From Oculina patagonica (lineage: Eukaryota): a stretch of 64,000 bases of DNA. How positions within the stretch are numbered: the first letter of the stretch is position 1; the number at the start of each line of letters is the position of its first letter. A model generated the notes under the pieces. The model was not told the origin of the DNA. It searched no databases and was given only the letters and a program-made list of their open reading frames with translations. Location of the stretch: NCBI RefSeq assembly GCF_052425735.1, contig NC_135767.1:5952001-6016000 (forward strand), written 5' to 3'. Both the position numbers and the translations under genes were made by a program. This document shows positions 1 to 64,000 of this stretch, one piece after another.

Positions 1-112
1 GAATTACATCACAGAAATGTTCGTTCCTTCGCTGTATATCGAGGCGTTTCATCATTTCAGTGCAAAATGTATGTTCCTTGGAATCTGGGATCGGTTCAAG
101 TAGAGAATCCAT
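1..112 (-). CDS. 5' end of a BTB-BACK-Kelch (KLHL-like) paralog, truncated by the window edge
   Basis: Reverse complement from ATG at 112 reads MDSLLEPIPDSKEHTFCTEMMKRLDIQRRNEHFCDVI, near-identical to the N-termini of the other four paralogs. Not in the ORF track. Confidence 0.85.
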   Translation of the reverse strand, partial: MDSLLEPIPDSKEHTFCTEMMKRLDIQRRNEHFCDVI

Positions 113-3100
113 GGCCGGGATGATAGAATAAAGCTAAATCAACCGATCCACAACGCAGAAAATTTGGAAATGAAACCTACAGAAAACACGCGCCAAATGG
201 TAGGTACTTCATATACCCGCCAAATCCTATAAGCCGCTGTGCGTGCTAGAGCCCGCAGACAGAGTAGTTCCCAGTCTGTTAGCGCTTGCATCGATATTCT
301 TCACAACTTTTTCTTCCGAAAAATTTTCCTTTCGAATTCAATACAATTTGATTTGCAGGCGACATTTACGAAAGGGAATCTGAAAAAAATCGGAAAGTCT
401 TGTTATTGCGTTCGACGAAGGAGAACGCATACTAATCGCGTCGTTTGCCCGACGTCAGTCCCGCGGGTTCTATGGTTCAGTCCCGCGGGTATCGATCGCC
501 TGATGCCATAACCGTTTGAGACTTTTTGGACTGCTACAAGTGACCTCGACCTCATGCAGAGGGCCTCAATCTCATACATGTCAAAATGGCATCGAATTTG
601 CATTTTTTGTGTAAAAAAAAAATAATGCGTGAAACGTGTACCCGAAGTTAAAATAATACCAAAAATGTCATGGGAAGCATATCATCCAGGGAAGTAGAGT
701 TTAAGTCAGCCATCGAACTCGAAAAAGGTGGAAATCGAGTGAGTCATTTCGTGTGTCGCTTTGAAGTTTAGTACGTCCGCGCGAAAATCTTCCCACATTG
801 ACTTTTTTTGTAAAACTTTCACCGCTGTGAGATTATGAGTTACCCATGTCAGAAATGTAATAAAATTGGGGGTTACCGGCCATTTAAAAGCTGCAAGCGA
901 AGTTAACGCAACGGCGACCATCAGCGCGCGCTTAATTATTGCGACATGAATTACGTGCGCAGTAAGGATGCGCATAAACAACGTAGTTGTCCATGTTCTT
1001 CGATGTGCTTGTGTTCGCGTCTTTGGAGTTCAGTCGTGTAAAGTGGGCGAATAAAAGGCACACAAAATTGTCTCGAACGCACTCCGCTAATCCATGATTA
1101 TTACTAGTTATTACTTATATTTGAGACAATGACAAAGCCACATGTAGGCAACCCGATCTGAAACCCGACAGGGGAGGAAATCCAGGGGAGGAGAATGCCA
1201 TCTTTTCTTGGCGGGAAATTGCGTGGCAGCCCGCGTTTTTCTGGCGGGAAATCGCATCTCCATCGTCGCTTTTTATAGTGAGGTTTCTTAGCAAAACGAT
1301 TACTTCAAGAGAACATATAAACAGGCGTTTACATGGTAAAAATATATCTTATTTCTACTGTTATGTCAACAAACAATAGCGGAATTGATATAACGTGTGT
1401 TTAAGTGAAGAGCAACGGGAAAGAGAACGGCAGAGAGCGAGAATTAACAGGCCAAAGCGAGCCAGCGATAGAGAAAGGAGGCGAAATGCTAGCGATCAAC
1501 TCCGCAAAGCAGAGCGAGCAATATGAGCGAGGAACGTCGCAAAGCTGAGTGAGCCAGGAATAGAAAATGGAGACGAAATAGTGCTTGGGAGCGACACGAA
1601 GCGGAGCGAGTTACGGCTAGAGAAAACGGGCAAAAGAGAAGCAAGGATAAACGCGAACAAGAAATGCAAAAGCAAAGAGAACGGCTGCAGAACCACATGT
1701 TAGCTGCAGGTGAGTAAGTGCAATAAATCCAAGAGCGCGATGACCTTATTCCGATACCAGCGGTCTTGAAAAGGCTGCATCAATGCCTTCCTTGAAAGCT
1801 CAGGGTGATTCGTCTTCACGGAATCCGCCTGAGTATACACCTACGGAATTTTTTATATTCATCGGTTCCACCGCATTTTTGTCAGAATTGAAACAATGAG
1901 TCAGCACAAATTTTAAATCAATAATTAGAGTTTGGTGCACTTCTAGCATACGCTAGCTCGAAAGGGCAGCACAGTGTCAGGAAACGAGAAAATGAGATTT
2001 ATAACGGAAACGTACCTTGCCTCTGCGAAAGGAAAGATGAAATCTTTTTATACTGAGTCATCCTGACAAGGCTATTAACAACAAAAATGCGCTGTTTCGT
2101 TGACCTATCGCAACGTTAAGATTCCATGTCAACTCTCGTAAAAATTGCACACTCTTATCTCCTGCGCTTATTCACGACTGCTTTTTACTAAAACTGAAAA
2201 GATCCCCCCAGAAAAGGTGGAGGGGGGGGGGGGGCAAGGGGGCATTCACAAGGGCTTGTTAAAAGCTCGTTCGAGAAGACTCTTTCTACATTGCTTGATT
2301 AATGAAGTACGTAGAAAAACGACAAATCAGTTGGTTGAGATATACGGTTTACTCCAGATTTTATATCATGTATTCACAAACGCTTTTCGAGTCTCAGGAA
2401 TGCTGGAAATGGCGTTTAAGAGGGTGAAATTCTGAAGAGGGTCATGACCCGGGCTCAACTTAAAGCTCGCGTTTGCGCATTCTAGTCCCCAGAGGTGCTT
2501 GTCCCTCTTAGCTGGCTGATCCTAGCTGGACATACGGAACAGCCAATCAAATGAACCATTTTAAAATCCCCCTTGGTTAAACGAAACTGCCTTTGTTAAC
2601 ATCTAGCCAATCAAATCATGTGTCCCCAGAGCCACTTGTTTTTTTTTTCGCGAAGTTCGCAAAGAAAGTTGCAAATATTCGGAGAACTTCGAAGCAAGCT
2701 TAGAACGAAACGTAGAGCGAGCATAGAGACAGTGAAATGAAACAGAAATTGAGAAAGTCACAGTGAGTTTAGCGCTGTGCCAAAGTGTCTCTTCTGCGGA
2801 GCCTTCCCATATACTCCACCAACTATAGGGAGTTTAAATATTTTGTAAGGCCCTTTTTAAAACCGAAATAACAGTTTTCCCTACCCTTCTGTACACTTTG
2901 ACTTGTCAAATCCCTACTCTTTTATATACCTAGAGCCTGAAATAGGTACCCCTTTCAGGCAGAGTCTACCAGTAAAATCCACTATAGCGGTACCCCCTCT
3001 CCAGGGATCATAAGTTCAACACCCTAACCATCTGGCTGCCATATCTGGTCATATCTCCATCAAGAACCAAAAAAGCCAAGTTATTGAACACAAAAATTTT

Positions 3101-4074
3101 AAGTTAGCTACAAGTTCATCACTACAAGACATTGAATAAAACCTTAAGTGTATCGACACCAAACAGTATAACAATTTGTAGGAAGCTCTTAACTTTTACT
3201 TCAGCAAGCGAGTAAGGTCTTTTTATTATTTTACTTTTGTTCAAGTTGGCAGAGTGTACAGTTAAGTTTTTAGACTACAAGCCGTAAACCTTTGCTTGAA
3301 CAAGCGAATGCATATCATGTTACAGTTTACAACATGTATATACTGATCTCTAATCAAAAGCAGCAAGCTTTCGATTGTAAGGAAACAAACGAGTCAATTT
3401 TCTAATATTATATTTTATAGCCAGTTTGTAGATTTTCCTAGAGTAAGCGCCTTTAAACAGATTTAAAACAGACGTGTATGCACTGTGCATTCAGCTTTAT
3501 TATCTCAGAATTACTAGTTTCACGTTACCTTTACTCTCTATGGGCGGACACCTCTCTAAGACGGACAGTTGGAGCTGGACCCGCCAGTGTCCATCTTAAG
3601 GCCATGTTACACGAGGGAGGATTAAAAAACCATACCCTATCCGGCGGTACGTCCCCGTATAGGCCATATAGGGGAGTCCCCCCCGGGGCTTGTGTGCGCT
3701 TTAAAAAAAAAAAAAAAAAACCGCCAGCTACGCAGGCTACTAGAAATTATCATCCCGCGGTCGAAGGGCGCGCTCTGATTGATTCATTTTAATGAAATTG
3801 CATTGCAAGTTGCGATTGGCATGTTTCACGCAGCAACTTGTCTCGCGGCGTTGCGAAAAGTAGAGGATAGTTCTACTTTTCGTGCAACTTGCAACCCAAC
3901 ATTTTGTTCCATGCATAGCATGGGGTGTTCACACGCACAATGGAACAAATTGTATAATTGATGACTGCATACATAACGTACATACTGATTTCACGTGCTT
4001 GATTCACGCCATTTCCGATATTTTGCCATTTGCCAATCTCCTTTGTGTATTAGCTCTATTTCGTCAGCGTGACC

Positions 4075-5850
4075 ATGGATTCTCTACTTGAATCAATCCA
4101 AGACAATGAAGAGCATCCGTTTTGCACTGAAATGATGAAACGCCTCGATATACAGCGAAGAAACGAACATTTCTGTGATGCGATTCTAGAAGTTGGTTCT
4201 GGTGACGAACAAGCCTGTTTGAAAGCTCACAGAATCGTGTTATGTGCAGCAAGTCCGTTCTTTTACAAGGCTTTTAACAGTGACATGAAAGAGAAGAAAG
4301 AAGGAGTTGTTCGATTGAAAGAGACGAGCAAAGCTGTAATGGAGAAAGTCTTGGATTATCTGTACACAGGACATGTTGAGATTACTAAAGAGAATGCATA
4401 CGAGTTGTATGTACAAGCAGATTTTTTGCTGATTCCGAGTTTAAAAGCTTTGTCGAGCAAATTCCTTTTACAAACGCTGGACATTTCCAACTGTATCATG
4501 GCTGCTTATTTTGCCCTCAAATATCGCTGTGAAGATCTGTGGAACGGAGCGTGTGATGTGATTTTTGCCAACTTTGTTGCTGTGGCTGGAACTGAGGATT
4601 TTCTGAATCTGAGTGTTGAAGAAACCGAGACATGGTTTAGAGATGATGAAATCAATGTGAAAGAGGAAGAAGAGGTTTTCCGTGTGATTGTAAATTGGAT
4701 GGAGAAGAATCAACAATGCAAGGATGTAAATTTTTTGCAGTTATTACGTCATGTTCGTTGTATTTACGTGTCACGCAACTACGCATTCAATGTCATGTTG
4801 CAGCATCCACTAGTGAAGGCTAGTGCAGCATGTACAAAGTTCATATTAGATGCCATGAGTGAGGTATCTAATGGTACAGACAAGTGCTTTCTATCGCAGC
4901 CTGCAAGAAATTGTCTAAGGACCCATGAAGAAGCTATTGTTATTTGTGGGGCAAAGAGAACGGTGTGTTATCTTATTTTTGAAGATAAATTGTATGAACT
5001 GGCTGACATGCGATCAATACATAATTCTTACAGTTACACCATGAGTTCCCTTCACAATCATTTGTTTGTGGTTGGAGGTCGTAGTAGTCCAAGTAGCAGC
5101 ACTGCAGACTGCTATGACCCCTCACTTAACCGGTGGTCTCCCACAAAGCCCCCGGAAACAGTGGAGCATTGTGCAGGTATTGCTACACTTCAAGGCTTCT
5201 TGTATGTTGTTGGTGGAAAAGACAAGAAGGGGGAGCACCTTAACACTGTACAGAAGTACAATCGTGATACAAATCAGTGGCAGGAAGTCTCTCCCCTGAG
5301 TAGTCCCAGATCAAATGTTTGTGCAGTGGCCGATGGAAGCTATTTGTATGCTATTGGAGGCATCAGTGCAACAGGTGAATACCTGGACATTGTTGAAAGG
5401 TTTGATCCTAAAAAGAACACTTGGGATAAACTTCCTTCCACTCTTGAAAAGAGAGCATCTGCTGGTGGTGCAGCCAATAGACAAAAAGTGTTTGTATTTG
5501 GAGGCCTTCCTGTGGCTTCAACAGCTGGGGATCCCTGTGAAATGTATGATCCAGACACCAACTTGTGGAGTGTCATTGCAAATGATGTTGCACCAAGAAA
5601 CTTTGCAAGAGCTCTAAGTTTTCGAGAGGAAATATATGTCCTGGGCAAATTCCAAAATAAGCTTGATGGAGAAGAAAACTATATGTCACTACGTGCTTAT
5701 GACATTGATAAAAACACTTGGGATTGCTGTGTGTATTTAAAAGTAGAGGAGGGGGAAGCTTTCCACATTTCCACACTACGAGTATCAAAAGATGTTTTGT
5801 CTAAATGTGTGGAATTGATCAAGCCAAGCTGGCTCAAACTGAAATACTAG
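4075..5850 (+). CDS. Intronless BTB-BACK-Kelch protein (KLHL-like Cullin3 adaptor), intact
   Basis: BTB (FCD..L.V, LKAHRIVLCAASPFF, LDYLYTG), BACK (EEEVF..IVNW) and Kelch repeats (LYVVGG...YN...W, LYAIGG...FDP...W). ATG at 4075 chosen by alignment with paralogs. Confidence 0.93.
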   Translation: MDSLLESIQDNEEHPFCTEMMKRLDIQRRNEHFCDAILEVGSGDEQACLKAHRIVLCAASPFFYKAFNSDMKEKKEGVVRLKETSKAVMEKVLDYLYTGHVEITKENAYELYVQADFLLIPSLKALSSKFLLQTLDISNCIMAAYFALKYRCEDLWNGACDVIFANFVAVAGTEDFLNLSVEETETWFRDDEINVKEEEEVFRVIVNWMEKNQQCKDVNFLQLLRHVRCIYVSRNYAFNVMLQHPLVKASAACTKFILDAMSEVSNGTDKCFLSQPARNCLRTHEEAIVICGAKRTVCYLIFEDKLYELADMRSIHNSYSYTMSSLHNHLFVVGGRSSPSSSTADCYDPSLNRWSPTKPPETVEHCAGIATLQGFLYVVGGKDKKGEHLNTVQKYNRDTNQWQEVSPLSSPRSNVCAVADGSYLYAIGGISATGEYLDIVERFDPKKNTWDKLPSTLEKRASAGGAANRQKVFVFGGLPVASTAGDPCEMYDPDTNLWSVIANDVAPRNFARALSFREEIYVLGKFQNKLDGEENYMSLRAYDIDKNTWDCCVYLKVEEGEAFHISTLRVSKDVLSKCVELIKPSWLKLKY

Positions 5851-7645
5851 TAAAAATATTTGTTTATTATTTTGATGCACTATCAAATGCTGGCTTAGGC
5901 AAATCGCTCTCCTGTTTACAAGCCCTCCCTTGTTGTTGTGACATCTGTTCATTGTTGAAAAAAATATTATAGTTATCTTAAGGTTACTATTGTCAGCGGC
6001 TACTAATTACTTTTAGCGAGTTGGGCTAAAGTGTCTTATTTTAGTGATCGCTAAAATTTGTGCCAGTCAATTTATTGTTTCTTCAAGAAATTTAAGTACC
6101 TCCCCTCCCACCTCAAAGAGAAACAAAATAAGCATAGTCGATTTGATATATTTTTTTTAAAAGAGATTCCAGTAACTTGTTCTTTCCGGCAATGCAAATG
6201 TTCATTCAATATGAAGTGAGTTTGTTCTTGAACTGAACATTTATTTCCATCTTAGGTACATGTTCATTAAAATCTGGTTTACACAATATCACTAAATTAA
6301 ATAGTCACTAAATCATGCTCTAAAAAATCGCAAAAATTAATAGCTGCTAAAAATAGTAACCTTAAGGTACATGATAAGCCAGCCCCCAGCATATATGTCA
6401 TCCCCCTATCTAACTTTTCTCCATATGAACAGTGCCACTGGAGTAAGGGCGGTACCTTCTAAGGTAAAAAAAGCCAAACAATGACAGAAACTATCTGTAA
6501 CTTTGCCAATTTTAATTTAAAACTTTTTATTTTTGTCAAATACAGCATAAAACATAGAAAAATATTACACCCACACATCAAGATTTTGGTCCTGTTTAAA
6601 GGTCTTTTTCAAGATATCCGACACATACTCCGTCACTTTTAAAAGGGTACCTACCCCCTGGGGCTCAAAACTTGTTGTAAAGTTGTACACTTAAGGCCTT
6701 TAGCTGACATTTTATGGTATTTTGGTGACAGAAATGACATTATGGAACCTTAGCAATTAAGGTTTTAATGTATTTTAATAACATTTTACAGTAGAAATAA
6801 GGTTTCTGTTGGTCTGCTTTCATTTTTTAATTAATGGAAAAGTCATTTTTTGGGGAATTCTTGTGAACGAAGCAACTCCAGCATTTTAGATACATGCTTA
6901 TAACTTCAATCAGGTTGCAAAAAAAAAACCATGCAGATATTTCATTAGGTGATTAATTTTTCAGAATTTCGTTTTCATGAATATAAAGAGATGTTTTGAA
7001 AAAAATGCAAGGTTAAGTTTCATAGAATGATCTTTAATTATGATTTACAGGTTTTATCCCATGCACACCTGTATTTGAAATGTATTAGATCATGTAGATA
7101 TGTCAGTCCACAAATCAGCTTATAGTTGGCCAGTGCTTGAGGTTAAAGGGTAAGTTTGTTACATCCTTGGTATGCAAAAATAAAGCCATTGCACTCAATT
7201 GCTAAATAGCAGCACAAGGTACTTGTCTAATACACTTCTAACCTGTGAACGCAGACGCATTTCCAGCTGTCGCTGCTGGAAATGGGTCTGCGTTCGCAGG
7301 CTAATTCACCACTGGCACTAAACTGATCAGCTACGGGCACCTGACCAATATTTGAACAACACTTGACCAACATTCCACCCACATTGCCATGGGAACGGTT
7401 TTGCCAATAGACCTATTTTAATCAAAACTGACATTCCCCAGTTTAAAGTCTATTCAATCCCAAAAAGCAATGAGAAGGGTTAAGGTAATATCTGCACCAT
7501 GTGTGTTCCAAGCGGGACCCTCTGTCACACTTTAAAGGGTTGCAAATGGAGATATTTGGTAAATATCAGAAAGAGCCTGGATCAAAGAGTGTTGCCATGG
7601 TAACATCTGATCATAATAAGCCATCATGTTTCTTGTAATGGCAGT

Positions 7646-8190
7646 AATGCCTTTTTAAAAAAACCCTGCATAACAGTTCTCCCTACCCTTTTGTACAATC
7701 AAACCAATGAAATCCCTACCCTTTATGTACCTACAGCCTGTAAAAAGAACCCCTTTTGGGCGGAGCATCCCTATAATTATAGTCCACTAAAGGAAGTCAA
7801 GATATTTTGTAATGCCTTTTTAAAGAAACCTGCATAACAGTTCTCCCTACCCTTTTGTATACTTCAACCAATGAAATCCCTACCCTTTTATATACCTACA
7901 GCCTGTAAAAAGAACCCCTTTTGTGCAGAGCCTCCTTATAATAATTATAGTCCACTAAAGAAAGTTGATTTTGTAATGCCTTTAAAAAACCTGTATAAAA
8001 GTTCTCCCTACCCTTTTGTACACTCCAACCCATGATATCCCAACCCTTTTATATATTTACAGCTGGAAAAAGAACCCCTTTCAGCAGAACCTCCCAATAT
8101 AGCCTACTGTAGAGGTTACCCGCCCCCCTCCCCTGGGATCATGAGTTCAAAACACCAACTGTCTGGTTGCCACATCTGGTCACATCTCCC
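7646..8190. repeat. Three tandem copies of a ~160-bp repeat; a related single copy lies at ~2845-3060
   Basis: Unit taatgcctttttaaa..cctgcataacagttctccctacccttttgtac..aaaagaaccccttt recurs at ~7646, ~7810 and ~7974. Confidence 0.8.
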
Positions 8191-8851
8191 TTAAGAAGAA
8201 AACTGAAATTATGTTCATGTTGAAAGTTTCCTACCAAGGCTCATATGTGTCATAGACCTTACTGCTCTGCAAATGCTGAAAGAATTTTTTTTTCATAAAA
8301 TAAATGTATTTTTGCCACTTTGACTTTATTAATCAAACTAAACAAAATAAACAATAGTAAGTTGGATCTAAATAGCTTTTTTATGTACAGCAGTAATGAT
8401 TACCCCAAAATTCAAGTTATGAAACACTTACATATATTCTAAGTGCACTATAAGTTCATCAATACAAGACATTTAATGAAACTTTAAAATAATCAAACTC
8501 TACAATAATTATTCATTCACAGTCTGAAAGCCAAATGTTATGGTAATCACTATGCAAGCTTCCACAATAACAAGTAACCTCTGAGATTGGCGCCACAATT
8601 ACCTGGAGATTTCCAAAAATGTATTAAAATTATTGTTATATAGCTAGAAATTTTTTCCCAACAGCACGCGCTCTTAATGGCCATTTCAAGGTTGCATGAC
8701 ATCAAACAATAAAACTGTTTTTCTGCCAAAAGTCTCTGAGTGGGAAACAATCTATGATGTCAGAGGGAAACATTGCAATGAAGTCAGCAAATGTTGACCC
8801 GACAAGCGCCATTTTTCCAAGTCTTCGACGTGCTATTTAACAAAACACTCA

Positions 8852-8945
8852 ATGACTGATCCCTTGGGAAAACAGTTAATTTTGTTTCCCTCAAAAATTG
8901 AGTTTCTCGGGAAACAAAATTAACTGTTTCCCTCGGGAACAGTCA
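8852..8945. repeat. Short palindromic (hairpin) interspersed repeat
   Basis: tgactg..gggaaaacagttaattttgtttccc pairs with gggaaacaaaattaactgtttccc..cagtca. Confidence 0.7.
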
Positions 8946-8971
8946 TCAAGTATATATTGTTTCCAAATAAC

Positions 8972-9341
8972 ATTTGAGAAGAAAATTTAGTGATAAGAAA
9001 ATGGAGCAATGTTTCGATGACTCCATGTCGTCATTATCAAGTGAAATTAGAATACAGAGTTGAAGCTTATATAGTGATCAGAGAATGGAGTGAAAATATT
9101 TAGGGTGTGATAATCTATTAGCATAGTCAATTTTTACATAATCAGTTTCATCATCATGTCTCTTCGCACCAGTAGGCGCATAAGGCCGTGCATAAACAGT
9201 TTAGCACGGACGGAATCTGATTGTGTGTTAAGTTTCGTGTTCCTGATAAAAAACTCTGTATTCTAATTTAACTTGATAATGATGACAAGGAGTCATCGAA
9301 ACATCATTCCATTTTCTTATCGCTAATTTTTCTTCCCAAAT
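8972..9341. mobile_element. MITE-like element with ~90-bp imperfect terminal inverted repeats
   Basis: 8972-9061 (..tgtttcgatgactcc..cattatcaagtgaaattagaatacagagtt) is the reverse complement of 9252-9341. Confidence 0.65.
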
Positions 9342-9626
9342 ATATTGTTTCCTGCACAATATTCACATAATCCATTACTTTGTCCTCAGGGTTTTGTATT
9401 AAACAATTATTCACCAAAGTGGAGGTGAATAGTGGTAGATATTTACCTTGCCGCGATGCGGCGAGGTAAATATCCACCACATTCACCGACACTGAGGAGA
9501 ATAATAACTGTTCACTTTATTGTTAGTATATACCGCACAAGTTTATTAACTAGCAGACCAAATAACATCACTTTTGGTAAACAAAGCGACACGCAAAGGC
9601 AGTTTGTTTGTCTTTAGCTGCTTGGA

Positions 9627-10048
9627 GGAGGGGGACACCGCAAAAATAATACTCAAACACCCCATCACCGCAAGAAAATTCGGCGAAACACCGTCACCGC
9701 AATATAATTAAGTTACTTATGAATGAAAACGGCTTGCTATTTGCAGCTAAAGCATATTAATGATCAACTAGACGATATTTCACTGTATTTTGTTACAAAT
9801 AAACATGGTATATGCCGTATATGCTAGTATTATAAAGTCAATCCAACTATAAAAAACGGATTAACGAAGATAGCAGAGCTAAAGCTAGTTCTGCACGTGT
9901 CAGACAAGAAACTGTAACACCGCCAATAATTTCGTTTCACCGAACACCGTAGGTTTAAAAACACAAACATCGCACACCGCAGGGTTTGAGATCACCGCAA
10001 CACGGGATTTTATTCACCGCAACACCGCAAACACCCATGTCCCCCTCC
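9627..10048. mobile_element. MITE with perfect 11-bp TIR GGAGGGGGACA and 4-bp TSD TGGA, nested in another palindromic repeat
   Basis: tgga|GGAGGGGGACA...TGTCCCCCTCC|tgga; many subterminal CACCGCA motifs. Confidence 0.75.
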
Positions 10049-10242
10049 TGGAGGCAAATAGTACTTTGCTAATCACCTCCGAGTAAACCAATCAGCACAT
10101 GCGAAAAGCACTATTCAGTTGTGTGGTATATACTAATAAAATATAATATTTTGAGGTCAAACAATAATCTCATCAATTCACAGCTCTACTTTTTTTTGTA
10201 ATTCATGGTCTCCCAGGAGGACTGAGTATATATATACAGTGA

Positions 10243-12005
10243 TCATGGCGTCGCTCTTAAAACGACTTCCTTGCACTTACATGTAGCTAAAACATCTCTT
10301 GATATCCGTAAAGTAGAAATGTGGTAAAATTCCCCTTCATGCACATTATGAAGATTAAAATGTGTACAGTAATGCAATTCATGTTCATCAATGTCATACA
10401 CCTGCAGTGCCAAATTCTGTCCCCTTGGTTCATTTTGGAAAGCGCCAAAAACATATATTTTCCCTTGAAAACTAACTGCACTTGCACAGTTTCTTGGTGC
10501 AACAACACTTGGAATGCTACTCCACATGTTGGTGTCTGGATCATACATTTCACAGGGATCCCCAGCTGTTGAAGCCACAGGAAGGCCTCCAAACACAAAC
10601 ACTTTTTGTTTAATGGCTGCACCACCAGCAGATGCTCTCTTTGCAAGAGTCGAAGGAAGTTTCTCCCAAGTATTTTTTCTTGGATCAAATCTTTCAACAA
10701 TGTCCATAAATTCATCAGTTCCACCGAGACCTCCAACAGCATACAAACAGCTTCCAGTAGCTACTGCACACACATTTGATCTGGGACTACTAAGTGGAGA
10801 GACTTCCGCCACTGATTTGTATCGGGATTGTATTTCTGTACTGTGCTAATCTGGTTATATTTGTCCTTTCCACCAATAACATATAAGAAACCTTGCAGAG
10901 TGACAGCAGCTGTAAAGTACTTCACAACTTCAGGAGGCTTAGTGTAAGTCCACTGGTTATGTGATGGATCGTAGCACTCTGCGACCCTACCATTTGAATC
11001 CATACTTTGTCCAAAAAGGAACAATTTATTGTGAAAAGAACTCATGGTACATACAAGCGGACAATATGTGGATGGCATTCTAGCCAGAAAATACCACTTG
11101 TTTTCAGAAGGAAGATAGCACAATGTTTTCTTTCTTCCACAAGCAACTATAGCATTCTCATGGGTCTTCAGACAATCTCTTGGAGGCTGAGAAAAAAAGC
11201 ACTCGTCTGTACCATTAGATATGGCACTCATGGCATCTAATATTAACTTTGTACATGCTGCACTGGTATTGACCAGCGGATGCTGCAACATGACATTGAA
11301 CACATAGTTGCGTGACACATAAATACAACGAACATGACGTAACAACTGCAACAAATTAAGGTCTTTCCTATTCCTATCCATCCACTTTACAATCACTTGG
11401 AAAACTTCTTCTTCCTCTTCCACAATGATTTCATCACTTGAAATCCATTCCTCGATTTCTTTGCTGCTCAGATTCAGAAAGTCCTCAGTTCCAGACACAG
11501 CAACAAAGTTGGCAAAAATCACATCGCACGCTGCGTTCCACAGATCTTCACACCGATATTTAAGGGCAAAATAAGCAGCCATTATACAGTTGGAAACGTC
11601 CAGCGTTAGTGAAAGGAATTTGCTCGACAAAGCTTTTAAACTTGGAATCAGCAAAAAATCTGCTTGTACAAACAACTCGTATGCATTCTCTTTAGTAATC
11701 TCAACATGTCCTGTGTACAGATAATCCAAGACTTGTTCTATTACAGTTTTGCTCGACTCTTCCAATTGGATCACTCCTTCTTTCTTCTCTTTCATGTCAC
11801 TGTTAAAAGCCCTGTAAAAAAATGGACTCGCTGCACATAACACAATTCTGTGAGCTTTTAAACGAGCTTGATCGTCACCAGAGCCAACTTCTAGAATTGC
11901 ATCACAGAAATGTTCGTTCCTTCGCTGAATATCGAGGCGTTTCATCATTTCAGTACAAAATAAAAGTCCCTCACTGTTTGCGATTGGTTCAAGAAGAGAC
12001 TCCAT
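10243..12005 (-). pseudogene. BTB-BACK-Kelch paralog with a 1-bp deletion frameshift at ~10807
   Basis: ORFs 10761-12005 and 10243-10812 join into one KLHL protein. Paralogs read CAG TGG CAG GAA GTC TCT; here CAG TGG CG GAA GTC TCT. Confidence 0.85.
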
Positions 12006-12231
12006 CGACAGGCTGGCAAAAGCTAATACACAAGGGATAAAATTTGAAGTGAATCAAGCCCGCGAAATCAGTAGGTACGCTATGTATGGGATCACTAAGT
12101 ATATACATTGTTTAATTCTAGGTCAACGTTCATGAGAGATACATGAAGTAGCTACTGTGCCTCGTGGCGTCCTTTGCTTTGCGTCTTTGTCTTCTTTGTG
12201 AAAGGAACAGCTTTATTTCATCAAACTTACC

Positions 12232-14035
12232 ATGGATTCTCTACTCCAACCAATATTAGACACTGAAGAACATCCATTTTGTGCTGAAATGATGAAACGC
12301 CTCGATATTCAGCGAAAGAACGAACATTTCTGTGATGTAATTCTAGAGGTTGGTTCTGGTGACGATCAAGCTCGTCTAAAAGCTCACAGAAATGTGTTAT
12401 GTGCAGCAGGACCGTTCTTTTTCAACGCTCTGAACAGTGACATGAAAGAGAAGGAAGAAGGTGTAATCCGATTAAAAGAAACGAGCAAAGATGTAATGGA
12501 GAAAGTCTTGGATTATCTGTACACAGGACATGTTGAGATTACTGAAGAGATTGCATATGAGTTGTTTACACAAGCAGACTTCTTTCTGATGCCGAACCTG
12601 AAAGCTTTGACAAGTAAATTCATTGTGAAAACGCTAGATATTTCCAACTGTATCATGGCTTATCATTTTGCTGGCAAGTACCAGGCAGAAGAACTGCTGA
12701 AAGGAGCGAGGGAATTCATTCTTGCCAACTTTGTTGCTGTGGCTGGAACTGAAGACTTCCTGAATCTGAGTGCTGAAGAAATCGAGGAATTCATTTCAAG
12801 TGATAAAATAATTGTGAAAGCGGAGGAAGATGTTTTCCAAGTGATCGTAAAGTGGATGAAAAACAATAGCGGAGATCAAGACTTCTTGGGGTTGTTGCAT
12901 CATGTTCGCTGTAACTACCTGTCACCCAGCTATGTGTCTGATATCATCTTGCAGCATCCATTGGTGAAAGCCAGTACAGCATGTGAAAAGTTTATATTAG
13001 ATGCCATGAAAGAGCCATCTGAGGGTACAGGCGATTGCTGTTCTCCTGCCAATAAGAGATTGTCTGAAAACCCATGATGTTGTAGTTGCTTGTGGAGAAA
13101 AGGAAACATTGTGTTATCTTCCTTCTGAAGGCAAGTGGTACAAGCTGGCTGACAAGCTATCTACTCATCACTCTTATTATTATGGGTTAAGCCCTTTCAA
13201 CAGTAAGTTGTTCATCATTGGAGCATGCAAAGAGCGAGATGGTCACATCGCAGAGTGCTATGACCCTTCACAAAACCAGTGGAATCCCATAAGTGCTCCA
13301 GAAATCATGGACCGTCGTACAGCTGCAGTGGCACTCCAAGGTTTTCTGTACGTTGTTGGAGGGAGAGACAGGCATGAAAATGTCCTTAACACTGTGCAGA
13401 AATATAATCCTGATACAGGTCGTTGGCAAGAGGTGTCTCCCCTGAGTAGTCCCAGGTCAAATGTGTGTGCCGTGACCGATGGAGGCTATTTGTATGCTAT
13501 TGGGGGCATGAGTGCAGATTATCAATATCTGGACATTGTTGAAAGGTTTGATCCTGGGAACAATACTTGGAGTGAACTTCCTTCAATGATAACAAAGAGA
13601 GCATTTGCTAGTGGTACAACCATCAGAGGAAAAGTTTTTGTGATTGGAGGCCTTCAAATAGCTTCATTAACTGGGGATGCTTGTGAAATGTATGATCCAG
13701 ACACCAACATGTGGAGTAGCATTCCAAGTGCTGTTGCACCAAGAACCTATGCAAGTTCAGTGAGCTTTAAAGGACAAATATATGTGAATGGTGTTGTCCA
13801 AAATGAGCAAGGAAGGGAAGTAATGTCACTGCAGGTGTTTGACGTTGAGAAAAATGAATGGAAAAGCTGTCCAGAAAATGTACTTCTTTATGGCTGGCAT
13901 GAAGTTACTACTCTAACAATACCAAACAATATCTTGGTTAAATGCAGGGAAATTTCAGAAGAGGAGATCCAGTGGCGAGAGGTCTCCAGAAGGCTAGCAG
14001 GGGGTGGTCCCCTTTTACGGTCTTTGAGACTTTAA
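12232..14035 (+). pseudogene. BTB-BACK-Kelch paralog with a frameshift at ~13035-13055
   Basis: ORF 12232-13077 (BTB-BACK) and 13109-14035 (Kelch) are in different frames. The conserved RDCLKTHD..VACG motif is in the downstream frame from ~13056. Confidence 0.85.
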
Positions 14036-14280
14036 TAACATAGCTTCTGAATAAACACCAATGGGGGAGCATATTTTTAGGGTGTCAGCAGTTGACCCCT
14101 TGGGCAACCCGTGGGTAACTTGCAGGAAGTGTGGAGGATTTTGTAGCAAACATGCCCTGAATATAGGGGCATTAAAAAGTTTTTGTGCTACAGCTAAGAT
14201 CCAACTCTGGGGAGTTTAATATCCATGGGATTTTCATGTAGCCTACATTGACAAGTTCCAGCTGTAATTCATTACCACCC

Positions 14281-14618
14281 CAGGGGGGTATCCAGGAGTT
14301 TTCAAAGGGAGGGGGGAGGCGGTGGTTGTTAGTACATGTAGATATTTTGTTTACTATCAGTATTTTAGCCCTGGGTTTTTTATAATAAAGTGTGGCTTGG
14401 AGGTTAGCAAACATTTTAATTTTATTTTAGTTAAAATTATCAATAATTTTCACACCTTTCCCAGTGTCATTTAGCCTGCAAATGCAGACCTATTTCCAGT
14501 TGTCCGTCTCTGTTCTTAATTTCTTTCATAATGTGCTTATTTAGTTTATTTATATCTTTTTAGTGGATCTAGGGGGGTGGCTATCCACCCAATCCACTCC
14601 CCCTGGATCTGAACCCTG
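14281..14618. mobile_element. hAT-type MITE (CAGGG...CCCTG termini)
   Basis: CAGGGGGGTATCCAGG at 14281 and CCTGGATCTGAACCCTG ending at 14618; TSD not clear. Confidence 0.5.
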
Positions 14619-14642
14619 AGAAATGGTTAAAATCATAAAAAA

Positions 14643-14872
14643 CAGGGCCGTAGGCAGGGGGGTGCGATGGGTGCGTCCGCACTGCCCCATGGGCCACAAA
14701 GGTCCACCTAATGGGAGTGAGGGTTAAAATGACTCTCGGAATACAGGAAATGTGGACTTCAATAACTTAATTTTTCAAAATTTCTAAGGGGAGAATACCC
14801 CTGGACCCCCACCAAGACGCTCACGCCTCTGGTGCTCGCACCCACCTGTGAAAAATCCTGGTTGCTGCCCTG
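14643..14872. mobile_element. hAT-type MITE (CAGGG...CCCTG termini)
   Basis: CAGGGCCGTAGGCAGG ... CCTGGTTGCTGCCCTG; degenerate 8-bp flanks ataaaaaa/aaaaagaa. Confidence 0.55.
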
Positions 14873-15950
14873 AAAAAGAACATCTTTTCTAACATCGGGT
14901 ATGAAAACTTTTAAACATATTTTTGCCTGTAGTAACACCTCTGTTGTGAGTGATTTTTGACAATTAAAAAACCTCAAGCATGTAATACAAGAAAAACTGA
15001 AAAACTAACACCTAGATGTTGGCAGAAGGTTGTCATTAATGGTTATTTTCCTACACTATTTCTGTCCTCACATGACAGTTTATCAAGCATTAACTTTGTT
15101 TGTTGCATAATTTAATATAAACCATTTTAAGCCTCTTTAGACCTTATGTATGGTATTGTTCAAAATATTCTCACCGTATTGAAAGCCATTTAATTAATTG
15201 CTGTAAAATAGATAGAGTGCTTCGAATTTCCAGAAAATTTTATAATGTGAATTTGCTCATTTTTATCTTTTTAATTTATTACAAGAGTGATGTTTTAGAC
15301 TTAACTTGTTTTATAGGTACCGGTTCATGTACTACCACATTATCTTCAGTCATTATAATAATAATTTTTTTTATTGTTCTGAGGGTCCACAATAGGGTTT
15401 CCAGATCCCGCCATCCTGGCTAAAATTTTCCCTCAATCCTGTAATCCCAAAGGCTTTTATTGGCTTATCCGTATCCCGACCATTTAATCCCTTGCCTCAA
15501 TGATAACAGGCCTTTCAGTGAGTGTATATTCCCTTCTAGCACTGGTCTTGAAGCCTTTAGTCACCGCCAATAGGCTGTAAGCTAATTTCTTTCTTTCCGT
15601 GTAAATGAATGTTATAGAATGTAATTTTAGAATGATAGATAGTAGATGTGGGTGCACTCAGTGTTATGACCATTGCAAAGCAGCTAAACTTTGTCAAAGA
15701 CAACAGCATGTCATGCGATTGTTTCGCACCACGGGTTAGGGTACTACTTGAGTTGAAGATTCACAAGGAAAATAAGGTCCACGGGATCTACCGGTTGTTT
15801 TGAACTAGTTTATTGGTACAAATTCCAACTTGCACATGCTAGCTAGTTAACTGAAAGTAAAGGTATACATGTGGGTCGACTATAACATCTTTAAAATCAG
15901 ATAAAATACAAATTGAATCGACAAAAAAAGCTGTCTCTAACATATGGTCG

Positions 15951-16360
15951 ACACACATGTACAATAGGAGTTATGGCGCAAACCGTGACAACTCGCTCGG
16001 CTCGCCCAGGCTCGCCTCGCTCCTTGTCACAATTTGCGTCCATAACTCCTATTGTACATGTGTGTGCGGATCGCAAGCCGCTTTTTTATCCCTCTTGCGC
16101 CACAAGTAACAAAAAAAAGGCCTTTGACTGCTTTAACTTCCCGAAGCAGTTTCACTTGACCCCACTGTGTACCAGTCGTTGTTTGGTTGCATTATTACCT
16201 TATAAATACAAACTTTTAATTGACAAAAAGACTTGAGTGCGGATCGCAAGCCGCTTTTTTATCCCTCTTGCGCCACGAGTTACAAAAAAGGCTTTCGGCG
16301 GCACCTCTAACGGCCCGCAGCAACATAGTGCGCTAGATTTATTTTCCAATTGAACAAATA
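15951..16360 (+). repeat. Left terminal inverted repeat: terminal hairpin 15951-16065 plus an internal direct duplication (~16064-16125 and ~16238-16295)
   Basis: Imperfect reverse complement of 31856-32192; gtgcggatcgcaagccgcttttttatccctcttgcgccac occurs twice. Confidence 0.9.
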
Positions 16361-16383
16361 TTTTTCTTTGGCATATACAACAG

Positions 16384-19300
16384 ATGGCTGCCGCAAGATA
16401 TTCGTCAGAAGTTTTGCAAGCTATGATGGAGGAAAACATCCGTGAATTTCAAAGAAACCCCCAAAGAAATTTAACTTTTTTACTGGCCCAAACAGATTTC
16501 AACGAATGGCTCCGTGTATGGAAAATGTCAATTCCCGAAAATGACCAAAACAACAAAGATCTGTACAAATTTGCAAGAAAAAACAAAAAAAAGTTTTCCG
16601 ATTTGTTAGAAAGCGAAATTGAAGACTTAAAAAGCATAAAAGCCAGCTTTGGGCTTGAAGTAAAGTTTTCAAAAGAAACAAACGGTGTTACTCAGCACAT
16701 GAGCCACTATTTCAGAGAAAGAGAACCCCACGTTTTCACAGAATACAAAAAAGATGAAATAAAACCAAATTTTGACAATTTTATTGAAAAAGCAAAGGGA
16801 GAAATCGAGGCTTGGTCGGAAAGAGGCTCAGGCTGGGTTATTGAAAGAATAACTGAGGCGTACATCAACGTTGCGCGTTATCAGCCATTGCGAGGTGGAA
16901 CTTACTTGCCATTGCCCCCAAAATTGGCAAAAAAGAAAGCCATTATAAACGTCCGAAACAAGGACAACCAGTGTCTAAAATGGGCACTAAGGGCGGCGCT
17001 ATTTCCTCCCAAAGATGGGAAAGACGCCCAAAGGCCAAGCAAGTACCCAGCCGATGACGGGATAGACTACAGCGGAATCGATTTTCCAACACCCCTAAAA
17101 CAGCTTGACAGGCTTGAGGCGAAAAACCCAAAACTCGCAATGAACGTCTTTGGATGGGTGGATGGCCGTGTGATTCCACTCAGAATTAGCGAAAAAGAAA
17201 AAAGCATTTCCCGTATTTGTCTTATGTTAATTGAGTCGGGCGAAACCCAGCACTACTGTTTTGTAAAAAGAGTAAGCGCACTGCTTTACGATCAGAGCAA
17301 ATCACACAACAAAAAACACTTTTGCATGTTGTGCTTGACCGGTTTTTCAAGAGCAGATTTGCTCGAGAACCACGAAAAATATTGCAATGGAGTTAATGGC
17401 AGGCCGACAAGGATCGAGATGCCGGAAGAGGGGAACAACACCCTTTATTTTAAAAACTACCACAAGCAAATGAAAGTGCCTTTTGTGATTTACGCAGACT
17501 GTGAGGCATTGTTAAGAAAGATGCAAGGATGTAAACGCGAAACGTCAGAAGACCGCCAGAAGATAAAAGATAAAGGAGAAGAACTGGAAGACTTGAAGCA
17601 AAAAAGCCACACGGAAAAGACAGAACAGCACGAGGCGTGTAGTTTTTCTTATACTGTTGTGAGGAGTGACGGAAAAATAAAAAAGCCCTTTGTTTACAGA
17701 GGAGAAAAACCCATGGAAGTGTTTTTGAACTGCCTTTTAAGCGAAGAGCGACAAATAAGGCATGAATTGTCAAATCAAAGCCCAATTGTTATGACTTGGA
17801 AAGACTGGGAAAAATTCAAAAAAGCAACCGTTTGCCACATTTGCGAAGACCCGTTGATGAAACAAAACTTTTTAGACTCGTTGCCGGTTTGGATTGGGAA
17901 TGAAAAGAAAAAAACTCTTGATTACTTTGGGCAGATGCACAAAAAATGTTATTACAAAAAGGAAAAAGAGGCGAGAAACCTTAAGGAGGACCATAGCTGT
18001 GAGCTGAAAAAGTTGACAAAAAAAGAACAAAAAGAGGCCGCAAAAAACCAAGAAAATTGCCTGGCTTGCAGGGTGGCCCATCACTATGAGCTGAAAAAGT
18101 TGACAAAAAAAGAACACAAAGAGGCCGCAAAAAACCAAGAAAATTGCCTGGCTTGCCGCAAGCCGCTTATCCAGCCAAGCTACAAAGATGTGGTAAAGGA
18201 CCATTGCCACATAACAGGGAAGTACCGAGGAGCAGCGCACAACTTGTGCAATCTGTTGATGCGAATAAACCCAAAGACGATCCAAATACCAGTTGTATTT
18301 CACAACCTGAGGGGCTATGACGCGCACCATTTAATGCAGGCGATGTCAAAGATTTCAAAAGAGGCCCAGAAAGAGGTAAAATGTGTTGCAAACAACATGG
18401 AAAAATACATCACATTTTCACTGGGCGGCTTAAGGTTTATTGACAGCTTAAACTTTCTACAAGGAAGCCTTGATTCACTTGTAAAAGGCATGCCAAAAGA
18501 GGCATTAGAAATAACAAAATCTATTTCTAAAGAAAATTACAAACTTCTTTTCAAAAAGGGAATCTACCCTTACGAGTACATAGACTCTTGGGAAAGATTT
18601 AGAGAAACAAGTTTGCCAGAAAAAGAGAAGTTTTACAGCAAGCTGAACGACGAGCACATAACAGACGAAGAGTATGCACACGCTCAAAAAGTGTGGAAAA
18701 CCTTTGGTTGCCGAAATCTTGGAGACTACCACGATTTGTATGTTAAAACAGACGTAACTCTGTTAGCTGACGTTTTTGAGAGCTTTCGAAAATTATGTCT
18801 TGAGAAGTATGGCCTCGACCCAGCCCACTATTACACGTCGCCAGGCCTTTCTTGGGACGCGCTCTTGAAAAAGACACGCGTGGAGCTTGAGCTACTCACG
18901 GACTATGAAATGCATAGCTTTGTGGAAAGGGGAATAAGAGGCGGAATTTCAATGGTCAGCAAGAGATACGCAAAGGCGAACAATCCATATGTCGAGGGCT
19001 TTGACCCGAGCCAGCCCAAAAAATACATAACGTACCTTGATGCGAATAACCTTTACGGCTGGGCAATGAGCAAACCACTGCCGAAAAGCGGTTTTAGATG
19101 GAAAAAGGTAATGCCAACAGAAAAAGAAATAATGACAAAAAAGGAGCAAGCAAAAGCTGGATGGATTTTGGAGGTAGACCTTGAATACCCCGCCAAACTG
19201 CACAGAGCCCACAACAGCTATCCATTAGCACCAGAGAAAAAGAAAATAAACGAAGAAAAGTTTTCACCTTACCAGAAAAAAATAATAAAAGATCTTGATT

Positions 19301-20376
19301 TGAAACTGCCAGACAGCAAAAAGCTCGTATTGACTCTCGAAAACAAAACCAATTACGTTGTGCATTACAGAAACCTGCAGTTTTATCTGAAACAAGGAAT
19401 GAAGCTCAAAAAGGTGCACAGGGTTTTGGAGTTTGAACAAGAGGCGTGGATGGAGCCGTATATCCGAATGAACACAGAATTCAGGAAAAAAGCAAAAAGT
19501 GTCTTTGAAAAGAACTTTTACAAGCTCATGAATAACTCTGTTTTCGGGAAAACAATGGAAAACTTGAGAAACCGAGTAGACATAAAAATAGTTCGGAGCG
19601 ACGAAAAATACAAAATAAGAAAACTGGTTGCCAGCCCATTGTATTCAAGGCATGTAATGTTTTCAAACGATTTGGTTGGAATAGACATGCACAAAAGCAG
19701 GCTTTTTCTCAACAAGCCGGTCTACACAGGAATGACTATCCTCGATGTAAGTAAGATATGCATGTATGACTTTTATTACAACCACCTGAAAAAGGAGTAT
19801 GGGTCGAAATGCGAGTTGCTTTACACGGACACCGACAGTCTTTTGCTTGAGATAGAAACAGAAGACTTTTACGCGGACATGGCAAAAAACATTGACGAGT
19901 ATGACACAAGCGGATATCCGAAAAAAAATCCACTTTTTTCATCTAAAAACAAGAAAGTTTTAGGCAAAATGAAAGACGAGTGCGCGATAGAAGAAGAGTG
20001 CAAGATTACAAAAGAACTTTTTCCAGTGCTTCACACTATTTCAGAATGTGTATGTTTGAGGCCGAAAATGTACTCAATAATGACAGAAAAAGTGCAGAGT
20101 GACCGTGAAACGGTGCCTGTGAAACCCGAAAAAAATATCAAAAAAGCGAAGGGTGTGAAAAAATGTGTGATAAAAAATAAGATAAATCACAAAAACTTCA
20201 AAGATACACTTTTTCAAAACAAAGAGAGCTTTCACGAAATGCACATGCTAAGAAGCGAGGGCCACGAGATGTATTCTATAGTGGTCAACAAAAAATCGCT
20301 GTCGCCATTTGACTCAAAGCGATGGATAGCGGATGATGGGATACATACAAATGCTTACGGATATAAGCCGACATAA
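16384..20376 (+). CDS. polB: Protein-primed family B DNA polymerase (pPolB), 1330 aa, with N-terminal TP/vOTU-like region, zinc fingers and an EndoVII-like motif
   Basis: Exonuclease motifs YADCE, FHNLRGYD, YVKTDV; polymerase motifs YLDANNLYGWAM, KLMNNSVFGK, YTDTDS; Polinton-type GSGW..YQPLRGG, NKDNQCLKW, HYCFV, CMLC..H..YC, DHCHITGKYRGAAH..CN. Confidence 0.97.
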   Translation: MAAARYSSEVLQAMMEENIREFQRNPQRNLTFLLAQTDFNEWLRVWKMSIPENDQNNKDLYKFARKNKKKFSDLLESEIEDLKSIKASFGLEVKFSKETNGVTQHMSHYFREREPHVFTEYKKDEIKPNFDNFIEKAKGEIEAWSERGSGWVIERITEAYINVARYQPLRGGTYLPLPPKLAKKKAIINVRNKDNQCLKWALRAALFPPKDGKDAQRPSKYPADDGIDYSGIDFPTPLKQLDRLEAKNPKLAMNVFGWVDGRVIPLRISEKEKSISRICLMLIESGETQHYCFVKRVSALLYDQSKSHNKKHFCMLCLTGFSRADLLENHEKYCNGVNGRPTRIEMPEEGNNTLYFKNYHKQMKVPFVIYADCEALLRKMQGCKRETSEDRQKIKDKGEELEDLKQKSHTEKTEQHEACSFSYTVVRSDGKIKKPFVYRGEKPMEVFLNCLLSEERQIRHELSNQSPIVMTWKDWEKFKKATVCHICEDPLMKQNFLDSLPVWIGNEKKKTLDYFGQMHKKCYYKKEKEARNLKEDHSCELKKLTKKEQKEAAKNQENCLACRVAHHYELKKLTKKEHKEAAKNQENCLACRKPLIQPSYKDVVKDHCHITGKYRGAAHNLCNLLMRINPKTIQIPVVFHNLRGYDAHHLMQAMSKISKEAQKEVKCVANNMEKYITFSLGGLRFIDSLNFLQGSLDSLVKGMPKEALEITKSISKENYKLLFKKGIYPYEYIDSWERFRETSLPEKEKFYSKLNDEHITDEEYAHAQKVWKTFGCRNLGDYHDLYVKTDVTLLADVFESFRKLCLEKYGLDPAHYYTSPGLSWDALLKKTRVELELLTDYEMHSFVERGIRGGISMVSKRYAKANNPYVEGFDPSQPKKYITYLDANNLYGWAMSKPLPKSGFRWKKVMPTEKEIMTKKEQAKAGWILEVDLEYPAKLHRAHNSYPLAPEKKKINEEKFSPYQKKIIKDLDLKLPDSKKLVLTLENKTNYVVHYRNLQFYLKQGMKLKKVHRVLEFEQEAWMEPYIRMNTEFRKKAKSVFEKNFYKLMNNSVFGKTMENLRNRVDIKIVRSDEKYKIRKLVASPLYSRHVMFSNDLVGIDMHKSRLFLNKPVYTGMTILDVSKICMYDFYYNHLKKEYGSKCELLYTDTDSLLLEIETEDFYADMAKNIDEYDTSGYPKKNPLFSSKNKKVLGKMKDECAIEEECKITKELFPVLHTISECVCLRPKMYSIMTEKVQSDRETVPVKPEKNIKKAKGVKKCVIKNKINHKNFKDTLFQNKESFHEMHMLRSEGHEMYSIVVNKKSLSPFDSKRWIADDGIHTNAYGYKPT

Positions 20377-20418
20377 ACAGAACGTTTAGAGCTTTTCTGA
20401 GCCCAAGGGGCTCAAGCA

Positions 20419-21409
20419 CTAAGTGCTTGGTGGTAACTGTGTATTTGGAGGAATAATAAGCAATTCTTCACGCACAAAGCCGCGCTTGGGGCCATCGTGC
20501 AAGTAATAAAGCACTGGCTGATCAGGTTTAGTAACAGACCTTTCGATGCTGTAGACTTTTAATGACCAAATCGGATCTGTTGCCCTTTTTACGCCGCCTT
20601 CTAGCTCGCCAGGTTGGAAGAGATAGCGCACATTAACGAGAGAGGGGAGTTTTTTTTCTTTCAAGCCAACAGGTCTTGTATATTTTGAGGACGGCTTGGA
20701 CGAAACAGCCTTTTCTTTGATTGCAGCAGCAGGTTTCTTGCCAGTAAGACTGGTTACTTCGTTGTTCAGAGCGGTAACAACTTCGGGAAGCCTTTTTTAC
20801 CCACGCTGTCGACCGCTGGCCAGATGGCAGGTTCATCTCGACACCGTACTGATAACCAAACAGGCGCCCTGCCAGTGTTTGATTAAAACGTTCAACAATA
20901 GCTTGATCTCTGTGGATATTAACACGCCCGCGTCTAATATAGGTTTTGTGATTTTCCATTTCTTTAGTAACAGCTCCCATGAATTCGCGACCAGGGTCAA
21001 CTTGAAGCATCTGTGGCCATTTTAGTGCACTTCGCCTGTAAATTGTCTGAAAACCTTTTGCAACCTCAGTTGAATCTTTGGAGGTCAAAGGCTCGGCCTC
21101 TTTGTAACGGCTGGCAACGTCAACAACAGTCAGCGCGTATTTGTAAACTTTTCGCCCTCGCGGCAGTTTGTCGTGTGGCAGAAAAAGAAGGTCCGCCTGG
21201 TGGACCGCGTTAGGAGAAGAAACATCGAATTTTGGGCGAGGAACGTATCGTGGTGCCGGAAGGTAGATCTGCCAAAGGGCCTGCTTAACGAGCCACTTTT
21301 TAGCAGCATCTTCGGAAACCTTGGCCGCCTCGGCTAATTTTTTTATCGCTGCAATTCCCTTCCAGTAGCCCTGGGGGCTATAGTAGACTTTCGAGATCTT
21401 TGCATCCAT
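20419..21409 (-). CDS. Retroviral-like (rve, DDE) integrase, ~329 aa if repaired; interrupted by one extra base in a 6-nt homopolymer at 20793-20798
   Basis: HQADLL, YALTVVDVASRY, QVDPGREF, IVERFNQTL. Removing one A gives WVKRLPEVVTALNN... which runs into ORF 20419-20664. Confidence 0.9.
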
Positions 21410-21468
21410 GCGAGCACTTCGTGCGTGTGTCACAACGTGACTGTGTATACAAGAAAAAAAAGAAACGT

Positions 21469-21894
21469 TTAAAGAAACCGAAAGGCAGCGTACCCAAGTG
21501 CAAGCGCGCCAGCGCCAACGAACATAAGTTCACCTTGTTTCTGCTGCTCACTTGGCTGATAGAAATCAGAGAACTTGGGTTCTTTCGGAGGAATCATTTG
21601 TTTGTCAGGATGTGCCTGGTTGTAGAGTTTGAAAGCGTAGTCAGTGTTAGTGAAGTTCTGTTTTGCCTGCTCTTTTATTTCCGCGTTGGTTTGTATCCAG
21701 TCGAGGAGCTTGGTGCGGTCGCGAGAGTATTTCGCGTAAGCTGCCTGGTAAGCCTCGAGAGCTTTGTCGTGTCTTTCTTTTTCTTTCAAAGCGGCGTCAT
21801 CTCCACCACCCAAAGCACGAGCAAGGTAGTTGCCGCCAATGAAAGCAGCAGCGTTTAAGATAGCGCCGCCAGCCATAATAGCGATGCTTGCCAT
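21469..21894 (-). CDS. Viral hypothetical protein, 141 aa, hydrophobic N- and C-terminal helices
   Basis: N-terminal MASIAIMAGGAILNAAAFIGG, helical charged core, C-terminal LMFVGAGALALGYAAFRFL; tightly packed in the viral gene run. Confidence 0.75.
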   Translation of the reverse strand: MASIAIMAGGAILNAAAFIGGNYLARALGGGDDAALKEKERHDKALEAYQAAYAKYSRDRTKLLDWIQTNAEIKEQAKQNFTNTDYAFKLYNQAHPDKQMIPPKEPKFSDFYQPSEQQKQGELMFVGAGALALGYAAFRFL

Positions 21895-21927
21895 TTTTGA
21901 ACTTTGTTAATATATTATTAACATTTT

Positions 21928-22146
21928 TTAATTGGTGGGTAGAATTTTCTGGTCCTCGAGATACTGTTTAAGTGCAACGCTGCCAGCCATGACGGCTGTG
22001 AACTTTACATAGTTCATAAAACTGCTGCTTGGGTCGGATGTGAAGTTTTCTTTTACAACTTTTTTGGCAGCCCAGCCGATTCCGGCGGCAAGGCCAGTGA
22101 GAGTCGCGGCATCCATGAGTGTTTTTACGAGTTTGTTGTCAGACAT
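21928..22146 (-). CDS. Small viral membrane/amphipathic protein, 72 aa
   Basis: ATG at 22146 (MSDNKL...); two hydrophobic segments AATLTGLAAGIGWAAKK and FTAVMAGSVAL; preceded by the shared upstream motif. Confidence 0.7.
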   Translation of the reverse strand: MSDNKLVKTLMDAATLTGLAAGIGWAAKKVVKENFTSDPSSSFMNYVKFTAVMAGSVALKQYLEDQKILPTN

Positions 22147-22270
22147 GGTGTTTGTTATAAAATAAAAATAAATATTTAAATTGAAAAATAATTTTATGAA
22201 TTCTTTTAATCTCATCAAAGAGTTCTAATAAAAAAAAGTTAATTGCTGAAGTCAGAAAGTAAAACAGAAA

Positions 22271-22663
22271 TCACTTTCTTAAAAACTTTAGTTGGACAAA
22301 CACATCATGCCACATGGAATTAAAGATTTTTTCCATTTCAGCACACATCAAACTTTTTGCTTCTTCAATCTTCTCTTTTCTTTTTTCTTCATTTTCTATT
22401 TTTTCATACTCTTTTTCAAGTTTTATTAAATCCTCATACTGCCTGTTTAAACTTTCCACAGTTTTTTCATCAATAGCAATAAAATTTTTTAATTCTTCTG
22501 GTTTCAGCTGGTTAAAAAAGGCTTTTGTCCCTTCCAAAGCAGCTGTTGCTCGTGCCTCATCTTCTTCGAAGAATTTCCCAAAGAACTCGGCACAGAGACC
22601 CAACAAAACAAAGCTTCCAAAATCCATTGGGTCAGGCATAGTGTATGTCTTCGTGTCGGTCAT
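22271..22663 (-). CDS. Viral hypothetical protein, 130 aa, E/K-rich helical
   Basis: ATG-initiated ORF in the co-oriented gene run, preceded by the shared upstream motif. Confidence 0.6.
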   Translation of the reverse strand: MTDTKTYTMPDPMDFGSFVLLGLCAEFFGKFFEEDEARATAALEGTKAFFNQLKPEELKNFIAIDEKTVESLNRQYEDLIKLEKEYEKIENEEKRKEKIEEAKSLMCAEMEKIFNSMWHDVFVQLKFLRK

Positions 22664-22720
22664 CGTGTTTTGTATACTTTAAAAATCAAATGTTTAAATG
22701 AAAATTATTTAATAATTTTT

Positions 22721-23293
22721 TTAATCCATCGGACGGATTCCTCTTTTTGAGCCATTTTGTTTTGTTGGTTGCGGAATTCTAGAGCCCGTTTGGCGCGTGT
22801 CTGAAGAACGCGTTGCAACCCTTCCAATACTTTCTGCTGTAACTGGTGTGTCATCAGTTATAAGAGTTGGCGGAGATTTAAATGTTGGACTTCTTTTTTC
22901 GTTTATAAAGGCTTTTATGTCTTCGCGTTTCACATAAGTTGTAACGATTGCAACGCCGATACCAAGCAAAGATATCCATTGATTTGTGGTGAGACCGCTT
23001 GATTGCGGCTGAGCCTCGGGCGGAGCTGGTTCCGTTACGGCCGGTGGTGTTACATTTCGCTTTGCAGATGCAGATTTCTTTTCCTTTTCTTTTGCAATTA
23101 TTGCAGCAGCCTCGATAGAAGCTTTTTTCTGTGCTTCACGAGCCTGTTTTGTTTTTTCAGCTGCAAGCTTGCCAGCAGCCACTCGCTTTGGATTTTTGGC
23201 AGGTTTTGTTGCAGGAGTTGTTGAAGTGACTTGTGGAACGTTTTCTTGAACAACTGCAGGTTCGCTCGGTATTTGTGTTTCAGGGTCCGCCAT
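22721..23293 (-). CDS. Viral hypothetical protein, 190 aa, single predicted TM helix, P/A/K-rich
   Basis: KNPKRVAAGK basic motif; TM-like WISLLGIGVAIVTTYV. Confidence 0.7.
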   Translation of the reverse strand: MADPETQIPSEPAVVQENVPQVTSTTPATKPAKNPKRVAAGKLAAEKTKQAREAQKKASIEAAAIIAKEKEKKSASAKRNVTPPAVTEPAPPEAQPQSSGLTTNQWISLLGIGVAIVTTYVKREDIKAFINEKRSPTFKSPPTLITDDTPVTAESIGRVATRSSDTRQTGSRIPQPTKQNGSKRGIRPMD

Positions 23294-23408
23294 TTATTAG
23301 AAAAAATAATAATATTTAAATGAAAAATGCTTAGCAAACTTTTTTGGTCAGCATTTAATGAGCATTGTTCAGTAATTACTTAGCATTTTCTTAGCATTGC
23401 TTAGTAAT

Positions 23409-23969
23409 TTACTCAGGAAGATCTTTATGCTCGCTTTCTAGAGTCGCTTGTGGTGCTGTGCTGTAATCAATGTGCTTTGCCGTTATCAAAGCAACAGAAG
23501 CTGGAGCAAGAAACTTGCCGTATTTGAAAGACAAACCGCCGACAAGATTGGAAAGCTCGTTGTTGATGATGTAGTCATTTTTAAGCTCTTTTTGCAAAGC
23601 TTCAATATTTTTTAAGGGCACGAACAGACTTGCGGCTTTCGTAAAAAGAGTGAGCGCGCTGTCGATAAGATTTTCTGTGGTCTTGGCCCCAACATACGCT
23701 TCGTACCTCTTGAAGTACTTTTCGACGTCTTTGTCGGTCAAGCGCTTTACCTGATCGTGAGTTAGCTGCACACCGATTGCTTCTTTAGACTTGCCTGTTG
23801 AAACAAGTCTTGCAAGCTGTTCACGTAAAGCTGGAATGTCAGGTCCCGCTGCTTGCATCTCTGACGGCATACTGCCTGGTTCAGGTTCTAGCATTTCCAT
23901 TACGGACGTTTCCAACATAATTCGTTCACTTGCAGTGATATCAGTGGAAGTTGCGAACGGGTCAGCCAT
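23409..23969 (-). CDS. Viral hypothetical protein, 186 aa
   Basis: Intact ORF between the ATPase and the 190-aa gene; hydrophobic segment FLAPASVALITA near the C-terminus. Confidence 0.7.
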   Translation of the reverse strand: MADPFATSTDITASERIMLETSVMEMLEPEPGSMPSEMQAAGPDIPALREQLARLVSTGKSKEAIGVQLTHDQVKRLTDKDVEKYFKRYEAYVGAKTTENLIDSALTLFTKAASLFVPLKNIEALQKELKNDYIINNELSNLVGGLSFKYGKFLAPASVALITAKHIDYSTAPQATLESEHKDLPE

Positions 23970-23990
23970 TTATTACTCTAAAAAATATGT

Positions 23991-24590
23991 TCAATAAAAA
24001 AATTCTGTGCCGTAAGGGTGGCGATGAGAAATAACAAGATGCGAAAACTTATTTTTTTTCAGCTTTGAAATGACTTCTTTGTAATCTTCATGGGAAAGTT
24101 CGCCAGCGTAATCCTCAAAGATTGCCTTCGTGGTCTTGGCAGAGGGGGTGTAAAAGAAAACAATTGACGCAACATTTTCGCGGAATGAGGCTGTTATGCT
24201 TGTCAATTTTTGAGTTAACACCCATACGCTCAAACCTGCGTGGCGAGCAGAGAAAGCAAGATTCACCAATTCACCTGTTCTTCCTTTTACATCTTTCGAT
24301 GCAGCACAGTCGTCGAGGATGATAAGCGTGTTCGCACCCTCAAAAAGAAATCTTGAAAACCTTAACCAAGATTCAACCTCGTGCTGCTCGCAAATGAAAA
24401 CAAAAAATCGAAGATCTTCCTCAGCAAAGCGATAATAAGTCTTGTTGTGCGCAAAAGTCGGGCAGATGAGCACGATGTAGTCAAACTTGCCTCGGAAAGG
24501 GCCACAAAGCTGATTGACTACGTACCTTGTTTTTCCTGAGTTCGTTGGTCCCACAATGAGAGCGTTGAAGGGTATGTTGGAAGGATCCAT
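23991..24590 (-). CDS. A32/FtsK-HerA family genome-packaging ATPase
   Basis: Walker A GPTNSGKT, Walker B LIILDD, arginine-finger motif SARH, and hhTQ motif (VWVLTQ). Confidence 0.93.
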   Translation of the reverse strand: MDPSNIPFNALIVGPTNSGKTRYVVNQLCGPFRGKFDYIVLICPTFAHNKTYYRFAEEDLRFFVFICEQHEVESWLRFSRFLFEGANTLIILDDCAASKDVKGRTGELVNLAFSARHAGLSVWVLTQKLTSITASFRENVASIVFFYTPSAKTTKAIFEDYAGELSHEDYKEVISKLKKNKFSHLVISHRHPYGTEFFY

Positions 24591-24603
24591 CTTCGTTCGT
24601 ATA

Positions 24604-25857
24604 TTAATAAAGCACAGATTCTAACTGCCTGCCAATTATATTCATTTGGGCGTCGCTGATTACGTAAATGTGGCAGTTCAAATTACCTGAGCCGCTTGCT
24701 TTCCTCTCTAGCTCAAGCTGGACACCGTCCTTTGTGTTCACAAGGCGCTTGCCGCTTCCGTGCATCGAGTGGTCAGCCATGGAACGCAGATCAATCAGAA
24801 GGCCGAACTTGTCTTCTGTGTAAAACTTTTGCAGGGTCATGTGCTGCGTTTTATTTTTTTCTTTCATGTAGAATCTTTTAACTTCTTCCCATATGTCCAT
24901 TCCTTCGATGCCGTTGTTGTACAGCATGTTTGGCGAGCCGTTGACAGTGACGCTTACTTTTGTAAGGTCTGGGTTAATGTACTTTTCCGAGATCCTTGCA
25001 CCTTTGGCATATTGCTCTATAAAAAGTAGCAAGATACCTTTTAGGGACCTCCTCTGAGGGTTGACCTTAAGATTCAGACGTGTGTCGGATCCTTTTGCAA
25101 AAGTAACAACTTCGGCACGCTGGATGTGGTCGTAAGCGAACTCTTTGCCGCCCGAGTAAGCGCTGAACGCCTCATCTGCAATTTCCTTGCTTCTTATCAT
25201 TTCGTACTCTAGCTGTATGTTTGTCAGCTTGTATTTCAGTTTTGTTGCATCTGAGCCTCTTACAACATGTTCGGCTGCCGCGAGCTTCAGTTCGAACAGA
25301 AGATCGTTGTATAGTGCCTGTGGATAAAATGCTCCGTGGTCAGTTAAAATCTGGTGATCCAGACGGATGCGGTATTTATTACCATATAGCTCATTCAGCT
25401 TTTTTTCTGCGTCGACTCCTGAAGTTTTCTTATCGCCAGCATTTGAGCGAATTTTGTTGAGGTCCTCGCTCTGAATGCCCTCTGGCACCCTGTCGTCGCG
25501 CTCCTCCTGCGAAAGGAAAAAATCCTCAAATATTTTGTAGATGTCATAGCCAACCGTGTCCTGCACGACGGTGCCTTCGTACTTTACAACAAACTTGTCG
25601 ACCAGAGCTCGGCTGACGTTGTCAACCAGAAAGTTGTTGGCATGGCCTCCGCTCAAGTCGATGTTGAAGCGCAGCGCCAGCGAGCCAGGCACAATGACCT
25701 CGTTTTCGTTCAGCTTTGGCACTGAAACATACAACGTTTCCTCTGGATTGGCTTCAGTGCGGTCAAAAGTGATTCGTTTTACAGCTCGCTCGGCTTTCAG
25801 TGCGCCGAGGGTTTTCTCTACGCGTCCCGGTCGAAGGTTTTCTTGAACAGCAGCCAT
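24604..25857 (-). CDS. Probable double jelly-roll major capsid protein, 417 aa
   Basis: Size, beta-strand-like alternating pattern, position next to the packaging ATPase, and N-terminal (VIVPGSLALRFNI) and C-terminal (HIYVISDAQMNI) patterns resembling PLV MCPs. Fold not computed. Confidence 0.75.
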   Translation of the reverse strand: MAAVQENLRPGRVEKTLGALKAERAVKRITFDRTEANPEETLYVSVPKLNENEVIVPGSLALRFNIDLSGGHANNFLVDNVSRALVDKFVVKYEGTVVQDTVGYDIYKIFEDFFLSQEERDDRVPEGIQSEDLNKIRSNAGDKKTSGVDAEKKLNELYGNKYRIRLDHQILTDHGAFYPQALYNDLLFELKLAAAEHVVRGSDATKLKYKLTNIQLEYEMIRSKEIADEAFSAYSGGKEFAYDHIQRAEVVTFAKGSDTRLNLKVNPQRRSLKGILLLFIEQYAKGARISEKYINPDLTKVSVTVNGSPNMLYNNGIEGMDIWEEVKRFYMKEKNKTQHMTLQKFYTEDKFGLLIDLRSMADHSMHGSGKRLVNTKDGVQLELERKASGSGNLNCHIYVISDAQMNIIGRQLESVLY

Positions 25858-25919
25858 CTCTCGATTGGTTTTATTGTTAAATTGAAAAGTTTAATTTGAA
25901 AATATATATAAATTACGTG

Positions 25920-27350
25920 ATGGCAACAGGTGGTGGTGATTTTGGATACGAGGACCCTGATTTGGACCGAGATCTTGACCACAACAGTGATAACGATGAT
26001 GAAGAGGAACAAGAGGTCGACACAACCCGACCATTTCAGCCCGGGATGGTATCCACACCCTACCATGGGGGTGAACAACATGAAATGCAAACAATGCAGC
26101 ACGAACAGAGCGGGCTGCCAGAAACATCCTACGACGAAACACCTTTGCTTGAAAGAACCCCTTCAATAAGTGATCTTCAAAATGAAAGTAATTTGCGACA
26201 AAAACTAAAAAAAGCAGTAGACATGATAAAAGGCAAATTTCCCAAAGCAAACTTTGAAAAAATAAAAATCAGAAGAGGCAAAGGGAAAAATGAGGGTAAA
26301 ATTGTTGCTGTAGGAACAAAAAAAGGCGAGTACAAGATTTTAAAAGAAAATGAGTCAGGCTTCATGAAAAGCTTTTTAGACAGCTTCAAAGATGAACTTG
26401 GGCCGTCAGCTGAAGATATTATTGCTCAAAAAAATGAGAGCATAAGAGATGTACGCCAAACATTAAGAAAAGCTGAACGCCAAAGATTAAGAGAAACTGA
26501 AAAACAACTTCAAGAGGCCCAAAAACTCGCATCGGAAAAAGAAAAAGCCGCCCTAGAAGTGCAAGATCTGAGAAACAAAATCGAGCGAACTCAAGCTCAG
26601 ATTGAAGCACTTACTCAAGAACACGGTTCGAATCTTGAAAGTGATTCAGAACTACGGAGACTGCAGCAACTGAAAAAAAATTATCAAAAGGATCTTGACA
26701 ACGCGAAAAAAGAGGTGGTGGCCATTGAAAAACAATCGAAGCAGAAGACAAAAGAACAAACACGGGTCGACCAACTCAGGGCAAGCCTCGCTGCCACAGA
26801 GAGAGAAAGAAACACTTTGCAAGAAAGGCTCAACGACACAAGAGCGTTGGATGATCTAAAAGAGCAAGAAGCCGAGCTGAAGCGACAAAACGATGAAGAT
26901 CAAGCAGTAATACAGGATGAAAATACATCCCCCACTGACAAACAAGCTGCTGAAGAAAGAGTTGCTGAAAGAACCGAGGAGCTCGCACGTTTGCAAACAC
27001 AGATTGCAGAAAGAGAAAGAGCGCTTCCACTTCGTGAGAGGATCAAAGAAATCTTCAAAAAAAATGGCGTGACAGTAACAGCAATCTTTCTTGCTGCTGG
27101 TGTCACGATTGGTGCTGTAATTGGTGCCATTACAAACTCTTTGAAGGCTACCGGCAAAGCGTTGGGGAAAGGCTTAAGTGATGTTGGCTCAAAGGTGGCA
27201 TCAGCTCTGCCCGGTCTTATTGGCTCGATTGTAAGTTTTCTTTTCAAAACAGCTGGTCAAGTAATTGGCTTTCTTGCAGAGCACACCTGGTTGCTTATAC
27301 TTGCTGCGGTTGCTTTTCTTGTTGAAAGATACATCAAGAAGAGACGTTAA
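25920..27350 (+). CDS. Viral coiled-coil membrane protein, ~476 aa
   Basis: ATG at 25920; acidic N-terminus, ~200-aa coiled coil, 2-3 C-terminal hydrophobic/amphipathic helices, ends KKRR; shares TTAA stop overlap with the convergent 571-aa gene. Confidence 0.8.
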   Translation: MATGGGDFGYEDPDLDRDLDHNSDNDDEEEQEVDTTRPFQPGMVSTPYHGGEQHEMQTMQHEQSGLPETSYDETPLLERTPSISDLQNESNLRQKLKKAVDMIKGKFPKANFEKIKIRRGKGKNEGKIVAVGTKKGEYKILKENESGFMKSFLDSFKDELGPSAEDIIAQKNESIRDVRQTLRKAERQRLRETEKQLQEAQKLASEKEKAALEVQDLRNKIERTQAQIEALTQEHGSNLESDSELRRLQQLKKNYQKDLDNAKKEVVAIEKQSKQKTKEQTRVDQLRASLAATERERNTLQERLNDTRALDDLKEQEAELKRQNDEDQAVIQDENTSPTDKQAAEERVAERTEELARLQTQIAERERALPLRERIKEIFKKNGVTVTAIFLAAGVTIGAVIGAITNSLKATGKALGKGLSDVGSKVASALPGLIGSIVSFLFKTAGQVIGFLAEHTWLLILAAVAFLVERYIKKRR

Positions 27351-29062
27351 CGCATAAGGGCGTAGAGCAAAGCTGCAGCTCCAACCGCACCAACAGCGAT
27401 AGTTGCTTTGTTTATTTCGTGTGTATCATTGACTTCGACCTTTGTAGCTTTAGCGCTTTGCGCGCTTTCAGCTTTAGCACCTTCTGTGCTCACTGGTGCC
27501 GTAGTTTTTTTTGTGTCCCTTTGAGACTCCTTGTGTATAGGATTTGAAGGGTGGCTGTTTGGTGGGTTTACCTTTGATGGTCCTCCGGCCATCAGTTTAA
27601 GAGCTGCTTTTTTTGTTGATTTATTAACATCATTATTCAATCCTATTTTCATTCCTGCTACAGCCTGCTTCAGCTGATTGTTGTAGCCGACAACGCTTTC
27701 TGTGTTTATCACCATACTACCCGGCATCAGCCAGGCACCAGGGCAGACAGCAAGGTTAAGCCGAACCTTCGCTTCATCGATAGAAAGTTGGTATCTTTGA
27801 ACTGACTTTGCCAGATCTGGTTGCCTTATAGCGTCTTCAACCAACACGAGGAACTCACTTTGAGCCTCCTTTGCGCGGCCGCCTGTGCCAAGTATGCTAC
27901 TTCGAACGTTGACCTGCGAACCCAGAATACAGTAGACAAAAGCCTCTATCGACTGGTTTACTCTCGACAAACCTGCCTGAGTCAGCCCTTCTGCGGCGTT
28001 AGGACAAAACCAGTCTGCCTGTGCATATGCAGCGTCGTCTGGCTCGATATATTGAATTAAGTTACCCTTGCTTGCAGCTCCCCCTTCGTCCGAAAATTTA
28101 TCGTAATCGGGATATTTTGCTCCAGAATTTTTCGGACCAATATTTGAGATCCAGATATAAACGTCACCAAGTCCGTGGTTTGCGCCTCTTGTGAAACGAA
28201 AATCGCTTGACGGGTCGACACCGAACTCAGCGCATATTCTTTTGTACGAAGCCACGTCGTACTTGTTGTCGAACTGGCTAAACGTTGGGTCGCCAGGCAA
28301 GGCACTTACGCTCTGAATTCCCCCCATCTGAAACAATATTCGCCTTATTGTGAAATAAACGTGAAAAAGGTAAAAATTTCGCACAACAGGCGGCAAACTG
28401 AGAGCTGAGTGTTCTTCATCAAAAATTTCACGACTTATCCCACTGCCTGTTGTCGCGCACCAGACAGCAAAGTTAAGTTGCTGAGGCCAGTAGCCCATAT
28501 TTTGGCTAGCAAGCCACCTTTTTGACTCTTTTCCTGATGTATGCTTCAGTTTTGTTTTTTGAAAAATCTCTCTTAATTTCGTTGTGAAATATTGATCTGG
28601 TGTGACGTAGATGTTTATTTGGCTGTTAAATATTTTTTTCAAACTTGGTGCGGCTTCGTGAAATACAACCGCGGGAATTGGCAAAGATGAGCCTTTTGCG
28701 CCGCTTGGTGACAGCTGTTGTGGAAAACCGCCTGAAATTTGATTTACCCCCAGTGCTTTTTTCATCTCTGGGCTCCAATATTTGCTGTCAGAGCCAAAAA
28801 CATTTATCAAATGGCCTTGCTCTGCCTTGTAATAAATGTCTGCCGTTGCTGTGTGGTTGTACGCGAACTCAACCTGTGCAACAAATTTTGTTCGGTCAGC
28901 GTTTGGATATTTTGCAAGAAAAGGTTTCCACGCATTGTCTTTTGCCGCTTCAGAAATTGTAGTTGCTTCTGGGGTTTTCATCCACTTCATAAAATCTCTT
29001 TCTTTGGAATCAAGAAAAATTGATTGAGAAATGTCATCAGCTCTCGGAATAGGCGGCGCCAT
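27347..29062 (-). CDS. Viral hypothetical protein, 571 aa, C-terminal tail anchor
   Basis: Long intact ORF with globular core (YWPQQLNFAVWCATTGSGIS), low-complexity linker, and C-terminal IAVGAVGAAALLYALMR. Confidence 0.8.
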   Translation of the reverse strand: MAPPIPRADDISQSIFLDSKERDFMKWMKTPEATTISEAAKDNAWKPFLAKYPNADRTKFVAQVEFAYNHTATADIYYKAEQGHLINVFGSDSKYWSPEMKKALGVNQISGGFPQQLSPSGAKGSSLPIPAVVFHEAAPSLKKIFNSQINIYVTPDQYFTTKLREIFQKTKLKHTSGKESKRWLASQNMGYWPQQLNFAVWCATTGSGISREIFDEEHSALSLPPVVRNFYLFHVYFTIRRILFQMGGIQSVSALPGDPTFSQFDNKYDVASYKRICAEFGVDPSSDFRFTRGANHGLGDVYIWISNIGPKNSGAKYPDYDKFSDEGGAASKGNLIQYIEPDDAAYAQADWFCPNAAEGLTQAGLSRVNQSIEAFVYCILGSQVNVRSSILGTGGRAKEAQSEFLVLVEDAIRQPDLAKSVQRYQLSIDEAKVRLNLAVCPGAWLMPGSMVINTESVVGYNNQLKQAVAGMKIGLNNDVNKSTKKAALKLMAGGPSKVNPPNSHPSNPIHKESQRDTKKTTAPVSTEGAKAESAQSAKATKVEVNDTHEINKATIAVGAVGAAALLYALMR

Positions 29063-29102
29063 TTTATATTAAAGATTTATTTTTCAAAAGATAATTATAA
29101 AG

Positions 29103-29768
29103 ATGGTTGTGCTCACAATCGACGCGAGTTCCAACGGGGAAGCTGTTTACTTTGACCAGCCAATTGAAAAACCAAGGTTTATCAGCCTGCTGTCATGCTC
29201 GTTACAAAACAGCTGGCGTAATCTGGAAGAAATTGGCTCCATAAGCATTAAACAAAACAATGTGAGCAACAATGTTGCTGTTTTTTTCCCAGGCAACTAC
29301 AATTTTGATGAAATTACAACTTACCTGACTAATAAGTTCAAAGATCAACAAAAGCTAACAGTAAAAAGGGATGATTTAAAAAGAGGCTTTTCAATAACAA
29401 AAACAAAAAGTATTGAAAGCTTTTCTTTTGATAAAAATCTTTCTAAACTTTTTAAGAACACAATTGTTGATGCTTCTAACGCAAGAATTGAAGATTTTAC
29501 TATACCAGACTTTTATTACATTCACTGCGATTTACTTTCCAAAGAAAATAACTTGTATAATGGAAAGCCAAGTGACATTCTCGCTTGTGTACCAATAACC
29601 GGGAAACCTTATGATTTGGTTCATTACCCTCAAAATTTTATCAATAATTCACGTCGAATCGACGCTGTTCAGAGTGTGAACAGTGTCACATTGACCGTCA
29701 AAGACAAAACTGGCAGTAAGTTTGACTTTGTTGGAGCTCCGCTGCATTTTGAATTAGAATTAAATTAA
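29103..29768 (+). CDS. Probable minor capsid protein (penton, single jelly-roll), 221 aa
   Basis: Polinton/PLV mCP-like pattern: PGNY near the N-terminus, YIHCDL..NLYNGKPSDILACVPI, SVTLTVKD..G..FDF.G....FELEL at the C-terminus. Confidence 0.75.
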   Translation: MVVLTIDASSNGEAVYFDQPIEKPRFISLLSCSLQNSWRNLEEIGSISIKQNNVSNNVAVFFPGNYNFDEITTYLTNKFKDQQKLTVKRDDLKRGFSITKTKSIESFSFDKNLSKLFKNTIVDASNARIEDFTIPDFYYIHCDLLSKENNLYNGKPSDILACVPITGKPYDLVHYPQNFINNSRRIDAVQSVNSVTLTVKDKTGSKFDFVGAPLHFELELN

Positions 29769-29792
29769 TATTTTTTTATTGTATACGAGACC

Positions 29793-30479
29793 ATGTCATC
29801 TGCTAATGTTCTTCCGAGTGCCCCTGCTTATGGTGTAAGCGAAGAAAACAGCGTAAAACAAACACTGTATCCTGCTTTGCCAAATCAACCAGAAAACTTT
29901 AGGTTAACAAAAATCAATCAAATTTGTTCGGATTTTGACAAAGAAGTTGCTAAATACCGAGCTGTTTTGAAAAAGTATAAAAAGGTGAAGTCTGTTTTCC
30001 ATTATTCCGCAATTTCAATGGGTGGTTTGTCCAGTGTTCTCTCTGCTTCCAGTCTTGGCACCGCGGTAACGGTCGTTGGTTTGCCGGTAAGCGTTCCTCT
30101 CGCTGCATGTGCTGCCATTACAGGCGTTTTGTCTGCCGCTTTCACTGGAGCAAGTAAAAAACTTGAACCAAAAATTTTGAAAAATAATGAAATTACTTCG
30201 CTTGCTGTTGCCAAACGTGAAACAGTCAATAGACTTGTTTCTGCCGCTCTCATTGACAATAAAGTTGATGACAAAGAGTTTAAAATTATTTTGGATGAAT
30301 ATTCTCGTTACATGGCCCTCAAAGAGACTGTTCGCAGGCACCTTACAAAAAATTTAAGCCAAAAAAAGCCATCCCCACAGCCTGACATTGAGAAACTGAG
30401 AGAGGAAATTCGACAACAAGAATTAGATAGGTTAAAAAAAAGAATATCAGCCGAGTCGAAATCAGATTTGAGAAAATAA
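29793..30479 (+). CDS. Two-TM hairpin membrane protein, 228 aa, resembling the 'GasderminX'-type ORF described in adintoviruses
   Basis: LYP.L...FRL.KI N-terminus, KKYKK, two adjacent G/S/A-rich hydrophobic helices, coiled C-terminus; family assignment from memory. Confidence 0.7.
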   Translation: MSSANVLPSAPAYGVSEENSVKQTLYPALPNQPENFRLTKINQICSDFDKEVAKYRAVLKKYKKVKSVFHYSAISMGGLSSVLSASSLGTAVTVVGLPVSVPLAACAAITGVLSAAFTGASKKLEPKILKNNEITSLAVAKRETVNRLVSAALIDNKVDDKEFKIILDEYSRYMALKETVRRHLTKNLSQKKPSPQPDIEKLREEIRQQELDRLKKRISAESKSDLRK

Positions 30480-30521
30480 ACACTGGATTTAATCTTAGTG
30501 TTCAGAAAAATAAAATTAACG

Positions 30522-30607
30522 CATGACACAAATCGTGACATTGTGTTACACACAGCGTGACATTGTGTGACACAGAGCGTGACAGTCACGCGTGACGTTG
30601 CGTGACA
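30522..30607. repeat. Cluster of (C/T)GTGACA motifs inside the virus
   Basis: cgtgaca/tgtgaca/cgtgacg repeated about 7 times; the same core occurs in the terminal hairpins and upstream of the integrase (21427-21442). Confidence 0.7.
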
Positions 30608-30623
30608 GGTCAAACGAAAGGGC

Positions 30624-30925
30624 AAAACCCTGGTCGGGGGGTGCTCGTTGGCTGTTTCTTGCCTAGCCCCGGCTAGGACTTTTTCCCCGCCGCTGACAAG
30701 GCGGCTGTCCCACATTTTTACCTCTGCCGAGGTTTGAAATCCCGAGGAATTTCTGAGCACCCCCACGTTATCAGTAGGGCCGAGGCGGGTTCACCCAGGG
30801 GTATCTCCCACTGAAAGGAGTCCCCCTATACCCCGTAATTCACCATCCGCACAAGCCATTATAACAGGATTCAAGTGGTTGGCCATCCACTACCTCCCTT
30901 GACTTCACCAGAATTTGTGAACTAA
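30624..30925 (-). ncRNA. Candidate structured non-coding RNA (~300 nt) encoded by the virus
   Basis: GC-rich island with a 10-bp closing stem (30637-30646/30755-30764) enclosing four hairpins, followed by further hairpins; upstream TATA on the minus strand; T4 at 30624-30627. No family recognised. Confidence 0.45.
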
Positions 30926-30948
30926 CAAAAAGTTACGGCCGCGTTAAC

Positions 30949-31070
30949 TTATATATAGTTCACTTTGTCACATTTTTCACTTGTGGTACCCTTTTCCATG
31001 TCATTCCCCTAAATTTTGCAATATTTGAGCAAGTGCGCATGCGCTTTTGGGCATCAGGATGATGTCATCA
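30949..31070 (-). promoter_or_regulatory. Putative promoter: TATA box, NRF1-like site and CRE/ATF-like palindrome
   Basis: TATATATAA (30957-30949), GCGCATGCGC (31035-31044), TGATGTCATCA (31060-31070). Confidence 0.45.
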
Positions 31071-31142
31071 TTAATTAGACACTTGGTAAAGTTTGGTAAA
31101 TAGGCTAAAATGATGGTGCTTTTCCAAGCGATTTGCTTTATT

Positions 31143-31583
31143 TTAACCGAACTTTCTACTCCCGTTTGGCAAAATGAGGTCAGACAGATAACATATCAAG
31201 TCGTTGAAGCAATGCTTGAAGCAGAAAAAAAAATTAACAGGCCCGATTGAGTCCGATGTTTCGGGAAAGTTCTTTCGATCGATCGATAAACTTCTGTGAT
31301 CAAATCCTGTTATTTCTCGATTTCTTCTCTTCGCTTCACTTCGCCAGCTTCTGTGGGGGCACAAAAAATTACAGCGCGTTAACTGAGCGTATTTTTTTTG
31401 TAATATCTGTTCTGTTTCGTTTTTTATCGGCCCAAACACTAAATCCTGATTAGGCCGCCATGTTTCTTTCTGCTCGTCCAAGGGCCTGAGAACTAGAAAT
31501 ATGGTTTCCAGACTCTCTCTGAAAATGTCACGCAACTCACGTAAGTCGCTCGCGATTTTGCGTGCCGCTCGCAGGGCAACCAT
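31143..31583 (-). CDS. Possible viral hypothetical protein, 146 aa
   Basis: ATG ORF near the right end, no recognisable motif. Confidence 0.3.
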   Translation of the reverse strand: MVALRAARKIASDLRELRDIFRESLETIFLVLRPLDEQKETWRPNQDLVFGPIKNETEQILQKKYAQLTRCNFLCPHRSWRSEAKRRNREITGFDHRSLSIDRKNFPETSDSIGPVNFFFCFKHCFNDLICYLSDLILPNGSRKFG

Positions 31584-31637
31584 TTTTCTGTCAAAAAAAA
31601 ACGTTTTTGCACTTTGTCAGACAATTTTTGCTTGTTT

Positions 31638-31856
31638 TTAACACGTGTTGTTTGTCAAAAAGTTTGCAAGAAGCTTTTTGTCAAATGTTTTTAACAATTC
31701 GATGGTTTCTTCTCTTATTAAATAGTTTTCCTTTTTTGAGTTTTTCTTGTAATTAGGACGCATAAAGTCTTGTTCTTTTGTGCTGTTTGAGATTTTTTTT
31801 GGGCATGTTGATATGATTGATTTCCTTCCTTTTCCCATTTTATCTTTATTGGGCAT
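31638..31856 (-). CDS. Possible small basic protein, 72 aa, starting at the inner edge of the right TIR
   Basis: ATG lies directly after the TIR-borne TTTTTCAATTAAACAA motif, mirroring the position of polB at the left TIR. Confidence 0.35.
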   Translation of the reverse strand: MPNKDKMGKGRKSIISTCPKKISNSTKEQDFMRPNYKKNSKKENYLIREETIELLKTFDKKLLANFLTNNTC

Positions 31857-32192
31857 TTGTTTAATTGAAAAATAAATCTAGCGCACAGGTGGCGCACTAT
31901 GTTGCTTCGGTCCGTTAGTGATGCCACCAAAAGCCTTTTTTGTAACTCGTGTCACAATAGGGATAAAAAAGCGGCTTGCGATGCGCGCACACATGTACGA
32001 TAGGAGTTATGGACGCAAACCCGCAAACCGTGTGTCAAGGAGCGAGGCGAGCCGCACACACACATGTTCGTTAGGAGTTATGGGCGCAAAACCCGCAAAC
32101 TGTGTGACAAGGAGCGAGGCGAAACTGGGCGAGCCGAGTGAGTTGTCACGGTTTGCGGGTTTTGCGCCATAACTCCTAACGTACATGTGTGT
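31856..32192 (-). repeat. Right terminal inverted repeat: terminal hairpin 32058-32192 plus an extra copy of the inner arm (~31987-32054)
   Basis: Reverse complement of the left end; cacacatgt.cg.taggagttatgg.cgcaaa..ccgcaaac occurs twice in tandem. Confidence 0.9.
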
Positions 32193-33479
32193 GGTCGATA
32201 TACTTACAATTCTGTAAGGCGTAATCCCATTTAAAACACGCTATTTTCCTACTTTTCTGTCCAAGGTAAAACACACTGTTTCCGATAAGGGATTATTTTC
32301 CTCTATAGTCCTTTATTCTCCTACTCACTCCAATCCACGAGCAAGAGGTAAAATCTGATTGGCTGCTATGCCCAAAATGGCGGGAATATCGTGTGATCGC
32401 GTGATCAGATCTTTCGCTAATAAAAACAACCAAAATACCTAAACGAGTTATACGAATTATAGTTTGATCCTTAAAACGTTTGCTGGTTTCATTGTTTTAA
32501 GGAACAAAAGGGTTCCTTTGTTTATCGTTTGTCAAAGAAAATTCCTAAATATGCCGCCAGCAAAACCCTTGTCTTTTTCCATGTGTTATTTTTTCGAAAA
32601 CGAAGGAAAGACCAGCAAAATTAAATACAGGGCAGTGTTGAGCACACGTAAACAAACTTGCATGCGAAATTTAGAGTTGTTTTTGACAATGTTAAATTTG
32701 GCCAAAACTCGATGTGTTGTTATTGCCCTCGGGCCTTCAATTGAAACACCACCAGACAGTTGACCCCCACGCAAGAGCACTCCAGGTTGTCAGGAGGACT
32801 GTCTGGTGTCCGTCTATCAATTTTTAACTTCATATTCTAATTTTAATATCACCTTAAATCTCCAATATTTCTTATTTCTCTAAATTTTACTAATCCTTTG
32901 AGAAAAACTATCTCCTCCCCCAAAAACCCAAAAATTTACAAAATACCGCAAAACATAGATATATGGGATGAGTGAAGCGTTTTTGGATTCCTTGGAACGC
33001 GAACGAGATATTTCTGTTAAACCCATATAAAGCGTTGGGAAAACGGCCTTCAGGTAGAACCCCACCTTAAAAGTACATAAAATTGTAAGTTTTGGACTTT
33101 AGAGTTTCTACTAAAATGGCCAACTCGGCTGCGCCTCATTGACTACTCACTCATAGATAACCTCGGCTCGTGGTCTAACTGTAAATTGGAATTCAAGTAT
33201 TTATACTTGCTTACACTGGAATTAAACTGTGAAAAATATCAACTCCAGGTGGTCAGATCTCTGAACTGGCTGATTACATAATATTTTCCTATCTGTGATG
33301 CAGTTGAAAATAAATTCCTCTGTTATATTTTAAAATGGTACGACTTTATTGGCACCAGGTTTTAATGATACAAGAACCCCTATGCGGTAAATTGATGCAT
33401 GGTTTATAGGTTTTCTCTTATAGTTCTGTTATAGAAGTCGTTGTTTACTTACATCAGAAACCCACAACTCTTATGGGGA

Positions 33480-34491
33480 TCTATTCAAATAACCATGCAT
33501 TCCATCAAGGATGTGCAGATTAATTGCTCTGCGGATGTTTTGAAAGCGGTTTAGAGTCTTGCTGATCATGAGAGACACATGATAAGTGAGGTTATTGTTA
33601 CTGCAATGCATGGTATACCTGCCAACTCTCACGCCTTGGGCGTGAGTCTCACGCCTGTGAGTTGAAAACTTCGATCTCACGCCAACTCACGCTTACGAAC
33701 CAATTTCTCACGCCTAGTCGAAAAATGTGAGTTATTACAACCACAAACGTCACATTTTCCAAAAAATGTAATCTCAAACCAGTGCGAGAAAAGAAAACTC
33801 CATGTAAAATGAGTAAATTGCGATACTTTCCCCGAAATGACAGTTTTGACAAAAAAAGCGTTGGGAACGAGGTCGTGTTTAGCAAAACACGTCCACGTAC
33901 TGGGATCGGAATATTTTCGGAACGTCTTCGGAAAACTTCGGACATCTTCAGAAAACTTCGGACATTGTCGTATCGTCTTCGGAAATCCTGGCACTCTCAG
34001 GATAAAAATCTCACGCCTTTGACCCAGAAAAAGTTGGCAGGTATAGCATGGTTACGTGTGAACATGAACCAACAACGGTTTAATAATGTTGCTTTATTGC
34101 ATGCCCACAAGGCAAGAACAGATAAAATCCGGCTTGTAGATGTAGCGAATGATGAATTTGTTTAACGAACTTAGGTAAATTTACTGATTTAGATTTGTCA
34201 ATGTGCTAAAAGGTAATTATTGGAATTTTCCTTGTGTTTGATGTTTTGTTATTGTAGTTCGAATTTGGTTGTATTTATTAGCCTGATAAATAATAAAATC
34301 ATTCACTGCGTCTGGTATATTGGGATGCATTTTTAGCCATTCTGGGAGCATTTCTTTTAAAAAATTTTCGGGGGAGCATGCCCCCAGACCTCCCTAGACG
34401 GCTTGCGCCTGCGGTCCACGGTACAAATGCCTACGGAATTTGTTTTAACCCCCCCCCCCTCCCCAATCGAAAATATGCCGCGCAGTCCCTG
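33480..34491 (+). mobile_element. Decayed hAT transposon 3' part (C-terminal dimerisation-domain remnant and CCCTG end)
   Basis: 34046-34165 translates as WLRVNMNQQRFNNVALLHAHKARTDKIRLVDVANDEF, resembling the hATC region; element-like end gcagtccctg at 34491. Confidence 0.6.
33614..34045. mobile_element. MITE with 14-bp TIR TATACCTGCCAACT inserted in the hAT remnant
   Basis: gcatgg|TATACCTGCCAACT...AGTTGGCAGGTATA|gcatgg; repeated subterminal TCTCACGCC motifs. Confidence 0.8.
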
Positions 34492-34660
34492 AGAGAATGT
34501 CCCACGTCATATTTATCGGAAAGCAGACTGGGAACTTCTGGTTGCGGGCTCCGCTGGTTTAGTGCCCTGTTTTGCGTTTTGCGGTTCGATTGCTGTTCAT
34601 TTGAAGTGTTACTATACTACATACTGCTTTGTGTATAAGTTTTATTTCATCAGTCTGCTC

Positions 34661-36406
34661 ATGGATTCTTTACTTATACCAATCTCAGATACTGAAGAAC
34701 ATCCATTTTGTACTGAAATGATGAAACGCCTCAATATTCAGCGAAGGAACGAACATTTCTGTGATGTGATTTTAGAAGTTGGTTCTGGTGACGATCAAGC
34801 TCGTTTGAAAGCTCACAGAAATGTGTTATGTGCAGCAAGTCCGTTCTTTTTTAACGCTTTGACCAGTGACATGAAAGAGAAGAAAGAAGGAGTGATCCGA
34901 TTGGAAGACACAAGCAAAGATGTAATGGAAAAAGTCTTGGATTATCTATACACAGGACATGTTGAGATTACTAAAGAGAATGCATTTGAGTTGTTTGCAC
35001 AAGCAGATTATTTTCTGATTTCAAGTCTTAAAGCTTTGTCGAGCAAATTCATTTTACAAACGCTAGATCTTTCCAACTGTATCGTGGCCTACTATTTTTC
35101 CATCAAGTACCAGTGGAAAGAACTCCAGGATGGAGCGAAGGAATTCATTCTTGCTAACTTTGTTGCTGTTGCTGGAACTGAAGACTTCCTGAATCTGAGC
35201 AGCAAAGAAATCGAGGAATGGATTTCAAGTGATACAATCATCGTGAAAGAGGAAGAAGAAGTTTTTCAAGTGATTGTAAAGTGGATGGAGAACAATCAAA
35301 ATAGCAAAGATGTAGATTTTTTGCAGTTGCTTCATCATGTTCGTTGTATTTACCTGTCACGCAACTATGTTTTTAACATCATACTGCAACATCCACTAGT
35401 GAAAGCTAGTACAGCATGCATAGGATTTGTTTTAGATGCCATGGAAGGGGCTACCCATGGTACAGATGAGTGCTTTTTTTCTCAAGCTCCAAGAAATTGC
35501 CTTAAGACACATGAAGATGCTATAGTTGCTTGTGGAAGAAAGAGAACATTGTGTTATCTTCCTTCTGAAAACAAGTGGTATGAGCTGGCCGAGAAGTTAT
35601 CCAATCGTAACCCTTATGATCAAGCTATAACTTCTCTTCACGGTAAATTGTTCATCATTGGAGGACCCTTGAGACTGAGTCAAAATGACACCATAGCAGA
35701 GTGCTTTGACCCATCCCATAACCAGTGGGCTCCTACAAAGCCTCCGGAAATAGTAAAGTGTGGTACAGGTGCTGCCGTACTCCAGGGTTTCTTGTATATT
35801 GTTGGTGGGTACAATGGGTTGGACAACAGGATTAGCACTGTACAGAAGTACAATCCTGATACAAATCAGTGGCAGGATGTCTCCCCCCTGAGTTGTCCCA
35901 GATCAAATATATGTGTAGTGGCTGATGGAAGTTATCTGTATGCCATTGGAGGTTCTGGTTCAAATGGTCCATTCTTGGACATTGTTGAAAGATTTGATCC
36001 CAGAAACAATACTTGGAGGACACTTCCCTCAACTCTAACAAAAAGAGCTTGTGCTTCTGGAACAGCTATAAGACAAAAGGTGTTTGTGTTTGGAGGCCAA
36101 TGGCTATCCACGAGTGGGGTTCCCTGTGAAGTGTATGATCCAGCCACCAATGTGTGGAGTAGCTTTCCAACTGTTATCAGACCAAGATGCTACGCAAGTG
36201 CTGTGAGTTTTAAAGGACAAATATATGTTGTTGGTAATTTTCGAGAAGATCAGAGGGAGGAAGATCAGATGTCAGGCCTGCAAGTGTATGACATTGATAA
36301 AAATGAATGGAAACTCTGTTCAGATGGTCTACCAGGTGGATTCTTTAAAATTTCTACTCTGCGAATATTAAGAGATGTTTTGGCCAAATGCAAGGTACTT
36401 TCATAG
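34661..36406 (+). CDS. Intronless BTB-BACK-Kelch protein (KLHL-like), intact
   Basis: Same domain motifs as 4075-5850; ATG at 34661 (MDSLLIPISD) by alignment with paralogs. Confidence 0.93.
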   Translation: MDSLLIPISDTEEHPFCTEMMKRLNIQRRNEHFCDVILEVGSGDDQARLKAHRNVLCAASPFFFNALTSDMKEKKEGVIRLEDTSKDVMEKVLDYLYTGHVEITKENAFELFAQADYFLISSLKALSSKFILQTLDLSNCIVAYYFSIKYQWKELQDGAKEFILANFVAVAGTEDFLNLSSKEIEEWISSDTIIVKEEEEVFQVIVKWMENNQNSKDVDFLQLLHHVRCIYLSRNYVFNIILQHPLVKASTACIGFVLDAMEGATHGTDECFFSQAPRNCLKTHEDAIVACGRKRTLCYLPSENKWYELAEKLSNRNPYDQAITSLHGKLFIIGGPLRLSQNDTIAECFDPSHNQWAPTKPPEIVKCGTGAAVLQGFLYIVGGYNGLDNRISTVQKYNPDTNQWQDVSPLSCPRSNICVVADGSYLYAIGGSGSNGPFLDIVERFDPRNNTWRTLPSTLTKRACASGTAIRQKVFVFGGQWLSTSGVPCEVYDPATNVWSSFPTVIRPRCYASAVSFKGQIYVVGNFREDQREEDQMSGLQVYDIDKNEWKLCSDGLPGGFFKISTLRILRDVLAKCKVLS

Positions 36407-37184
36407 TCATGGTCAGTGCTTAAGGCTGCATTAATTAACAATTGGGAAGGTAGCAAAGGGAGAGTGGTGATCATATTTCACACACAAATTTTAACAAAAT
36501 TCATGGTTACATAACCTTTCCATAACAGATTTAGTGATAAATTTACAAATCACATTTCTCTTCTACCTATTTTGATGTGTCACGGTCTAAGTTTTGCCCT
36601 CATCACATGCCGCACAGAAACCCTTTGCTATACTCAATTGGGTGTTTTGTTTGTTTTACTGAAAGTCCCAGATATTACTGAGTTATGAAAACATTATGAC
36701 AAGTTACTTCATGTCTTCAAATGTCTGGGTTTAAAAGTTGGAGACATTCAGGAAACAGAGTTTCTGTTTTGCCGATGTTTCACAGCGATGGTTGGCAGTC
36801 ATTTTATTGTCTGGGATGTACAAAATATGTTTAGCTTGGTGTTGAAATATAAATACTTCAAGTCCCAAAACAGACTTTTTTTCCCTTGTTGTTTCTTTGA
36901 AATGGTCAATGTTGGCCATCAGGTCTCCTGTATTTGAATGGCAAACCATCCTCAACCTCATTCCCAGGGCCATGTCTGCACCTGCCTGCCTTGAAAGTGG
37001 AGATGGCCCTGGGGATGAGGTTGAAGGTACTTTCCTGGGTGTGAGGCTGTCCCAGGACCCTAAATGTAGTTCATACTCGTCTGTGAAAGGAAGGGAATAC
37101 CTAGGACTAAGAACCAACTACGAGCGAATCAGCTGTTAGACTAAATAAATATGAAGTGATTGAGCTTTACCAAATGAACAGATA

Positions 37185-37645
37185 AAGTGAAGTCTGCATT
37201 TAGCCAAGTGGCCCATACCACTGGAGCTTATCCTGGTTTCAGTAGCATTAAGCGACTAGGAGTATTTCTACTTCCTTCGGATGGGATACTAGCCTATCGC
37301 AGGTCACCACTTATACACCTGGGCCAGGTTCAAAGCTTGATAAAGCTAATCCAGGATTAGCGTTAATTTTGATTTCAGTTTTTTAGCTTTTTTAGTTTTG
37401 ACGTCAACTTATCTCAAACTCAACAAAATGCTAACAATAAAAACACTTTAACACAAGAAATTGAACCCTCGATTAACTTTTGTTCCTGGGTTAGTGTTAG
37501 TCGGCTTTTGAACAACCCGGCCCTGTGGGGTGGAGAGAAGCACTATGAGGGTAAAGTGTCTTGCCCAAGAACATGACATAATGACTCAAGGGCTCAAACC
37601 CGGACCGCTCGATCCAGAGTCCAGCAAACTAACCATTAGGGTGAG
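37185..37645 (-). mobile_element. tRNA-derived SINE interrupted by a MITE
   Basis: 37526-37640 is the reverse complement of the SINE head/core at 41861-42016; the body resumes at 37320 beyond the insertion. Confidence 0.7.
37322..37522. mobile_element. PIF/Harbinger-type MITE with 3-bp TSD CTG
   Basis: ctg|GGCCAGGTTCAAAG...CTTTTGAACAACCCGGCC|ctg. Confidence 0.65.
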
Positions 37646-38060
37646 GGTAAGGCATTCCTGTCACAGCAATTTATACACAATAACAGGTTGTTTTGCACAT
37701 TTGAGTTTATTTATTTCTCATTAAATTTTTGCCTTAAAAGTCTATTATTTGTACATGTCCAGGTCTTAGCTTGTTTATTAAGTCGGAATCTCTCAGCGAT
37801 AGCGCCGGAGAAGTCGGTTGAAATATCTGGTCAAACTATTGGACTTTTTTGAAGGAGGGATCTGCAAAAAAGGAGAAAACATAAAGCTATATAAAGGAGT
37901 ATATCAGTGTTTCAACTGTCAATACCTGTTAGCACAAAAGTGGGCTTTTTGATTTGTTAATTTAGCATTTTCCCGGGGGGGGGGGGTCACTCCCCTATAT
38001 GGCCTTTACGGGGACATGCCGCTGGATAGGGTATGGTTTTTGACTCCTCCGGCCCTGAAC

Positions 38061-38109
38061 TTTACTTCACTTCACTTGTCCCCTGGCGCCAAGTTGGCGC
38101 ATAGGGCCT
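38061..38109 (-). mobile_element. Extremely 5'-truncated non-LTR retroelement tail (~50 bp)
   Basis: Flanked by the 14-bp duplication ctc(c/t)ggccctgaac (38047-38060, 38110-38123); contains stem-loop GCGCCAA/TTGGCGC and a (GTGAA)n tail; a similar tail lies at ~9150-9187. Confidence 0.55.
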
Positions 38110-40320
38110 CTCTGGCCCTGAACAGGGTATATAATTTCAAGCTCCTCTGTCCTAAACAGGGCCTGAACCTGTCCTAGACAGGGTATAGCTGCAAGACTCA
38201 GTGTCGTCGAGTATTAGCGTTGTTTTCGCTTTCGCTTCAATTTCTGGGATAGGTGTTCGGATTTCAATGCGTCGAACATCGCGTACAGGATGCAATCACA
38301 ATAAAGCGTAAATGATTGTCGATGTTGTCCTTTATCCTAAATAGGGTCTTAAAATAGGGGTTGTTGTCCTACACAGGGTAGGTATTTTAAGTTTTTACTG
38401 TTTTAATCACCAGCGGCACCCCTATACCTAAACATAGGTCAAGTACCCCCTCCCCTCCCCCCCTGGGAGCATTTTTTATTTGCCTGTAGTAAATCACCTT
38501 GAAGTTATGCGATAATTAACAAATGATAAACCCCACAGCTGTGCACTATTTGTTAATTGGTAAAAGAAATACTGTACTGCATTTAAAATGCAAAGTTTTT
38601 GATTAATGTATTGATATTAACAGTCAATTACAACCGCACAGCACTGAGGTCAGTGTTCCTTCACAGTATGTCTTTGATTTTGGTGTTCCCTGTTCCCTAA
38701 AATATGCTCTTGTTCCCGTGTTCCCAGTTTTATTTTCCTTTTGTTCCCATGTTCCCAAAAACATTAATGGCTATGTTCCCTTGTTCCATGAAAACCATGG
38801 GAGAGCCTCAGCCCTTTCTTCTTCAATTACTATAGATTTCCTTATTTTTTTAGATTTTCAACTGATGCATGCAAATATTCACTGAACAACAAAGATATAA
38901 AATCTCCATAAGGCCCATGGAGGGGGGGGGGGAGGGGCTTTTTTCAAGTCATCAGTCAGCCTCTACATGAAAATCATGATTAAAATATAGTGCGTTCTTG
39001 TATCGTAATCAAAGAAAAAAGTAACACAAAACATTACTTTTTGCTACTAACTTAATTCATGTGCGTTTGAGGCACATTTACGATTTTAATAATTAAGTCG
39101 GATGTGTTGCGTGAGGGGTTACGTAAATAGGTTTTTTAATCGCTTAAATGATAGAAAATTTTTTACCGCTGTTATATCAAACGAAAGACTTTAATTAGAC
39201 TTTGCCGTTGATAAGCAGGAACTTCAAACGCGCCCGTTTCTTTTCTCAGCCGTTGTGTTGAAACGAAATGTGACCGATTTTATTTTCAATAAATTCATGC
39301 TAAAACAGCTAGAGAAAATAAAGACAGGAAGGAAAACCTCGATTTTTTTTAAAAAAAAAATAACTAGTAAGCGAGGTATACGTTGTGTTCCCAAATAATT
39401 AACAACATGTGCAACATAACTTAAGCAAATCGTAACTCAGAAATACAGATGGGATCGAACAACCCTTTTGCGAGAAATAAAAAATATCATAATAAAAGGG
39501 CATTTGCGATATAAAAACACAGTTCTCCTTTCATTTTTGCCAATTTTTTACATCCTCTTTAGTAGTCTCCATTTGAAATAATTTCTCAGCACGATGAATT
39601 GTCATGATGTAGGCTGGTGTAGTCTCGTATAATTATTTTGTTCATTGAGTTTATCAGTGCTAATATTTTGATTATTGTAATATCCGGTGTTCAGTTAAGG
39701 AAACCGGTTGAAACTAATCAATGATGACACAATTTTGTCACGCTTCAAAACTCTTGTATATATCTTGTGGTTAGAATATCACCTTTGATACAATTTGGTA
39801 TTCTTCTTTGTTCAGGTGTACGGTAATATTTGATGATGAATATAAAACAAAGCTGTTATCTATCCATAGACTTGAAAAGACGCTACACCTAAATAACAAC
39901 CGCAGAACTCGAAATGTGTGCATTCTTATCTTCTAGCACGCTTTCGCTAAAAAGGTACGTCAGCCATGCTATTCTTTGGGCCTTTATTGTACTGTAACAG
40001 TTCAGGAGAGAAAAACAGTATAATCTCATTTATTTTTTTAACCCGAAAGCAAAGTATGATCAAGCAAATGACAGATCGATCAGTTTAAAATCAAACGTTC
40101 AAAAAAAGGTCAAATTGCCAGATTTAAAAGTATAATGCAATAAACACAGGACCTTTAATAGAAAAGCCCTGTAAAAAAATAAACAAAGCGCAAGAGGGTC
40201 TGTTTTCAGCGACATAAAAAATCATAATTTCAAAAACAAAGCTGCAAGTTGATATTTTTTCCTCAAAGTTTGTACCGCCATCAACTGAACTTCACACACT
40301 CTTTAAACTACCCAAGAACA

Positions 40321-41234
40321 ATGGCGAACTTTACTGGAGAAGGAAACTACACAAGCAAACTGAATCAAGCACTCAGTGTACCACCAGCAGGCATATCAGA
40401 ATTTTTGTCAGCTTTGAATATTTTTCTTTCCTTCACCGCTGCTGTGGGCAATGTTCTGATCCTTTTTTCTCTGAAGAATGTCTCTTCTATTTATCCTCCG
40501 ACAAAACTTTTCTTTCGATGTCTGGCGGTTACTGATCTTTGCGTTGGTCTTATTGTACAACCGCTATTCACAATAGACATAATGTCCCGTATAACTAAGA
40601 TGAACAGGAGCGTTTTGTTTTATGTTTACAAAGCTTATCCAGCTTTAGGGTTCATTTTGTGTGGTATATCTGTTTTAGCATCGACAGCAATAAGCGTGGA
40701 CAGACTTCTCGCCCTGTTGTTGGGGATACGATACAGACACGTCGTAACATTAACTGGCGAGTTCGTGTAGTCATAACTTGTTTTTGGCTAATTGCTGCTT
40801 CAACTGGATTGCTCTGGGTGTGGAGAAGAAAGGTCGCCTACAAGGAAGGCACTGTTATCTTACTTCTTTGCCTGGCAAGCTCGATTTTCTGTTACATGAG
40901 GATCTACCTTAAACTACGACACCAACAAGTCCTTGTACAAAACAATTTCCCCCACGGACAACAGAACGGAGAAGGTATTCCACTAAGCATAGCAAGATAC
41001 AAAAAGACAGTTTCCAGCATTATGTGGGTGCAGTTGGCATTAGTTGCCTGCTATTTTCCGTGGGGCCTTGTGACTGTGCTAGATGCGACTGGAAGAAAAC
41101 ATTTTGTGGCCTGGAAAACTACAACAACTTTAGCTTTCTTAAACTCATCTCTAAACCCGATCTTGTACTGTTGGAAAATCAAGGAAGTGAAACAAGCAGT
41201 TAAAGGCACAATCAGGCAACTTTACCTTTTTTGA
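40321..41234 (+). pseudogene. Class A (rhodopsin-like) GPCR, frameshifted at ~40750-40756
   Basis: GN, LAVTD, DRL, CYFPW and NPILY motifs split across ORFs 40249-40770 and 40659-41234; ttaactggcga here versus ttgaggcga in paralogs. Confidence 0.88.
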
Positions 41235-41860
41235 ATGACTAGCTGCGCAGATGGACATAAAGCTGCAAAGTACAATTGACAGTTCCCAAATAGCGCGAAA
41301 AAACAAACAAACTTGTAGCTGAATTCATTTCATGCAATGTGCAAAATTGCACAAAATTGCCTTTAAATCGAACTGGAAAAGACTGAGACAGCGCTAGATT
41401 AAGAACGATAAACTACAAAACTGTAGACAAAGATGCCCTTTCCATTACGCATCTATTTCACGCAAAGACAACTTTGTTTTTATTTTAATTAAGCTATCAA
41501 GCTATGCCACTGATAAGAATACTTTAGTAAATGTAAATGCGTAGTTCGCTTTCTCGACAGGCGTTGGGATAGGTTTTTACAACAAACATTTTAACAGTTT
41601 ATGACGCTTCCTCTTTGGATAAGTGCGAATCTACTGTTATTATAACCTATACCAGAGGTAAAACTTTTGATAACAGTTTTGTTACTATTCAAGTATAAAC
41701 TGGCGTTATCTCCATGATAGGATAACGCGGTATGTATGATAACAGAAAATTCATCATCCAGTTGGCATTAGAACCCAGTGGAATTACTAATGGGGGAAGC
41801 ACTGTTGTGAAATATTCACTGAAATAAATGGATTTTATTTGAATAAGTTCCTATTTCCAC

Positions 41861-42016
41861 AGTGGCCTAATGGTTAGCGCGCCGGACTCCGGAGCGGACG
41901 TTCCGGGTTCGAGCCCTGGCCGGGGTCACTGTGTTGTGTTCTTGGGCAAGACACTTTACTCTCATAGTGCCTCTCTCCTCCCAGGTGAATAAATGGGTAC
42001 CGGCGAAATAATGCTG
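41861..42016 (+). mobile_element. tRNA-derived SINE (5' part)
   Basis: A box TGGCCTAATGG, B box GGTTCGAGCCC, then SINE core gtgttgtgttcttgggcaagacactttactctc..cccaggtg..aaatgggtacc. Confidence 0.8.
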
Positions 42017-42937
42017 TGAATGAAATTCCTTGCCACCAGAGATTGTGAATTCTAGTTCATTACAAAGTTTTAACCAGTTTTAATTGCATTAGACTTTTAA
42101 ATCTTGTCAATTGTCTATTTTTTAAAACGTTTCAGTTTAATACCAATGCATCTGTCAGCTGCCAAGATATTAAATCGCTTACTAGTTTAAAAAACAAAAA
42201 TAATTGAGAAAATGGGAAGTTCCAAAGCTTTTAGACTTAACCTGAAGAACGAATGAAATAGCATCGGTCAAATATCTTTTTGAAATAAGATATTAAATGA
42301 AAATAATAGGCACATTTCCAGTTTTCCTGTTATTTACGCAGAGCCTTTGAGTAGTAATTAAATCTAACATAGGGCTTGATTATTTAAAATCCTTTATAAT
42401 TGTGATTAAAGGTATCGAGTAGGCTGTATAAATGATCATTTGTTTTCTGTCGGGGTTCAGGAACACAAAATATCAATATAAGATGTATTCAAACACTGCA
42501 AGATGCTAAAGCTGTATAGATCTATTGACACAAAAATTTTAAAGCCGGAGAAAATTGTTTCCTTGTCATTTATTAGTTTCAGCGGGTGGCAATTATTGGT
42601 CACCGGATATTGTAATAATCAAACAAAAATTTGCAAATACTTCTAAGATTCGACAATGTATTTTACTGTAGGCGACTTAACCAGCCTACATTATGAGAGT
42701 TAAACGTACAGAGAAATTATTACAGATGGAGACACCTGCATAGATGAGAAAAAACAACTTGGAAAACTGAAAGAAGAACTGTGTTTTTATATGGCAAATG
42801 TTAATTCATAACGACTTTAAATTTATCTGATTTGAAGGCAATTTTGCTCATTGTAAGAAATGAATTTAGCCGTATTTACGCTATCTAGAGACTGTTGATT
42901 GTACTTTGCAACTTTACTTAGATAGATAGCTAGTGTT

Positions 42938-43868
42938 CTAAAAACAATAGAGCTGCCTGATTGTGCCTTTAACTGCTTGTTTCACTTACCTGATTTTCCA
43001 ACAGTAAAGTATCGGGTTTAGAGATGAGTTTAAGAAGACTAGTGTCACTGTAGCAAACAAAGTCACAAGTTCATGTTCAATTTCATTCACATAAAGCACA
43101 GCCGTAATGCCCCACGGAACATAGCACGTAACTAATGCCAACTGCACCCACATAATGCTGGAAACTGTCTTTTTGTATCTTGCTATGTTTAGTGGAATCC
43201 CTTCTCCGTTCTGTTGTTCTTGGAGGACATTGTTTTGTACTTGGGCTTGTTGATGTCGTAGTTTGAGGTGGATCCTTGTGTAACAGAAAATAGAAGTTAC
43301 CAAGCAAAGTATTACGCCAACAGAGGCTGCCTTAAAGGCGATATCTTTTCTCCACACCCAGAGCAATCCAATTGAAGCAGCAATTAGCCACAAACAAGTT
43401 ATGCCTACACGAGCTCGCCTCAGTGTTACGACATGTCTGTATCTCAGTCCCAGCAACAGTGCGAAAAGTCTGTCCGCACTAATTGCTGTTGATGTGAAGC
43501 CAGATACTCCACATAAAATAAAACCTGAAGCTTCCCATACTCAAAGTAGTACAGCACATTCACGTTCATCTTTATCATAAGAGACATAATGTAGACATAT
43601 ACATATAGTGGTTGTACAATATAGTGGTTGTACAATAAGTCCAACGCAAAGATCAGTGACCGCCAGACATCGAAAGAAAAGTTTTGTCGGAGGATGAATA
43701 GAAGAGACATTCTTCATAGCCAAAAGGATCAGAGCATTGCCCACAGCAGCGGTGATGGGAAGAAAAATGTTCAAAGCTGAAAAAAATTCAGCTATGCCTG
43801 CTGGTAGTGGTGCGCTGAAAGCGTGATTCAGTTTGCTTGTATAGTTTCCTTCTCTGTAATGTCGCCAT
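42938..43868 (-). pseudogene. Class A GPCR pseudogene (several lesions)
   Basis: Homologous to the intact copies; 18-bp tandem duplication at ~43603-43638, frameshift near 43535, premature TAA at 42986-42988. Confidence 0.85.
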
Positions 43869-45293
43869 TGTTCATCGCACTTTAGATTACAAAAGAAATG
43901 ATAAAAAAGGGCTAGTACAAAAAAGAATGCAAAAGTTGCATTATCTCTTCACGTTTTAACTAAACAGATCAGGTAAAGCGGTTGTTTATTTACGGAATAA
44001 GAAAGATGATGGATGCGCAATGAAATACTAGGGAGTGACCTTATTCTCGTTCACTTAGTCATCAAATAGTAAACGCCAGCGTGGACCATTGAGTTCTGGA
44101 TGCACGCGGGAAGTTAGAAAGCACGAAAGAAGCGCACGAGCAAAAGAATCTGAGTGGCCAATCACAGCAAAGTTAAACAACACAATGAACCAATGACAAC
44201 ACGAAGACAACACACGCAACCAACGCCAACCGCAGGAAAACGCACGTGATCAAGTCGTGATTGGTTATGCTTTTGCATCTGATTGGTTTAGTAGGTGGCG
44301 CGAATATTTTTTGTGCTTGTGATTGGACCAATCATGTTCCACATTTTACTGTCTGCTAATGTTCGATGTCATGAACAGCGCATCAATCATATACCACAAA
44401 AACATTGAACCCAGATTCAGAACACTCGAAACTGCCATTAGCAAAATCATTTTAAACGCAGCGGTAGCACAAGTCAGAACTCCGCGAAAAAATAAGTCTG
44501 AACCTAAGGACAAAAATATTAATCAGAAACCATTCTCGAACCTTTCTCTGCTTCACGAAACGAATATTTGTTTCCCAAAACATTAAGAGAAATACAGAAA
44601 TTTTAATAATTATTCAGTGAAATAGAACAAGAAGCCATTATTGTCACAACACGGTCGAATAAAAGATCTTTGGTTTGGTTAAAAAGCGCTGGTCTGGAAA
44701 AAATATTTCAATTCGTTCTTCATTTTAAAATACAAGTTTTGTGTTGGATAAAGTTATTGTCATCAAAAGATGCACAATTGAACGGTGTACCCTTTATAAT
44801 ACTTTATTTAACTTGAATGAAATGAATTTTCTGTTATCATGCATACATTATGTGATATCTAATAAACAACACACGCACTTTGTTATAATTACCTAACTGC
44901 TACCAAAAATTTTTAACTCTGGTATAGGTTTATAATATTATAGATTTGCACTGATCCAAAGATAAAACGCACAAACTGTTAAATGTCTGTTGTGAAACCT
45001 ACTGAACCTCCCACTTACATTTACTAAACTTTTCTCATCAGTGGCTTAGCACAATAGCTAAATTAAAGTTAAAACAAAGTTGCTGCTTCACTATTTGCGC
45101 CAAATGGATGCGTAATGGAAGGCGCATCTTTGTCTACAGTTTTTAGTTTATTGTTCGTAATCTAGCGCGTTTGATTTCAAGGCAATTTTGCACATTATAA
45201 GAAATAAATTTAGCTGACTAAGAAAAGCAAGCAGGCTATTTAGACACTGTCAATTGTACTTTGCCTCTTTTTGTCGGTCTGCACCGCTAGTAT

Positions 45294-46208
45294 TTAAAAA
45301 CACGAAAACTGCCTGATTGTGCTTTTAACTGCTTGTTTCACTTCTCTGATTCTCCAACAGTACAAGATTGGGTTTAGAGTTGAGTTGAAGTAGATGAGTG
45401 TATCTGTGGCTAATCGAGCAACAATATGTTCAATTCCATTCGCATATAGTACAGTCTCAATTCCCCACGGAACATAGCAGGCAACTAATGCCAACTGCAC
45501 CCACATAATGGTGGAAACTGTCTTTTTGTATCTTGCTATGTTTAGTGGAATCCCTTCTCCTTTCTGTTGTCCATGAGGGACACTGTTTTCTATTAGGGCT
45601 TGTTGATGACGTCGTAGTTTGAGGTGGATCGTCGTGTAACAAAAAATCGAGGTTGCCAGGCAAAGAGGTAAGATTACAGAGGCTTCCTTGTAGGCGATAT
45701 CTTCTCTCCACACCCGGAGAAATCCAAATGAAGCAGCAATTAGCCAAAAACAAGTTATGACTACACGAACTCGCCTCAGTGTTGCGACATGTCTGTATCT
45801 CAGTCCAAGCAACAGTGCGAAAAGTCTGTCCACACTAATTGCGGTCGATGTCAAGAAAGATACTCCACATAAAATATAACTTAGAACTATATTAACATAG
45901 TCAACGTAGTACAGCACATTCATGTTCATCTTTATTATACGAGACATACTGTAGGTAGCATAAAGTGGTTGTACAATAAGACCAACGCAAAGATCAGTGA
46001 CCGCCAGACATCGAAAGAAAAGTTTTGTCTGAGCATGAATAGAAGAGACATTTTTCAGTGCATAAAGGATCAGAGCATTGCCCACAGCAGCGGTGATGGA
46101 AAGAAAAATGTTCAAAGCTGAAAAAAATTCAACTATGCCTGCTGGTGGTGCGTTGAGTGCTTGGTGCAGTTTGCTTGTGTAGTTTCCTTCTCCAGTAAAG
46201 TTCGCCAT
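45294..46208 (-). CDS. Intronless class A GPCR, 304 aa, intact
   Basis: Seven hydrophobic segments; GN, LAVTD, DRL, CYVPW, NPILY. Confidence 0.93.
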   Translation of the reverse strand: MANFTGEGNYTSKLHQALNAPPAGIVEFFSALNIFLSITAAVGNALILYALKNVSSIHAQTKLFFRCLAVTDLCVGLIVQPLYATYSMSRIIKMNMNVLYYVDYVNIVLSYILCGVSFLTSTAISVDRLFALLLGLRYRHVATLRRVRVVITCFWLIAASFGFLRVWREDIAYKEASVILPLCLATSIFCYTTIHLKLRRHQQALIENSVPHGQQKGEGIPLNIARYKKTVSTIMWVQLALVACYVPWGIETVLYANGIEHIVARLATDTLIYFNSTLNPILYCWRIREVKQAVKSTIRQFSCF

Positions 46209-48770
46209 TGTTCTTGGGTGGTCAGGGAATCAAGCCTGCGTAGAAGAGTGCTTGGAATTGAGAAAGTTCCGAAGCTTTCAAAAAATAACATCAGCTTGCT
46301 GCTTTGTTATTTGAGATGATGATCTCACATGTCGCTGATAACACGCCCACTTGTGCTGACAGAGTGTATTTAAACATAGTCGATGTTTTATAATATTAGG
46401 AAAAATAGTTCAGTTTTGCTCTGCTGAAAATTCCAAAATCCCTGTGAAAAGTTAAAGGTAAAGTTTGCTGTCGTTGACAAAATAAACAATTTTGTTCTGG
46501 TAGCGTGGACATTAGTCAAGAATAAATTTCCTCTAAACACTTCCGCTTACAAGTGCAGGTGTTCTGAAATAATTATCCCGTAAACACGAAACATAAAAAT
46601 GCCTTTCCTAGAAAATGTTTCTTCTGTACAAGTTATTTACGGTTGCGGCTGGTGGCTAAAATGTTAGGGGCCGTCGACATATTCACCTGTTACCTCAACT
46701 GGACGTTTAGAACAAAAAGTTCTCTGTTATTTATTTAAGCGATCATGCAAAGTTTGATGGATAATTAGAGCGTGTTTTCGCATCCCGTGTTGACGTTTAG
46801 ATACTATTGACGGGTGGTATTAATAATAAGTCACGGAATCGAATAAGTCACTGTTCTTGTGAAACCTAACATTATGTCTGTTGATCACCGGATATTGCAA
46901 TAGTCAAACAAATATTACCATATACTTCTTACTTCTTAGAGTCGACAATTTATTTCATTGTAAGAGACTTAACCAGTCTACACAAGACATTCTATTATTA
47001 TTCGAAGATATAAATCTTCGTACGCTGATTGGCACCTTATTAATATATAATGCCAAATTCAAATTGAAATTCAAACCCAAATGTTTCGTGCTTAAAAGAA
47101 CGATTCACGACAGTTCATCGTACGCGCGTGCAGAGAGAAATTACTCCAGATGAGAACACCTGCACAGAAGTAAAAAACTTGGTAAAATGAAAAGAAGAAC
47201 TGTGTTTCATGTGGCAAATGCTCATTCATAAGGAATTAAATTGACCAAATCAACATCTGTCGTTGCGCAGTGTGATAGCGTGGGCTAGTGAAGAACTAAT
47301 TTTGTCTAAACACTTCCGGTGATCTGGTAAAAATGGACCTTTAGCCTAGTTTGTAGGCTTTCTCGGCTTAAGGGAGTCTGGGCTCTATCAAGAGCGGTGA
47401 CGTCACAATCCCAGGCATTGCACGGTCACAGAAACAAAAGGGAAGGCATAGGGACCAGTCTGCTTAAAAATGTTTTTCCTAGAAAAGCTTCGTCTTGTAC
47501 AAGTTAAAAATATTTTACGGTCGTGGCTGCGGGCTATAATTTTACAAGATAAAACGCAAGGTTGATTAAACGGTATGAGAAGTATACTGAATTCCAATAT
47601 TTCAGAAGGCACCGCGTTGATCGCTTGCGCCATGTCGCGTCACATCAGTGCGTGCGCTAAAGTTGAAGGCATTCGCATGCGTCTACCAAATAGGCGAATA
47701 CTAAACGCTAAATTACCCAACCTAAACGTGCGCTTTAGTAAGTTATACACTGATATACTACTATCTTTATGTTTTCTCCTTTTTTGCAGATCCCTCTTTC
47801 AAAAAAGTCCAATCGTTTGACAAGATATTTCAACCGACTTCTCCGGCGCTATCGCTGAGAGATTCTGAATCATAAACATATAAAGAACAGACCATTAAGG
47901 CAGCAAATTAACAACAAATAAATAAAACTTCTCATTGACTTTCAGGCAATTCAGTTGACTGAAGTAATCAGTGTATTTTATTATAAATAATAAATTAGAA
48001 ATAAATTATTTGTAAATAATAAAACTAACTGGCATGGGTAATTTTTAGAAATTAAATACTTTTTATTTTAAATTAAAAATTGTGAGTAATTTTCGAGGTC
48101 AGAATGATTAGAAAGCCTTTGATAACTTCAATTCACTGAAATCGTCATCGGCTTAATTGGAGAAAAGTATCCATGTGATCTGAGATCAGTGAACCAATTT
48201 TGGATTCTCCCAAAGAAACGCACCCTTGGTCTCGTTTGTGTGTTCTCATTGCGGAGGAGGCTTGGGTACATATGTTTGATTCTCGCCGAGGTATGGGTTC
48301 GTTTCATTTTCAACGGAGGTTTGTGTTCGCTCGAGCGAGTATGTCTTCAAAAATTTGTTTGGTCATTTATATATAGTAAAGTATTTTGTATCGAAAGGAC
48401 TCCAAGTAACGTGAGCTTATCTCGAATCGACCTCGACTTGTCTCGAAACGACCGGATACCCATCGAGTACCAGAGTTAAAACTGGATTAAACTTGTGAAA
48501 CCTAACATCGCGGTTACATTTATTAAAGTATTTCCATCGGTGGCTTAGCAAGATAGCTAAATAAAAGCTAAACAAAGTTGCTTCTTTACTATTTCCGCCG
48601 AATGGATGCATAACGAAAGGCGCATCTTGGTTTACAGTTTTGCAATTTATCGTTCATACAAATTAAAAGCAACATTACAAAAAATGAATTAAGCTACTTT
48701 TTCACGCTATTTGGAGACTATCAGTGTACTTTGCAACTTTATGTCGATGTACACAGCTTCAGCTAGTCTT

Positions 48771-49682
48771 TTAAAAACAGTAAAGCCGCCTGATTGTGCC
48801 TTTAACTGCTTGCTTAACTTCTAGCATTTTCCAACAGTATAGAAACGGGTTTAGAGATGAGTTTTTAGAAGACTAGACTTGACGTAGAGAACCAAGCCAC
48901 GTCATGTTCAATTCCATTCGCATCTAGCACAATCACAATGGCCCTCGGAACAAAACAGGCAACTAATGCCAACATCACCCACATAATGCTGGAAACTGTC
49001 TTTTTGTATCTCGCTATGTTTAGTGGAATCCCTTGTCCATTCTGTTGTCCGTGAGGGACATTGTTTTGTACTAGGGCTTGTTGATGTCGTAGTTTGAGGT
49101 GAATCCTCGTGTAACAGAAAATGGAAGTTAACAGACAGAGTATTAAGACAACAGTGGCTGCCTTAATTACGATATCGCTTCTCCACACCCGGAGCAATCC
49201 ATTTACAGCTGCAATTATCCAGAGACAAGTTATAACTACACGAACTCGCCTTAACGTTACGAAATGTCTGTATCTGAGTCCCAGGAACAGTGCGAGAAGT
49301 CTGTCCACACTAATTGCGGTCAACGTCAAGGCAGATACGCCACTTAAAATAAACGCTGAAGCTACCTAAACATTGCTAACGTAGTACAGCACATTCACGT
49401 TCATCTTTATTACAAGAGACAAACTGAGGGTCGCAAAAAGTGGTTGTGCAATAAGACCAACGCAAAGATCAGTGAACGCCAGACATCGAAAGAAAAGTTT
49501 TGTCGGAGGATGAATAGAAGAGACATTCTTTAGGGCGATGAGGATCAGAGCATTGCCACAGCAGCGGTGATGGAAAGAAAAATGTTCAAAGCTGAAAAAA
49601 ATTCAACTATGCCTGCTGGTGTTGCGCTGAGTGCTTGGTTCAGTTTGCTTGTGTAGTTTGCTTCTCCAGTAAAGATTGACAT
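48771..49682 (-). pseudogene. Class A GPCR pseudogene
   Basis: Full-length homology from ATG 49682 to TAA 48771; 1-bp deletion at ~49557 and further stops/frameshifts at ~49366 and ~48865. Confidence 0.85.
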
Positions 49683-50589
49683 TGCTCTTGGGTGGTCAGA
49701 AAATTAAGCTTGCCTTGACGAGTGCTTGAAGTTGAGGAAGGTACAAAACTTTTGAGGAATAAAGTATCAACTTGCAGCTTTTTTTGAAATGATGATTTTA
49801 TATGTCGCTGTTAACACGACCTCTTGTGCTGTGCGTGTATTTTTTTTGACAGGACTTTCTGATAATCCTTAAAAGCCCGGAGTTTATTGTATTATATTTG
49901 TAAATCTGCCAATTTGACTATTTTCTTGCACATTTGATATTAAAACTGATAGATCTGTCAGTTGCTTGAAAAAACGTTGCAGATTAACCAGTGAGACAAA
50001 CGTTTCAGCTTGCAGCTTTGTTAGTGAGTTGATGACTTTATATGTCGCTGTTTACACGCCCACTTGTGCTTTGTAAGTGTCTTTTTCACTTGACTTTCTA
50101 TTTATCCTAAAAGGCCCAGTGATTGCATTAGACTTTTAAATTAAGTCATTTGTCCATTTTGGTGAACATTTGAGTTTAAAACTGATATATCTGTCAGTTT
50201 CTTGATATTACTTCGCTTACTAGTTATAAAAGAAAATAATTATAGATTGTGCTATTTTCCCAAAAGTTCTACCGTTATTTTTGGGCAGAACCTTTAAGTG
50301 GAAGTTAAAACCAGTAGTTAACATAAAACCGAACGAAATCGAACGTCGGGCTTGATTATGAAAAAAATCTTTGATAATTGTTTTTAAAGGCATCGAGTAA
50401 GCTGTGTAAGGCTGTTCAGGAACACAATGATACATTTAGACATTGTAAGATGCTGAAGCTGTATATATCCGGAGAAAATTGTTTATCCGTCATTTATGAA
50501 TTTCAACCCGTGGCAATTATTGATCACCGGATATTGCATTAGTCAAACAAATATTTCCATATTTTCTTAGAGTCGACAATTTACAGAGT

Positions 50590-50973
50590 GCACTCTTTTT
50601 TATACGAACATTTCTTTTTTACAAGAACGTCGAGGATGAAATAAGGCCAAAATTTAAGAACATCCTATAAACGTGCCCAAGGCTGAAATTTGGTTAAGAA
50701 CGAATTTTATGTTTTTCTGTTTGTTGCGAGAGACAAATGTATGAACTTAATAAATAAACTTTTATTCAAATCCTGACTTGTAACCAATATTGTCATCACT
50801 CATTGGTAAAGTGAACATGTACATATCGGTTTGGAATGAATTTACTGCAATACTACTTTTTTAAAAAAAATTAAGAACATTCTAAGAACATTTCAGGCTC
50901 AAATCTTCAAAAAAAGGTTTAGGACGTTCAGTCTCGTCCAAAAAATTAGACTTTCTTATATAAAAAAGAGTGT
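50590..50973. mobile_element. MITE with CACTCTTTTTTATA terminal inverted repeats
   Basis: cactcttttttatacgaac...ttcttatataaaaaagagtg|ta; interrupts the conserved GPCR flank module. Confidence 0.55.
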
Positions 50974-51629
50974 AGTTGTAGAAGATTTCACTAGCCTACA
51001 TAATGACAGTTCGGAGAAATTATTGCAGATGGGGACACCCGTATAGGAATAAAAAAAATTGGTGAAAAAAAGGACTGTCTTTTTATGGCAAATCCTCATT
51101 AACTAGAACGTTAACTTTCCCTTTTATCCAATACTTTCATTACTCGTGGATTGGCTGTCTCGTTATTTCTGAATAAACCTTTGCTTCTCTTTCTGTTTCT
51201 AACTCTATAAAAACAAGTTTCGGTGCATCCTCGGAGACCAAGGGAAAAGCGAAACTGCGGGAAAAAATCGACACCGTTAACTACATTAAGTTTGGCTTAG
51301 TCTTTAGTTACATGACGTCATTCTTAAATTAGCTGGGTTGAGTTTTATTGTCGTAAAATGTACAGCCGCCATGTTTTTCATGAGAAAAATAGGTGCACGG
51401 AGAATCAATGAGAATCGAGCACGTTATGTTAACGTTTTATTTACGATTATTCAAACAATGATGGCTGAAATTTCATTCGTCTTCTCTGGTCGCTTATTCC
51501 TGTGAGTGTTGTCTAAATCAACCATTAATGTTGTTCCACTGAAACAGAACCTTCACTGAGCTTACTGATGCCTACTACTACTAAAAGATTGTTCATAAGG
51601 TAAAAAAAAACTGTTTTTAAAATACAAGT

Positions 51630-52405
51630 TTACCAAGCCGCATCATGTTTAATTCCATTCACATCTAGCACAGCCACAAAGACCCACGGAACATAGCAAG
51701 CAACTAATATAATGCCAACTGCACCCACATAATGCTGTAAACTGTCTTTTTGTATCTTGCTATGTTTAGTGGAATCCCTTCTCCGTTCTGTTGTCCGTGG
51801 TGGACATTGTTTTGTACTTGGGCTTGTTGATGTCGTAGTTTGAGGTGGATCCTCGAGTAACAGAAAATGGAAATTACCAGGCAAAGCAGTAAAACGACAG
51901 AGGCTCCCGCATCAGCAATATCTCTTTTCCACAACCAGGGCAATCCATAAGAAGCAGCAATACGAACACGCCTCAATGTTACGACATGTCTGTATTTCAA
52001 TCCCAGCAACAGTGCGAGACGTCTGTCCGCACTAATTGCTGTCAATGTCACAACAGATACTCCACACAAAATACAACTTGAAACACCATAAACTTTGTAA
52101 ACATAGTAGTCATCATTCACGTTCACCTTAATTATACGAGACATCAAGCGGGTAGCATATAGTGGTTGTACAATAAGACCAACGCAAAGATCAGTGACCG
52201 CCAGACATCGAAAGAAAAGTTTTGTCGGAGGATGAATAGAAGAGACATTGTTAAGAGCCACAAGGATCAGAGCATTGCCCACAGCAGCGGTGATGGAAAG
52301 AAAAATGTTCAAAGCTGAAAAACATTCAACTATGCCTGCTGGTGGTGCGCGGAGTGCTTGATTCAGTTTGCTTGTGTAGTTTTCTTCTCCAGTAAAGTTC
52401 ACCAT
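51630..52405 (-). pseudogene. Class A GPCR pseudogene, 3'-truncated
   Basis: 8-aa deletion in TM4 (RRVR-IAAS), frameshifting insertion at ~51705, homology stops at ~51633 before NPxxY. Confidence 0.85.
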
Positions 52406-53520
52406 CGTTCTTGGGTGGTCAGAAAATTAAGCTTGCCTTGAAAAGTGCTTGAAGTTGAGGAAGCTGGTACAAATTTTTGAGGAATAAAGTATCAACTTGC
52501 AGCTTTGGTTTTGAAATGATGATTTTATATGTCGCTGTTAACACGCCCTCTTGTGCTGTGCGTGTATTTTTTCACAGGACTTCCTGTTTATCCTTAAAAG
52601 CCCGGTGTTTATTGCATTATACTTGTAAATCTGGCAATTTGACTATTTTCTTGCACGTTTGATATTAAAACTGATAGATCTGTCAGTTACTTGATAAAAC
52701 GTTGGAAATTAACCAGTGAGACAAAAGTTTCAGCTTGCAGCTTTGTTAGTGAGATGATGACTTTATATGTCGCTGTTTACACGCCCACTTGTGCTTTGTA
52801 AGTGTCTTTTTCATTTGACTTTCTATTTATCCTAAAAGGCCCAGTGTTAATTGCATTAGACTTTTAAATTACGTCATTCGTCCATTTTTGTGAACATTTG
52901 AGGTTAAAACTGATATATCTGTCAGTTGTTTGATATTACATCGCTTACTACTTATAAAACAAAAATTTTGAGATTGTGCTATTTTTGCAATAGTTCTACC
53001 GCTATAATTATTTTTGGGCAGAACCTTTGAGTAGCAGTTAAATCCAGTAATTAACATAAAAATCTATTTTTGTTATCGCGCAACGTCGAACATCGGCGCT
53101 TGTTTTAAACTCGGCCTGGTGGACCTGGCGTTTTTGACTGTATATAGTTTTATCTTGATGTTTTTTGTACATATATATATTATTAAGCTTCTTGTGCAAA
53201 CTTAAACTTTTTAATTTTTTAATTTTTAGTATTAGGATTAGTTGCTTTCATATTTTAATTCTATATTTATATTAGCATCTCTTTTTAAATTCTATTTTTA
53301 ATTATTTTAATGTAATAGTAATGTAAGTAATTTTTTTGTAAATAGTCGTGCGTTTTTAACATGAGCCCCTGGCTCGGGAGATTGGGCAACCACTCCCAAC
53401 GCACGGAGAATCAATCAGAATTGAGCACGACAACAGGCGCTGTAACTAGAAAACCCAAGGCACAATCCCGTAATCCTCCGGGATATCGATTAACAGATGC
53501 CTACTACTACTAAAAGATTA

Positions 53521-53721
53521 GGAAACTACACAAGCCAACTGAGTCACGCTTTCAGCGCACCACTACCAGCAGGCATAGCTGAATTTTTTTCATGAACATT
53601 TTTCTTTCCATCACCGCTGCTGTGGGTAATACTTTGATCCTTGTGGCTCTGAAGAATGTCTCTTCTATTCATCCTCCGACAAAACTTTTCTTTCGATGTC
53701 TGGCGGTCACTGATCTTTGCG
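53521..53721 (+). pseudogene. GPCR fragment (N-terminus to TM2)
   Basis: [16 protein letters not shown]...RCLAVTDLC; shares the extra-codon variant cagcgcaccactaccagc with the 42938-43868 copy. Confidence 0.8.
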
Positions 53722-53788
53722 TTTTTTTATATCAAGTTTTATCTTTTTCAATTGTATACACACTGAGACTTAAAGTGCGTGCAGTTAT

Positions 53789-53819
<31 letters not shown>
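53789..53819. repeat. (TCA)n microsatellite
   Basis: About 10 tandem TCA units. Confidence 0.9.
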
Positions 53820-55608
53820 CTACTATATTCCCAAGCAATTGACAACATACCTATCAATTTCTTAACACAAACATCACTTTGTAAGTTGTAAAATGACAAC
53901 TGGCTAGATGTTGGGCCTGATACAAAACTTTTCACGTAAAATGCAGACCTCTCAAGTCTTACGATTTTTCCGTGAGGATCACGGTTTTCACTTCAATCAC
54001 ACAATGAGACACAAAAATCTAACAGTAAACAGAGTCACAAGTCACTTGATTACCACCTGGTTTTGAAGTATTTTTATCCTTCAGTTGATCAATCTCCCAG
54101 TTTTGACTGAAATCTCCAGATTTTAAGTGCTTTGAGGTTGAGAGGTCTGAAACGTACGTTTCATATAGGTAACGTTTTTTTAATAGATAAGTGATGGTAA
54201 CGTTGTACATACTTGAAAGGGCTATTGGATAGCGATCATAGAAATAGCGCTATACACATATTTAAATTATTATTATTATTATTATTATTGTTATTTAATT
54301 TATTATTAGTGTTATCGTTTATCGTCTTGTAGTTAGAAATGTCAGTTGGTTTGTCTCATCTGGACGAGATTAAGATCACTGGCTAATTTCTGTTTAAACC
54401 AAACTCATTTTTAAATCAATGGTTTTTCGCCAAACTCGTTTTTATTAAAAAGAGAAGTAAAGGCATGCAACTAATGAATAACGAAATAGCCTATTCACGA
54501 GAAATGAAAGTATTTGATAAAAGGGCAAATTTAAGTCCTTATGAATGAGCATTTGCCACATAAAACACAGTTCTTCTTTTAATTTTCCACGTTTTTTACT
54601 TCCTATGCGGGTATCCTCATCTGGAGTAATTTCTCTGCACGATGAACTGTCGTGATGTTTTATGTCATTCCTTTCCACTGATGAAAAGCAAAGCACGAAA
54701 CGCTTGGGTTTGAATTTCAATTTGAATTTGGCACTATATATAAAATTTTTCTTCAGTTATTACAACAAACAAGTGGCACGCAGCGTACAAAGATTAAAAC
54801 CTTCGAATAATAATAGCATGTCTTGTGTAGGCTGGTTAAATCTCCTACCATGAAATAAATTGTCGACTCTAAGAAGTATATGTTAATATTTGTTTGACTA
54901 GTGCAATATCCGGTGATCAATAATTTCCACAGCTTGAAACTTTTAAATGACGAGGAAACAATTTTCTCCAGCTTTAAAATTTTTGTGTAAATGGATTTGC
55001 AAAGCTTTAGCATCTTGCAATGTGTAAATGCATATTATTATTCTGTGTTTCTTAACCCCGACAGAATAAAGACCATTTATACAGCTTACTCGATACCTTC
55101 AATTCCAATTTATATAAAGGAACAGCTAGTTTAACAATCAAGCACGAAGTGCTAGGCGCGCGATTAGAAAAATAGGTTTTTTTACTAGATTTAATTACTA
55201 CTTAAGGCTCTGCGCAACAATAACGGCAGATCCTCAGTCTGTTTGTTACTCTAACAACTTGGAAAATAGCACAATCTCAATTTATAGATTTTTTAACTAA
55301 TGAAAATACGGAATATCTTAATAAAACCGACAGATCTATTAATTTTGAGCCCAAACGTTTTCAAAAATGGACGAAATGACGAAATTTAAAAGTCTAATTA
55401 CTGCAAGATAAACAAAAGGCCTTTAAAAATTAATAGAAAGTCCTGCAAAGAGCACACACAAAGCACAAAATTAAGGGCATGTAATCAGCGACAAATCATC
55501 AGCTCAATAACAAAGCTGTAAGCTTAAAACTTTGCTCCAAAGCGTCGTAACTACCTCAATTTCGAGCACTCTTCAAAATAGGCTTAATTTTCTGACCTCC
55601 CAAGATCA

Positions 55609-56520
55609 ATGGCGAACTTTACTGGAGAAGGAGACTACACAAGCAAACTGAACCAAGCACTCAGCGCACCACCAGCCGGCATAGTTGAATTTTTTTCAGC
55701 TTTGAACATTTTTCTTTCAATCACCGCTGCTGTGGGCAATACTCTGATCCTTTTTGCTCTGAAGAATGTCTCTTCTATTCATCCTCCGACAAAACTTTTC
55801 TTTCGATGTCTGGCGGTCACTGATATTTGCGTTGGTCTTATTGTACAACCACTGTATGCTACCAGCATTATGTCTCGTATAATAAAAATGAACGTGAATG
55901 TTTTGAACTATGTTTACAAAGTGAATGCAGCTTCAAGGTATATTTTATGTGGAGTATCTGGCTTGACATCGACAGCGATTACTTTGGACAGACTTCTTGC
56001 ACTGTTGCTGGGACTGAGATACAGACATGTCGTAACACTGAGGCGAGTTCGTGTAGTCATAACTTGTTTTTGGTTAATTGCTGCTTCAATTGGATTGCTT
56101 CGGATGTGGAGAATTGATATCCCCATTAAGAAAGCCTCTGTTGTCCTGATACTTTGTCTGTTAACTTCCATTTTCTGTTACACGAGGATCCACCTCAAAC
56201 TACGACATCAACAAGCCCTAGTACAAAACAATGTCTCCCACGGACAACAGAACGGAGAAGGGATTCCACTAAACATAGCAAGATACAAAAAGACAGTTTC
56301 TAGCATTATGTGGGTGCAGTTTGCATTAGTTGCCTGCTATGTTCCTTGGGGCATTGCAGCTGCGCTGTATGCGGGTGGAATTGAACATGATGTGGCTTGG
56401 TTAGCAACAGTCACTCTAATCTTCTTAAACTCATCTCTCAACCCCATCTTATACTGTTGGAAAATCAGGGAAGTGAAACAAGCAGTTAAAGGCACAATCA
56501 GGCAGCTTTACTCTTTCTAG
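55609..56520 (+). CDS. Intronless class A GPCR, 303 aa, intact
   Basis: 7TM; GN, LAVTD, DRL, CYVPW, NPILY. Confidence 0.93.
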   Translation: MANFTGEGDYTSKLNQALSAPPAGIVEFFSALNIFLSITAAVGNTLILFALKNVSSIHPPTKLFFRCLAVTDICVGLIVQPLYATSIMSRIIKMNVNVLNYVYKVNAASRYILCGVSGLTSTAITLDRLLALLLGLRYRHVVTLRRVRVVITCFWLIAASIGLLRMWRIDIPIKKASVVLILCLLTSIFCYTRIHLKLRHQQALVQNNVSHGQQNGEGIPLNIARYKKTVSSIMWVQFALVACYVPWGIAAALYAGGIEHDVAWLATVTLIFLNSSLNPILYCWKIREVKQAVKGTIRQLYSF

Positions 56521-57484
56521 AAGACTAGTCGCTGTGTAAATCGATATAAAGTTGCAAAGTACAATTGATAGTGTCCAAATAGCGCGTAAAACAACAGCTT
56601 AATTCATTTTTTTACAATGTGCAAAATAGCTTTCATAGTATATCATTATGTAAGCTGGTTAAGTCTCCTACAATTAAATAAATTGTCGACTCTAAGAAGC
56701 ATATGCTAATATTTGAATGACAATTGTAATATCTAGTGAACAATTTTATCCGGCTTTTAAATTTTTGTGTAAATAGATCTTTATATCTTTAGCATCTTGC
56801 AATGTCTAAAAGCATATTGATATTCTGTGTTCCTGAGCCCCAACAGAAAAAGAAACGATCATTAATTTATAAAGCTTACTTAATACCTTTAAATACAATA
56901 ATAAAGGATTTTTAATAATCAATCCAATGTGCTAGGCGCGCGATTAGAAAAATAGGTTTTATTTTAATGACTAGATTTGATTACTACTCAAAGGCTCTGC
57001 GTCAAAATAACGGAAGAACTTGAAATGCGCCCATTCTTTTTATTTTGATAAGATATAAAAATATCTTATGTTTAAAAAGATATTTGAATGATACTGTATC
57101 TCATTCGGTCTTCGAGAACTCTAACAGCTTGTAAAAATTAGCACAATCTCAATTATTTTGATTTTTAACAAGTGAGCGATGGAATATCTTAGCAACTGAC
57201 AGATCTATCCGTTTTTTACTCAAACGTTTGCGAAAATGAGTCTAATGCAATTAAAACTGGACCTTTGAGGATAATTAGGGAGTCAGGTAATAAAAAGAGA
57301 CATTTAAAAAGCAAATAAGAAGAATAGACCTTTACAAAGCAAGAGGGCGTGTTATCTGCGACATTAAAAAAATCATCATCTCACTAACAAAGCTACAAGC
57401 TGAAACTTTTAGTTGTAGCTTCGTACTTTTCTCGACTTTAAGCACTCTTTAAGGTAAGCCTGATTTTCTGACCACCCAAGATCA

Positions 57485-58396
57485 ATGGCAAACTTTACTG
57501 GAGAAGGAAACTACACAAGTAAACTGAACCAAGCACTCAGCGAACAACCAGCAGGCGTAGCTGAATTTTTTTCAGCTTTGAACATCTTCCTTTCCATCAC
57601 CGCTGCTGTGGGCAATGCTCTGATCCTTTTTGCTCTTAAAAATGTCTCTTCTATTCATCCCCCGACAAAACTCTTCTTTCGATGTCTGGCGGTCACTGAT
57701 CTTTGCGTTGGTCTTTTTTTACAGCCACTCTATGCAAGTACTATTATGTCTCGTATAATGAAGATGAACGTGAATGTTTTGTACTATGTTTACAACGTTT
57801 ATGCAGCTTCGAGTTATATTTTGTGTGGAGCATCTGTCTTGACTTCGACAGCAATAAGTGTGGACAGACTTCTCGCACTGTTGCTGGGACTGAGATACAG
57901 ACATGTCGTAACATTGAGGCGAGTTCGTGTAGTCATAACTTGTTTTTGGCTTATTGCTTCAGGTGGATGTTTCAGGGTGTGGAGAGAAGATATCCCTTAT
58001 AAGGGAACGATTTTTCTCGTAATACTTTGTCTGGTAACTTCCAGTTTCTGTTACACGAGGATTCACCTCAAACTACGACATCAACGATTCCAAGTGCAAA
58101 ACAATGTCCCCCACGGACAACAGAACGGAGAAGGGATTCCACTAAACATAGCAAGATACAAAAAGACAGTTTCCAGCATTATGTGGGTGCAGTTGGCATT
58201 AGTTACCTGCTATGTTCCGTGGGGCATAGCCGCAGCGCTATATCCGAATTATAATGCAATAGAACACGTGGCTTGGTTTACTGCAATAACTCTAGTTTTC
58301 CTAAACTCATCTCTAAACCCGATGTTGTACTGTTGGAAAATCAGGGAAGTGGAACGAGCAGTTAAAGGCACAATCAGGCAGCTTTACTGTTTTTAA
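57485..58396 (+). CDS. Intronless class A GPCR, 303 aa, intact
   Basis: 7TM; GN, LAVTD, DRL, CYVPW, NPMLY. Confidence 0.93.
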   Translation: MANFTGEGNYTSKLNQALSEQPAGVAEFFSALNIFLSITAAVGNALILFALKNVSSIHPPTKLFFRCLAVTDLCVGLFLQPLYASTIMSRIMKMNVNVLYYVYNVYAASSYILCGASVLTSTAISVDRLLALLLGLRYRHVVTLRRVRVVITCFWLIASGGCFRVWREDIPYKGTIFLVILCLVTSSFCYTRIHLKLRHQRFQVQNNVPHGQQNGEGIPLNIARYKKTVSSIMWVQLALVTCYVPWGIAAALYPNYNAIEHVAWFTAITLVFLNSSLNPMLYCWKIREVERAVKGTIRQLYCF

Positions 58397-61300
58397 AAGA
58401 CAAGCTGTGTACACCGACATAAAGTTGCAAAGTACTGAATTGACAGTGTCCAAATAGCGTGAAAAAGTAGCTAAATTCAATTATTACAAAGTGCGAAAAT
58501 TGCCTTCAAATCGAACTGGAATGTATTGACACAAAGCTAGATTACGAACAATAAAATGGTAAACTGTAGACAAGGAACGCTTGCCATTACGCATCCATTT
58601 GGCGAAGTAGCAGCTTTAATAAATTTTAATTTTAATTAGCTGTCATGATTAGCCACAGATGAGTTGGATCTTTAAGAGATGTAAACGTGAGGTTAGGTTT
58701 CACAACAGACATTTAACAGTTGATGCCGATTCCTCGTTGGGCGAGTGCAAATCTATAATATTATGACTTATACCAGAGTTAAAACTTTTGCTAACAGTTA
58801 AGCATATAATCAAGTAAGTGTGATAATTTGTTTGAAGGTTAACACAGAATGTATGATAACAGAAACCTTTAGTTAATTCAAGTAAAATAAGATTCCAAGT
58901 AAAATTGTAAAACGTTCATGTATTTGTTGATCACCAGATGGCAGCGGCAACGAATAAATGAAACCGAAAACTTGAAAATTTTAGCTAAGGAACGGTTAGA
59001 AATATTTCCGCAGTGTTATTTATCAGAATTAAAAAGCTCTGTTATTCGTGACTGTTTCTGTCGAACCACAGTTTAGAAAATAACAAAACGCAGCGCAATT
59101 GTGCCTGTGGATGGGTGCAAATCTAGAATATTATACCTATACCAGAGTTAGGATTATAATCAAGTGTGATAATTAGTGATAGGTTAACACAGAATGTAAA
59201 TTAATGTAAAATAAAATGCGACCAATTTTTTCAAGTTTATTTTTCATAATCCGTCTTCATCGTCATCAGTCGTATTAAACCATAGTTTATCTCTAGTTGA
59301 TCATTACTTCTTAGGTGTCTTACTACCTAAGAAAACTATAACTTTTTAAGGTTTCTTTAAGTTTGAAAGTAATTTTGTATATCAGAAAAAAAAAACTTTA
59401 ATAACATATCGTGACATATTTAATTAGAAAAAGACACAAAGAAATCTTCGAAATATGGAAAATGCTTCTTCATGAGAGCTGAAAAAGCCGTATTTAACAA
59501 ATGAATAAATTAACCAAGTACTTGTGAATGAACATTAGTGCAAATACAAACTTCCCCAACAAGGGATCTAAGGCAATCTTAGGTCACCCTCCAACATTTC
59601 TCCAGCAATTCGCTGATGTTCATTTATAAAGCTGGGCTGAGTAAAGTGCGAGTCTTTCTTTCCTATAACACGACCCGCTGCAACTCAACAAATCACAAGG
59701 ACATCTGGAGCAGACGAAAGAACCACCAACTAGACCAGCTCACAACATAGGCAACCACCGTGACTAAGGTTCTATTCCGTAATAAATGAAAAAAAAATAT
59801 AATTCGAGTCTTAAGGGTTTTATAATCCAGTTGGCAATAGAACTCGGCAAATTATGTCCAGTGCAAGCAATGTTGTGAAAAATATTGAAAAAGTACTGAC
59901 TTTTATTTTACTAAGTTTTTATTTCCACTTTAGGTTTCTCCGTCTGAAGTGATAAACTGTTGGCTTCTCAAGTCCCAGATACGTATTTTCTAAGTTATCG
60001 AGCCATTTTTTAAGGTACATCTTAACGGGGAACGCAAATTTCGATTTCAGATCACCTGCACTTGTAAGAGGAAGTGTTAAGAGAAAATTAATTCTGGTCT
60101 TGCCCACGCTACCAGACTACGCAACGACAAATATTTATTTTGTTAAAACCACTATAACTTGCTTACAAGTCGAGCTCTGGGCACGCGAGCACGAGAGAGG
60201 GGGCTTTCTGAACTAGGAGCGAACACCTTTCACGGCTTTCTGTTGGGTATCCGTTTTTCAGATCAGAGCCATTTTTGGCACAATATTCTGGAAATAAACA
60301 TCGATGACTATCTTGCCATTTGACAACATTCATTTTTTGTGTGTGTTGCCTGAGCTTCACATGTTAAATTTTCCACCCTTCTAAAGGTAAACTTTAAATT
60401 AATTGCTTCTCGCAAAACAAATATTTTGCACTACGCAGTGTGGCAGCATTCAATTGGCTAGACAAGAATTTACTTTTTCTAAAAATTTCCGCTTGCATGT
60501 GTAGGTGAAAAAATTAAAGGAGTTTAAGTTTCGGAATACATTAGGAATGCCTTTCCTTGAAAAAAAGGTTTGTCCTCCAGAGGTTTAAAACACTTTGCTG
60601 CAGAATATAATTTCATTCAATTTTCTGGAGAATATAATTGTATTTATCGCCAGTTCAAAGTGAATTGAGCACATCCCAAACGTTATCTGCCATTTTCTTT
60701 AAACCAGGTTAACGGCCCTGCCGGTCAAATTTTCAAGCCTGCTTAAACACAACCGATGCTAATTGACACCGAAAAAAACTAATAGACAATTAGAATACAG
60801 TTGTGCCCGGCTCTAAAACTGTCTATTTATAGCTTGGATCATTGTGGCGTTAAAATGCATATAGATAGACATTTTGTCAGAACAGCTACAAACTCACACA
60901 TAAAAACGATCATTTTTTCCGCTGACTCGTATGTACCTTTAACAAGTCGATCACCATTATGAAGGATTTTTTAATAATCAAAGCTAATCAAGCCGATATC
61001 GATGTGCTTCGTGCGCAATTTCAAAATTGGTTAAATTTATCTTAATTACTAAGAGAAAGAACGGCTTACAGCTGTAAAATCTATCGATAGACTGGAGAAG
61101 ACTCTACACCCTAAGACGGCAGTAATAATATTTTCAAAGACCTTGTTGCTAAAAAGATTTGTGACCGATGCTATGTTTTCGGTCTTTATTGGACTCTAAC
61201 AGCTCAGAAAAAATAAAATTAGATCAGTTTTTTTTTTGAGTTGTAACGAATATGATATCTTACCAACTGACAGATCTATCAAGTTAAAAACAAATATTCA

Positions 61301-61496
61301 TTCCTTTAAAAATAAATAGGAAGTCCTACACAAACACTTACAGAGCACAAGCGGATGTGTTATCAGCGACATATAAAATCACTATCTCACTAACGAATCT
61401 GCAAGCTTAAACTCTCAAAAAGTCTCAAAATTTCATACCTTGCTTAACTTCAAGAACTCTTAAAGGGAAAATTAATTTTCTGACCACCCAAGAACA

Positions 61497-62396
61497 ATGG
61501 CGAACTTTACTGGAGAAGGAAACTACACAAGCAAACTGAACCAAGCACTCATAGGCATAGAATTTTTTTCAGCTTTGAACATTTTTCTTTCCATCACCGC
61601 TACTGTGGGCAATGCTCTGATCCTTGTGGCTCTGAAGAATGTCTCTTCTATTTATCCTCCGACAAAACTTTTCTTTCGATGTCTGGCGGTCACTGATCTT
61701 TGCGTTGGTCTTATTGTGCAACCACTTTATGCGACCAGCATTTTGTCTCTTATAATAGAGATGAACGTGAATGTTCTGTACTACGTTCACAACGTTTGGG
61801 GAGCAACAACTTTTATTTTATGTGGCGTATCTGGCTCGACGTCGTCAGCAATTAGTGTGGACAGACTTCTCGCACTGTTGCTGAGACTGAGATACAGACA
61901 TGTCGTAACATTGAGGCGAGTTCGTGTAGTCATTACTTGTTTCTGGCTAATTGCTGCTTCAGGTGGATTGCTCTGGGTGTGGAGAAAAAAGATCGCCAAC
62001 ATGGAAGCCTCTGTTTTATTAATACTTTGTCTGGTAACTTCCATTTTCTGTTACACGAGGATCCACCTCAAACTTCGACATCAGCAAGCCCAACGACAAA
62101 ACAATGTCCCCCACGGACAACAGAACGGAGAAGGGATTCCACTAAACGTAGCAAGATACAGAAAGACAGTTTCCAGCATTATGTGGGTGCAGTTGGCATT
62201 AGTTGCCTGCTATGTTCCGTGGGGTATTGTGGCTGTGCTAGATGCGAATGGAATTGAACATGAACTCGTGACTTTGTTTACTACAGAAACACTAGTCTTT
62301 CTAAACTCATCTCTAAACCCAATCTTGTACTGTTGGAAAATCAGGGAAGTGAAACAAGCAGTTAAAAGCACAATCAGGCAGCTTTTCTGTTTTTAA
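61497..62396 (+). CDS. Intronless class A GPCR, 299 aa, intact
   Basis: 7TM; GN, LAVTD, DRL, CYVPW, NPILY; short in-frame N-terminal deletion. Confidence 0.93.
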   Translation: MANFTGEGNYTSKLNQALIGIEFFSALNIFLSITATVGNALILVALKNVSSIYPPTKLFFRCLAVTDLCVGLIVQPLYATSILSLIIEMNVNVLYYVHNVWGATTFILCGVSGSTSSAISVDRLLALLLRLRYRHVVTLRRVRVVITCFWLIAASGGLLWVWRKKIANMEASVLLILCLVTSIFCYTRIHLKLRHQQAQRQNNVPHGQQNGEGIPLNVARYRKTVSSIMWVQLALVACYVPWGIVAVLDANGIEHELVTLFTTETLVFLNSSLNPILYCWKIREVKQAVKSTIRQLFCF

Positions 62397-62544
62397 AAGA
62401 CTAGCTGTGTAGATCGACAAAAAGTTGCAAAGTACAATTGACAGTCTCCAAATAGAGTGAAAAAAGTAGCTAGATTCATTTCCTTTATTGTGCAAAATTG
62501 CCCTTAAATCGAACCGCCAGATCACGAATGAAAAATTGCAAAAC

Positions 62545-64000
62545 TGTACTTCTTTGAAGGAGGGATCTGCAAAGGAAGAGAAAACATAACGTTATGAGTA
62601 TATCAGTGTCTCATTAATCATTAATCAATACATGTTATAGCAAAAGTTATAGCATAACTTAGTAAAACGCACGTTTTGGTTGGGTAATTTAGTTTTTACT
62701 ATTCGCCCATGGGTGGACGCTGACAAATGCCTTAACCTTTAGCGCGTGCGCTGATGTGACGCGACATGACGCAAGCGATCAACTCGGTGCCTTCGAGATA
62801 CTGGAATTCAGTATACTTCCCATACCGTTTAATCAGCTTTGCATTTTGTTTTCCTAAAATTATAGCCCGCAGCCACGACCGTAAAATATTTTTTAACTTG
62901 TACAGGACGAAACTTTGTTCTAGGAAAGGCATTTTAAAGCAGCCTGGTGCTTATCCGTTTATGACCCCGCAAAGTCTGGGATGGTGACGTCACCGCTCTT
63001 GATAGAGCCCAGACTCCCTTAAGCCGAGAAAGCCTAGAAACTAGGCTGATTTAAAGGTCCATTTTTACCAGATCACCTGCACTTGTAAGCGGAAGTGTTT
63101 AGAGAAAATAAGTTCTTCACTGAGCCCACTCTACCACACTGCGCAACGACAGATGTTTATTTGGTCAAATTTAAGTCCTTATGAATGAGCATTTGGCACA
63201 TAAAACACAGTTCTTCTTTTAATTTACCACGTTTTTTACTTCCTATGCAGGTGTCCTTATCTGGAGTAATTTCCGCTGCACGACTGAACTGTCGTGATGC
63301 TTTTAAGCGCGAAACGTTTGGGTTTGAAGTTCAATGTGAACTTGGCATTATATACTAATGACAATTTTCTTCAGTTATTACAACAAACAAGTGCCAATCA
63401 GCGTACGCAGAATAATAACTTCGAATACGGTATGCCAGTGTGTAGGATGGTTAAGGCTCCTACCATGAAATAAATTGTCAACTCTAAGAAGTATATGCTA
63501 ATATATGTTTGACTTTTGTAATATCCGGTGATCAATAATTGCCTCAGCTTGAAATTGATAAATGACAAGGAAACAATTTTCACTGGCTTTAAAATTTTTG
63601 TGTCAATAGATCTATACAGTTTTAGCATCTTGCAGTGTTTGAATACATCTTATATTGATATTTTGTTTTCCTGAACCCCGACCGAAAATCAAATGATCAT
63701 TTATCCAGCCTACTCGAAACCTTCAATCACAATTATAAAGGATTTTAAATAATCAAGCCCGATGTGGTAGAAAAATTGGGTTTATTTTAATTACTAGATT
63801 TAATTACTACTCAAAGGCTCTGCGTTGATAACAGGGAAACTTAAACTGCGCCAATTCTTTTTATTCAATATCTTATTTCAAAAAGATATTTGACCAATGC
63901 TATTTCATTCGTTCTTCAGGTTAAGTCTAAAAGCTTTGGAAAAAAACACTATCTTAATTATATTTGTTGTTTTTTTTTTAATTAGTAAGCGATATTATAT
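62545..64000. repeat. Duplicated GPCR flank modules: inverted copies of ~46880-47800 and ~42170-42830
   Basis: cgtcaccgctcttgatagagcccagactcccttaagccgagaaagcc is the reverse complement of 47356-47402; 63870-63940 is the reverse complement of 42223-42290. Confidence 0.8.

Follow-up and report, generated by a model that had tools for sequence, protein, structure and literature searches.

Each end of a Polinton/Maverick element integrated in the genome of the coral Oculina patagonica is formed by a long palindrome, and the two arms of this palindrome are kept complementary to one another, both within the element's own family and across related lineages. The palindrome may well be the conserved outermost module of the terminal inverted repeats (TIRs) of one coral Polinton lineage with (AC)3A ends, a view that we hold with moderate confidence. 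It probably has a working role in the copying or maintenance of this lineage's DNA ends, and the best reading, for which the case stands about evenly balanced, is that it serves as a fold-back origin or telomere module.

Boundaries and gene content of the element

The element occupies positions 15951-32192 (16,242 bp) of the 64-kb stretch of O. patagonica DNA that was analyzed (the window). Its ends are (AC)3A and T(GT)3, and the same five bases, GGTCG, adjoin it as a target-site duplication on the left (15946-15950) and on the right (32193-32197). The terminal palindromes directly abut this duplication and are thus true termini, as had been claimed in an earlier reading of this DNA (the sequence-only reading). 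That reading had missed the target duplication itself, along with the third arm, the one-sided differences and the asymmetry and orientation of the loop described below. The TIRs are ~400 bp long and 88-95% alike between left and right. Inward of the palindromes, repeat comparison matches the right TIR (31855-31986, minus strand) to the left TIR (16066-16360, plus strand). The left TIR includes a direct duplication (16061-16116 and 16234-16289) whose copies are spaced 173 bp apart, and its segment from 16234 to 16359 is homologous to the right inner TIR.

An uninterrupted open reading frame (ORF) of 1330 amino acids (16384-20376, plus strand) encodes a protein-primed family-B DNA polymerase (pPolB). 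The sole domain that Pfam detected in this protein is an Endonuclease VII-like insert (PF02945, amino acids 564-625), which scores 24.1 bits against a cut-off of 23.6. The assignment as pPolB follows from relatives that are 51-60% identical to it and match both PF03175 (DNA_pol_B_2) and PF02945. The best match is an O. patagonica protein (85%), which agrees with the cnidarian setting assumed in the sequence-only reading. An in-frame tandem duplication of 87 nt lies just upstream of the PF02945 insert.

An rve-type integrase is encoded at 20428-21409 on the minus strand (PF00665, E = 7e-7), with a score of 29.9 bits that falls below the cut-off of 32.6. Its alignment to the integrases of relatives (330 aa) is full-length but falls into two frames, which indicates a single frameshift and a gene broken once. 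The integrase is also mosaic, with an N-terminal portion of 206 amino acids that is 99% identical to the integrase of the related element L001 and a C-terminal part that is 78% identical. An A32-like DNA-packaging ATPase is encoded at 23991-24590 (minus strand; PF04665, E = 1.8e-10). It has 1798 relatives with E <= 1e-20, an exact sequence look-up gave no match, and no relative was confirmed in viral contigs. A conserved 417-aa Polinton protein with no assigned function (24604-25857, minus strand) is 99% identical to an O. patagonica protein and falls in a protein cluster of 27 members. There are candidate ORFs for the adenain-like protease and for the jelly-roll major and minor capsid proteins, all without a Pfam or PDB sequence match, although gene order and gene sizes agree with those of relatives, and PDB sequence searches with pPolB and three other ORFs yielded nothing useful.

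Gene content and ~400-bp TIRs together identify the element as a Polinton/Maverick. It carries pPolB, an rve integrase, an A32-like ATPase and TIRs with a short repeated end motif. The target duplication is 5 bp in the window where 6 bp is the usual mark of a Polinton; the short duplication of an rve integrase is present, and its length alone differs.

Structure of the two terminal palindromes

The left palindrome, proximal to the pPolB gene, is 115 nt long (15951-16065, plus strand), starts with (AC)3A and defines what we call type 1. Its outer arm (15951-15991) and inner arm (16024-16065) enclose an asymmetric, C/T-rich loop (15992-16023). The outermost stem consists of 26 perfect base pairs between 15951-15976 and 16040-16065, and pairing then extends through CGCAAA/TTTGCG and GTGACAA/TTGTCAC. 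The predicted DNA fold has an energy of -43.3 kcal/mol, compared with -12.3 +/- 2.4 for shuffled sequences, none of 200 of which folded as well (z = -13.1). The right palindrome, at the far end of the element, is of type 2. It is 135 nt long (32058-32192, minus strand), ends with T(GT)3 and is composed of an inner arm (32058-32110), a loop (32111-32142) and an outer arm (32143-32192), with a DNA fold of -55.3 kcal/mol (z = -14.0). For both palindromes the two strands fold equally. A third arm (31987-32057, plus strand), which repeats the inner arm and a portion of the loop in direct orientation and lies in tandem with 32058-32128, is found at the right end of the window element and also at both ends of a second O. 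patagonica copy, L012.

An alignment of the four arms shows AA at positions 13-14 in both left arms and GT in both right arms. Both right arms, and neither left arm, also have CGCAAA(A)CC as a 9-nt tandem copy. The perfect 26-bp pairing of the left terminus, the like folding of the right one and the end-specific changes in both arms had all been noted in the sequence-only reading, and each is confirmed. Other differences are one-sided. Each inner arm has an extra base ~26 nt from the end, the right end has an A.A mismatch at arm position 11, and the left end has CC/TT. The 32-nt loop is asymmetric in that the strand whose 5' end lies at that terminus is C/T-rich, and it reads identically inward at both ends of the window element (95% identity over 55 nt). 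Only two other local palindromes of comparable size occur in the 64-kb window, at 8867-9341 and 53934-54159, and the arm motif is present five times against an expectation of zero.

A shared end plan in related elements

Relatives were found by searching with proteins and then retrieving the contigs that encode the matches, which gave 12 related elements; DNA searches did not reach the window element's own family. An arm-motif scan of viral contigs at the DNA level returned no matches, and the three returned by the same kind of scan of JGI metagenomes were all chance matches in bacterial coding sequence.

A common plan is found at 17 ends from four assemblies, which belong to the window element, to O. 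patagonica elements L012-L014, and to L003, L007, L009, L010 and L011 from two ENA assemblies (ERZ25067556 and ERZ25067872); L007 contributes three element ends and one solo palindrome. At the very end is (AC)3A, abutting a 5-bp target duplication and beginning a perfect stem of ~25 bp. Farther inward come a second stem, preceded by one or two extra bases on the inner arm, and a conserved C/T-rich loop that is asymmetric and has two direct CTCG-rich half-sites. The length of the palindrome ranges from 115 to 170 nt across elements. When ends are set at ACACACA...TGTGTGT, the target duplications read CGTTG for L012, ATAGA for L014 and AAACG for L007, and that of L009 has one mismatch. The same architecture, each time with its own target duplication, is therefore present in independent assemblies, and the possibility raised by the sequence-only reading that the palindromes are assembly artifacts is not borne out. 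We also rejected a nested MITE insertion as the source of the hairpin, because the hairpin occupies the exact terminus at both ends in many independent insertions.

The arm sequences of different lineages are unrelated except for a few invariant stem positions (1-8, A11, T15, T21, T22, T24 and G25 in alignment A3), while inside each hairpin they are complementary. Foldback and MITE-like elements are typified by short palindromes that stand alone at scattered genomic sites, each flanked by a target duplication of its own. The solo palindrome of L007 (654-823) has CAGCA on both sides, in a flank that is itself a CAG run, and 13 bp of its flank are inverted relative to the neighboring element end. 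A profile search of the window and the other loci found no solo palindrome besides this one.

Several relatives depart from the plan or are truncated. L008 has no TIR and only a partial palindrome remnant, and L002 has complete TIRs with G-rich ends and no long palindrome. L015 is a pPolB contig that had been assigned to a Flavobacteriales MAG from Oculina; it starts without a palindrome, represents a more distant lineage and is probably cut. The L001 contig is cut inside ~59-bp tandem repeats (at least three direct units), and its terminus is not readable. Local duplication recurs in the terminal region; examples are the tandem units of L001, the left duplication with its 173-bp spacing, and the third arm.

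Covariation of the arms

Covariation was assessed with 12 hairpins over a terminal helix of 26 pairs. This helix is 98.4% paired, and 12 of the 26 pairs have changed on both sides while none has changed on one side only. The arms are complementary across lineages, in line with the sequence-only reading's view that pairing is preserved. The observed covariation values were not reached in any of 500 shuffles, and slid registers pair at only 34-55%. Just one of 466 cells is a G-T wobble. Given this near-absence of wobble pairs and the symmetry of the two strands, the palindrome is a feature of DNA and not an RNA structure; a search of Rfam with the hairpin gave no match. Pairing is most faithful at the terminus itself, with mismatch or indel columns numbering 2, 6, 18 and 21, each of 170, in successive 10-nt bins.

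Single-base covariation would also be produced by selection for base pairing without templated correction. The strongest single sign of what appears to be templated arm-to-arm copying is the 9-nt duplication, with an extra A, that is found in both arms of type 2 ends. Any arm-to-arm correction is neither frequent nor complete, as is evident from two conserved imperfections, the A.A at arm position 11 in three type 2 ends and the extra base ~26 nt from the terminus.

Orientation of the loop

The homologous loop reads the same way inward at two ends each of the window element, L012 and L014 and at one end of L013, and likewise at three ends of L007, two of L010 and one of L011. The extra base is on the inner arm at every end examined, and the ends of L012-L014, which had been left out when the profile was built, score best in the inward direction. 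If ends were independent coin flips, a single orientation in ~13 ends of eight elements would have a probability of ~2^-12. No flip/flop inversion of the hairpin was seen among the ends examined, and no HUH/Rep nicking endonuclease was found among the 16 ORFs scanned with Pfam. The fixed orientation argues against parvovirus-like hairpin transfer. Taken with pPolB, the terminal short repeat and the lack of a Rep-like domain in the scanned ORFs, it favors end-to-end protein-primed copying.

Left and right ends within the family

L012 is 95-97% identical to the window element. Both of its ends are of the type seen on the right in the window: they are 135 nt long and carry the third arm as well as the duplication, the extra base and the mismatch at position 11. 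Over the outer ~250 bp there is no difference between its two ends, and both L012 hairpins equal the right window hairpin in the alignment and have the same profile score. Left-right differences in the inner TIR, such as an 11-nt segment present at far ends only, are common to L012 and the window element, and the inner part is therefore not homogenized between ends. The capsid module of L013 and L014 is 96% identical to that of the window element, and their polymerase gene has 76-81% nucleotide identity. Their hairpins are 115 nt long and have the architecture of the left end of the window element, lacking the duplication and carrying the same loop variants. Type 2 thus differs from type 1 by the 9-nt duplication, the extra A and GT in place of AA, each in both arms.

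In the simplest history, type 1 is older, and type 2 arose at one end through changes that came to lie in both arms. The window copy would have kept type 1 at its left end and type 2 at its right end, and in the lineage of L012 the outer ~250 bp would have been copied from one end onto the other. Alternatively, the window copy could be a mosaic in which two hairpin alleles, type 1 and type 2, have come together, which would also produce its left-right difference. An end swap between variants is conceivable, given the mosaic makeup seen elsewhere in the element. If the state seen in the third arm was the starting point, one of the end-specific substitutions in the window could have come about through a separate CpG decay at each of two symmetric sites.

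The sequence-only reading had proposed that the ends differ while the arms of each end co-vary. This holds for the window copy and, more weakly, appears to hold for one relative, L014, which has its own end-specific substitution in both arms. It does not hold for L012, with its identical ends, and L007, L009 and L010 have left-right differences that are one-sided only. The same observations speak against the further proposal that each end is, as a general rule, homogenized against itself. Concerted change of the two arms is real but occasional, and copying between left and right apparently occurs as well.

Ends and polymerase lineages

The pPolB of the window element is 56-78% identical to the polymerases of palindrome-bearing L007, L009, L010 and L011, all of which have the Endonuclease VII-like insert. 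The polymerase of L008, which retains the palindrome remnant, matches it over the C-terminal third only. Identity to the polymerases of L001 and L002 is ~25% and is restricted to the polymerase domain. The ATPase of L001 is nevertheless 93% identical to that of the window element, making it the closest ATPase, though the polymerase lineage differs. In this small sample the palindromic ends were found only with the one pPolB lineage, and they do not go with the capsid module; the link to the polymerase rests on few cases, as L002 is the only palindrome-free relative with both ends visible. If the palindrome is the cis-acting site of the polymerase, ends that track the polymerase are what one would expect.

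A proposed fold-back end and its alternatives

All of the evidence comes from integrated copies, and a free linear form, a single-stranded intermediate or a terminal protein is known from none of them. According to the fold-back reading, an end that becomes single-stranded, either as the strand displaced during protein-primed replication or through resection, would snap back on itself. The folded 3'-terminal ~25 nt would then present the same duplex that the complex of polymerase and terminal protein meets at a double-stranded end, and synthesis of the complementary strand could start there without a panhandle formed by distant ends. That a local fold-back can recreate a duplex end, as the sequence-only reading suggested, is physically plausible and fits the perfect terminal stem of ~25 bp in most relatives. 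A damaged or mismatched 3' end might be trimmed and refilled from the inner arm, so that the arms would evolve in concert and pairing would be most perfect at the terminus. Copying would otherwise run from end to end, which would leave both the loop and the extra base facing one way, with occasional left-right copying of the outer ~250 bp as in L012. Simple refilling of the 3' end fails to account for the presence in both arms of a 9-nt duplication beyond the retained extra base, or for the retention of the extra base and the mismatch.

The Endonuclease VII-like family includes junction-resolving nucleases. We consider it possible, but on balance doubtful, that this domain and the palindrome form one replication module, in which the fold-back end is a self-contained origin and the nuclease domain processes the fold-back. 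The domain would recognize branched or mismatched structures in the fold-back, such as loop-outs, mismatches and perhaps extruded cruciforms, and would initiate their correction or processing. Such a module, if real, would account for identical indels in both arms. It would also constitute a third way of copying the ends of linear eukaryotic DNA elements, beside the panhandle and the rolling hairpin.

Among the alternatives, the one that survives best, although we think it unlikely, is that the arms are paired binding sites. They would be inverted sites on duplex DNA for the integrase or for the complex of polymerase and terminal protein and would never fold. Invariant stem positions amid covarying ones do suggest sequence-specific recognition. 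Multi-site transposon ends are a known arrangement, and both the third direct arm (at the right end of the window element and in L012) and the direct ~59-bp units of L001 resemble them; the possible solo palindrome of L007 would likewise fit a unit with two usable termini. However, drift at positions that are not contacted would not match the arms to each other, and yet 98.4% of cells are arm-matched even at freely varying positions, and the terminal helix has no one-sided change. Moreover, for an identical 9-nt duplication to lie in both arms, copying is needed rather than selection. Paired sites do not exclude a fold-back origin, with which they are compatible, as the folded stem presents the same duplex site.

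A lower probability still attaches to the view that the palindromes are tolerated, functionless by-products that arose when strands folded back or switched template by accident in the course of replication or host repair, with recombination between variants producing the left-right difference in the window. The terminal region is indeed prone to duplication and the element is mosaic, and accidental annealing is named as an alternative in a preprint on palindrome-ended protist elements (bioRxiv 10.64898/2026.07.28.741278). Random fold-backs, however, would not keep an asymmetric loop or place the terminal motif at the new end, and here a detailed plan persists in four assemblies over polymerases that have diverged to ~56% identity.

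Hairpin priming of the parvovirus or poxvirus kind, in which the folded 3' end primes synthesis and is then resolved by nicking and hairpin transfer, is in our judgment very unlikely. Hairpin ends of parvoviruses and AAV require a Rep nicking or resolving enzyme, and no Rep/HUH domain was found among the scanned ORFs. Hairpin transfer inverts the loop and any asymmetry in each round, whereas the ~13 ends compared here have one orientation, and the elements carry the pPolB and short terminal repeat typical of protein priming. In favor of hairpin priming are the stable terminal hairpin at each end and the fusion of a domain from a nuclease family, Endonuclease VII-like, to the polymerase. There is also a precedent in the model put forward for palindrome-ended protist virophages and Polinton-like viruses, but the palindromes in that report prefer replicases other than pPolB (bioRxiv 10.64898/2026.07.28.741278). 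The parvovirus-like component of the architecture proposed in the sequence-only reading accordingly finds no support in the gene content seen or in the loop and extra base, which are fixed in orientation with no flip/flop.

A hairpin acting in RNA, for example as a small-RNA precursor or a structure in TIR transcripts, can be practically dismissed, although a hairpin this strong would form in RNA too if it were transcribed. Of 466 cells a single one is G-U, one-sided changes are absent from the terminal helix, both strands fold equally, the hairpin sits at the exact integration boundary, and it has no Rfam match.

Comparison with known systems

The fold-back reading can be set against several known ways of maintaining linear ends. 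In adenovirus, PRD1 and phi29, as in the elements described here, a terminal short repeat serves slide-back or jump-back priming, the terminal repeats are inverted, and the displaced strand presents a problem (PMC11886824, and PMC8097293 in its treatment of end motifs). The duplex origin on that strand is thought to be restored by a panhandle of the distant ends (PMC11886824). Here, unlike in the panhandle systems, each end can restore a duplex origin alone, and the inner TIR in the family of the window element keeps stable left-right differences between copies.

Vertebrate Mavericks, as characterized in the TIR and end-motif account of PMC8097293, resemble the coral elements in having pPolB, an rve integrase, an A32-like ATPase, a length of ~16 kb, TIRs of a few hundred base pairs and a short target duplication. 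That account gives an AC-type end motif, (AC)3A//T(GT)3, for Monopterus albus (swamp eel), and presumes that the short terminal repeat serves jumping-back priming. Its description of TIRs and end motifs includes no terminal palindrome, whereas the first 115-170 nt are self-complementary here. The coral elements also differ from vertebrate Mavericks in having a target duplication of 5 bp, not 6, wherever it is readable, and an Endonuclease VII-like insert in pPolB.

Palindromic ends as such are not new, although the sequence-only reading did not recognize this kind of architecture as described for Polintons. In a preprint of July 2026, endogenous virophages and Polinton-like viruses of Halocafeteria seosinensis were shown to have terminal palindromes in their TIRs, for which a role in hairpin replication was proposed (bioRxiv 10.64898/2026.07.28.741278). 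Like the elements studied here, they are integrated, encode rve integrases and have palindromes that lie inside the TIRs and adjoin the target duplication. Their palindromes are ~52 nt long, however, and belong to elements of a protist that mostly use replicases other than pPolB, for which the model is one of hairpin priming (same preprint). The coral elements combine pPolB with palindromes of 115-170 nt, covariation of the arms and a fixed orientation, and the last two features speak against hairpin priming.

Fold-back ends have likewise been described for Streptomyces telomeres, which carry terminal-protein caps and whose single-stranded 3' end is packed with fold-back palindromes and has been likened to the 3' end of parvoviruses (PMC4513846). 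No other known system comes as near to combining protein priming with ends that fold back. Features of their own are an internal, bidirectional replication start that leaves a 3' overhang, end patching by Tap/Tpg, several small palindromes, loops closed by G:A, unrelated proteins and a bacterial setting. The Pfam scans, which were not targeted to them, found no Tap or Tpg; in the coral element the replicase is pPolB and each end has one long palindrome.

The ITRs of parvoviruses and AAV and the telomeres of poxviruses are also terminal palindromes with conserved mismatches or extrahelical bases, but these ends invert (flip/flop), whereas the ends examined here have one orientation and the hallmarks of protein priming, and the scanned ORFs include no Rep. 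Hairpin derivatives of yeast linear killer plasmids were reportedly described in the 1980s. In the Bidnaviridae, a Polinton-derived pPolB and TIRs are mixed with parvovirus-derived genes, and the terminal repeats are stated not to form hairpins of the parvovirus type (PMC4061559). The literature covered, with the founding Polinton paper outside its scope, contained no description of a conserved, covarying terminal palindrome of fixed orientation for pPolB-encoding animal Polintons.

Implications

Polinton/Maverick replication is still described by a model borrowed from adenovirus, in which protein priming is combined with a panhandle between the left and right ends. The conserved terminal module described here, with its covarying arms, provides evidence, at the level of sequence, that in this coral lineage each end can act alone. 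The combination of (AC)3A, a stem of ~25 bp, an extra base and an oriented loop offers a marker for complete elements in cnidarian genomes. The palindrome module is in addition a natural system for asking how far ends and polymerases co-evolve, in elements whose replication module, made up of polymerase and ends, moves independently of the capsid module.

Module composition of the element

Comparison of the region spanning 20428-24590 with the corresponding parts of two relatives, L001 and L007, indicates that the Polinton in the window is a mosaic. Its ATPase (23991-24590) is 93% identical to that of L001, and the N-terminal 206 amino acids of its integrase (20428-21409) share 99% identity with the same relative, while the two polymerases are only ~25% identical. 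The C-terminal part of the integrase shows 78% identity to L001 and 84% to L007. On these alignments, the junction between modules appears to fall within the integrase gene, and this gene also carries a single frameshift.

The polymerase open reading frame (16384-20376) includes an in-frame tandem duplication of 87 nucleotides at 17985-18156, whose two copies are 93% alike. The duplicated stretch lies just upstream of the Endonuclease VII-like insert, is rich in lysine and glutamate, and ends in a Cys-x-x-Cys motif. A more distant polymerase of Polinton type, with 45% identity to the N-terminal part of the window protein, is encoded on a 9.5-kb contig (L015, JBAJNK010000102.1) that was deposited as part of a Flavobacteriales metagenome-assembled genome from an Oculina metagenome. 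This placement is probably a binning error.

Terminal repeats and other palindromes

The left terminal inverted repeat (TIR) of the window element contains a direct duplication (16061-16116 and 16234-16289) with a spacing of 173 bp, which repeats the first ~56 nucleotides of the inner TIR. This duplication is confined to the left TIR, being absent at the right end and in the Oculina copy L012. In the palindrome-bearing relative L009, the TIR (351 bp, 98.6% identity) overlaps the start of the polymerase gene by ~30 codons (2490-2583 and 17148-17240), and a copy of this start is therefore present at the far end of that element. The assembly of L001, which has the ATPase most similar to the window's, stops short of the element terminus; its contig terminates in at least three direct tandem units of ~59 bp (1-190) that are slightly similar to the window's arm.

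A free-standing palindrome (654-823) in L007 has as its neighbor, at a distance of ~200 bp, the terminal palindrome (1013-1194) belonging to a second Polinton copy. Relative to this neighbor, its loop is inverted, as are 13 bp of adjacent flank. CAGCA is present on either side, but inside a CAG run. The arrangement could represent a solo mini-element or else a junction duplicated in inverse orientation.

Elsewhere in the window, two local palindromes unrelated to the Polinton are found at 8867-8932 (24-nucleotide arms) and 8972-9341 (90-nucleotide arms). Many segments of ~1-1.6 kb outside the element (within 4039-13859, 34661-36234 and 40059-62510) are mutually inverted with 77-86% identity, and presumably belong to other repeat families.

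Target-site duplications

Polintons, or Mavericks, are commonly described as generating target-site duplications of 6 bp. However, every readable insertion of the window element's lineage is flanked by a duplication of 5 bp: GGTCG in the window (15946-15950 and 32193-32197), CGTTG and ATAGA for the O. patagonica copies L012 and L014, AAACG for L007, and TA[T/C]GT for L009.

Follow-up and report, generated by a model that had tools for sequence, protein, structure and literature searches.

Does a Polinton-type element that carries no protease make its particles with the help of membranes? This question is raised by a stretch of 64,000 nucleotides of the coral Oculina patagonica (hereafter, the window), where the initial annotation recognized about seven membrane-anchored ORFs and proposed a lipid-containing or budding virion, starting from the premise that Polintons are membrane-less. 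The premise is not supported: no Polinton virion has been observed so far, membrane-active proteins of three classes have been described in adintoviruses, and nematode Polintons/Mavericks, which carry the MFUS-1 fusogen, have been proposed to possess an envelope (10.1101/2022.07.12.499685; 10.1101/2023.08.22.554363). Both envelopment and membrane-active genes have thus been proposed before for other Polintons. Outside nematodes, membrane use by Polintons was called open (10.1101/2023.08.22.554363), and among the matches listed by a phrase search of the literature, none was relevant to lipid in PLV virions. Our analysis suggests that the particles of the coral element are built with membranes or exit the cell through them. 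The conserved, membrane-enriched, protease-less gene block and a PSAP plus LYPxL motif pair favor the proposed membrane-using morphogenesis, whereas the lipid, its arrangement as an internal bilayer, and the virion presence of the proteins are what we infer.

The element and its capsid genes

The whole element occupies 15951..32192 (16.2 kb), has the termini 5'-ACACAC...GTGTGT-3', and is flanked by the 5-bp target duplication GGTCG; a 5-bp TSD was also found in all three other copies with both ends located. The left terminal inverted repeat (15951..16359) is imperfect and contains internal hairpin repeats, and the right one spans 31855..32192. Termini of the (AC)n type are known in one fish Maverick type. 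The Polinton-type PolB with an endonuclease VII insert (16384..20376, plus strand, 1330 aa) shows 47-49% identity to the PolBs of the coral's adenain-bearing Polintons. The retrovirus-like integrase gene rve (20633..21409, minus strand; PF00665 E 6.6e-7, below the cut-off) is broken in the present copy, its frame diverging from most other copies near codon 205. The element, present in at least 100 copies in the coral genome with intact, near-identical capsid genes, represents a high-copy, abundant, and recently expanding animal Polinton lineage. No transcription genes were found in it, so nuclear replication is expected, and the nucleus is probably its replication site. Most bins are covered by contigs of four runs whose RNA origin is a guess; this reflects presence, not transcription.

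The packaging gene encodes an A32-type ATPase of 199 aa (23991..24590, minus strand; PF04665 E 1.8e-10). The adjacent double jelly-roll (DJR) major capsid protein, MCP (24604..25857, minus strand), has no Pfam match and lies outside PF21738; its AF2 model (pLDDT 57) matches the iridovirus, PBCV-1, mavirus, and PRD1 capsids in Foldseek with E 1e-9 to 1e-6. In tblastn, neither the MCP nor the ATPase matched the hexons and ATPases of two adenain-bearing families of the same genome. The penton candidate (29103..29768, plus strand, 221 aa) was identified by its profile, which matches the penton-position gene of an adenain-bearing family with E 3e-8 to 2e-9. It shows 36-100% identity between copies, and its alleles do not co-segregate with those of the 228-aa protein described below, so a fixed pairing of the two lacks support. 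Scans of IMG/VR with the MCP, the MCP alignment, and a 228-aa homologue gave no match, nor did searches of phage records with the 476-aa and 571-aa proteins and the ATPase.

Polinton-type PolB, the rve integrase, terminal inverted repeats, a TSD in the range of 5-8 bp, a DJR MCP, and an A32 ATPase, the features defining Mavericks/Polintons (Polintoviricetes), were all found, and together with the penton candidate they are shared with Mavericks, Polintons, and adintoviruses. Unlike these, the element has a 5-bp instead of a 6-bp TSD, an MCP outside PF21738, and six additional conserved membrane-type ORFs, and it lacks genes of the adenain, cupiennin-like, PLA2, and PZ-like types. The annotated absence of the protease was confirmed with an adenain profile that recovered five control proteases (one family's profile finds the other family with E 1.6e-10): in the window element and in loci L031-L130 its best match had E 0.63 or worse. 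A genome search with Pfam Peptidase_C5 gave no match despite the adenain genes present and, being too insensitive, was left unused. The adenain-bearing families have cupiennin-like, PLA2, and protease genes, all absent from the element; the cupiennin-like ORFs of L137 and L141, so labeled from reading their sequence, found no match in it when used as queries. Among Polinton-like viruses, absence of the protease is the rule.

Candidate membrane proteins

The seven annotated ORFs, which flank the ATPase, MCP, and penton candidate genes, all exist, and we name them by length. Membrane segments were scored by the maximum Kyte-Doolittle 19-mer, with a threshold of 1.6 and 500 shuffles per protein. 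The annotation had described all seven as TM-like or strongly amphipathic; four of them (476, 571, 141, and 228) pass the threshold and are clear cases, 190 is a probable one, and 186 and 72 are amphipathic only. For comparison, the maxima are 0.79 for the MCP, 1.12 for the ATPase, and 0.49 for the penton candidate.

The strongest signal belongs to 476 (25920..27350, plus strand; maximum 2.29, reached by 0/500 shuffles), which comprises an acidic arm, a small domain at aa ~93-160, a long stretch of predicted coiled coil, three C-terminal hydrophobic segments (386-404, 426-444, and 448-466), and a basic tail KKRR. In its homologues, 833 of which were found, the three segments score at least 1.6 in 144/145, 83/125, and 121/122 cases, respectively. 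The maximum of 228 is 2.08 (11/500 shuffles). The 141-aa protein (21469..21894, minus strand; 1.89, 3/500) is hydrophobic at both ends, aa 1-19 and 123-141, and both segments remain hydrophobic in homologues. The 571-aa protein (27347..29062, minus strand; 1.69, 116/500) belongs to no known family and has an N-terminal domain at aa ~38-105 and a C-terminal tail anchor at 552-570; this segment scores at least 1.2 in 15/15 homologues (mean 1.81) at 62% identity. The "several" annotated tail anchors are thus those of 476, 571, and 141 only.

The remaining proteins are less hydrophobic. The basic, disordered 190 (22721..23293, minus strand; 1.22, 36/500) has a conserved uncharged segment, aa 100-119, that scores at least 1.2 in 13 of 16 homologues and at least 1.6 in one, and it is probably a single-pass protein. 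Two amphipathic segments were found in 186 (23409..23969, minus strand; aa 101-119 and 146-164; 1.41, 128/500), and two amphipathic or weakly hydrophobic helices in 72 (21928..22146, minus strand; 95 aa with the upstream ATG; 1.17, 149/500), which is not a clear TM protein. In both, the segments are maintained in homologues with ~10% charged residues. By hydropathy of the first 35 aa, no N-terminal hydrophobic stretch is present on 476, 571, 190, 186, or 228, in line with the annotated lack of cleavable signal peptides on the large proteins. Likewise by hydropathy, no ORF combines a signal peptide, an ectodomain, and a single C-terminal TM segment as a fusogen would, and there is no Cys-rich ectodomain, 476 having no Cys at all; the large domains would therefore face the cytosol.

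The block is co-conserved, as the annotation anticipated for relatives. All seven ORFs are present in 10/10 copies examined and syntenic in relatives, each occurring in 12-37 of 13-38 informative metagenome loci (the lowest is 190, 16/21), and purifying selection acts on all of them (pN/pS 0.04-0.56 among the element's own copies). The very strongly conserved 72 (pN/pS 0.04) and 141 (0.05) are more constrained than the MCP (0.13), as expected for structural parts. In 24/24 loci long enough, 186 adjoins the ATPase gene. A further ORF of 130 aa (22271..22663, minus strand), found in 5/10 copies and evolving neutrally (pN/pS 1.06), is an accessory gene outside the membrane module.

A small N-terminal domain is common to 476 and 571 (hhalign 81%, E 1.2e-5); among 36 control windows the best non-571 value was 2.6%, the domain window having been chosen by eye beforehand. 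Similarity is confined to this domain, the comparison of full-length 571 with the 476 profile giving no match, and it hints at a single cytosolic partner for both proteins. In Pfam, PHROGs, and PDB sequences, none of 476, 571, 141, 190, 186, and 72 showed homology to known internal-membrane virus proteins. The ESM Atlas held no usable match for 571, and a DUF5767/Mriya_48-like identity of 186 was rejected, the comparisons giving no support.

In a contrast of one lineage with two adenain-bearing families of one genome, the 1.6 threshold is passed by 4/15 ORFs of the element versus 1/11 and 1/15 in the two adenain-bearing Polintons, and the six ORFs other than 228 have no profile or tblastn match there. 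The predicted anti-correlation with adenain is not supported for the whole set, the 228-aa family having a member in an adenain-bearing element.

The 228-aa protein and its late-domain motifs

The 228-aa protein (29793..30479, plus strand) is a helical hairpin of the SLATT-like type. Its turn, ~55 aa long (aa ~66-120), is uncharged and hydrophobic, and the N-terminal arm has no secondary structure in the model. The arm carries candidate late-domain motifs, namely PSAP of the TSG101 type (aa 8-11; 29814..29825, plus strand) and LYPAL of the ALIX type (aa 25-29; 29865..29879, plus strand). Missed by the initial annotation, this conserved putative PSAP plus LYPxL pair is a specific pointer to budding. 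Among 112 N-terminal arms of distant homologues, P[TS]AP occurs in 57 (shuffles: mean 0.6, maximum 4) and YPxL in 77 (mean 1.7, maximum 6), and no late motif lies outside the arm. The motifs are found even in homologues with less than 35% core identity (n=71; P[TS]AP in 38, YPxL in 51), with PSAP and PTAP exchanged, the order inverted in 11/45, and a spacer of 1-50 aa. The host coral encodes UEV and ALIX V-domain genes. To judge from the motifs, the 228-aa protein quite likely binds ESCRT.

The pair PSAP plus LYPAL is also described for MLV, as outlined in PMC4848597. In its length of 228 aa, N-terminal late domains, two membrane segments, and cytosolic C-terminus, the predicted architecture of the 228-aa protein resembles that of bluetongue orbivirus NS3 as outlined in PMC4452911. 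Unlike NS3, which has PSAP and PPxY, it has PSAP and YPxL; it is a predicted ESCRT binder, and no homology between the two was found. Its model matches uncharacterized iridescent-virus proteins of invertebrate iridoviruses (E 3e-7 to 1e-5) and, weakly, SLATT-labeled proteins of NCLDV and Tetraselmis virus (E 0.01-0.1); the fold search gave no named match for GasderminX, and NS3 was absent among the matches. Pfam SLATT_1 was detected in one of 69 family members, and the family matches a local SLATT-type ORF with E 2e-4. MELD/adintovirus maps show annotated SLATT genes; unlike the 228-aa family, the SLATT-type ORFs of the second adenain-bearing family carry no late motifs (0/4). The names of distant homologues were uninformative, and the ESM Atlas gave unnamed clusters of low recognition value. 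A BAR-domain or coiled-coil assignment from the VIA search was rejected, its Z values (13 or less) being at the level expected of helical bundles.

A homologue also lies in this coral's adenain-bearing Polinton L137, beside the adenain gene and a PZ-like ORF; the 228-aa protein is thus no substitute for the protease. The local gene order agrees with the published order around adintovirus GasderminX, which in the Beta type belongs to a virion module together with cupiennin (Starrett et al., PMC8502044; Barreat & Katzourakis, PMC8097293). By gene order, not sequence, the family is probably GasderminX/PM. If so, the late motifs would place a widespread Polinton gene, whose function is uncertain, among those serving virus exit.

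Possible roles of membranes in the particle

We suggest, with a probability of about 0.4, a membrane-containing particle, probably with an internal membrane, that exits with the assistance of ESCRT. In this lineage, a PolB/integrase module of the ordinary kind would be combined with a virion module of another type, one that has no protease and works with membranes. The anchored 476, 571, and 141, having no signal peptide, would enter the ER or nuclear-envelope membrane from the cytosolic side and, assisted by 190, 186, and 72, would shape it and connect it with both the packaging ATPase and the double jelly-roll shell. The result would be a lipid layer enclosed by the capsid, like that of PRD1 and NCLDVs, replacing the protease-matured adenovirus-like core and entry proteins (cupiennin, PLA2) of other Polintons; the six-gene block occupies the place that the protease and core proteins have there. 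At exit, the 228-aa hairpin would sit in the host membrane with both ends cytosolic, PSAP engaging TSG101 (ESCRT-I) and LYPAL engaging ALIX, and a bud would be cut around or for the particle, as with bluetongue NS3. This exit part would be common to some adenain-bearing Polintons. Two putative ESCRT-recruiting motifs and the six-gene membrane block offer testable handles.

Tectiviruses (PRD1) and NCLDVs have an internal membrane, a DJR capsid, an A32-type ATPase, and many small membrane proteins, and tectiviruses are not known to carry adenain. The element shares the DJR capsid and A32-type ATPase with them; unlike them it integrates, carries ESCRT motifs, contains no N-myristoylated entry protein of the L1R type, and has membrane ORFs that match none of their proteins by sequence or profile. 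We tentatively propose a PRD1/NCLDV-like internal-membrane particle made from an unrelated tail-anchored set, protease-less and exiting through TSG101 and ALIX, a morphogenesis undescribed for Preplasmiviricota. If true, a 16-kb animal virus would link assembly of the tectivirus-like and NCLDV-like kinds, and chloroform-treated viromes would overlook such particles. Against an internal membrane counts the direction of ESCRT budding, away from the cytosol, which suits exit and not internal-membrane building. Such a membrane would also be harder to picture in the nucleus, and the amphipathic stretches of 476 and 72, rich in Gly, Ala, and Lys, would be compatible with membrane-lytic entry proteins as well.

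Nearly as likely as a membrane-containing particle is transient or quasi-envelopment of a protein-only capsid, 476, 571, and the small proteins being a nuclear-egress or vesicle-sorting apparatus to which 228 brings ESCRT. Its models are herpes nuclear egress and the non-lytic, ESCRT-mediated exit of orbivirus capsids outlined in PMC4452911. ESCRT is the sole motif-level pointer found, the predicted topology puts all large domains between capsid and bud membrane, the basic tail of 476 is compatible with KKxx ER retrieval in 59/98 homologues, and the probable nuclear replication would require an exit route. However, a single SLATT-type protein suffices in adenain-bearing Polintons, so six further conserved genes seem to exceed the needs of exit; the constraint on 141 and 72, stronger than on the MCP, and the loss of the protease and core proteins, left without explanation, also speak against such envelopment.

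It is unlikely that the virion is naked, assembled without a membrane, and that the proteins are packaged or secreted lytic, entry, or host-manipulating factors, equivalent to the cupiennin, GasderminX, PLA2X, and ColicinX genes of adintoviruses. The membrane-active classes of adintoviruses, the Gly/Lys-rich segments of 476 and 72, a weak tape-measure match of 476 (PHROG E 2.7e-4), and the probable GasderminX/PM identity of the 228-aa family would agree with such cargo, but the uncharged tail anchors of 571, 141, and 476 would insert on synthesis and be hard to package without lipid, the cupiennin-like and PLA2 genes of the same genome gave no match, and the late motifs imply ESCRT use. Poxviruses have tail-anchored surface proteins without signal peptides, and this precedent, MFUS-1, and the ESCRT motifs could be cited for a stable outer envelope in which 571 or 476 would act as a fusogen of unconventional type, in parallel to nematode Mavericks; this is the least probable arrangement, since no ORF has a signal peptide or a type I, fusogen-type ectodomain, 476 has no Cys, and budding would put all large domains inside the envelope. 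Nematode Mavericks retain the protease and a signal-peptide-bearing type I class III fusogen, neither of which the element has; what the two share is a particle predicted to use membranes, with C-terminal anchors in the coral element.

Protease absence and membrane-type ORFs

The Polinton-type element (16.2 kb, window 15951-32192) is bordered on both sides by host kelch/BTB genes; its TIRs are imperfect and about 340-410 nt long, its ends read ACACAC/GTGTGT, and the target duplication is 5 bp, as in 3/3 other copies with both ends located. The closest named homologues are labelled as stony-coral sequences (Oculina patagonica, Desmophyllum pertusum). An MCP search of the same genome yielded 399 candidates, and all 100 that were scored are 96-100% identical and stop-free, which indicates a large, recent expansion. 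Coral Polintons and their expansions have been treated in a report with 0 occurrences of "membrane" in its main text (10.1101/2023.10.06.561300), and the present lineage may already be catalogued through its MCP. This 417-aa protein has no match in Pfam or among PDB sequences; its model (pLDDT 57) has structural matches among double jelly-roll capsids (iridovirus, PBCV-1, mavirus, PRD1), although the ranking of these hits does not discriminate between families. An A32 ATPase is encoded by the 199-aa ORF.

The initial annotation described the element as lacking adenain, the capsid-maturation protease of other Polintons, and a profile search with positive controls bears this out. Five adenain ORFs, drawn from two local families, went into the profile, which recovers all five, and a single-family profile detects the other family (E 1.6e-10). 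When the six-frame translation of the element, 20 stretches of its own-genome copies and 80 metagenome loci are searched, no hit of either profile is better than E 0.63, and thus the lineage is protease-less. By itself such a loss is ordinary, since most Polinton-like groups also have no protease according to a survey where some octocoral, hydrozoan and bivalve ATPases fall outside the Maverick groups (10.64898/2026.06.19.733378).

All seven ORFs previously called membrane-anchored are present, and four (476, 571, 228 and 141 aa) exceed a 19-residue hydropathy cut-off of 1.6, but the 190-aa ORF has a single short uncharged segment and the 186- and 72-aa ORFs are amphipathic only; the observation is real and conserved, but partly overstated. 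Compared with shuffles of their own residues, only the 476-, 141- and 228-aa proteins exceed chance, and the 571-aa protein is settled as membrane-type by its last 20 residues, hydrophobic in 15/15 homologues at just 62% identity. The same rule is passed by 4/15 ORFs here versus 1/11 and 1/15 in two adenain-bearing elements. The C-terminal tail anchors were correctly recognized (476, 571 and 141 aa), as was the lack of an evident signal peptide on the large ORFs, which by hydropathy have neither a hydrophobic N-terminus nor a Met-Gly start, so that their large domains would face the cytosol.

The proposed co-conservation of the block is also observed. The seven ORFs are kept in 10/10 own-genome copies taken from the 100 listed. 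Of 319 metagenome loci, the best 80 were compared (MCP identity 59-74%; many are frameshifted host copies and several share data sets). The gene order there is the same, and the ORFs, each scored only where the contig was long enough, are present in 37/38 (476), 22/22 (571), 12/13 (228), 24/24 (186), 16/21 (190), 16/16 (72) and 14/14 (141) cases. The pN/pS ratios, computed against the window copy over pairs that are not independent, are 0.04 (72), 0.05 (141), 0.13 (MCP), 0.22 (571), 0.39 (186), 0.43 (476), 0.45 (228) and 0.56 (190), and 1.06 for a patchy accessory ORF of 130 aa.

Except for a weak tape-measure match of the 476-aa protein, the six ORFs other than 228 have no Pfam, PHROG or PDB-sequence family. 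The 476 and 571 genes are convergent with overlapping stops, and their products have a common N-terminal domain of ~65 aa. The basic C-terminal tail of the 476-aa protein is KKxx-compatible in 59/98 intact-ended homologues; because 18 of the 98 end in KKR, ER retrieval is only possible.

Late motifs in the 228-aa protein

The 228-aa protein starts with an unstructured arm containing PSAP (aa 8-11) and LYPAL (aa 25-29), followed by a long helical hairpin with a 55-residue uncharged stretch as its turn (model pLDDT 88.5). PSAP/PTAP is bound by TSG101 and YPxL by ALIX; MLV Gag carries the same pair as this arm, and bluetongue NS3, also of 228 aa, combines late domains at its N-terminus with two TM segments and a C-terminus that binds the capsid (PMC4452911, PMC4848597, PMC4880917). 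The host genome encodes UEV and ALIX V-domain genes.

Among the best 150 of 889 representatives, 112 have the arm (38, truncated or unaligned there, were dropped); P[TS]AP occurs in 57 arms, YPxL in 77 and both in 45, against means of 0.6 and 1.7 (maxima 4 and 6) in 1000 arm shuffles, and neither motif was found in the rest of these proteins. Bias was checked because the query itself contained the motifs: 101/112 homologues score E<1e-10 on the core only, with P[TS]AP in 48 and YPxL in 67, and the 71 homologues below 35% core identity have them in 38 and 51 cases. The motif order is reversed in 11/45 two-motif arms, and the spacer varies from 1 to 50 residues. This pattern is typical of modular late domains.

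In fold comparisons the protein matches uncharacterised proteins of invertebrate iridoviruses (E 3e-7 to 1e-5), with weaker matches to SLATT proteins. Gene order, not sequence, tips the balance towards identifying the gene with that called GasderminX or PM. A canonical Polinton of the same genome has, two ORFs away from its adenain gene, a homologue (E 6e-43) with PSAP intact and YPxL degenerate; hence the 228-aa gene is no protease replacement, and the suggested anti-correlation with adenain fails for it. The ESCRT motifs point to the best-supported new function, yet one not specific to this lineage.

A possible internal membrane and alternative readings

The profiles of the other six genes have no match in the two adenain-bearing families, which have cupiennin-like, PLA2 and PZ-like ORFs instead (cupiennin and PZ labels by our reading). 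As far as tested against these families, the six-gene block appears specific to this lineage. We suggest that it may build an internal membrane, replacing the protease and protease-matured core proteins of other Polintons. An internal membrane in the particle, to which we assign a probability of about 40%, would explain six strongly conserved membrane-type genes where other Polintons have protease and core proteins. Close to this reading, and only slightly less favored, is a naked capsid that is enveloped transiently or undergoes nuclear egress, which agrees with the ESCRT topology and with probable nuclear replication; in both cases the 228-aa protein would quite probably serve as an ESCRT adaptor. 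Packaged membrane-lytic cargo, the adintovirus default, is an unlikely role; membrane-active genes of adintoviruses are already described (PMC8502044). Least likely is a stable outer envelope of the nematode type (MFUS-1; 10.1101/2022.07.12.499685), since it would conceal the large cytosol-facing domains and the element encodes no glycoprotein.

Envelopment has been proposed for nematode Polintons, and for Polintons other than these it is described as still to be investigated (10.1101/2023.08.22.554363; further sources are PMC11071308, 10.1101/2025.02.07.637071, PMC8097293, PMC11253617, 10.1101/341131 and 10.64898/2026.07.28.741253). No publication on late domains in Polintons or on the six-gene membrane block was found in a search short of most subscription papers and preprint supplements.

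Variation among copies and other Polintons of the genome

At least two other Polinton families (L137/L138 and L139-L146) are present in the genome, both with adenain. Their PolBs are 47-49% identical to that of the element, and 4/25 control ORFs from them match it by tblastn (two PolBs, one integrase and one 228-aa homologue), with no match for their capsid, ATPase and core genes. One family has the PSAP-bearing 228-aa homologue; the other contains PLA2, a long ORF resembling collagen and an ORF of SLATT type that lacks late motifs. In L145, adenain and the upstream ORF are in a single frame.

Hypervariability among copies marks the penton candidate (36-100% identity) and the 228-aa gene (46-99%) at window 29103-30479, with neighbours at 88-100%; the alleles of the two are exchanged independently of one another. 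An 87-nt tandem duplication (window 17985-18156) lies within PolB beside the endonuclease VII insert, in a region variable among copies. In two of ten own-genome copies (L032, L036) the same virion module is paired with another PolB type, 24-26% identical to the window PolB, and metagenome loci L091 and L108 likewise combine this module with a different PolB type, a pattern of PolB swapping like that described for nematode Polintons. Part of the element is arrayed in tandem at L017-L019 (G000:C11:13082373-13096190), where three MCP copies have a spacing of 4785 nt.

The host flanks contain clusters of kelch/BTB genes and single-exon GPCR-like genes (window 4052-14035, 34661-36406, 40250-62465). 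The TIRs (window 15951-16116, 31936-32192) hold nested inverted repeats that could form hairpins at either end. In some relatives (L095:147-527, L091:4062-4583), a short ORF at the end opposite PolB begins inside the TIR, shares its first residues with PolB and contains an LPPEL stretch which we take to be F-box-like.

Follow-up and report, generated by a model that had tools for sequence, protein, structure and literature searches.

A conserved pair of late-domain-type motifs in a predicted membrane-hairpin protein of coral Mavericks suggests ESCRT recruitment

How Mavericks leave animal cells, and whether they form particles there, is a question on which one gene in the window (the whole 64,000-nucleotide stretch of DNA analysed here) offers a specific handle at the peptide level. 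The gene, named P0001, lies in a 16.3-kb element that is a Maverick/polintovirus, with inverted repeats, a family B DNA polymerase (PolB), an rve integrase, and an A32 ATPase. The features of the element are as follows.

15942..16359: left terminal inverted repeat region
16384..20376, plus strand: family B DNA polymerase, 1330 aa, with an endonuclease VII domain (motifs identified from the sequence)
20633..21409, minus strand: retroviral-type integrase, frameshifted in this copy (rve E 6.6e-7, just below the cut-off)
23991..24590, minus strand: A32-type packaging ATPase (Pox_A32 E 1.8e-10)
24604..25857, minus strand: 417-aa ORF, whose size and position suggest the major capsid protein (putative; no family match)
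29103..29768, plus strand: 221-aa ORF, penton-like, conserved upstream neighbour (by size and position; no family match)
29793..30479, plus strand: P0001, 228 aa, with a motif tail, a hairpin with a hydrophobic tip, and C-terminal helices; SLATT-like
31855..32201: right terminal inverted repeat region

The P0001 gene directly follows the putative penton and is the final ORF of the structural block of the element. This neighbourhood recurs elsewhere: the penton-like neighbour gave a tblastn match in 69 of 80 metagenome loci with a P0001 homologue, and at least one element gene was located near the homologue in all 36 metagenome loci of at least 3 kb. Most other genes of the element are open, whereas the integrase frame is broken. 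No cysteine protease match was obtained among the ORFs scanned for families. Five small ORFs between 21469 and 23969 on the minus strand (141, 95, 130, 190, and 186 aa) have no family match; the product of 141 aa has a hydrophobic segment rich in Gly and Ala at its start. A 476-aa ORF (25920-27350, plus strand) has an acidic N-terminus, an extended coiled coil, and, towards the C-terminus, hydrophobic segments (Kyte-Doolittle 2.29); it weakly matches a tape-measure PHROG (E 2.7e-4). The surroundings of the element are animal genes: intronless BTB-BACK-Kelch genes in a tandem array enclose it (4075-14035 and 34661-36406), and class A GPCR genes, likewise intronless and in tandem, lie alongside (40321-62396); several of these genes are apparently broken. 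Contigs of four sequencing runs, guessed to be RNA, extend along the element and over the P0001 gene; having no silent control, they do not count as evidence.

The P0001 protein can be divided into a motif-bearing tail, a basic patch, and an uncharged hairpin, located as follows.

29814..29825, plus strand: PSAP, aa 8-11, within LPSAPAY (aa 7-13); predicted TSG101-UEV ligand (from sequence and conservation)
29865..29879, plus strand: LYPAL, aa 25-29, within TLYPAL (aa 24-29); predicted ALIX-V ligand (from sequence and conservation)
29970..29990, plus strand: basic patch KKYKKVK, aa 60-66, directly before the hairpin
29991..30155, plus strand: uncharged helical hairpin rich in small residues, aa 67-121; predicted membrane hairpin, topology inferred

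The two motifs that the original prediction had placed within the first 30 residues are thus both present, and the basic patch stands where it was described, with the uncharged stretch beginning at aa 67. Shuffles of the 35-residue tail produced both motifs at a frequency of 1.5e-5, and shuffles of the whole protein at 2e-5. The element has 12 ORFs besides P0001, and P[ST]AP, YPx[LI], YPxxxL, and [PL]PxY occur in none of them. The longest uncharged stretch of the protein spans 55 residues (aa 67-121), 56% of which are A, G, S, or T, and a second basic patch (KK, aa 122-123) follows it.

Two AlphaFold models, one from an alignment of 34 sequences (mean pLDDT 75, pTM 0.47) and one from 77 (mean pLDDT 79, pTM 0.53), show a long helical hairpin of residues 33-91 and 97-152 or 154, joined by a 5-residue turn and followed by two further helices. 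The tail (aa 1-32) has a pLDDT of 46-60 and no regular structure in either model, so that it is predicted to be unstructured, and it would lie in the cytosol. The hydrophobic tip of the hairpin is predicted to sit in a membrane, with the basic patches alongside, and both termini would be cytosolic. The protein had been described as having two transmembrane segments. The best 19-residue Kyte-Doolittle window is 2.08 (starting at aa 91), but the first helix is weakly hydrophobic, its windows reaching about 1.3-1.5. Among 34 homologues, 32 have one window of at least 1.6 and only 5 a second, while a second window of at least 1.0 is found in 32. Two transmembrane helices are therefore a moderately supported prediction.

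We then asked how well the motif pair is retained among relatives of P0001. The closest named protein, from the stony coral Oculina patagonica, is 96% identical and may come from the same genome, so it does not count as independent. A first word-seeded search yielded 96 homologues, and both motifs were found in 82 of the 93 that could be anchored; YPxI replaces YPxL in 22 of these 93 and is common in one clade. This set is biased, because words from the N-terminus seeded most of it, and it was not used as the main evidence (words from the core recovered only 3 proteins). A search of the coral genome for further copies gave 150 scored matches out of 440 candidates, representing at least four subfamilies at about 100-92%, 80%, 52%, and 50% identity, and all 38 copies examined keep both motifs. 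These copies are not independent either, because their 5' DNA is shared: the intergenic region and the first 14 or so codons are 83-87% identical across subfamilies whose cores are only about 45-50% identical. Recombination has homogenised the PSAP cassette among the subfamilies of this genome. This shared 5' stretch, seen between window positions 29750-29850 and the copies L031-L034 and L038, is near-identical in DNA, and L038 consists of a window-type upstream region joined to the gene of another subfamily, which points to co-resident Mavericks swapping modules at this region. Six annotated coral proteins (P0010, P0046, P0082, P0084, P0085, and P0090) fuse a P0001-type N-terminal part to unrelated domains; they are probably gene-prediction artefacts at element insertions.

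It could be argued from these features that the conservation is an artefact, produced by ascertainment together with recombination that has made the 5' ends of co-resident elements alike, given the N-terminal seeding of the first set and the 5' DNA shared among the genome subfamilies. Some copies within the genome keep the motifs in other codons. In L035 and L036 the PSAP motif is kept with all four codons different and with different neighbouring residues, and four subfamilies retain YPxL through differing codons. In view of the bias of the first set and the 5' homogenisation, a second set was seeded from the core only, with the pattern HYRxV[ALG]KKY (aa 54-62). It gave 482 matches, of which 411 were confirmed and the best 80 of the 411 kept; these were ranked by the full-length query, which leaves a slight bias towards motif-bearing copies. 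Nine of the 80 loci were dropped because their tails do not begin with Met: four are truncated or contain a stop, another four have no start codon but keep both motifs, and one has neither the start nor the first proline. One duplicate was removed as well, leaving 70 unique tails. These form about 5.5 effective clusters at 80% identity, all apparently from coral-type elements.

P(S/T)AP is found in 60 of the 70 tails (PSAP in 49, PTAP in 11), YPxL in 61, the broader [LIM]YPx[LI] in 65, and both motifs together in 56, where shuffles of the tails give both at 3.9e-4. Neither motif occurs outside the tail in any of the same 70 proteins. Among 64 loci, the weighted modal frequency is 0.87-0.98 at the motif positions, against 0.25-0.79 in the flanks and a median of 0.64 in the core, so that the motifs are retained beyond both chance and the surrounding sequence, the comparison that the original prediction had proposed. 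Departures at the motif positions amount to 0-6%, near the 2.6% of the best core columns in the same loci. In alignment A4, P8 and P11 are invariant, but this result was set aside, as A4 omits 21 of 63 intact loci, including most of those that depart from the motif. With both motifs in 56 of 70 core-seeded tails, with diverse codons, and with spacers and flanks that diverge while the motif residues do not, the artefact explanation is largely refuted, and we regard it as very improbable. The well-conserved pair of late-type motifs is real, and the sequence pattern indicates that purifying selection maintains the two classical ESCRT ligands in the P0001 gene.

The manner in which the tails vary gives further information. 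Position 2 of the PSAP motif is S in 57 tails and T in 13, and nothing else in the 70; the x of YPxL is occupied by nine different residues. The two spacers of the motif tails range from 3 to 8 and from 2 to 8 residues in the same set, and are longer, up to about 20-30 residues, in P0042, P0075, and P0088. The serine is encoded by both TCN and AGY codons and the threonine by ACN, while the P, A, Y, and P positions use most or all of their synonymous codons. YPDL occurs in 16 of the 70 tails and P[ST]APP in 49. In a tree built from the core alone, with 80 rows (67 loci and 13 proteins), PTAP requires 5 changes, 3 of them forced by well-supported branches; recombination at the 5' end could inflate this number. 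Losses of the motifs lie dispersed over the tips: 12 rows need 11 changes, a value as low as that in 242 of 500 shuffles, as expected for decay after insertion.

P(T/S)AP is described as a ligand of the TSG101 UEV domain and YPXnL as a ligand of the ALIX V domain in the relevant passages of PMC8402826, where Y, P, and L are given as the critical residues of the YPDL of EIAV and the Gag of MLV is reported to have both PSAP and LYPAL. The S/T-only position, the free x, the varied codons, and the variable spacers together form the pattern expected of ligands of TSG101 and ALIX, as judged from sequence. On the host side, the V-domain exons of ALIX are present, with an intact GTK/FYND segment, which we take to supply the phenylalanine of the binding pocket; in the exon that was compared, identity to ALIX of other cnidarians is about 60-80%. 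Four UEV matches were found in the host genome, two of them adjacent (G000:C1:27413833-27420369, C2:31138564, and C13:12742927); they are possibly TSG101 paralogues or fragments.

A different partner for the tail has to be considered, for instance a viral protein such as the penton, or the helical bundle of P0001 itself; the resemblance to late domains would then be incidental. The conserved block extends beyond PSAP to N5, V6 (or L), and L7, which a late-motif model does not need; YPxL is separated from the conserved first helix by 2-8 residues, close enough that it could pack against that helix; and the YPxI variants common in one clade also suit this explanation. There is a precedent as well, since the conserved YPX3L of BK polyomavirus VP1 is structural and unrelated to ESCRT according to the part of PMC11281352 that deals with it. 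Such a partner would, however, have to account for an S/T-only toggle, a free x, and variable spacers that fit two ligand definitions simultaneously, and the tail is of low confidence in both AlphaFold models. We consider a non-ESCRT partner distinctly unlikely. Because of the conservation, the ligand-permitted substitutions, and the presence of host ALIX and UEV genes, recruitment of ESCRT by P0001 is likely, and binding of ESCRT by the tail in some way appears to us quite probable. To this extent, the reading of P0001 as an ESCRT-recruiting protein finds partial support.

The scaffold that carries the motifs was compared with known families and structures. A Foldseek search of BFVD returned five matches at E<=1e-3 for both models (5.5e-7 to 1.2e-4, 15-22% identity). 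Three of these best structural matches are uncharacterised proteins of invertebrate iridoviruses (A0A068QKD3, A0A5B8RH66, and S6DF61) and the other two are unnamed entries (A0A6G6ZQR1 and Q06VM1); from the models, all five are probable homologues of P0001. The iridovirus TFV is reported to use ESCRT for budding, via other proteins, in passages of PMC4880917. SLATT-annotated viral proteins account for 9 of the top 50 BFVD matches, with a best E of 0.008. These viral 2TM proteins may share with P0001 a helical hairpin, a hydrophobic tip, and C-terminal helices; the matches to their models have E values of 0.008-0.17 and TMq of 0.3-0.55, and long helical hairpins match widely. P0001 has no Pfam SLATT match at E<=0.1, and no member of the family reaches the curated cut-off. 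Below that threshold, Pfam matches among 77 members include SLATT_1 in 12 (best E 0.0044), the RTX N-terminal family in 13, and Orbi_NS3 in 2. Since the curated SLATT cut-off is not reached, P0001 is only labelled SLATT-like, a weakly supported likeness, and is not filed as a SLATT member. A SLATT gene is labelled in the Hydra and Stylophora adintovirus maps of Starrett et al. (Fig. S2 in PMC8502044).

Other searches gave no clear relative. In the PDB, the best Foldseek match had an E of 0.04 and the best sequence-profile match 0.17. The best VIA match, to BAR domains (Z 12.5), is within the range for helical bundles, and no BAR-like or ESCRT-III/PspA-like identity is claimed, the PDB matches being those of generic helical bundles. 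None of 145 and none of 37 pattern matches in IMG/VR was a relative, nor was any of a further 18 homologous by profile; neither the phage records nor PHROGs gave a match to P0001. In the Atlas, only unnamed clusters were matched, one mostly of Preplasmiviricota and one of Nucleocytoviricota, with few labelled members. We also considered GasderminX. Part of PMC8502044 presents it as an accessory gene that acts on membranes and belongs to the virion module of adintoviruses, and describes a likeness to the C-terminal domain of gasdermin and a pX-like tail. An identity of P0001 with GasderminX is unsupported; no gasdermin match was obtained in family, PDB structure, or profile searches.

The likeness to SLATT proteins raises another role for the ESCRT motifs. 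ESCRT might manage a SLATT-like viroporin or lytic pore formed by P0001, through sorting to multivesicular bodies, shedding, timing of lysis, or limitation of damage, or might itself be sequestered. All of the motif evidence fits this explanation equally well, and the structural neighbours of P0001 include viral SLATT proteins, a group described as predicted pore-formers (in a passage of PMC9226505). The SLATT genes of PLVs have been proposed to serve in endosomal escape (in the relevant part of PMC12220804) or in lytic egress and abortive infection (in the relevant part of 10.64898/2026.10.13.758929), and the 13 weak RTX N-terminal matches among the 77 family members lean the same way. These published proposals concern pores, entry, and lysis and do not describe late motifs, unlike what is seen in P0001. 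On the other hand, tandem late motifs on a membrane protein encoded in a capsid-gene block are the pattern of known egress proteins, and pore formation by P0001 is itself only putative. Motifs that bind ubiquitin ligases are the usual route for self-sorting, and PPxY occurs in none of the 70 tails. We therefore think management of a pore rather unlikely to be the role of the motifs.

The known egress proteins provide closer comparisons. As described in sections of PMC6949946, NS3 of bluetongue virus (BTV) is a non-structural membrane protein with late domains near its N-terminus, polybasic motifs ahead of TM1, two transmembrane helices in all, and possible viroporin activity; its PSAP binds TSG101, NS3 drives non-lytic egress of a non-enveloped virus, and particles stay tethered when this PSAP is deleted. 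NS3 carries PSAP and PPRY and a glycosylated loop between its transmembrane segments, and belongs to an RNA virus, whereas P0001 carries P(S/T)AP and YPxL and a 5-residue turn, and belongs to a DNA virus. Of the 77 members, 2 match the Orbi_NS3 profile, with a best E of 0.014, which is not credible as homology. By analogy, BTV NS3 is the closest functional analogue of P0001, not a homologue. Retroviral Gag proteins (MLV, HIV-1 p6, and EIAV p9) have both motif classes in the same order, and their LYPAL and YPDL forms recur in the P0001 family; the late motifs of Gag, however, are borne by a structural polyprotein, and those of P0001 by a separate, predicted hairpin membrane protein.

From these comparisons, we lean towards P0001 being a SLATT-like, membrane-anchored ESCRT adaptor for the exit of virions without lysis. 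The gene is a conserved part of the virion-gene block of coral Mavericks/polintoviruses, and a SLATT-type 2TM scaffold looks to have gained late domains. With the hairpin tip in the membrane and both termini in the cytosol, as predicted, the N-terminal tail would recruit TSG101 (ESCRT-I) through P(S/T)AP and ALIX through YPxL, after which ESCRT-III/VPS4 would cut the membrane. The C-terminal helices may touch or capture capsids, and the progeny would leave by budding, whether into vesicles or from the cell itself, in a membrane cloak, as in the case of orbivirus NS3. In adenovirus-like biology assembly is assumed to be nuclear, and if it is so here, ESCRT might act at the nuclear envelope. A role of P0001 in egress is plausible on the sequence pattern; that the release is non-lytic or quasi-enveloped, as the original prediction had proposed, we infer by analogy with orbivirus NS3 and retroviral Gag. 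The fuller proposal, that coral Mavericks exit as quasi-enveloped particles by means of two late domains grafted on a SLATT-type hairpin, is tentative and somewhat doubtful.

Our literature search found no paper on SLATT together with ESCRT. Among the matches listed in this non-exhaustive search of openly readable papers, none dealt with polintons, Mavericks, or polintoviruses and ESCRT or late domains, and none treated Maverick egress by its title or the start of its abstract. The searched text of Starrett et al. (PMC8502044) mentions neither ESCRT nor a late domain, and that of a coral polintovirus survey (PMC11131425) mentions no ESCRT, egress, or SLATT; the latter reports that coral polintoviruses express capsid genes and does not describe an exit route. 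In the searched text of 10.64898/2026.06.19.733378, SLATT appears in legends only.

If the proposed role in non-lytic exit is correct, P0001 would represent the first egress machinery for any Maverick and a protein-level sign that these 'transposons' are selected for an extracellular stage. It would also suggest what the related iridovirus proteins do, assign to viral SLATT-like genes a role besides pore formation, and extend the NS3-type strategy of exit to DNA viruses that lack an envelope and belong to the adenovirus-like lineage. The particles are predicted to be membrane-cloaked, and standard virome preparations might miss or destroy them.

A further element of P0001 lies behind the hairpin. 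A conserved loop with the pattern D-x-x-[IV]-x-D-x-E-F (aa 153-163) joins the hairpin to helix 3, and its E162 and F163 are invariant in the alignment. The loop resembles half an EF-hand or a TerB-type acidic loop; a single TerB match was found, at E 0.018.
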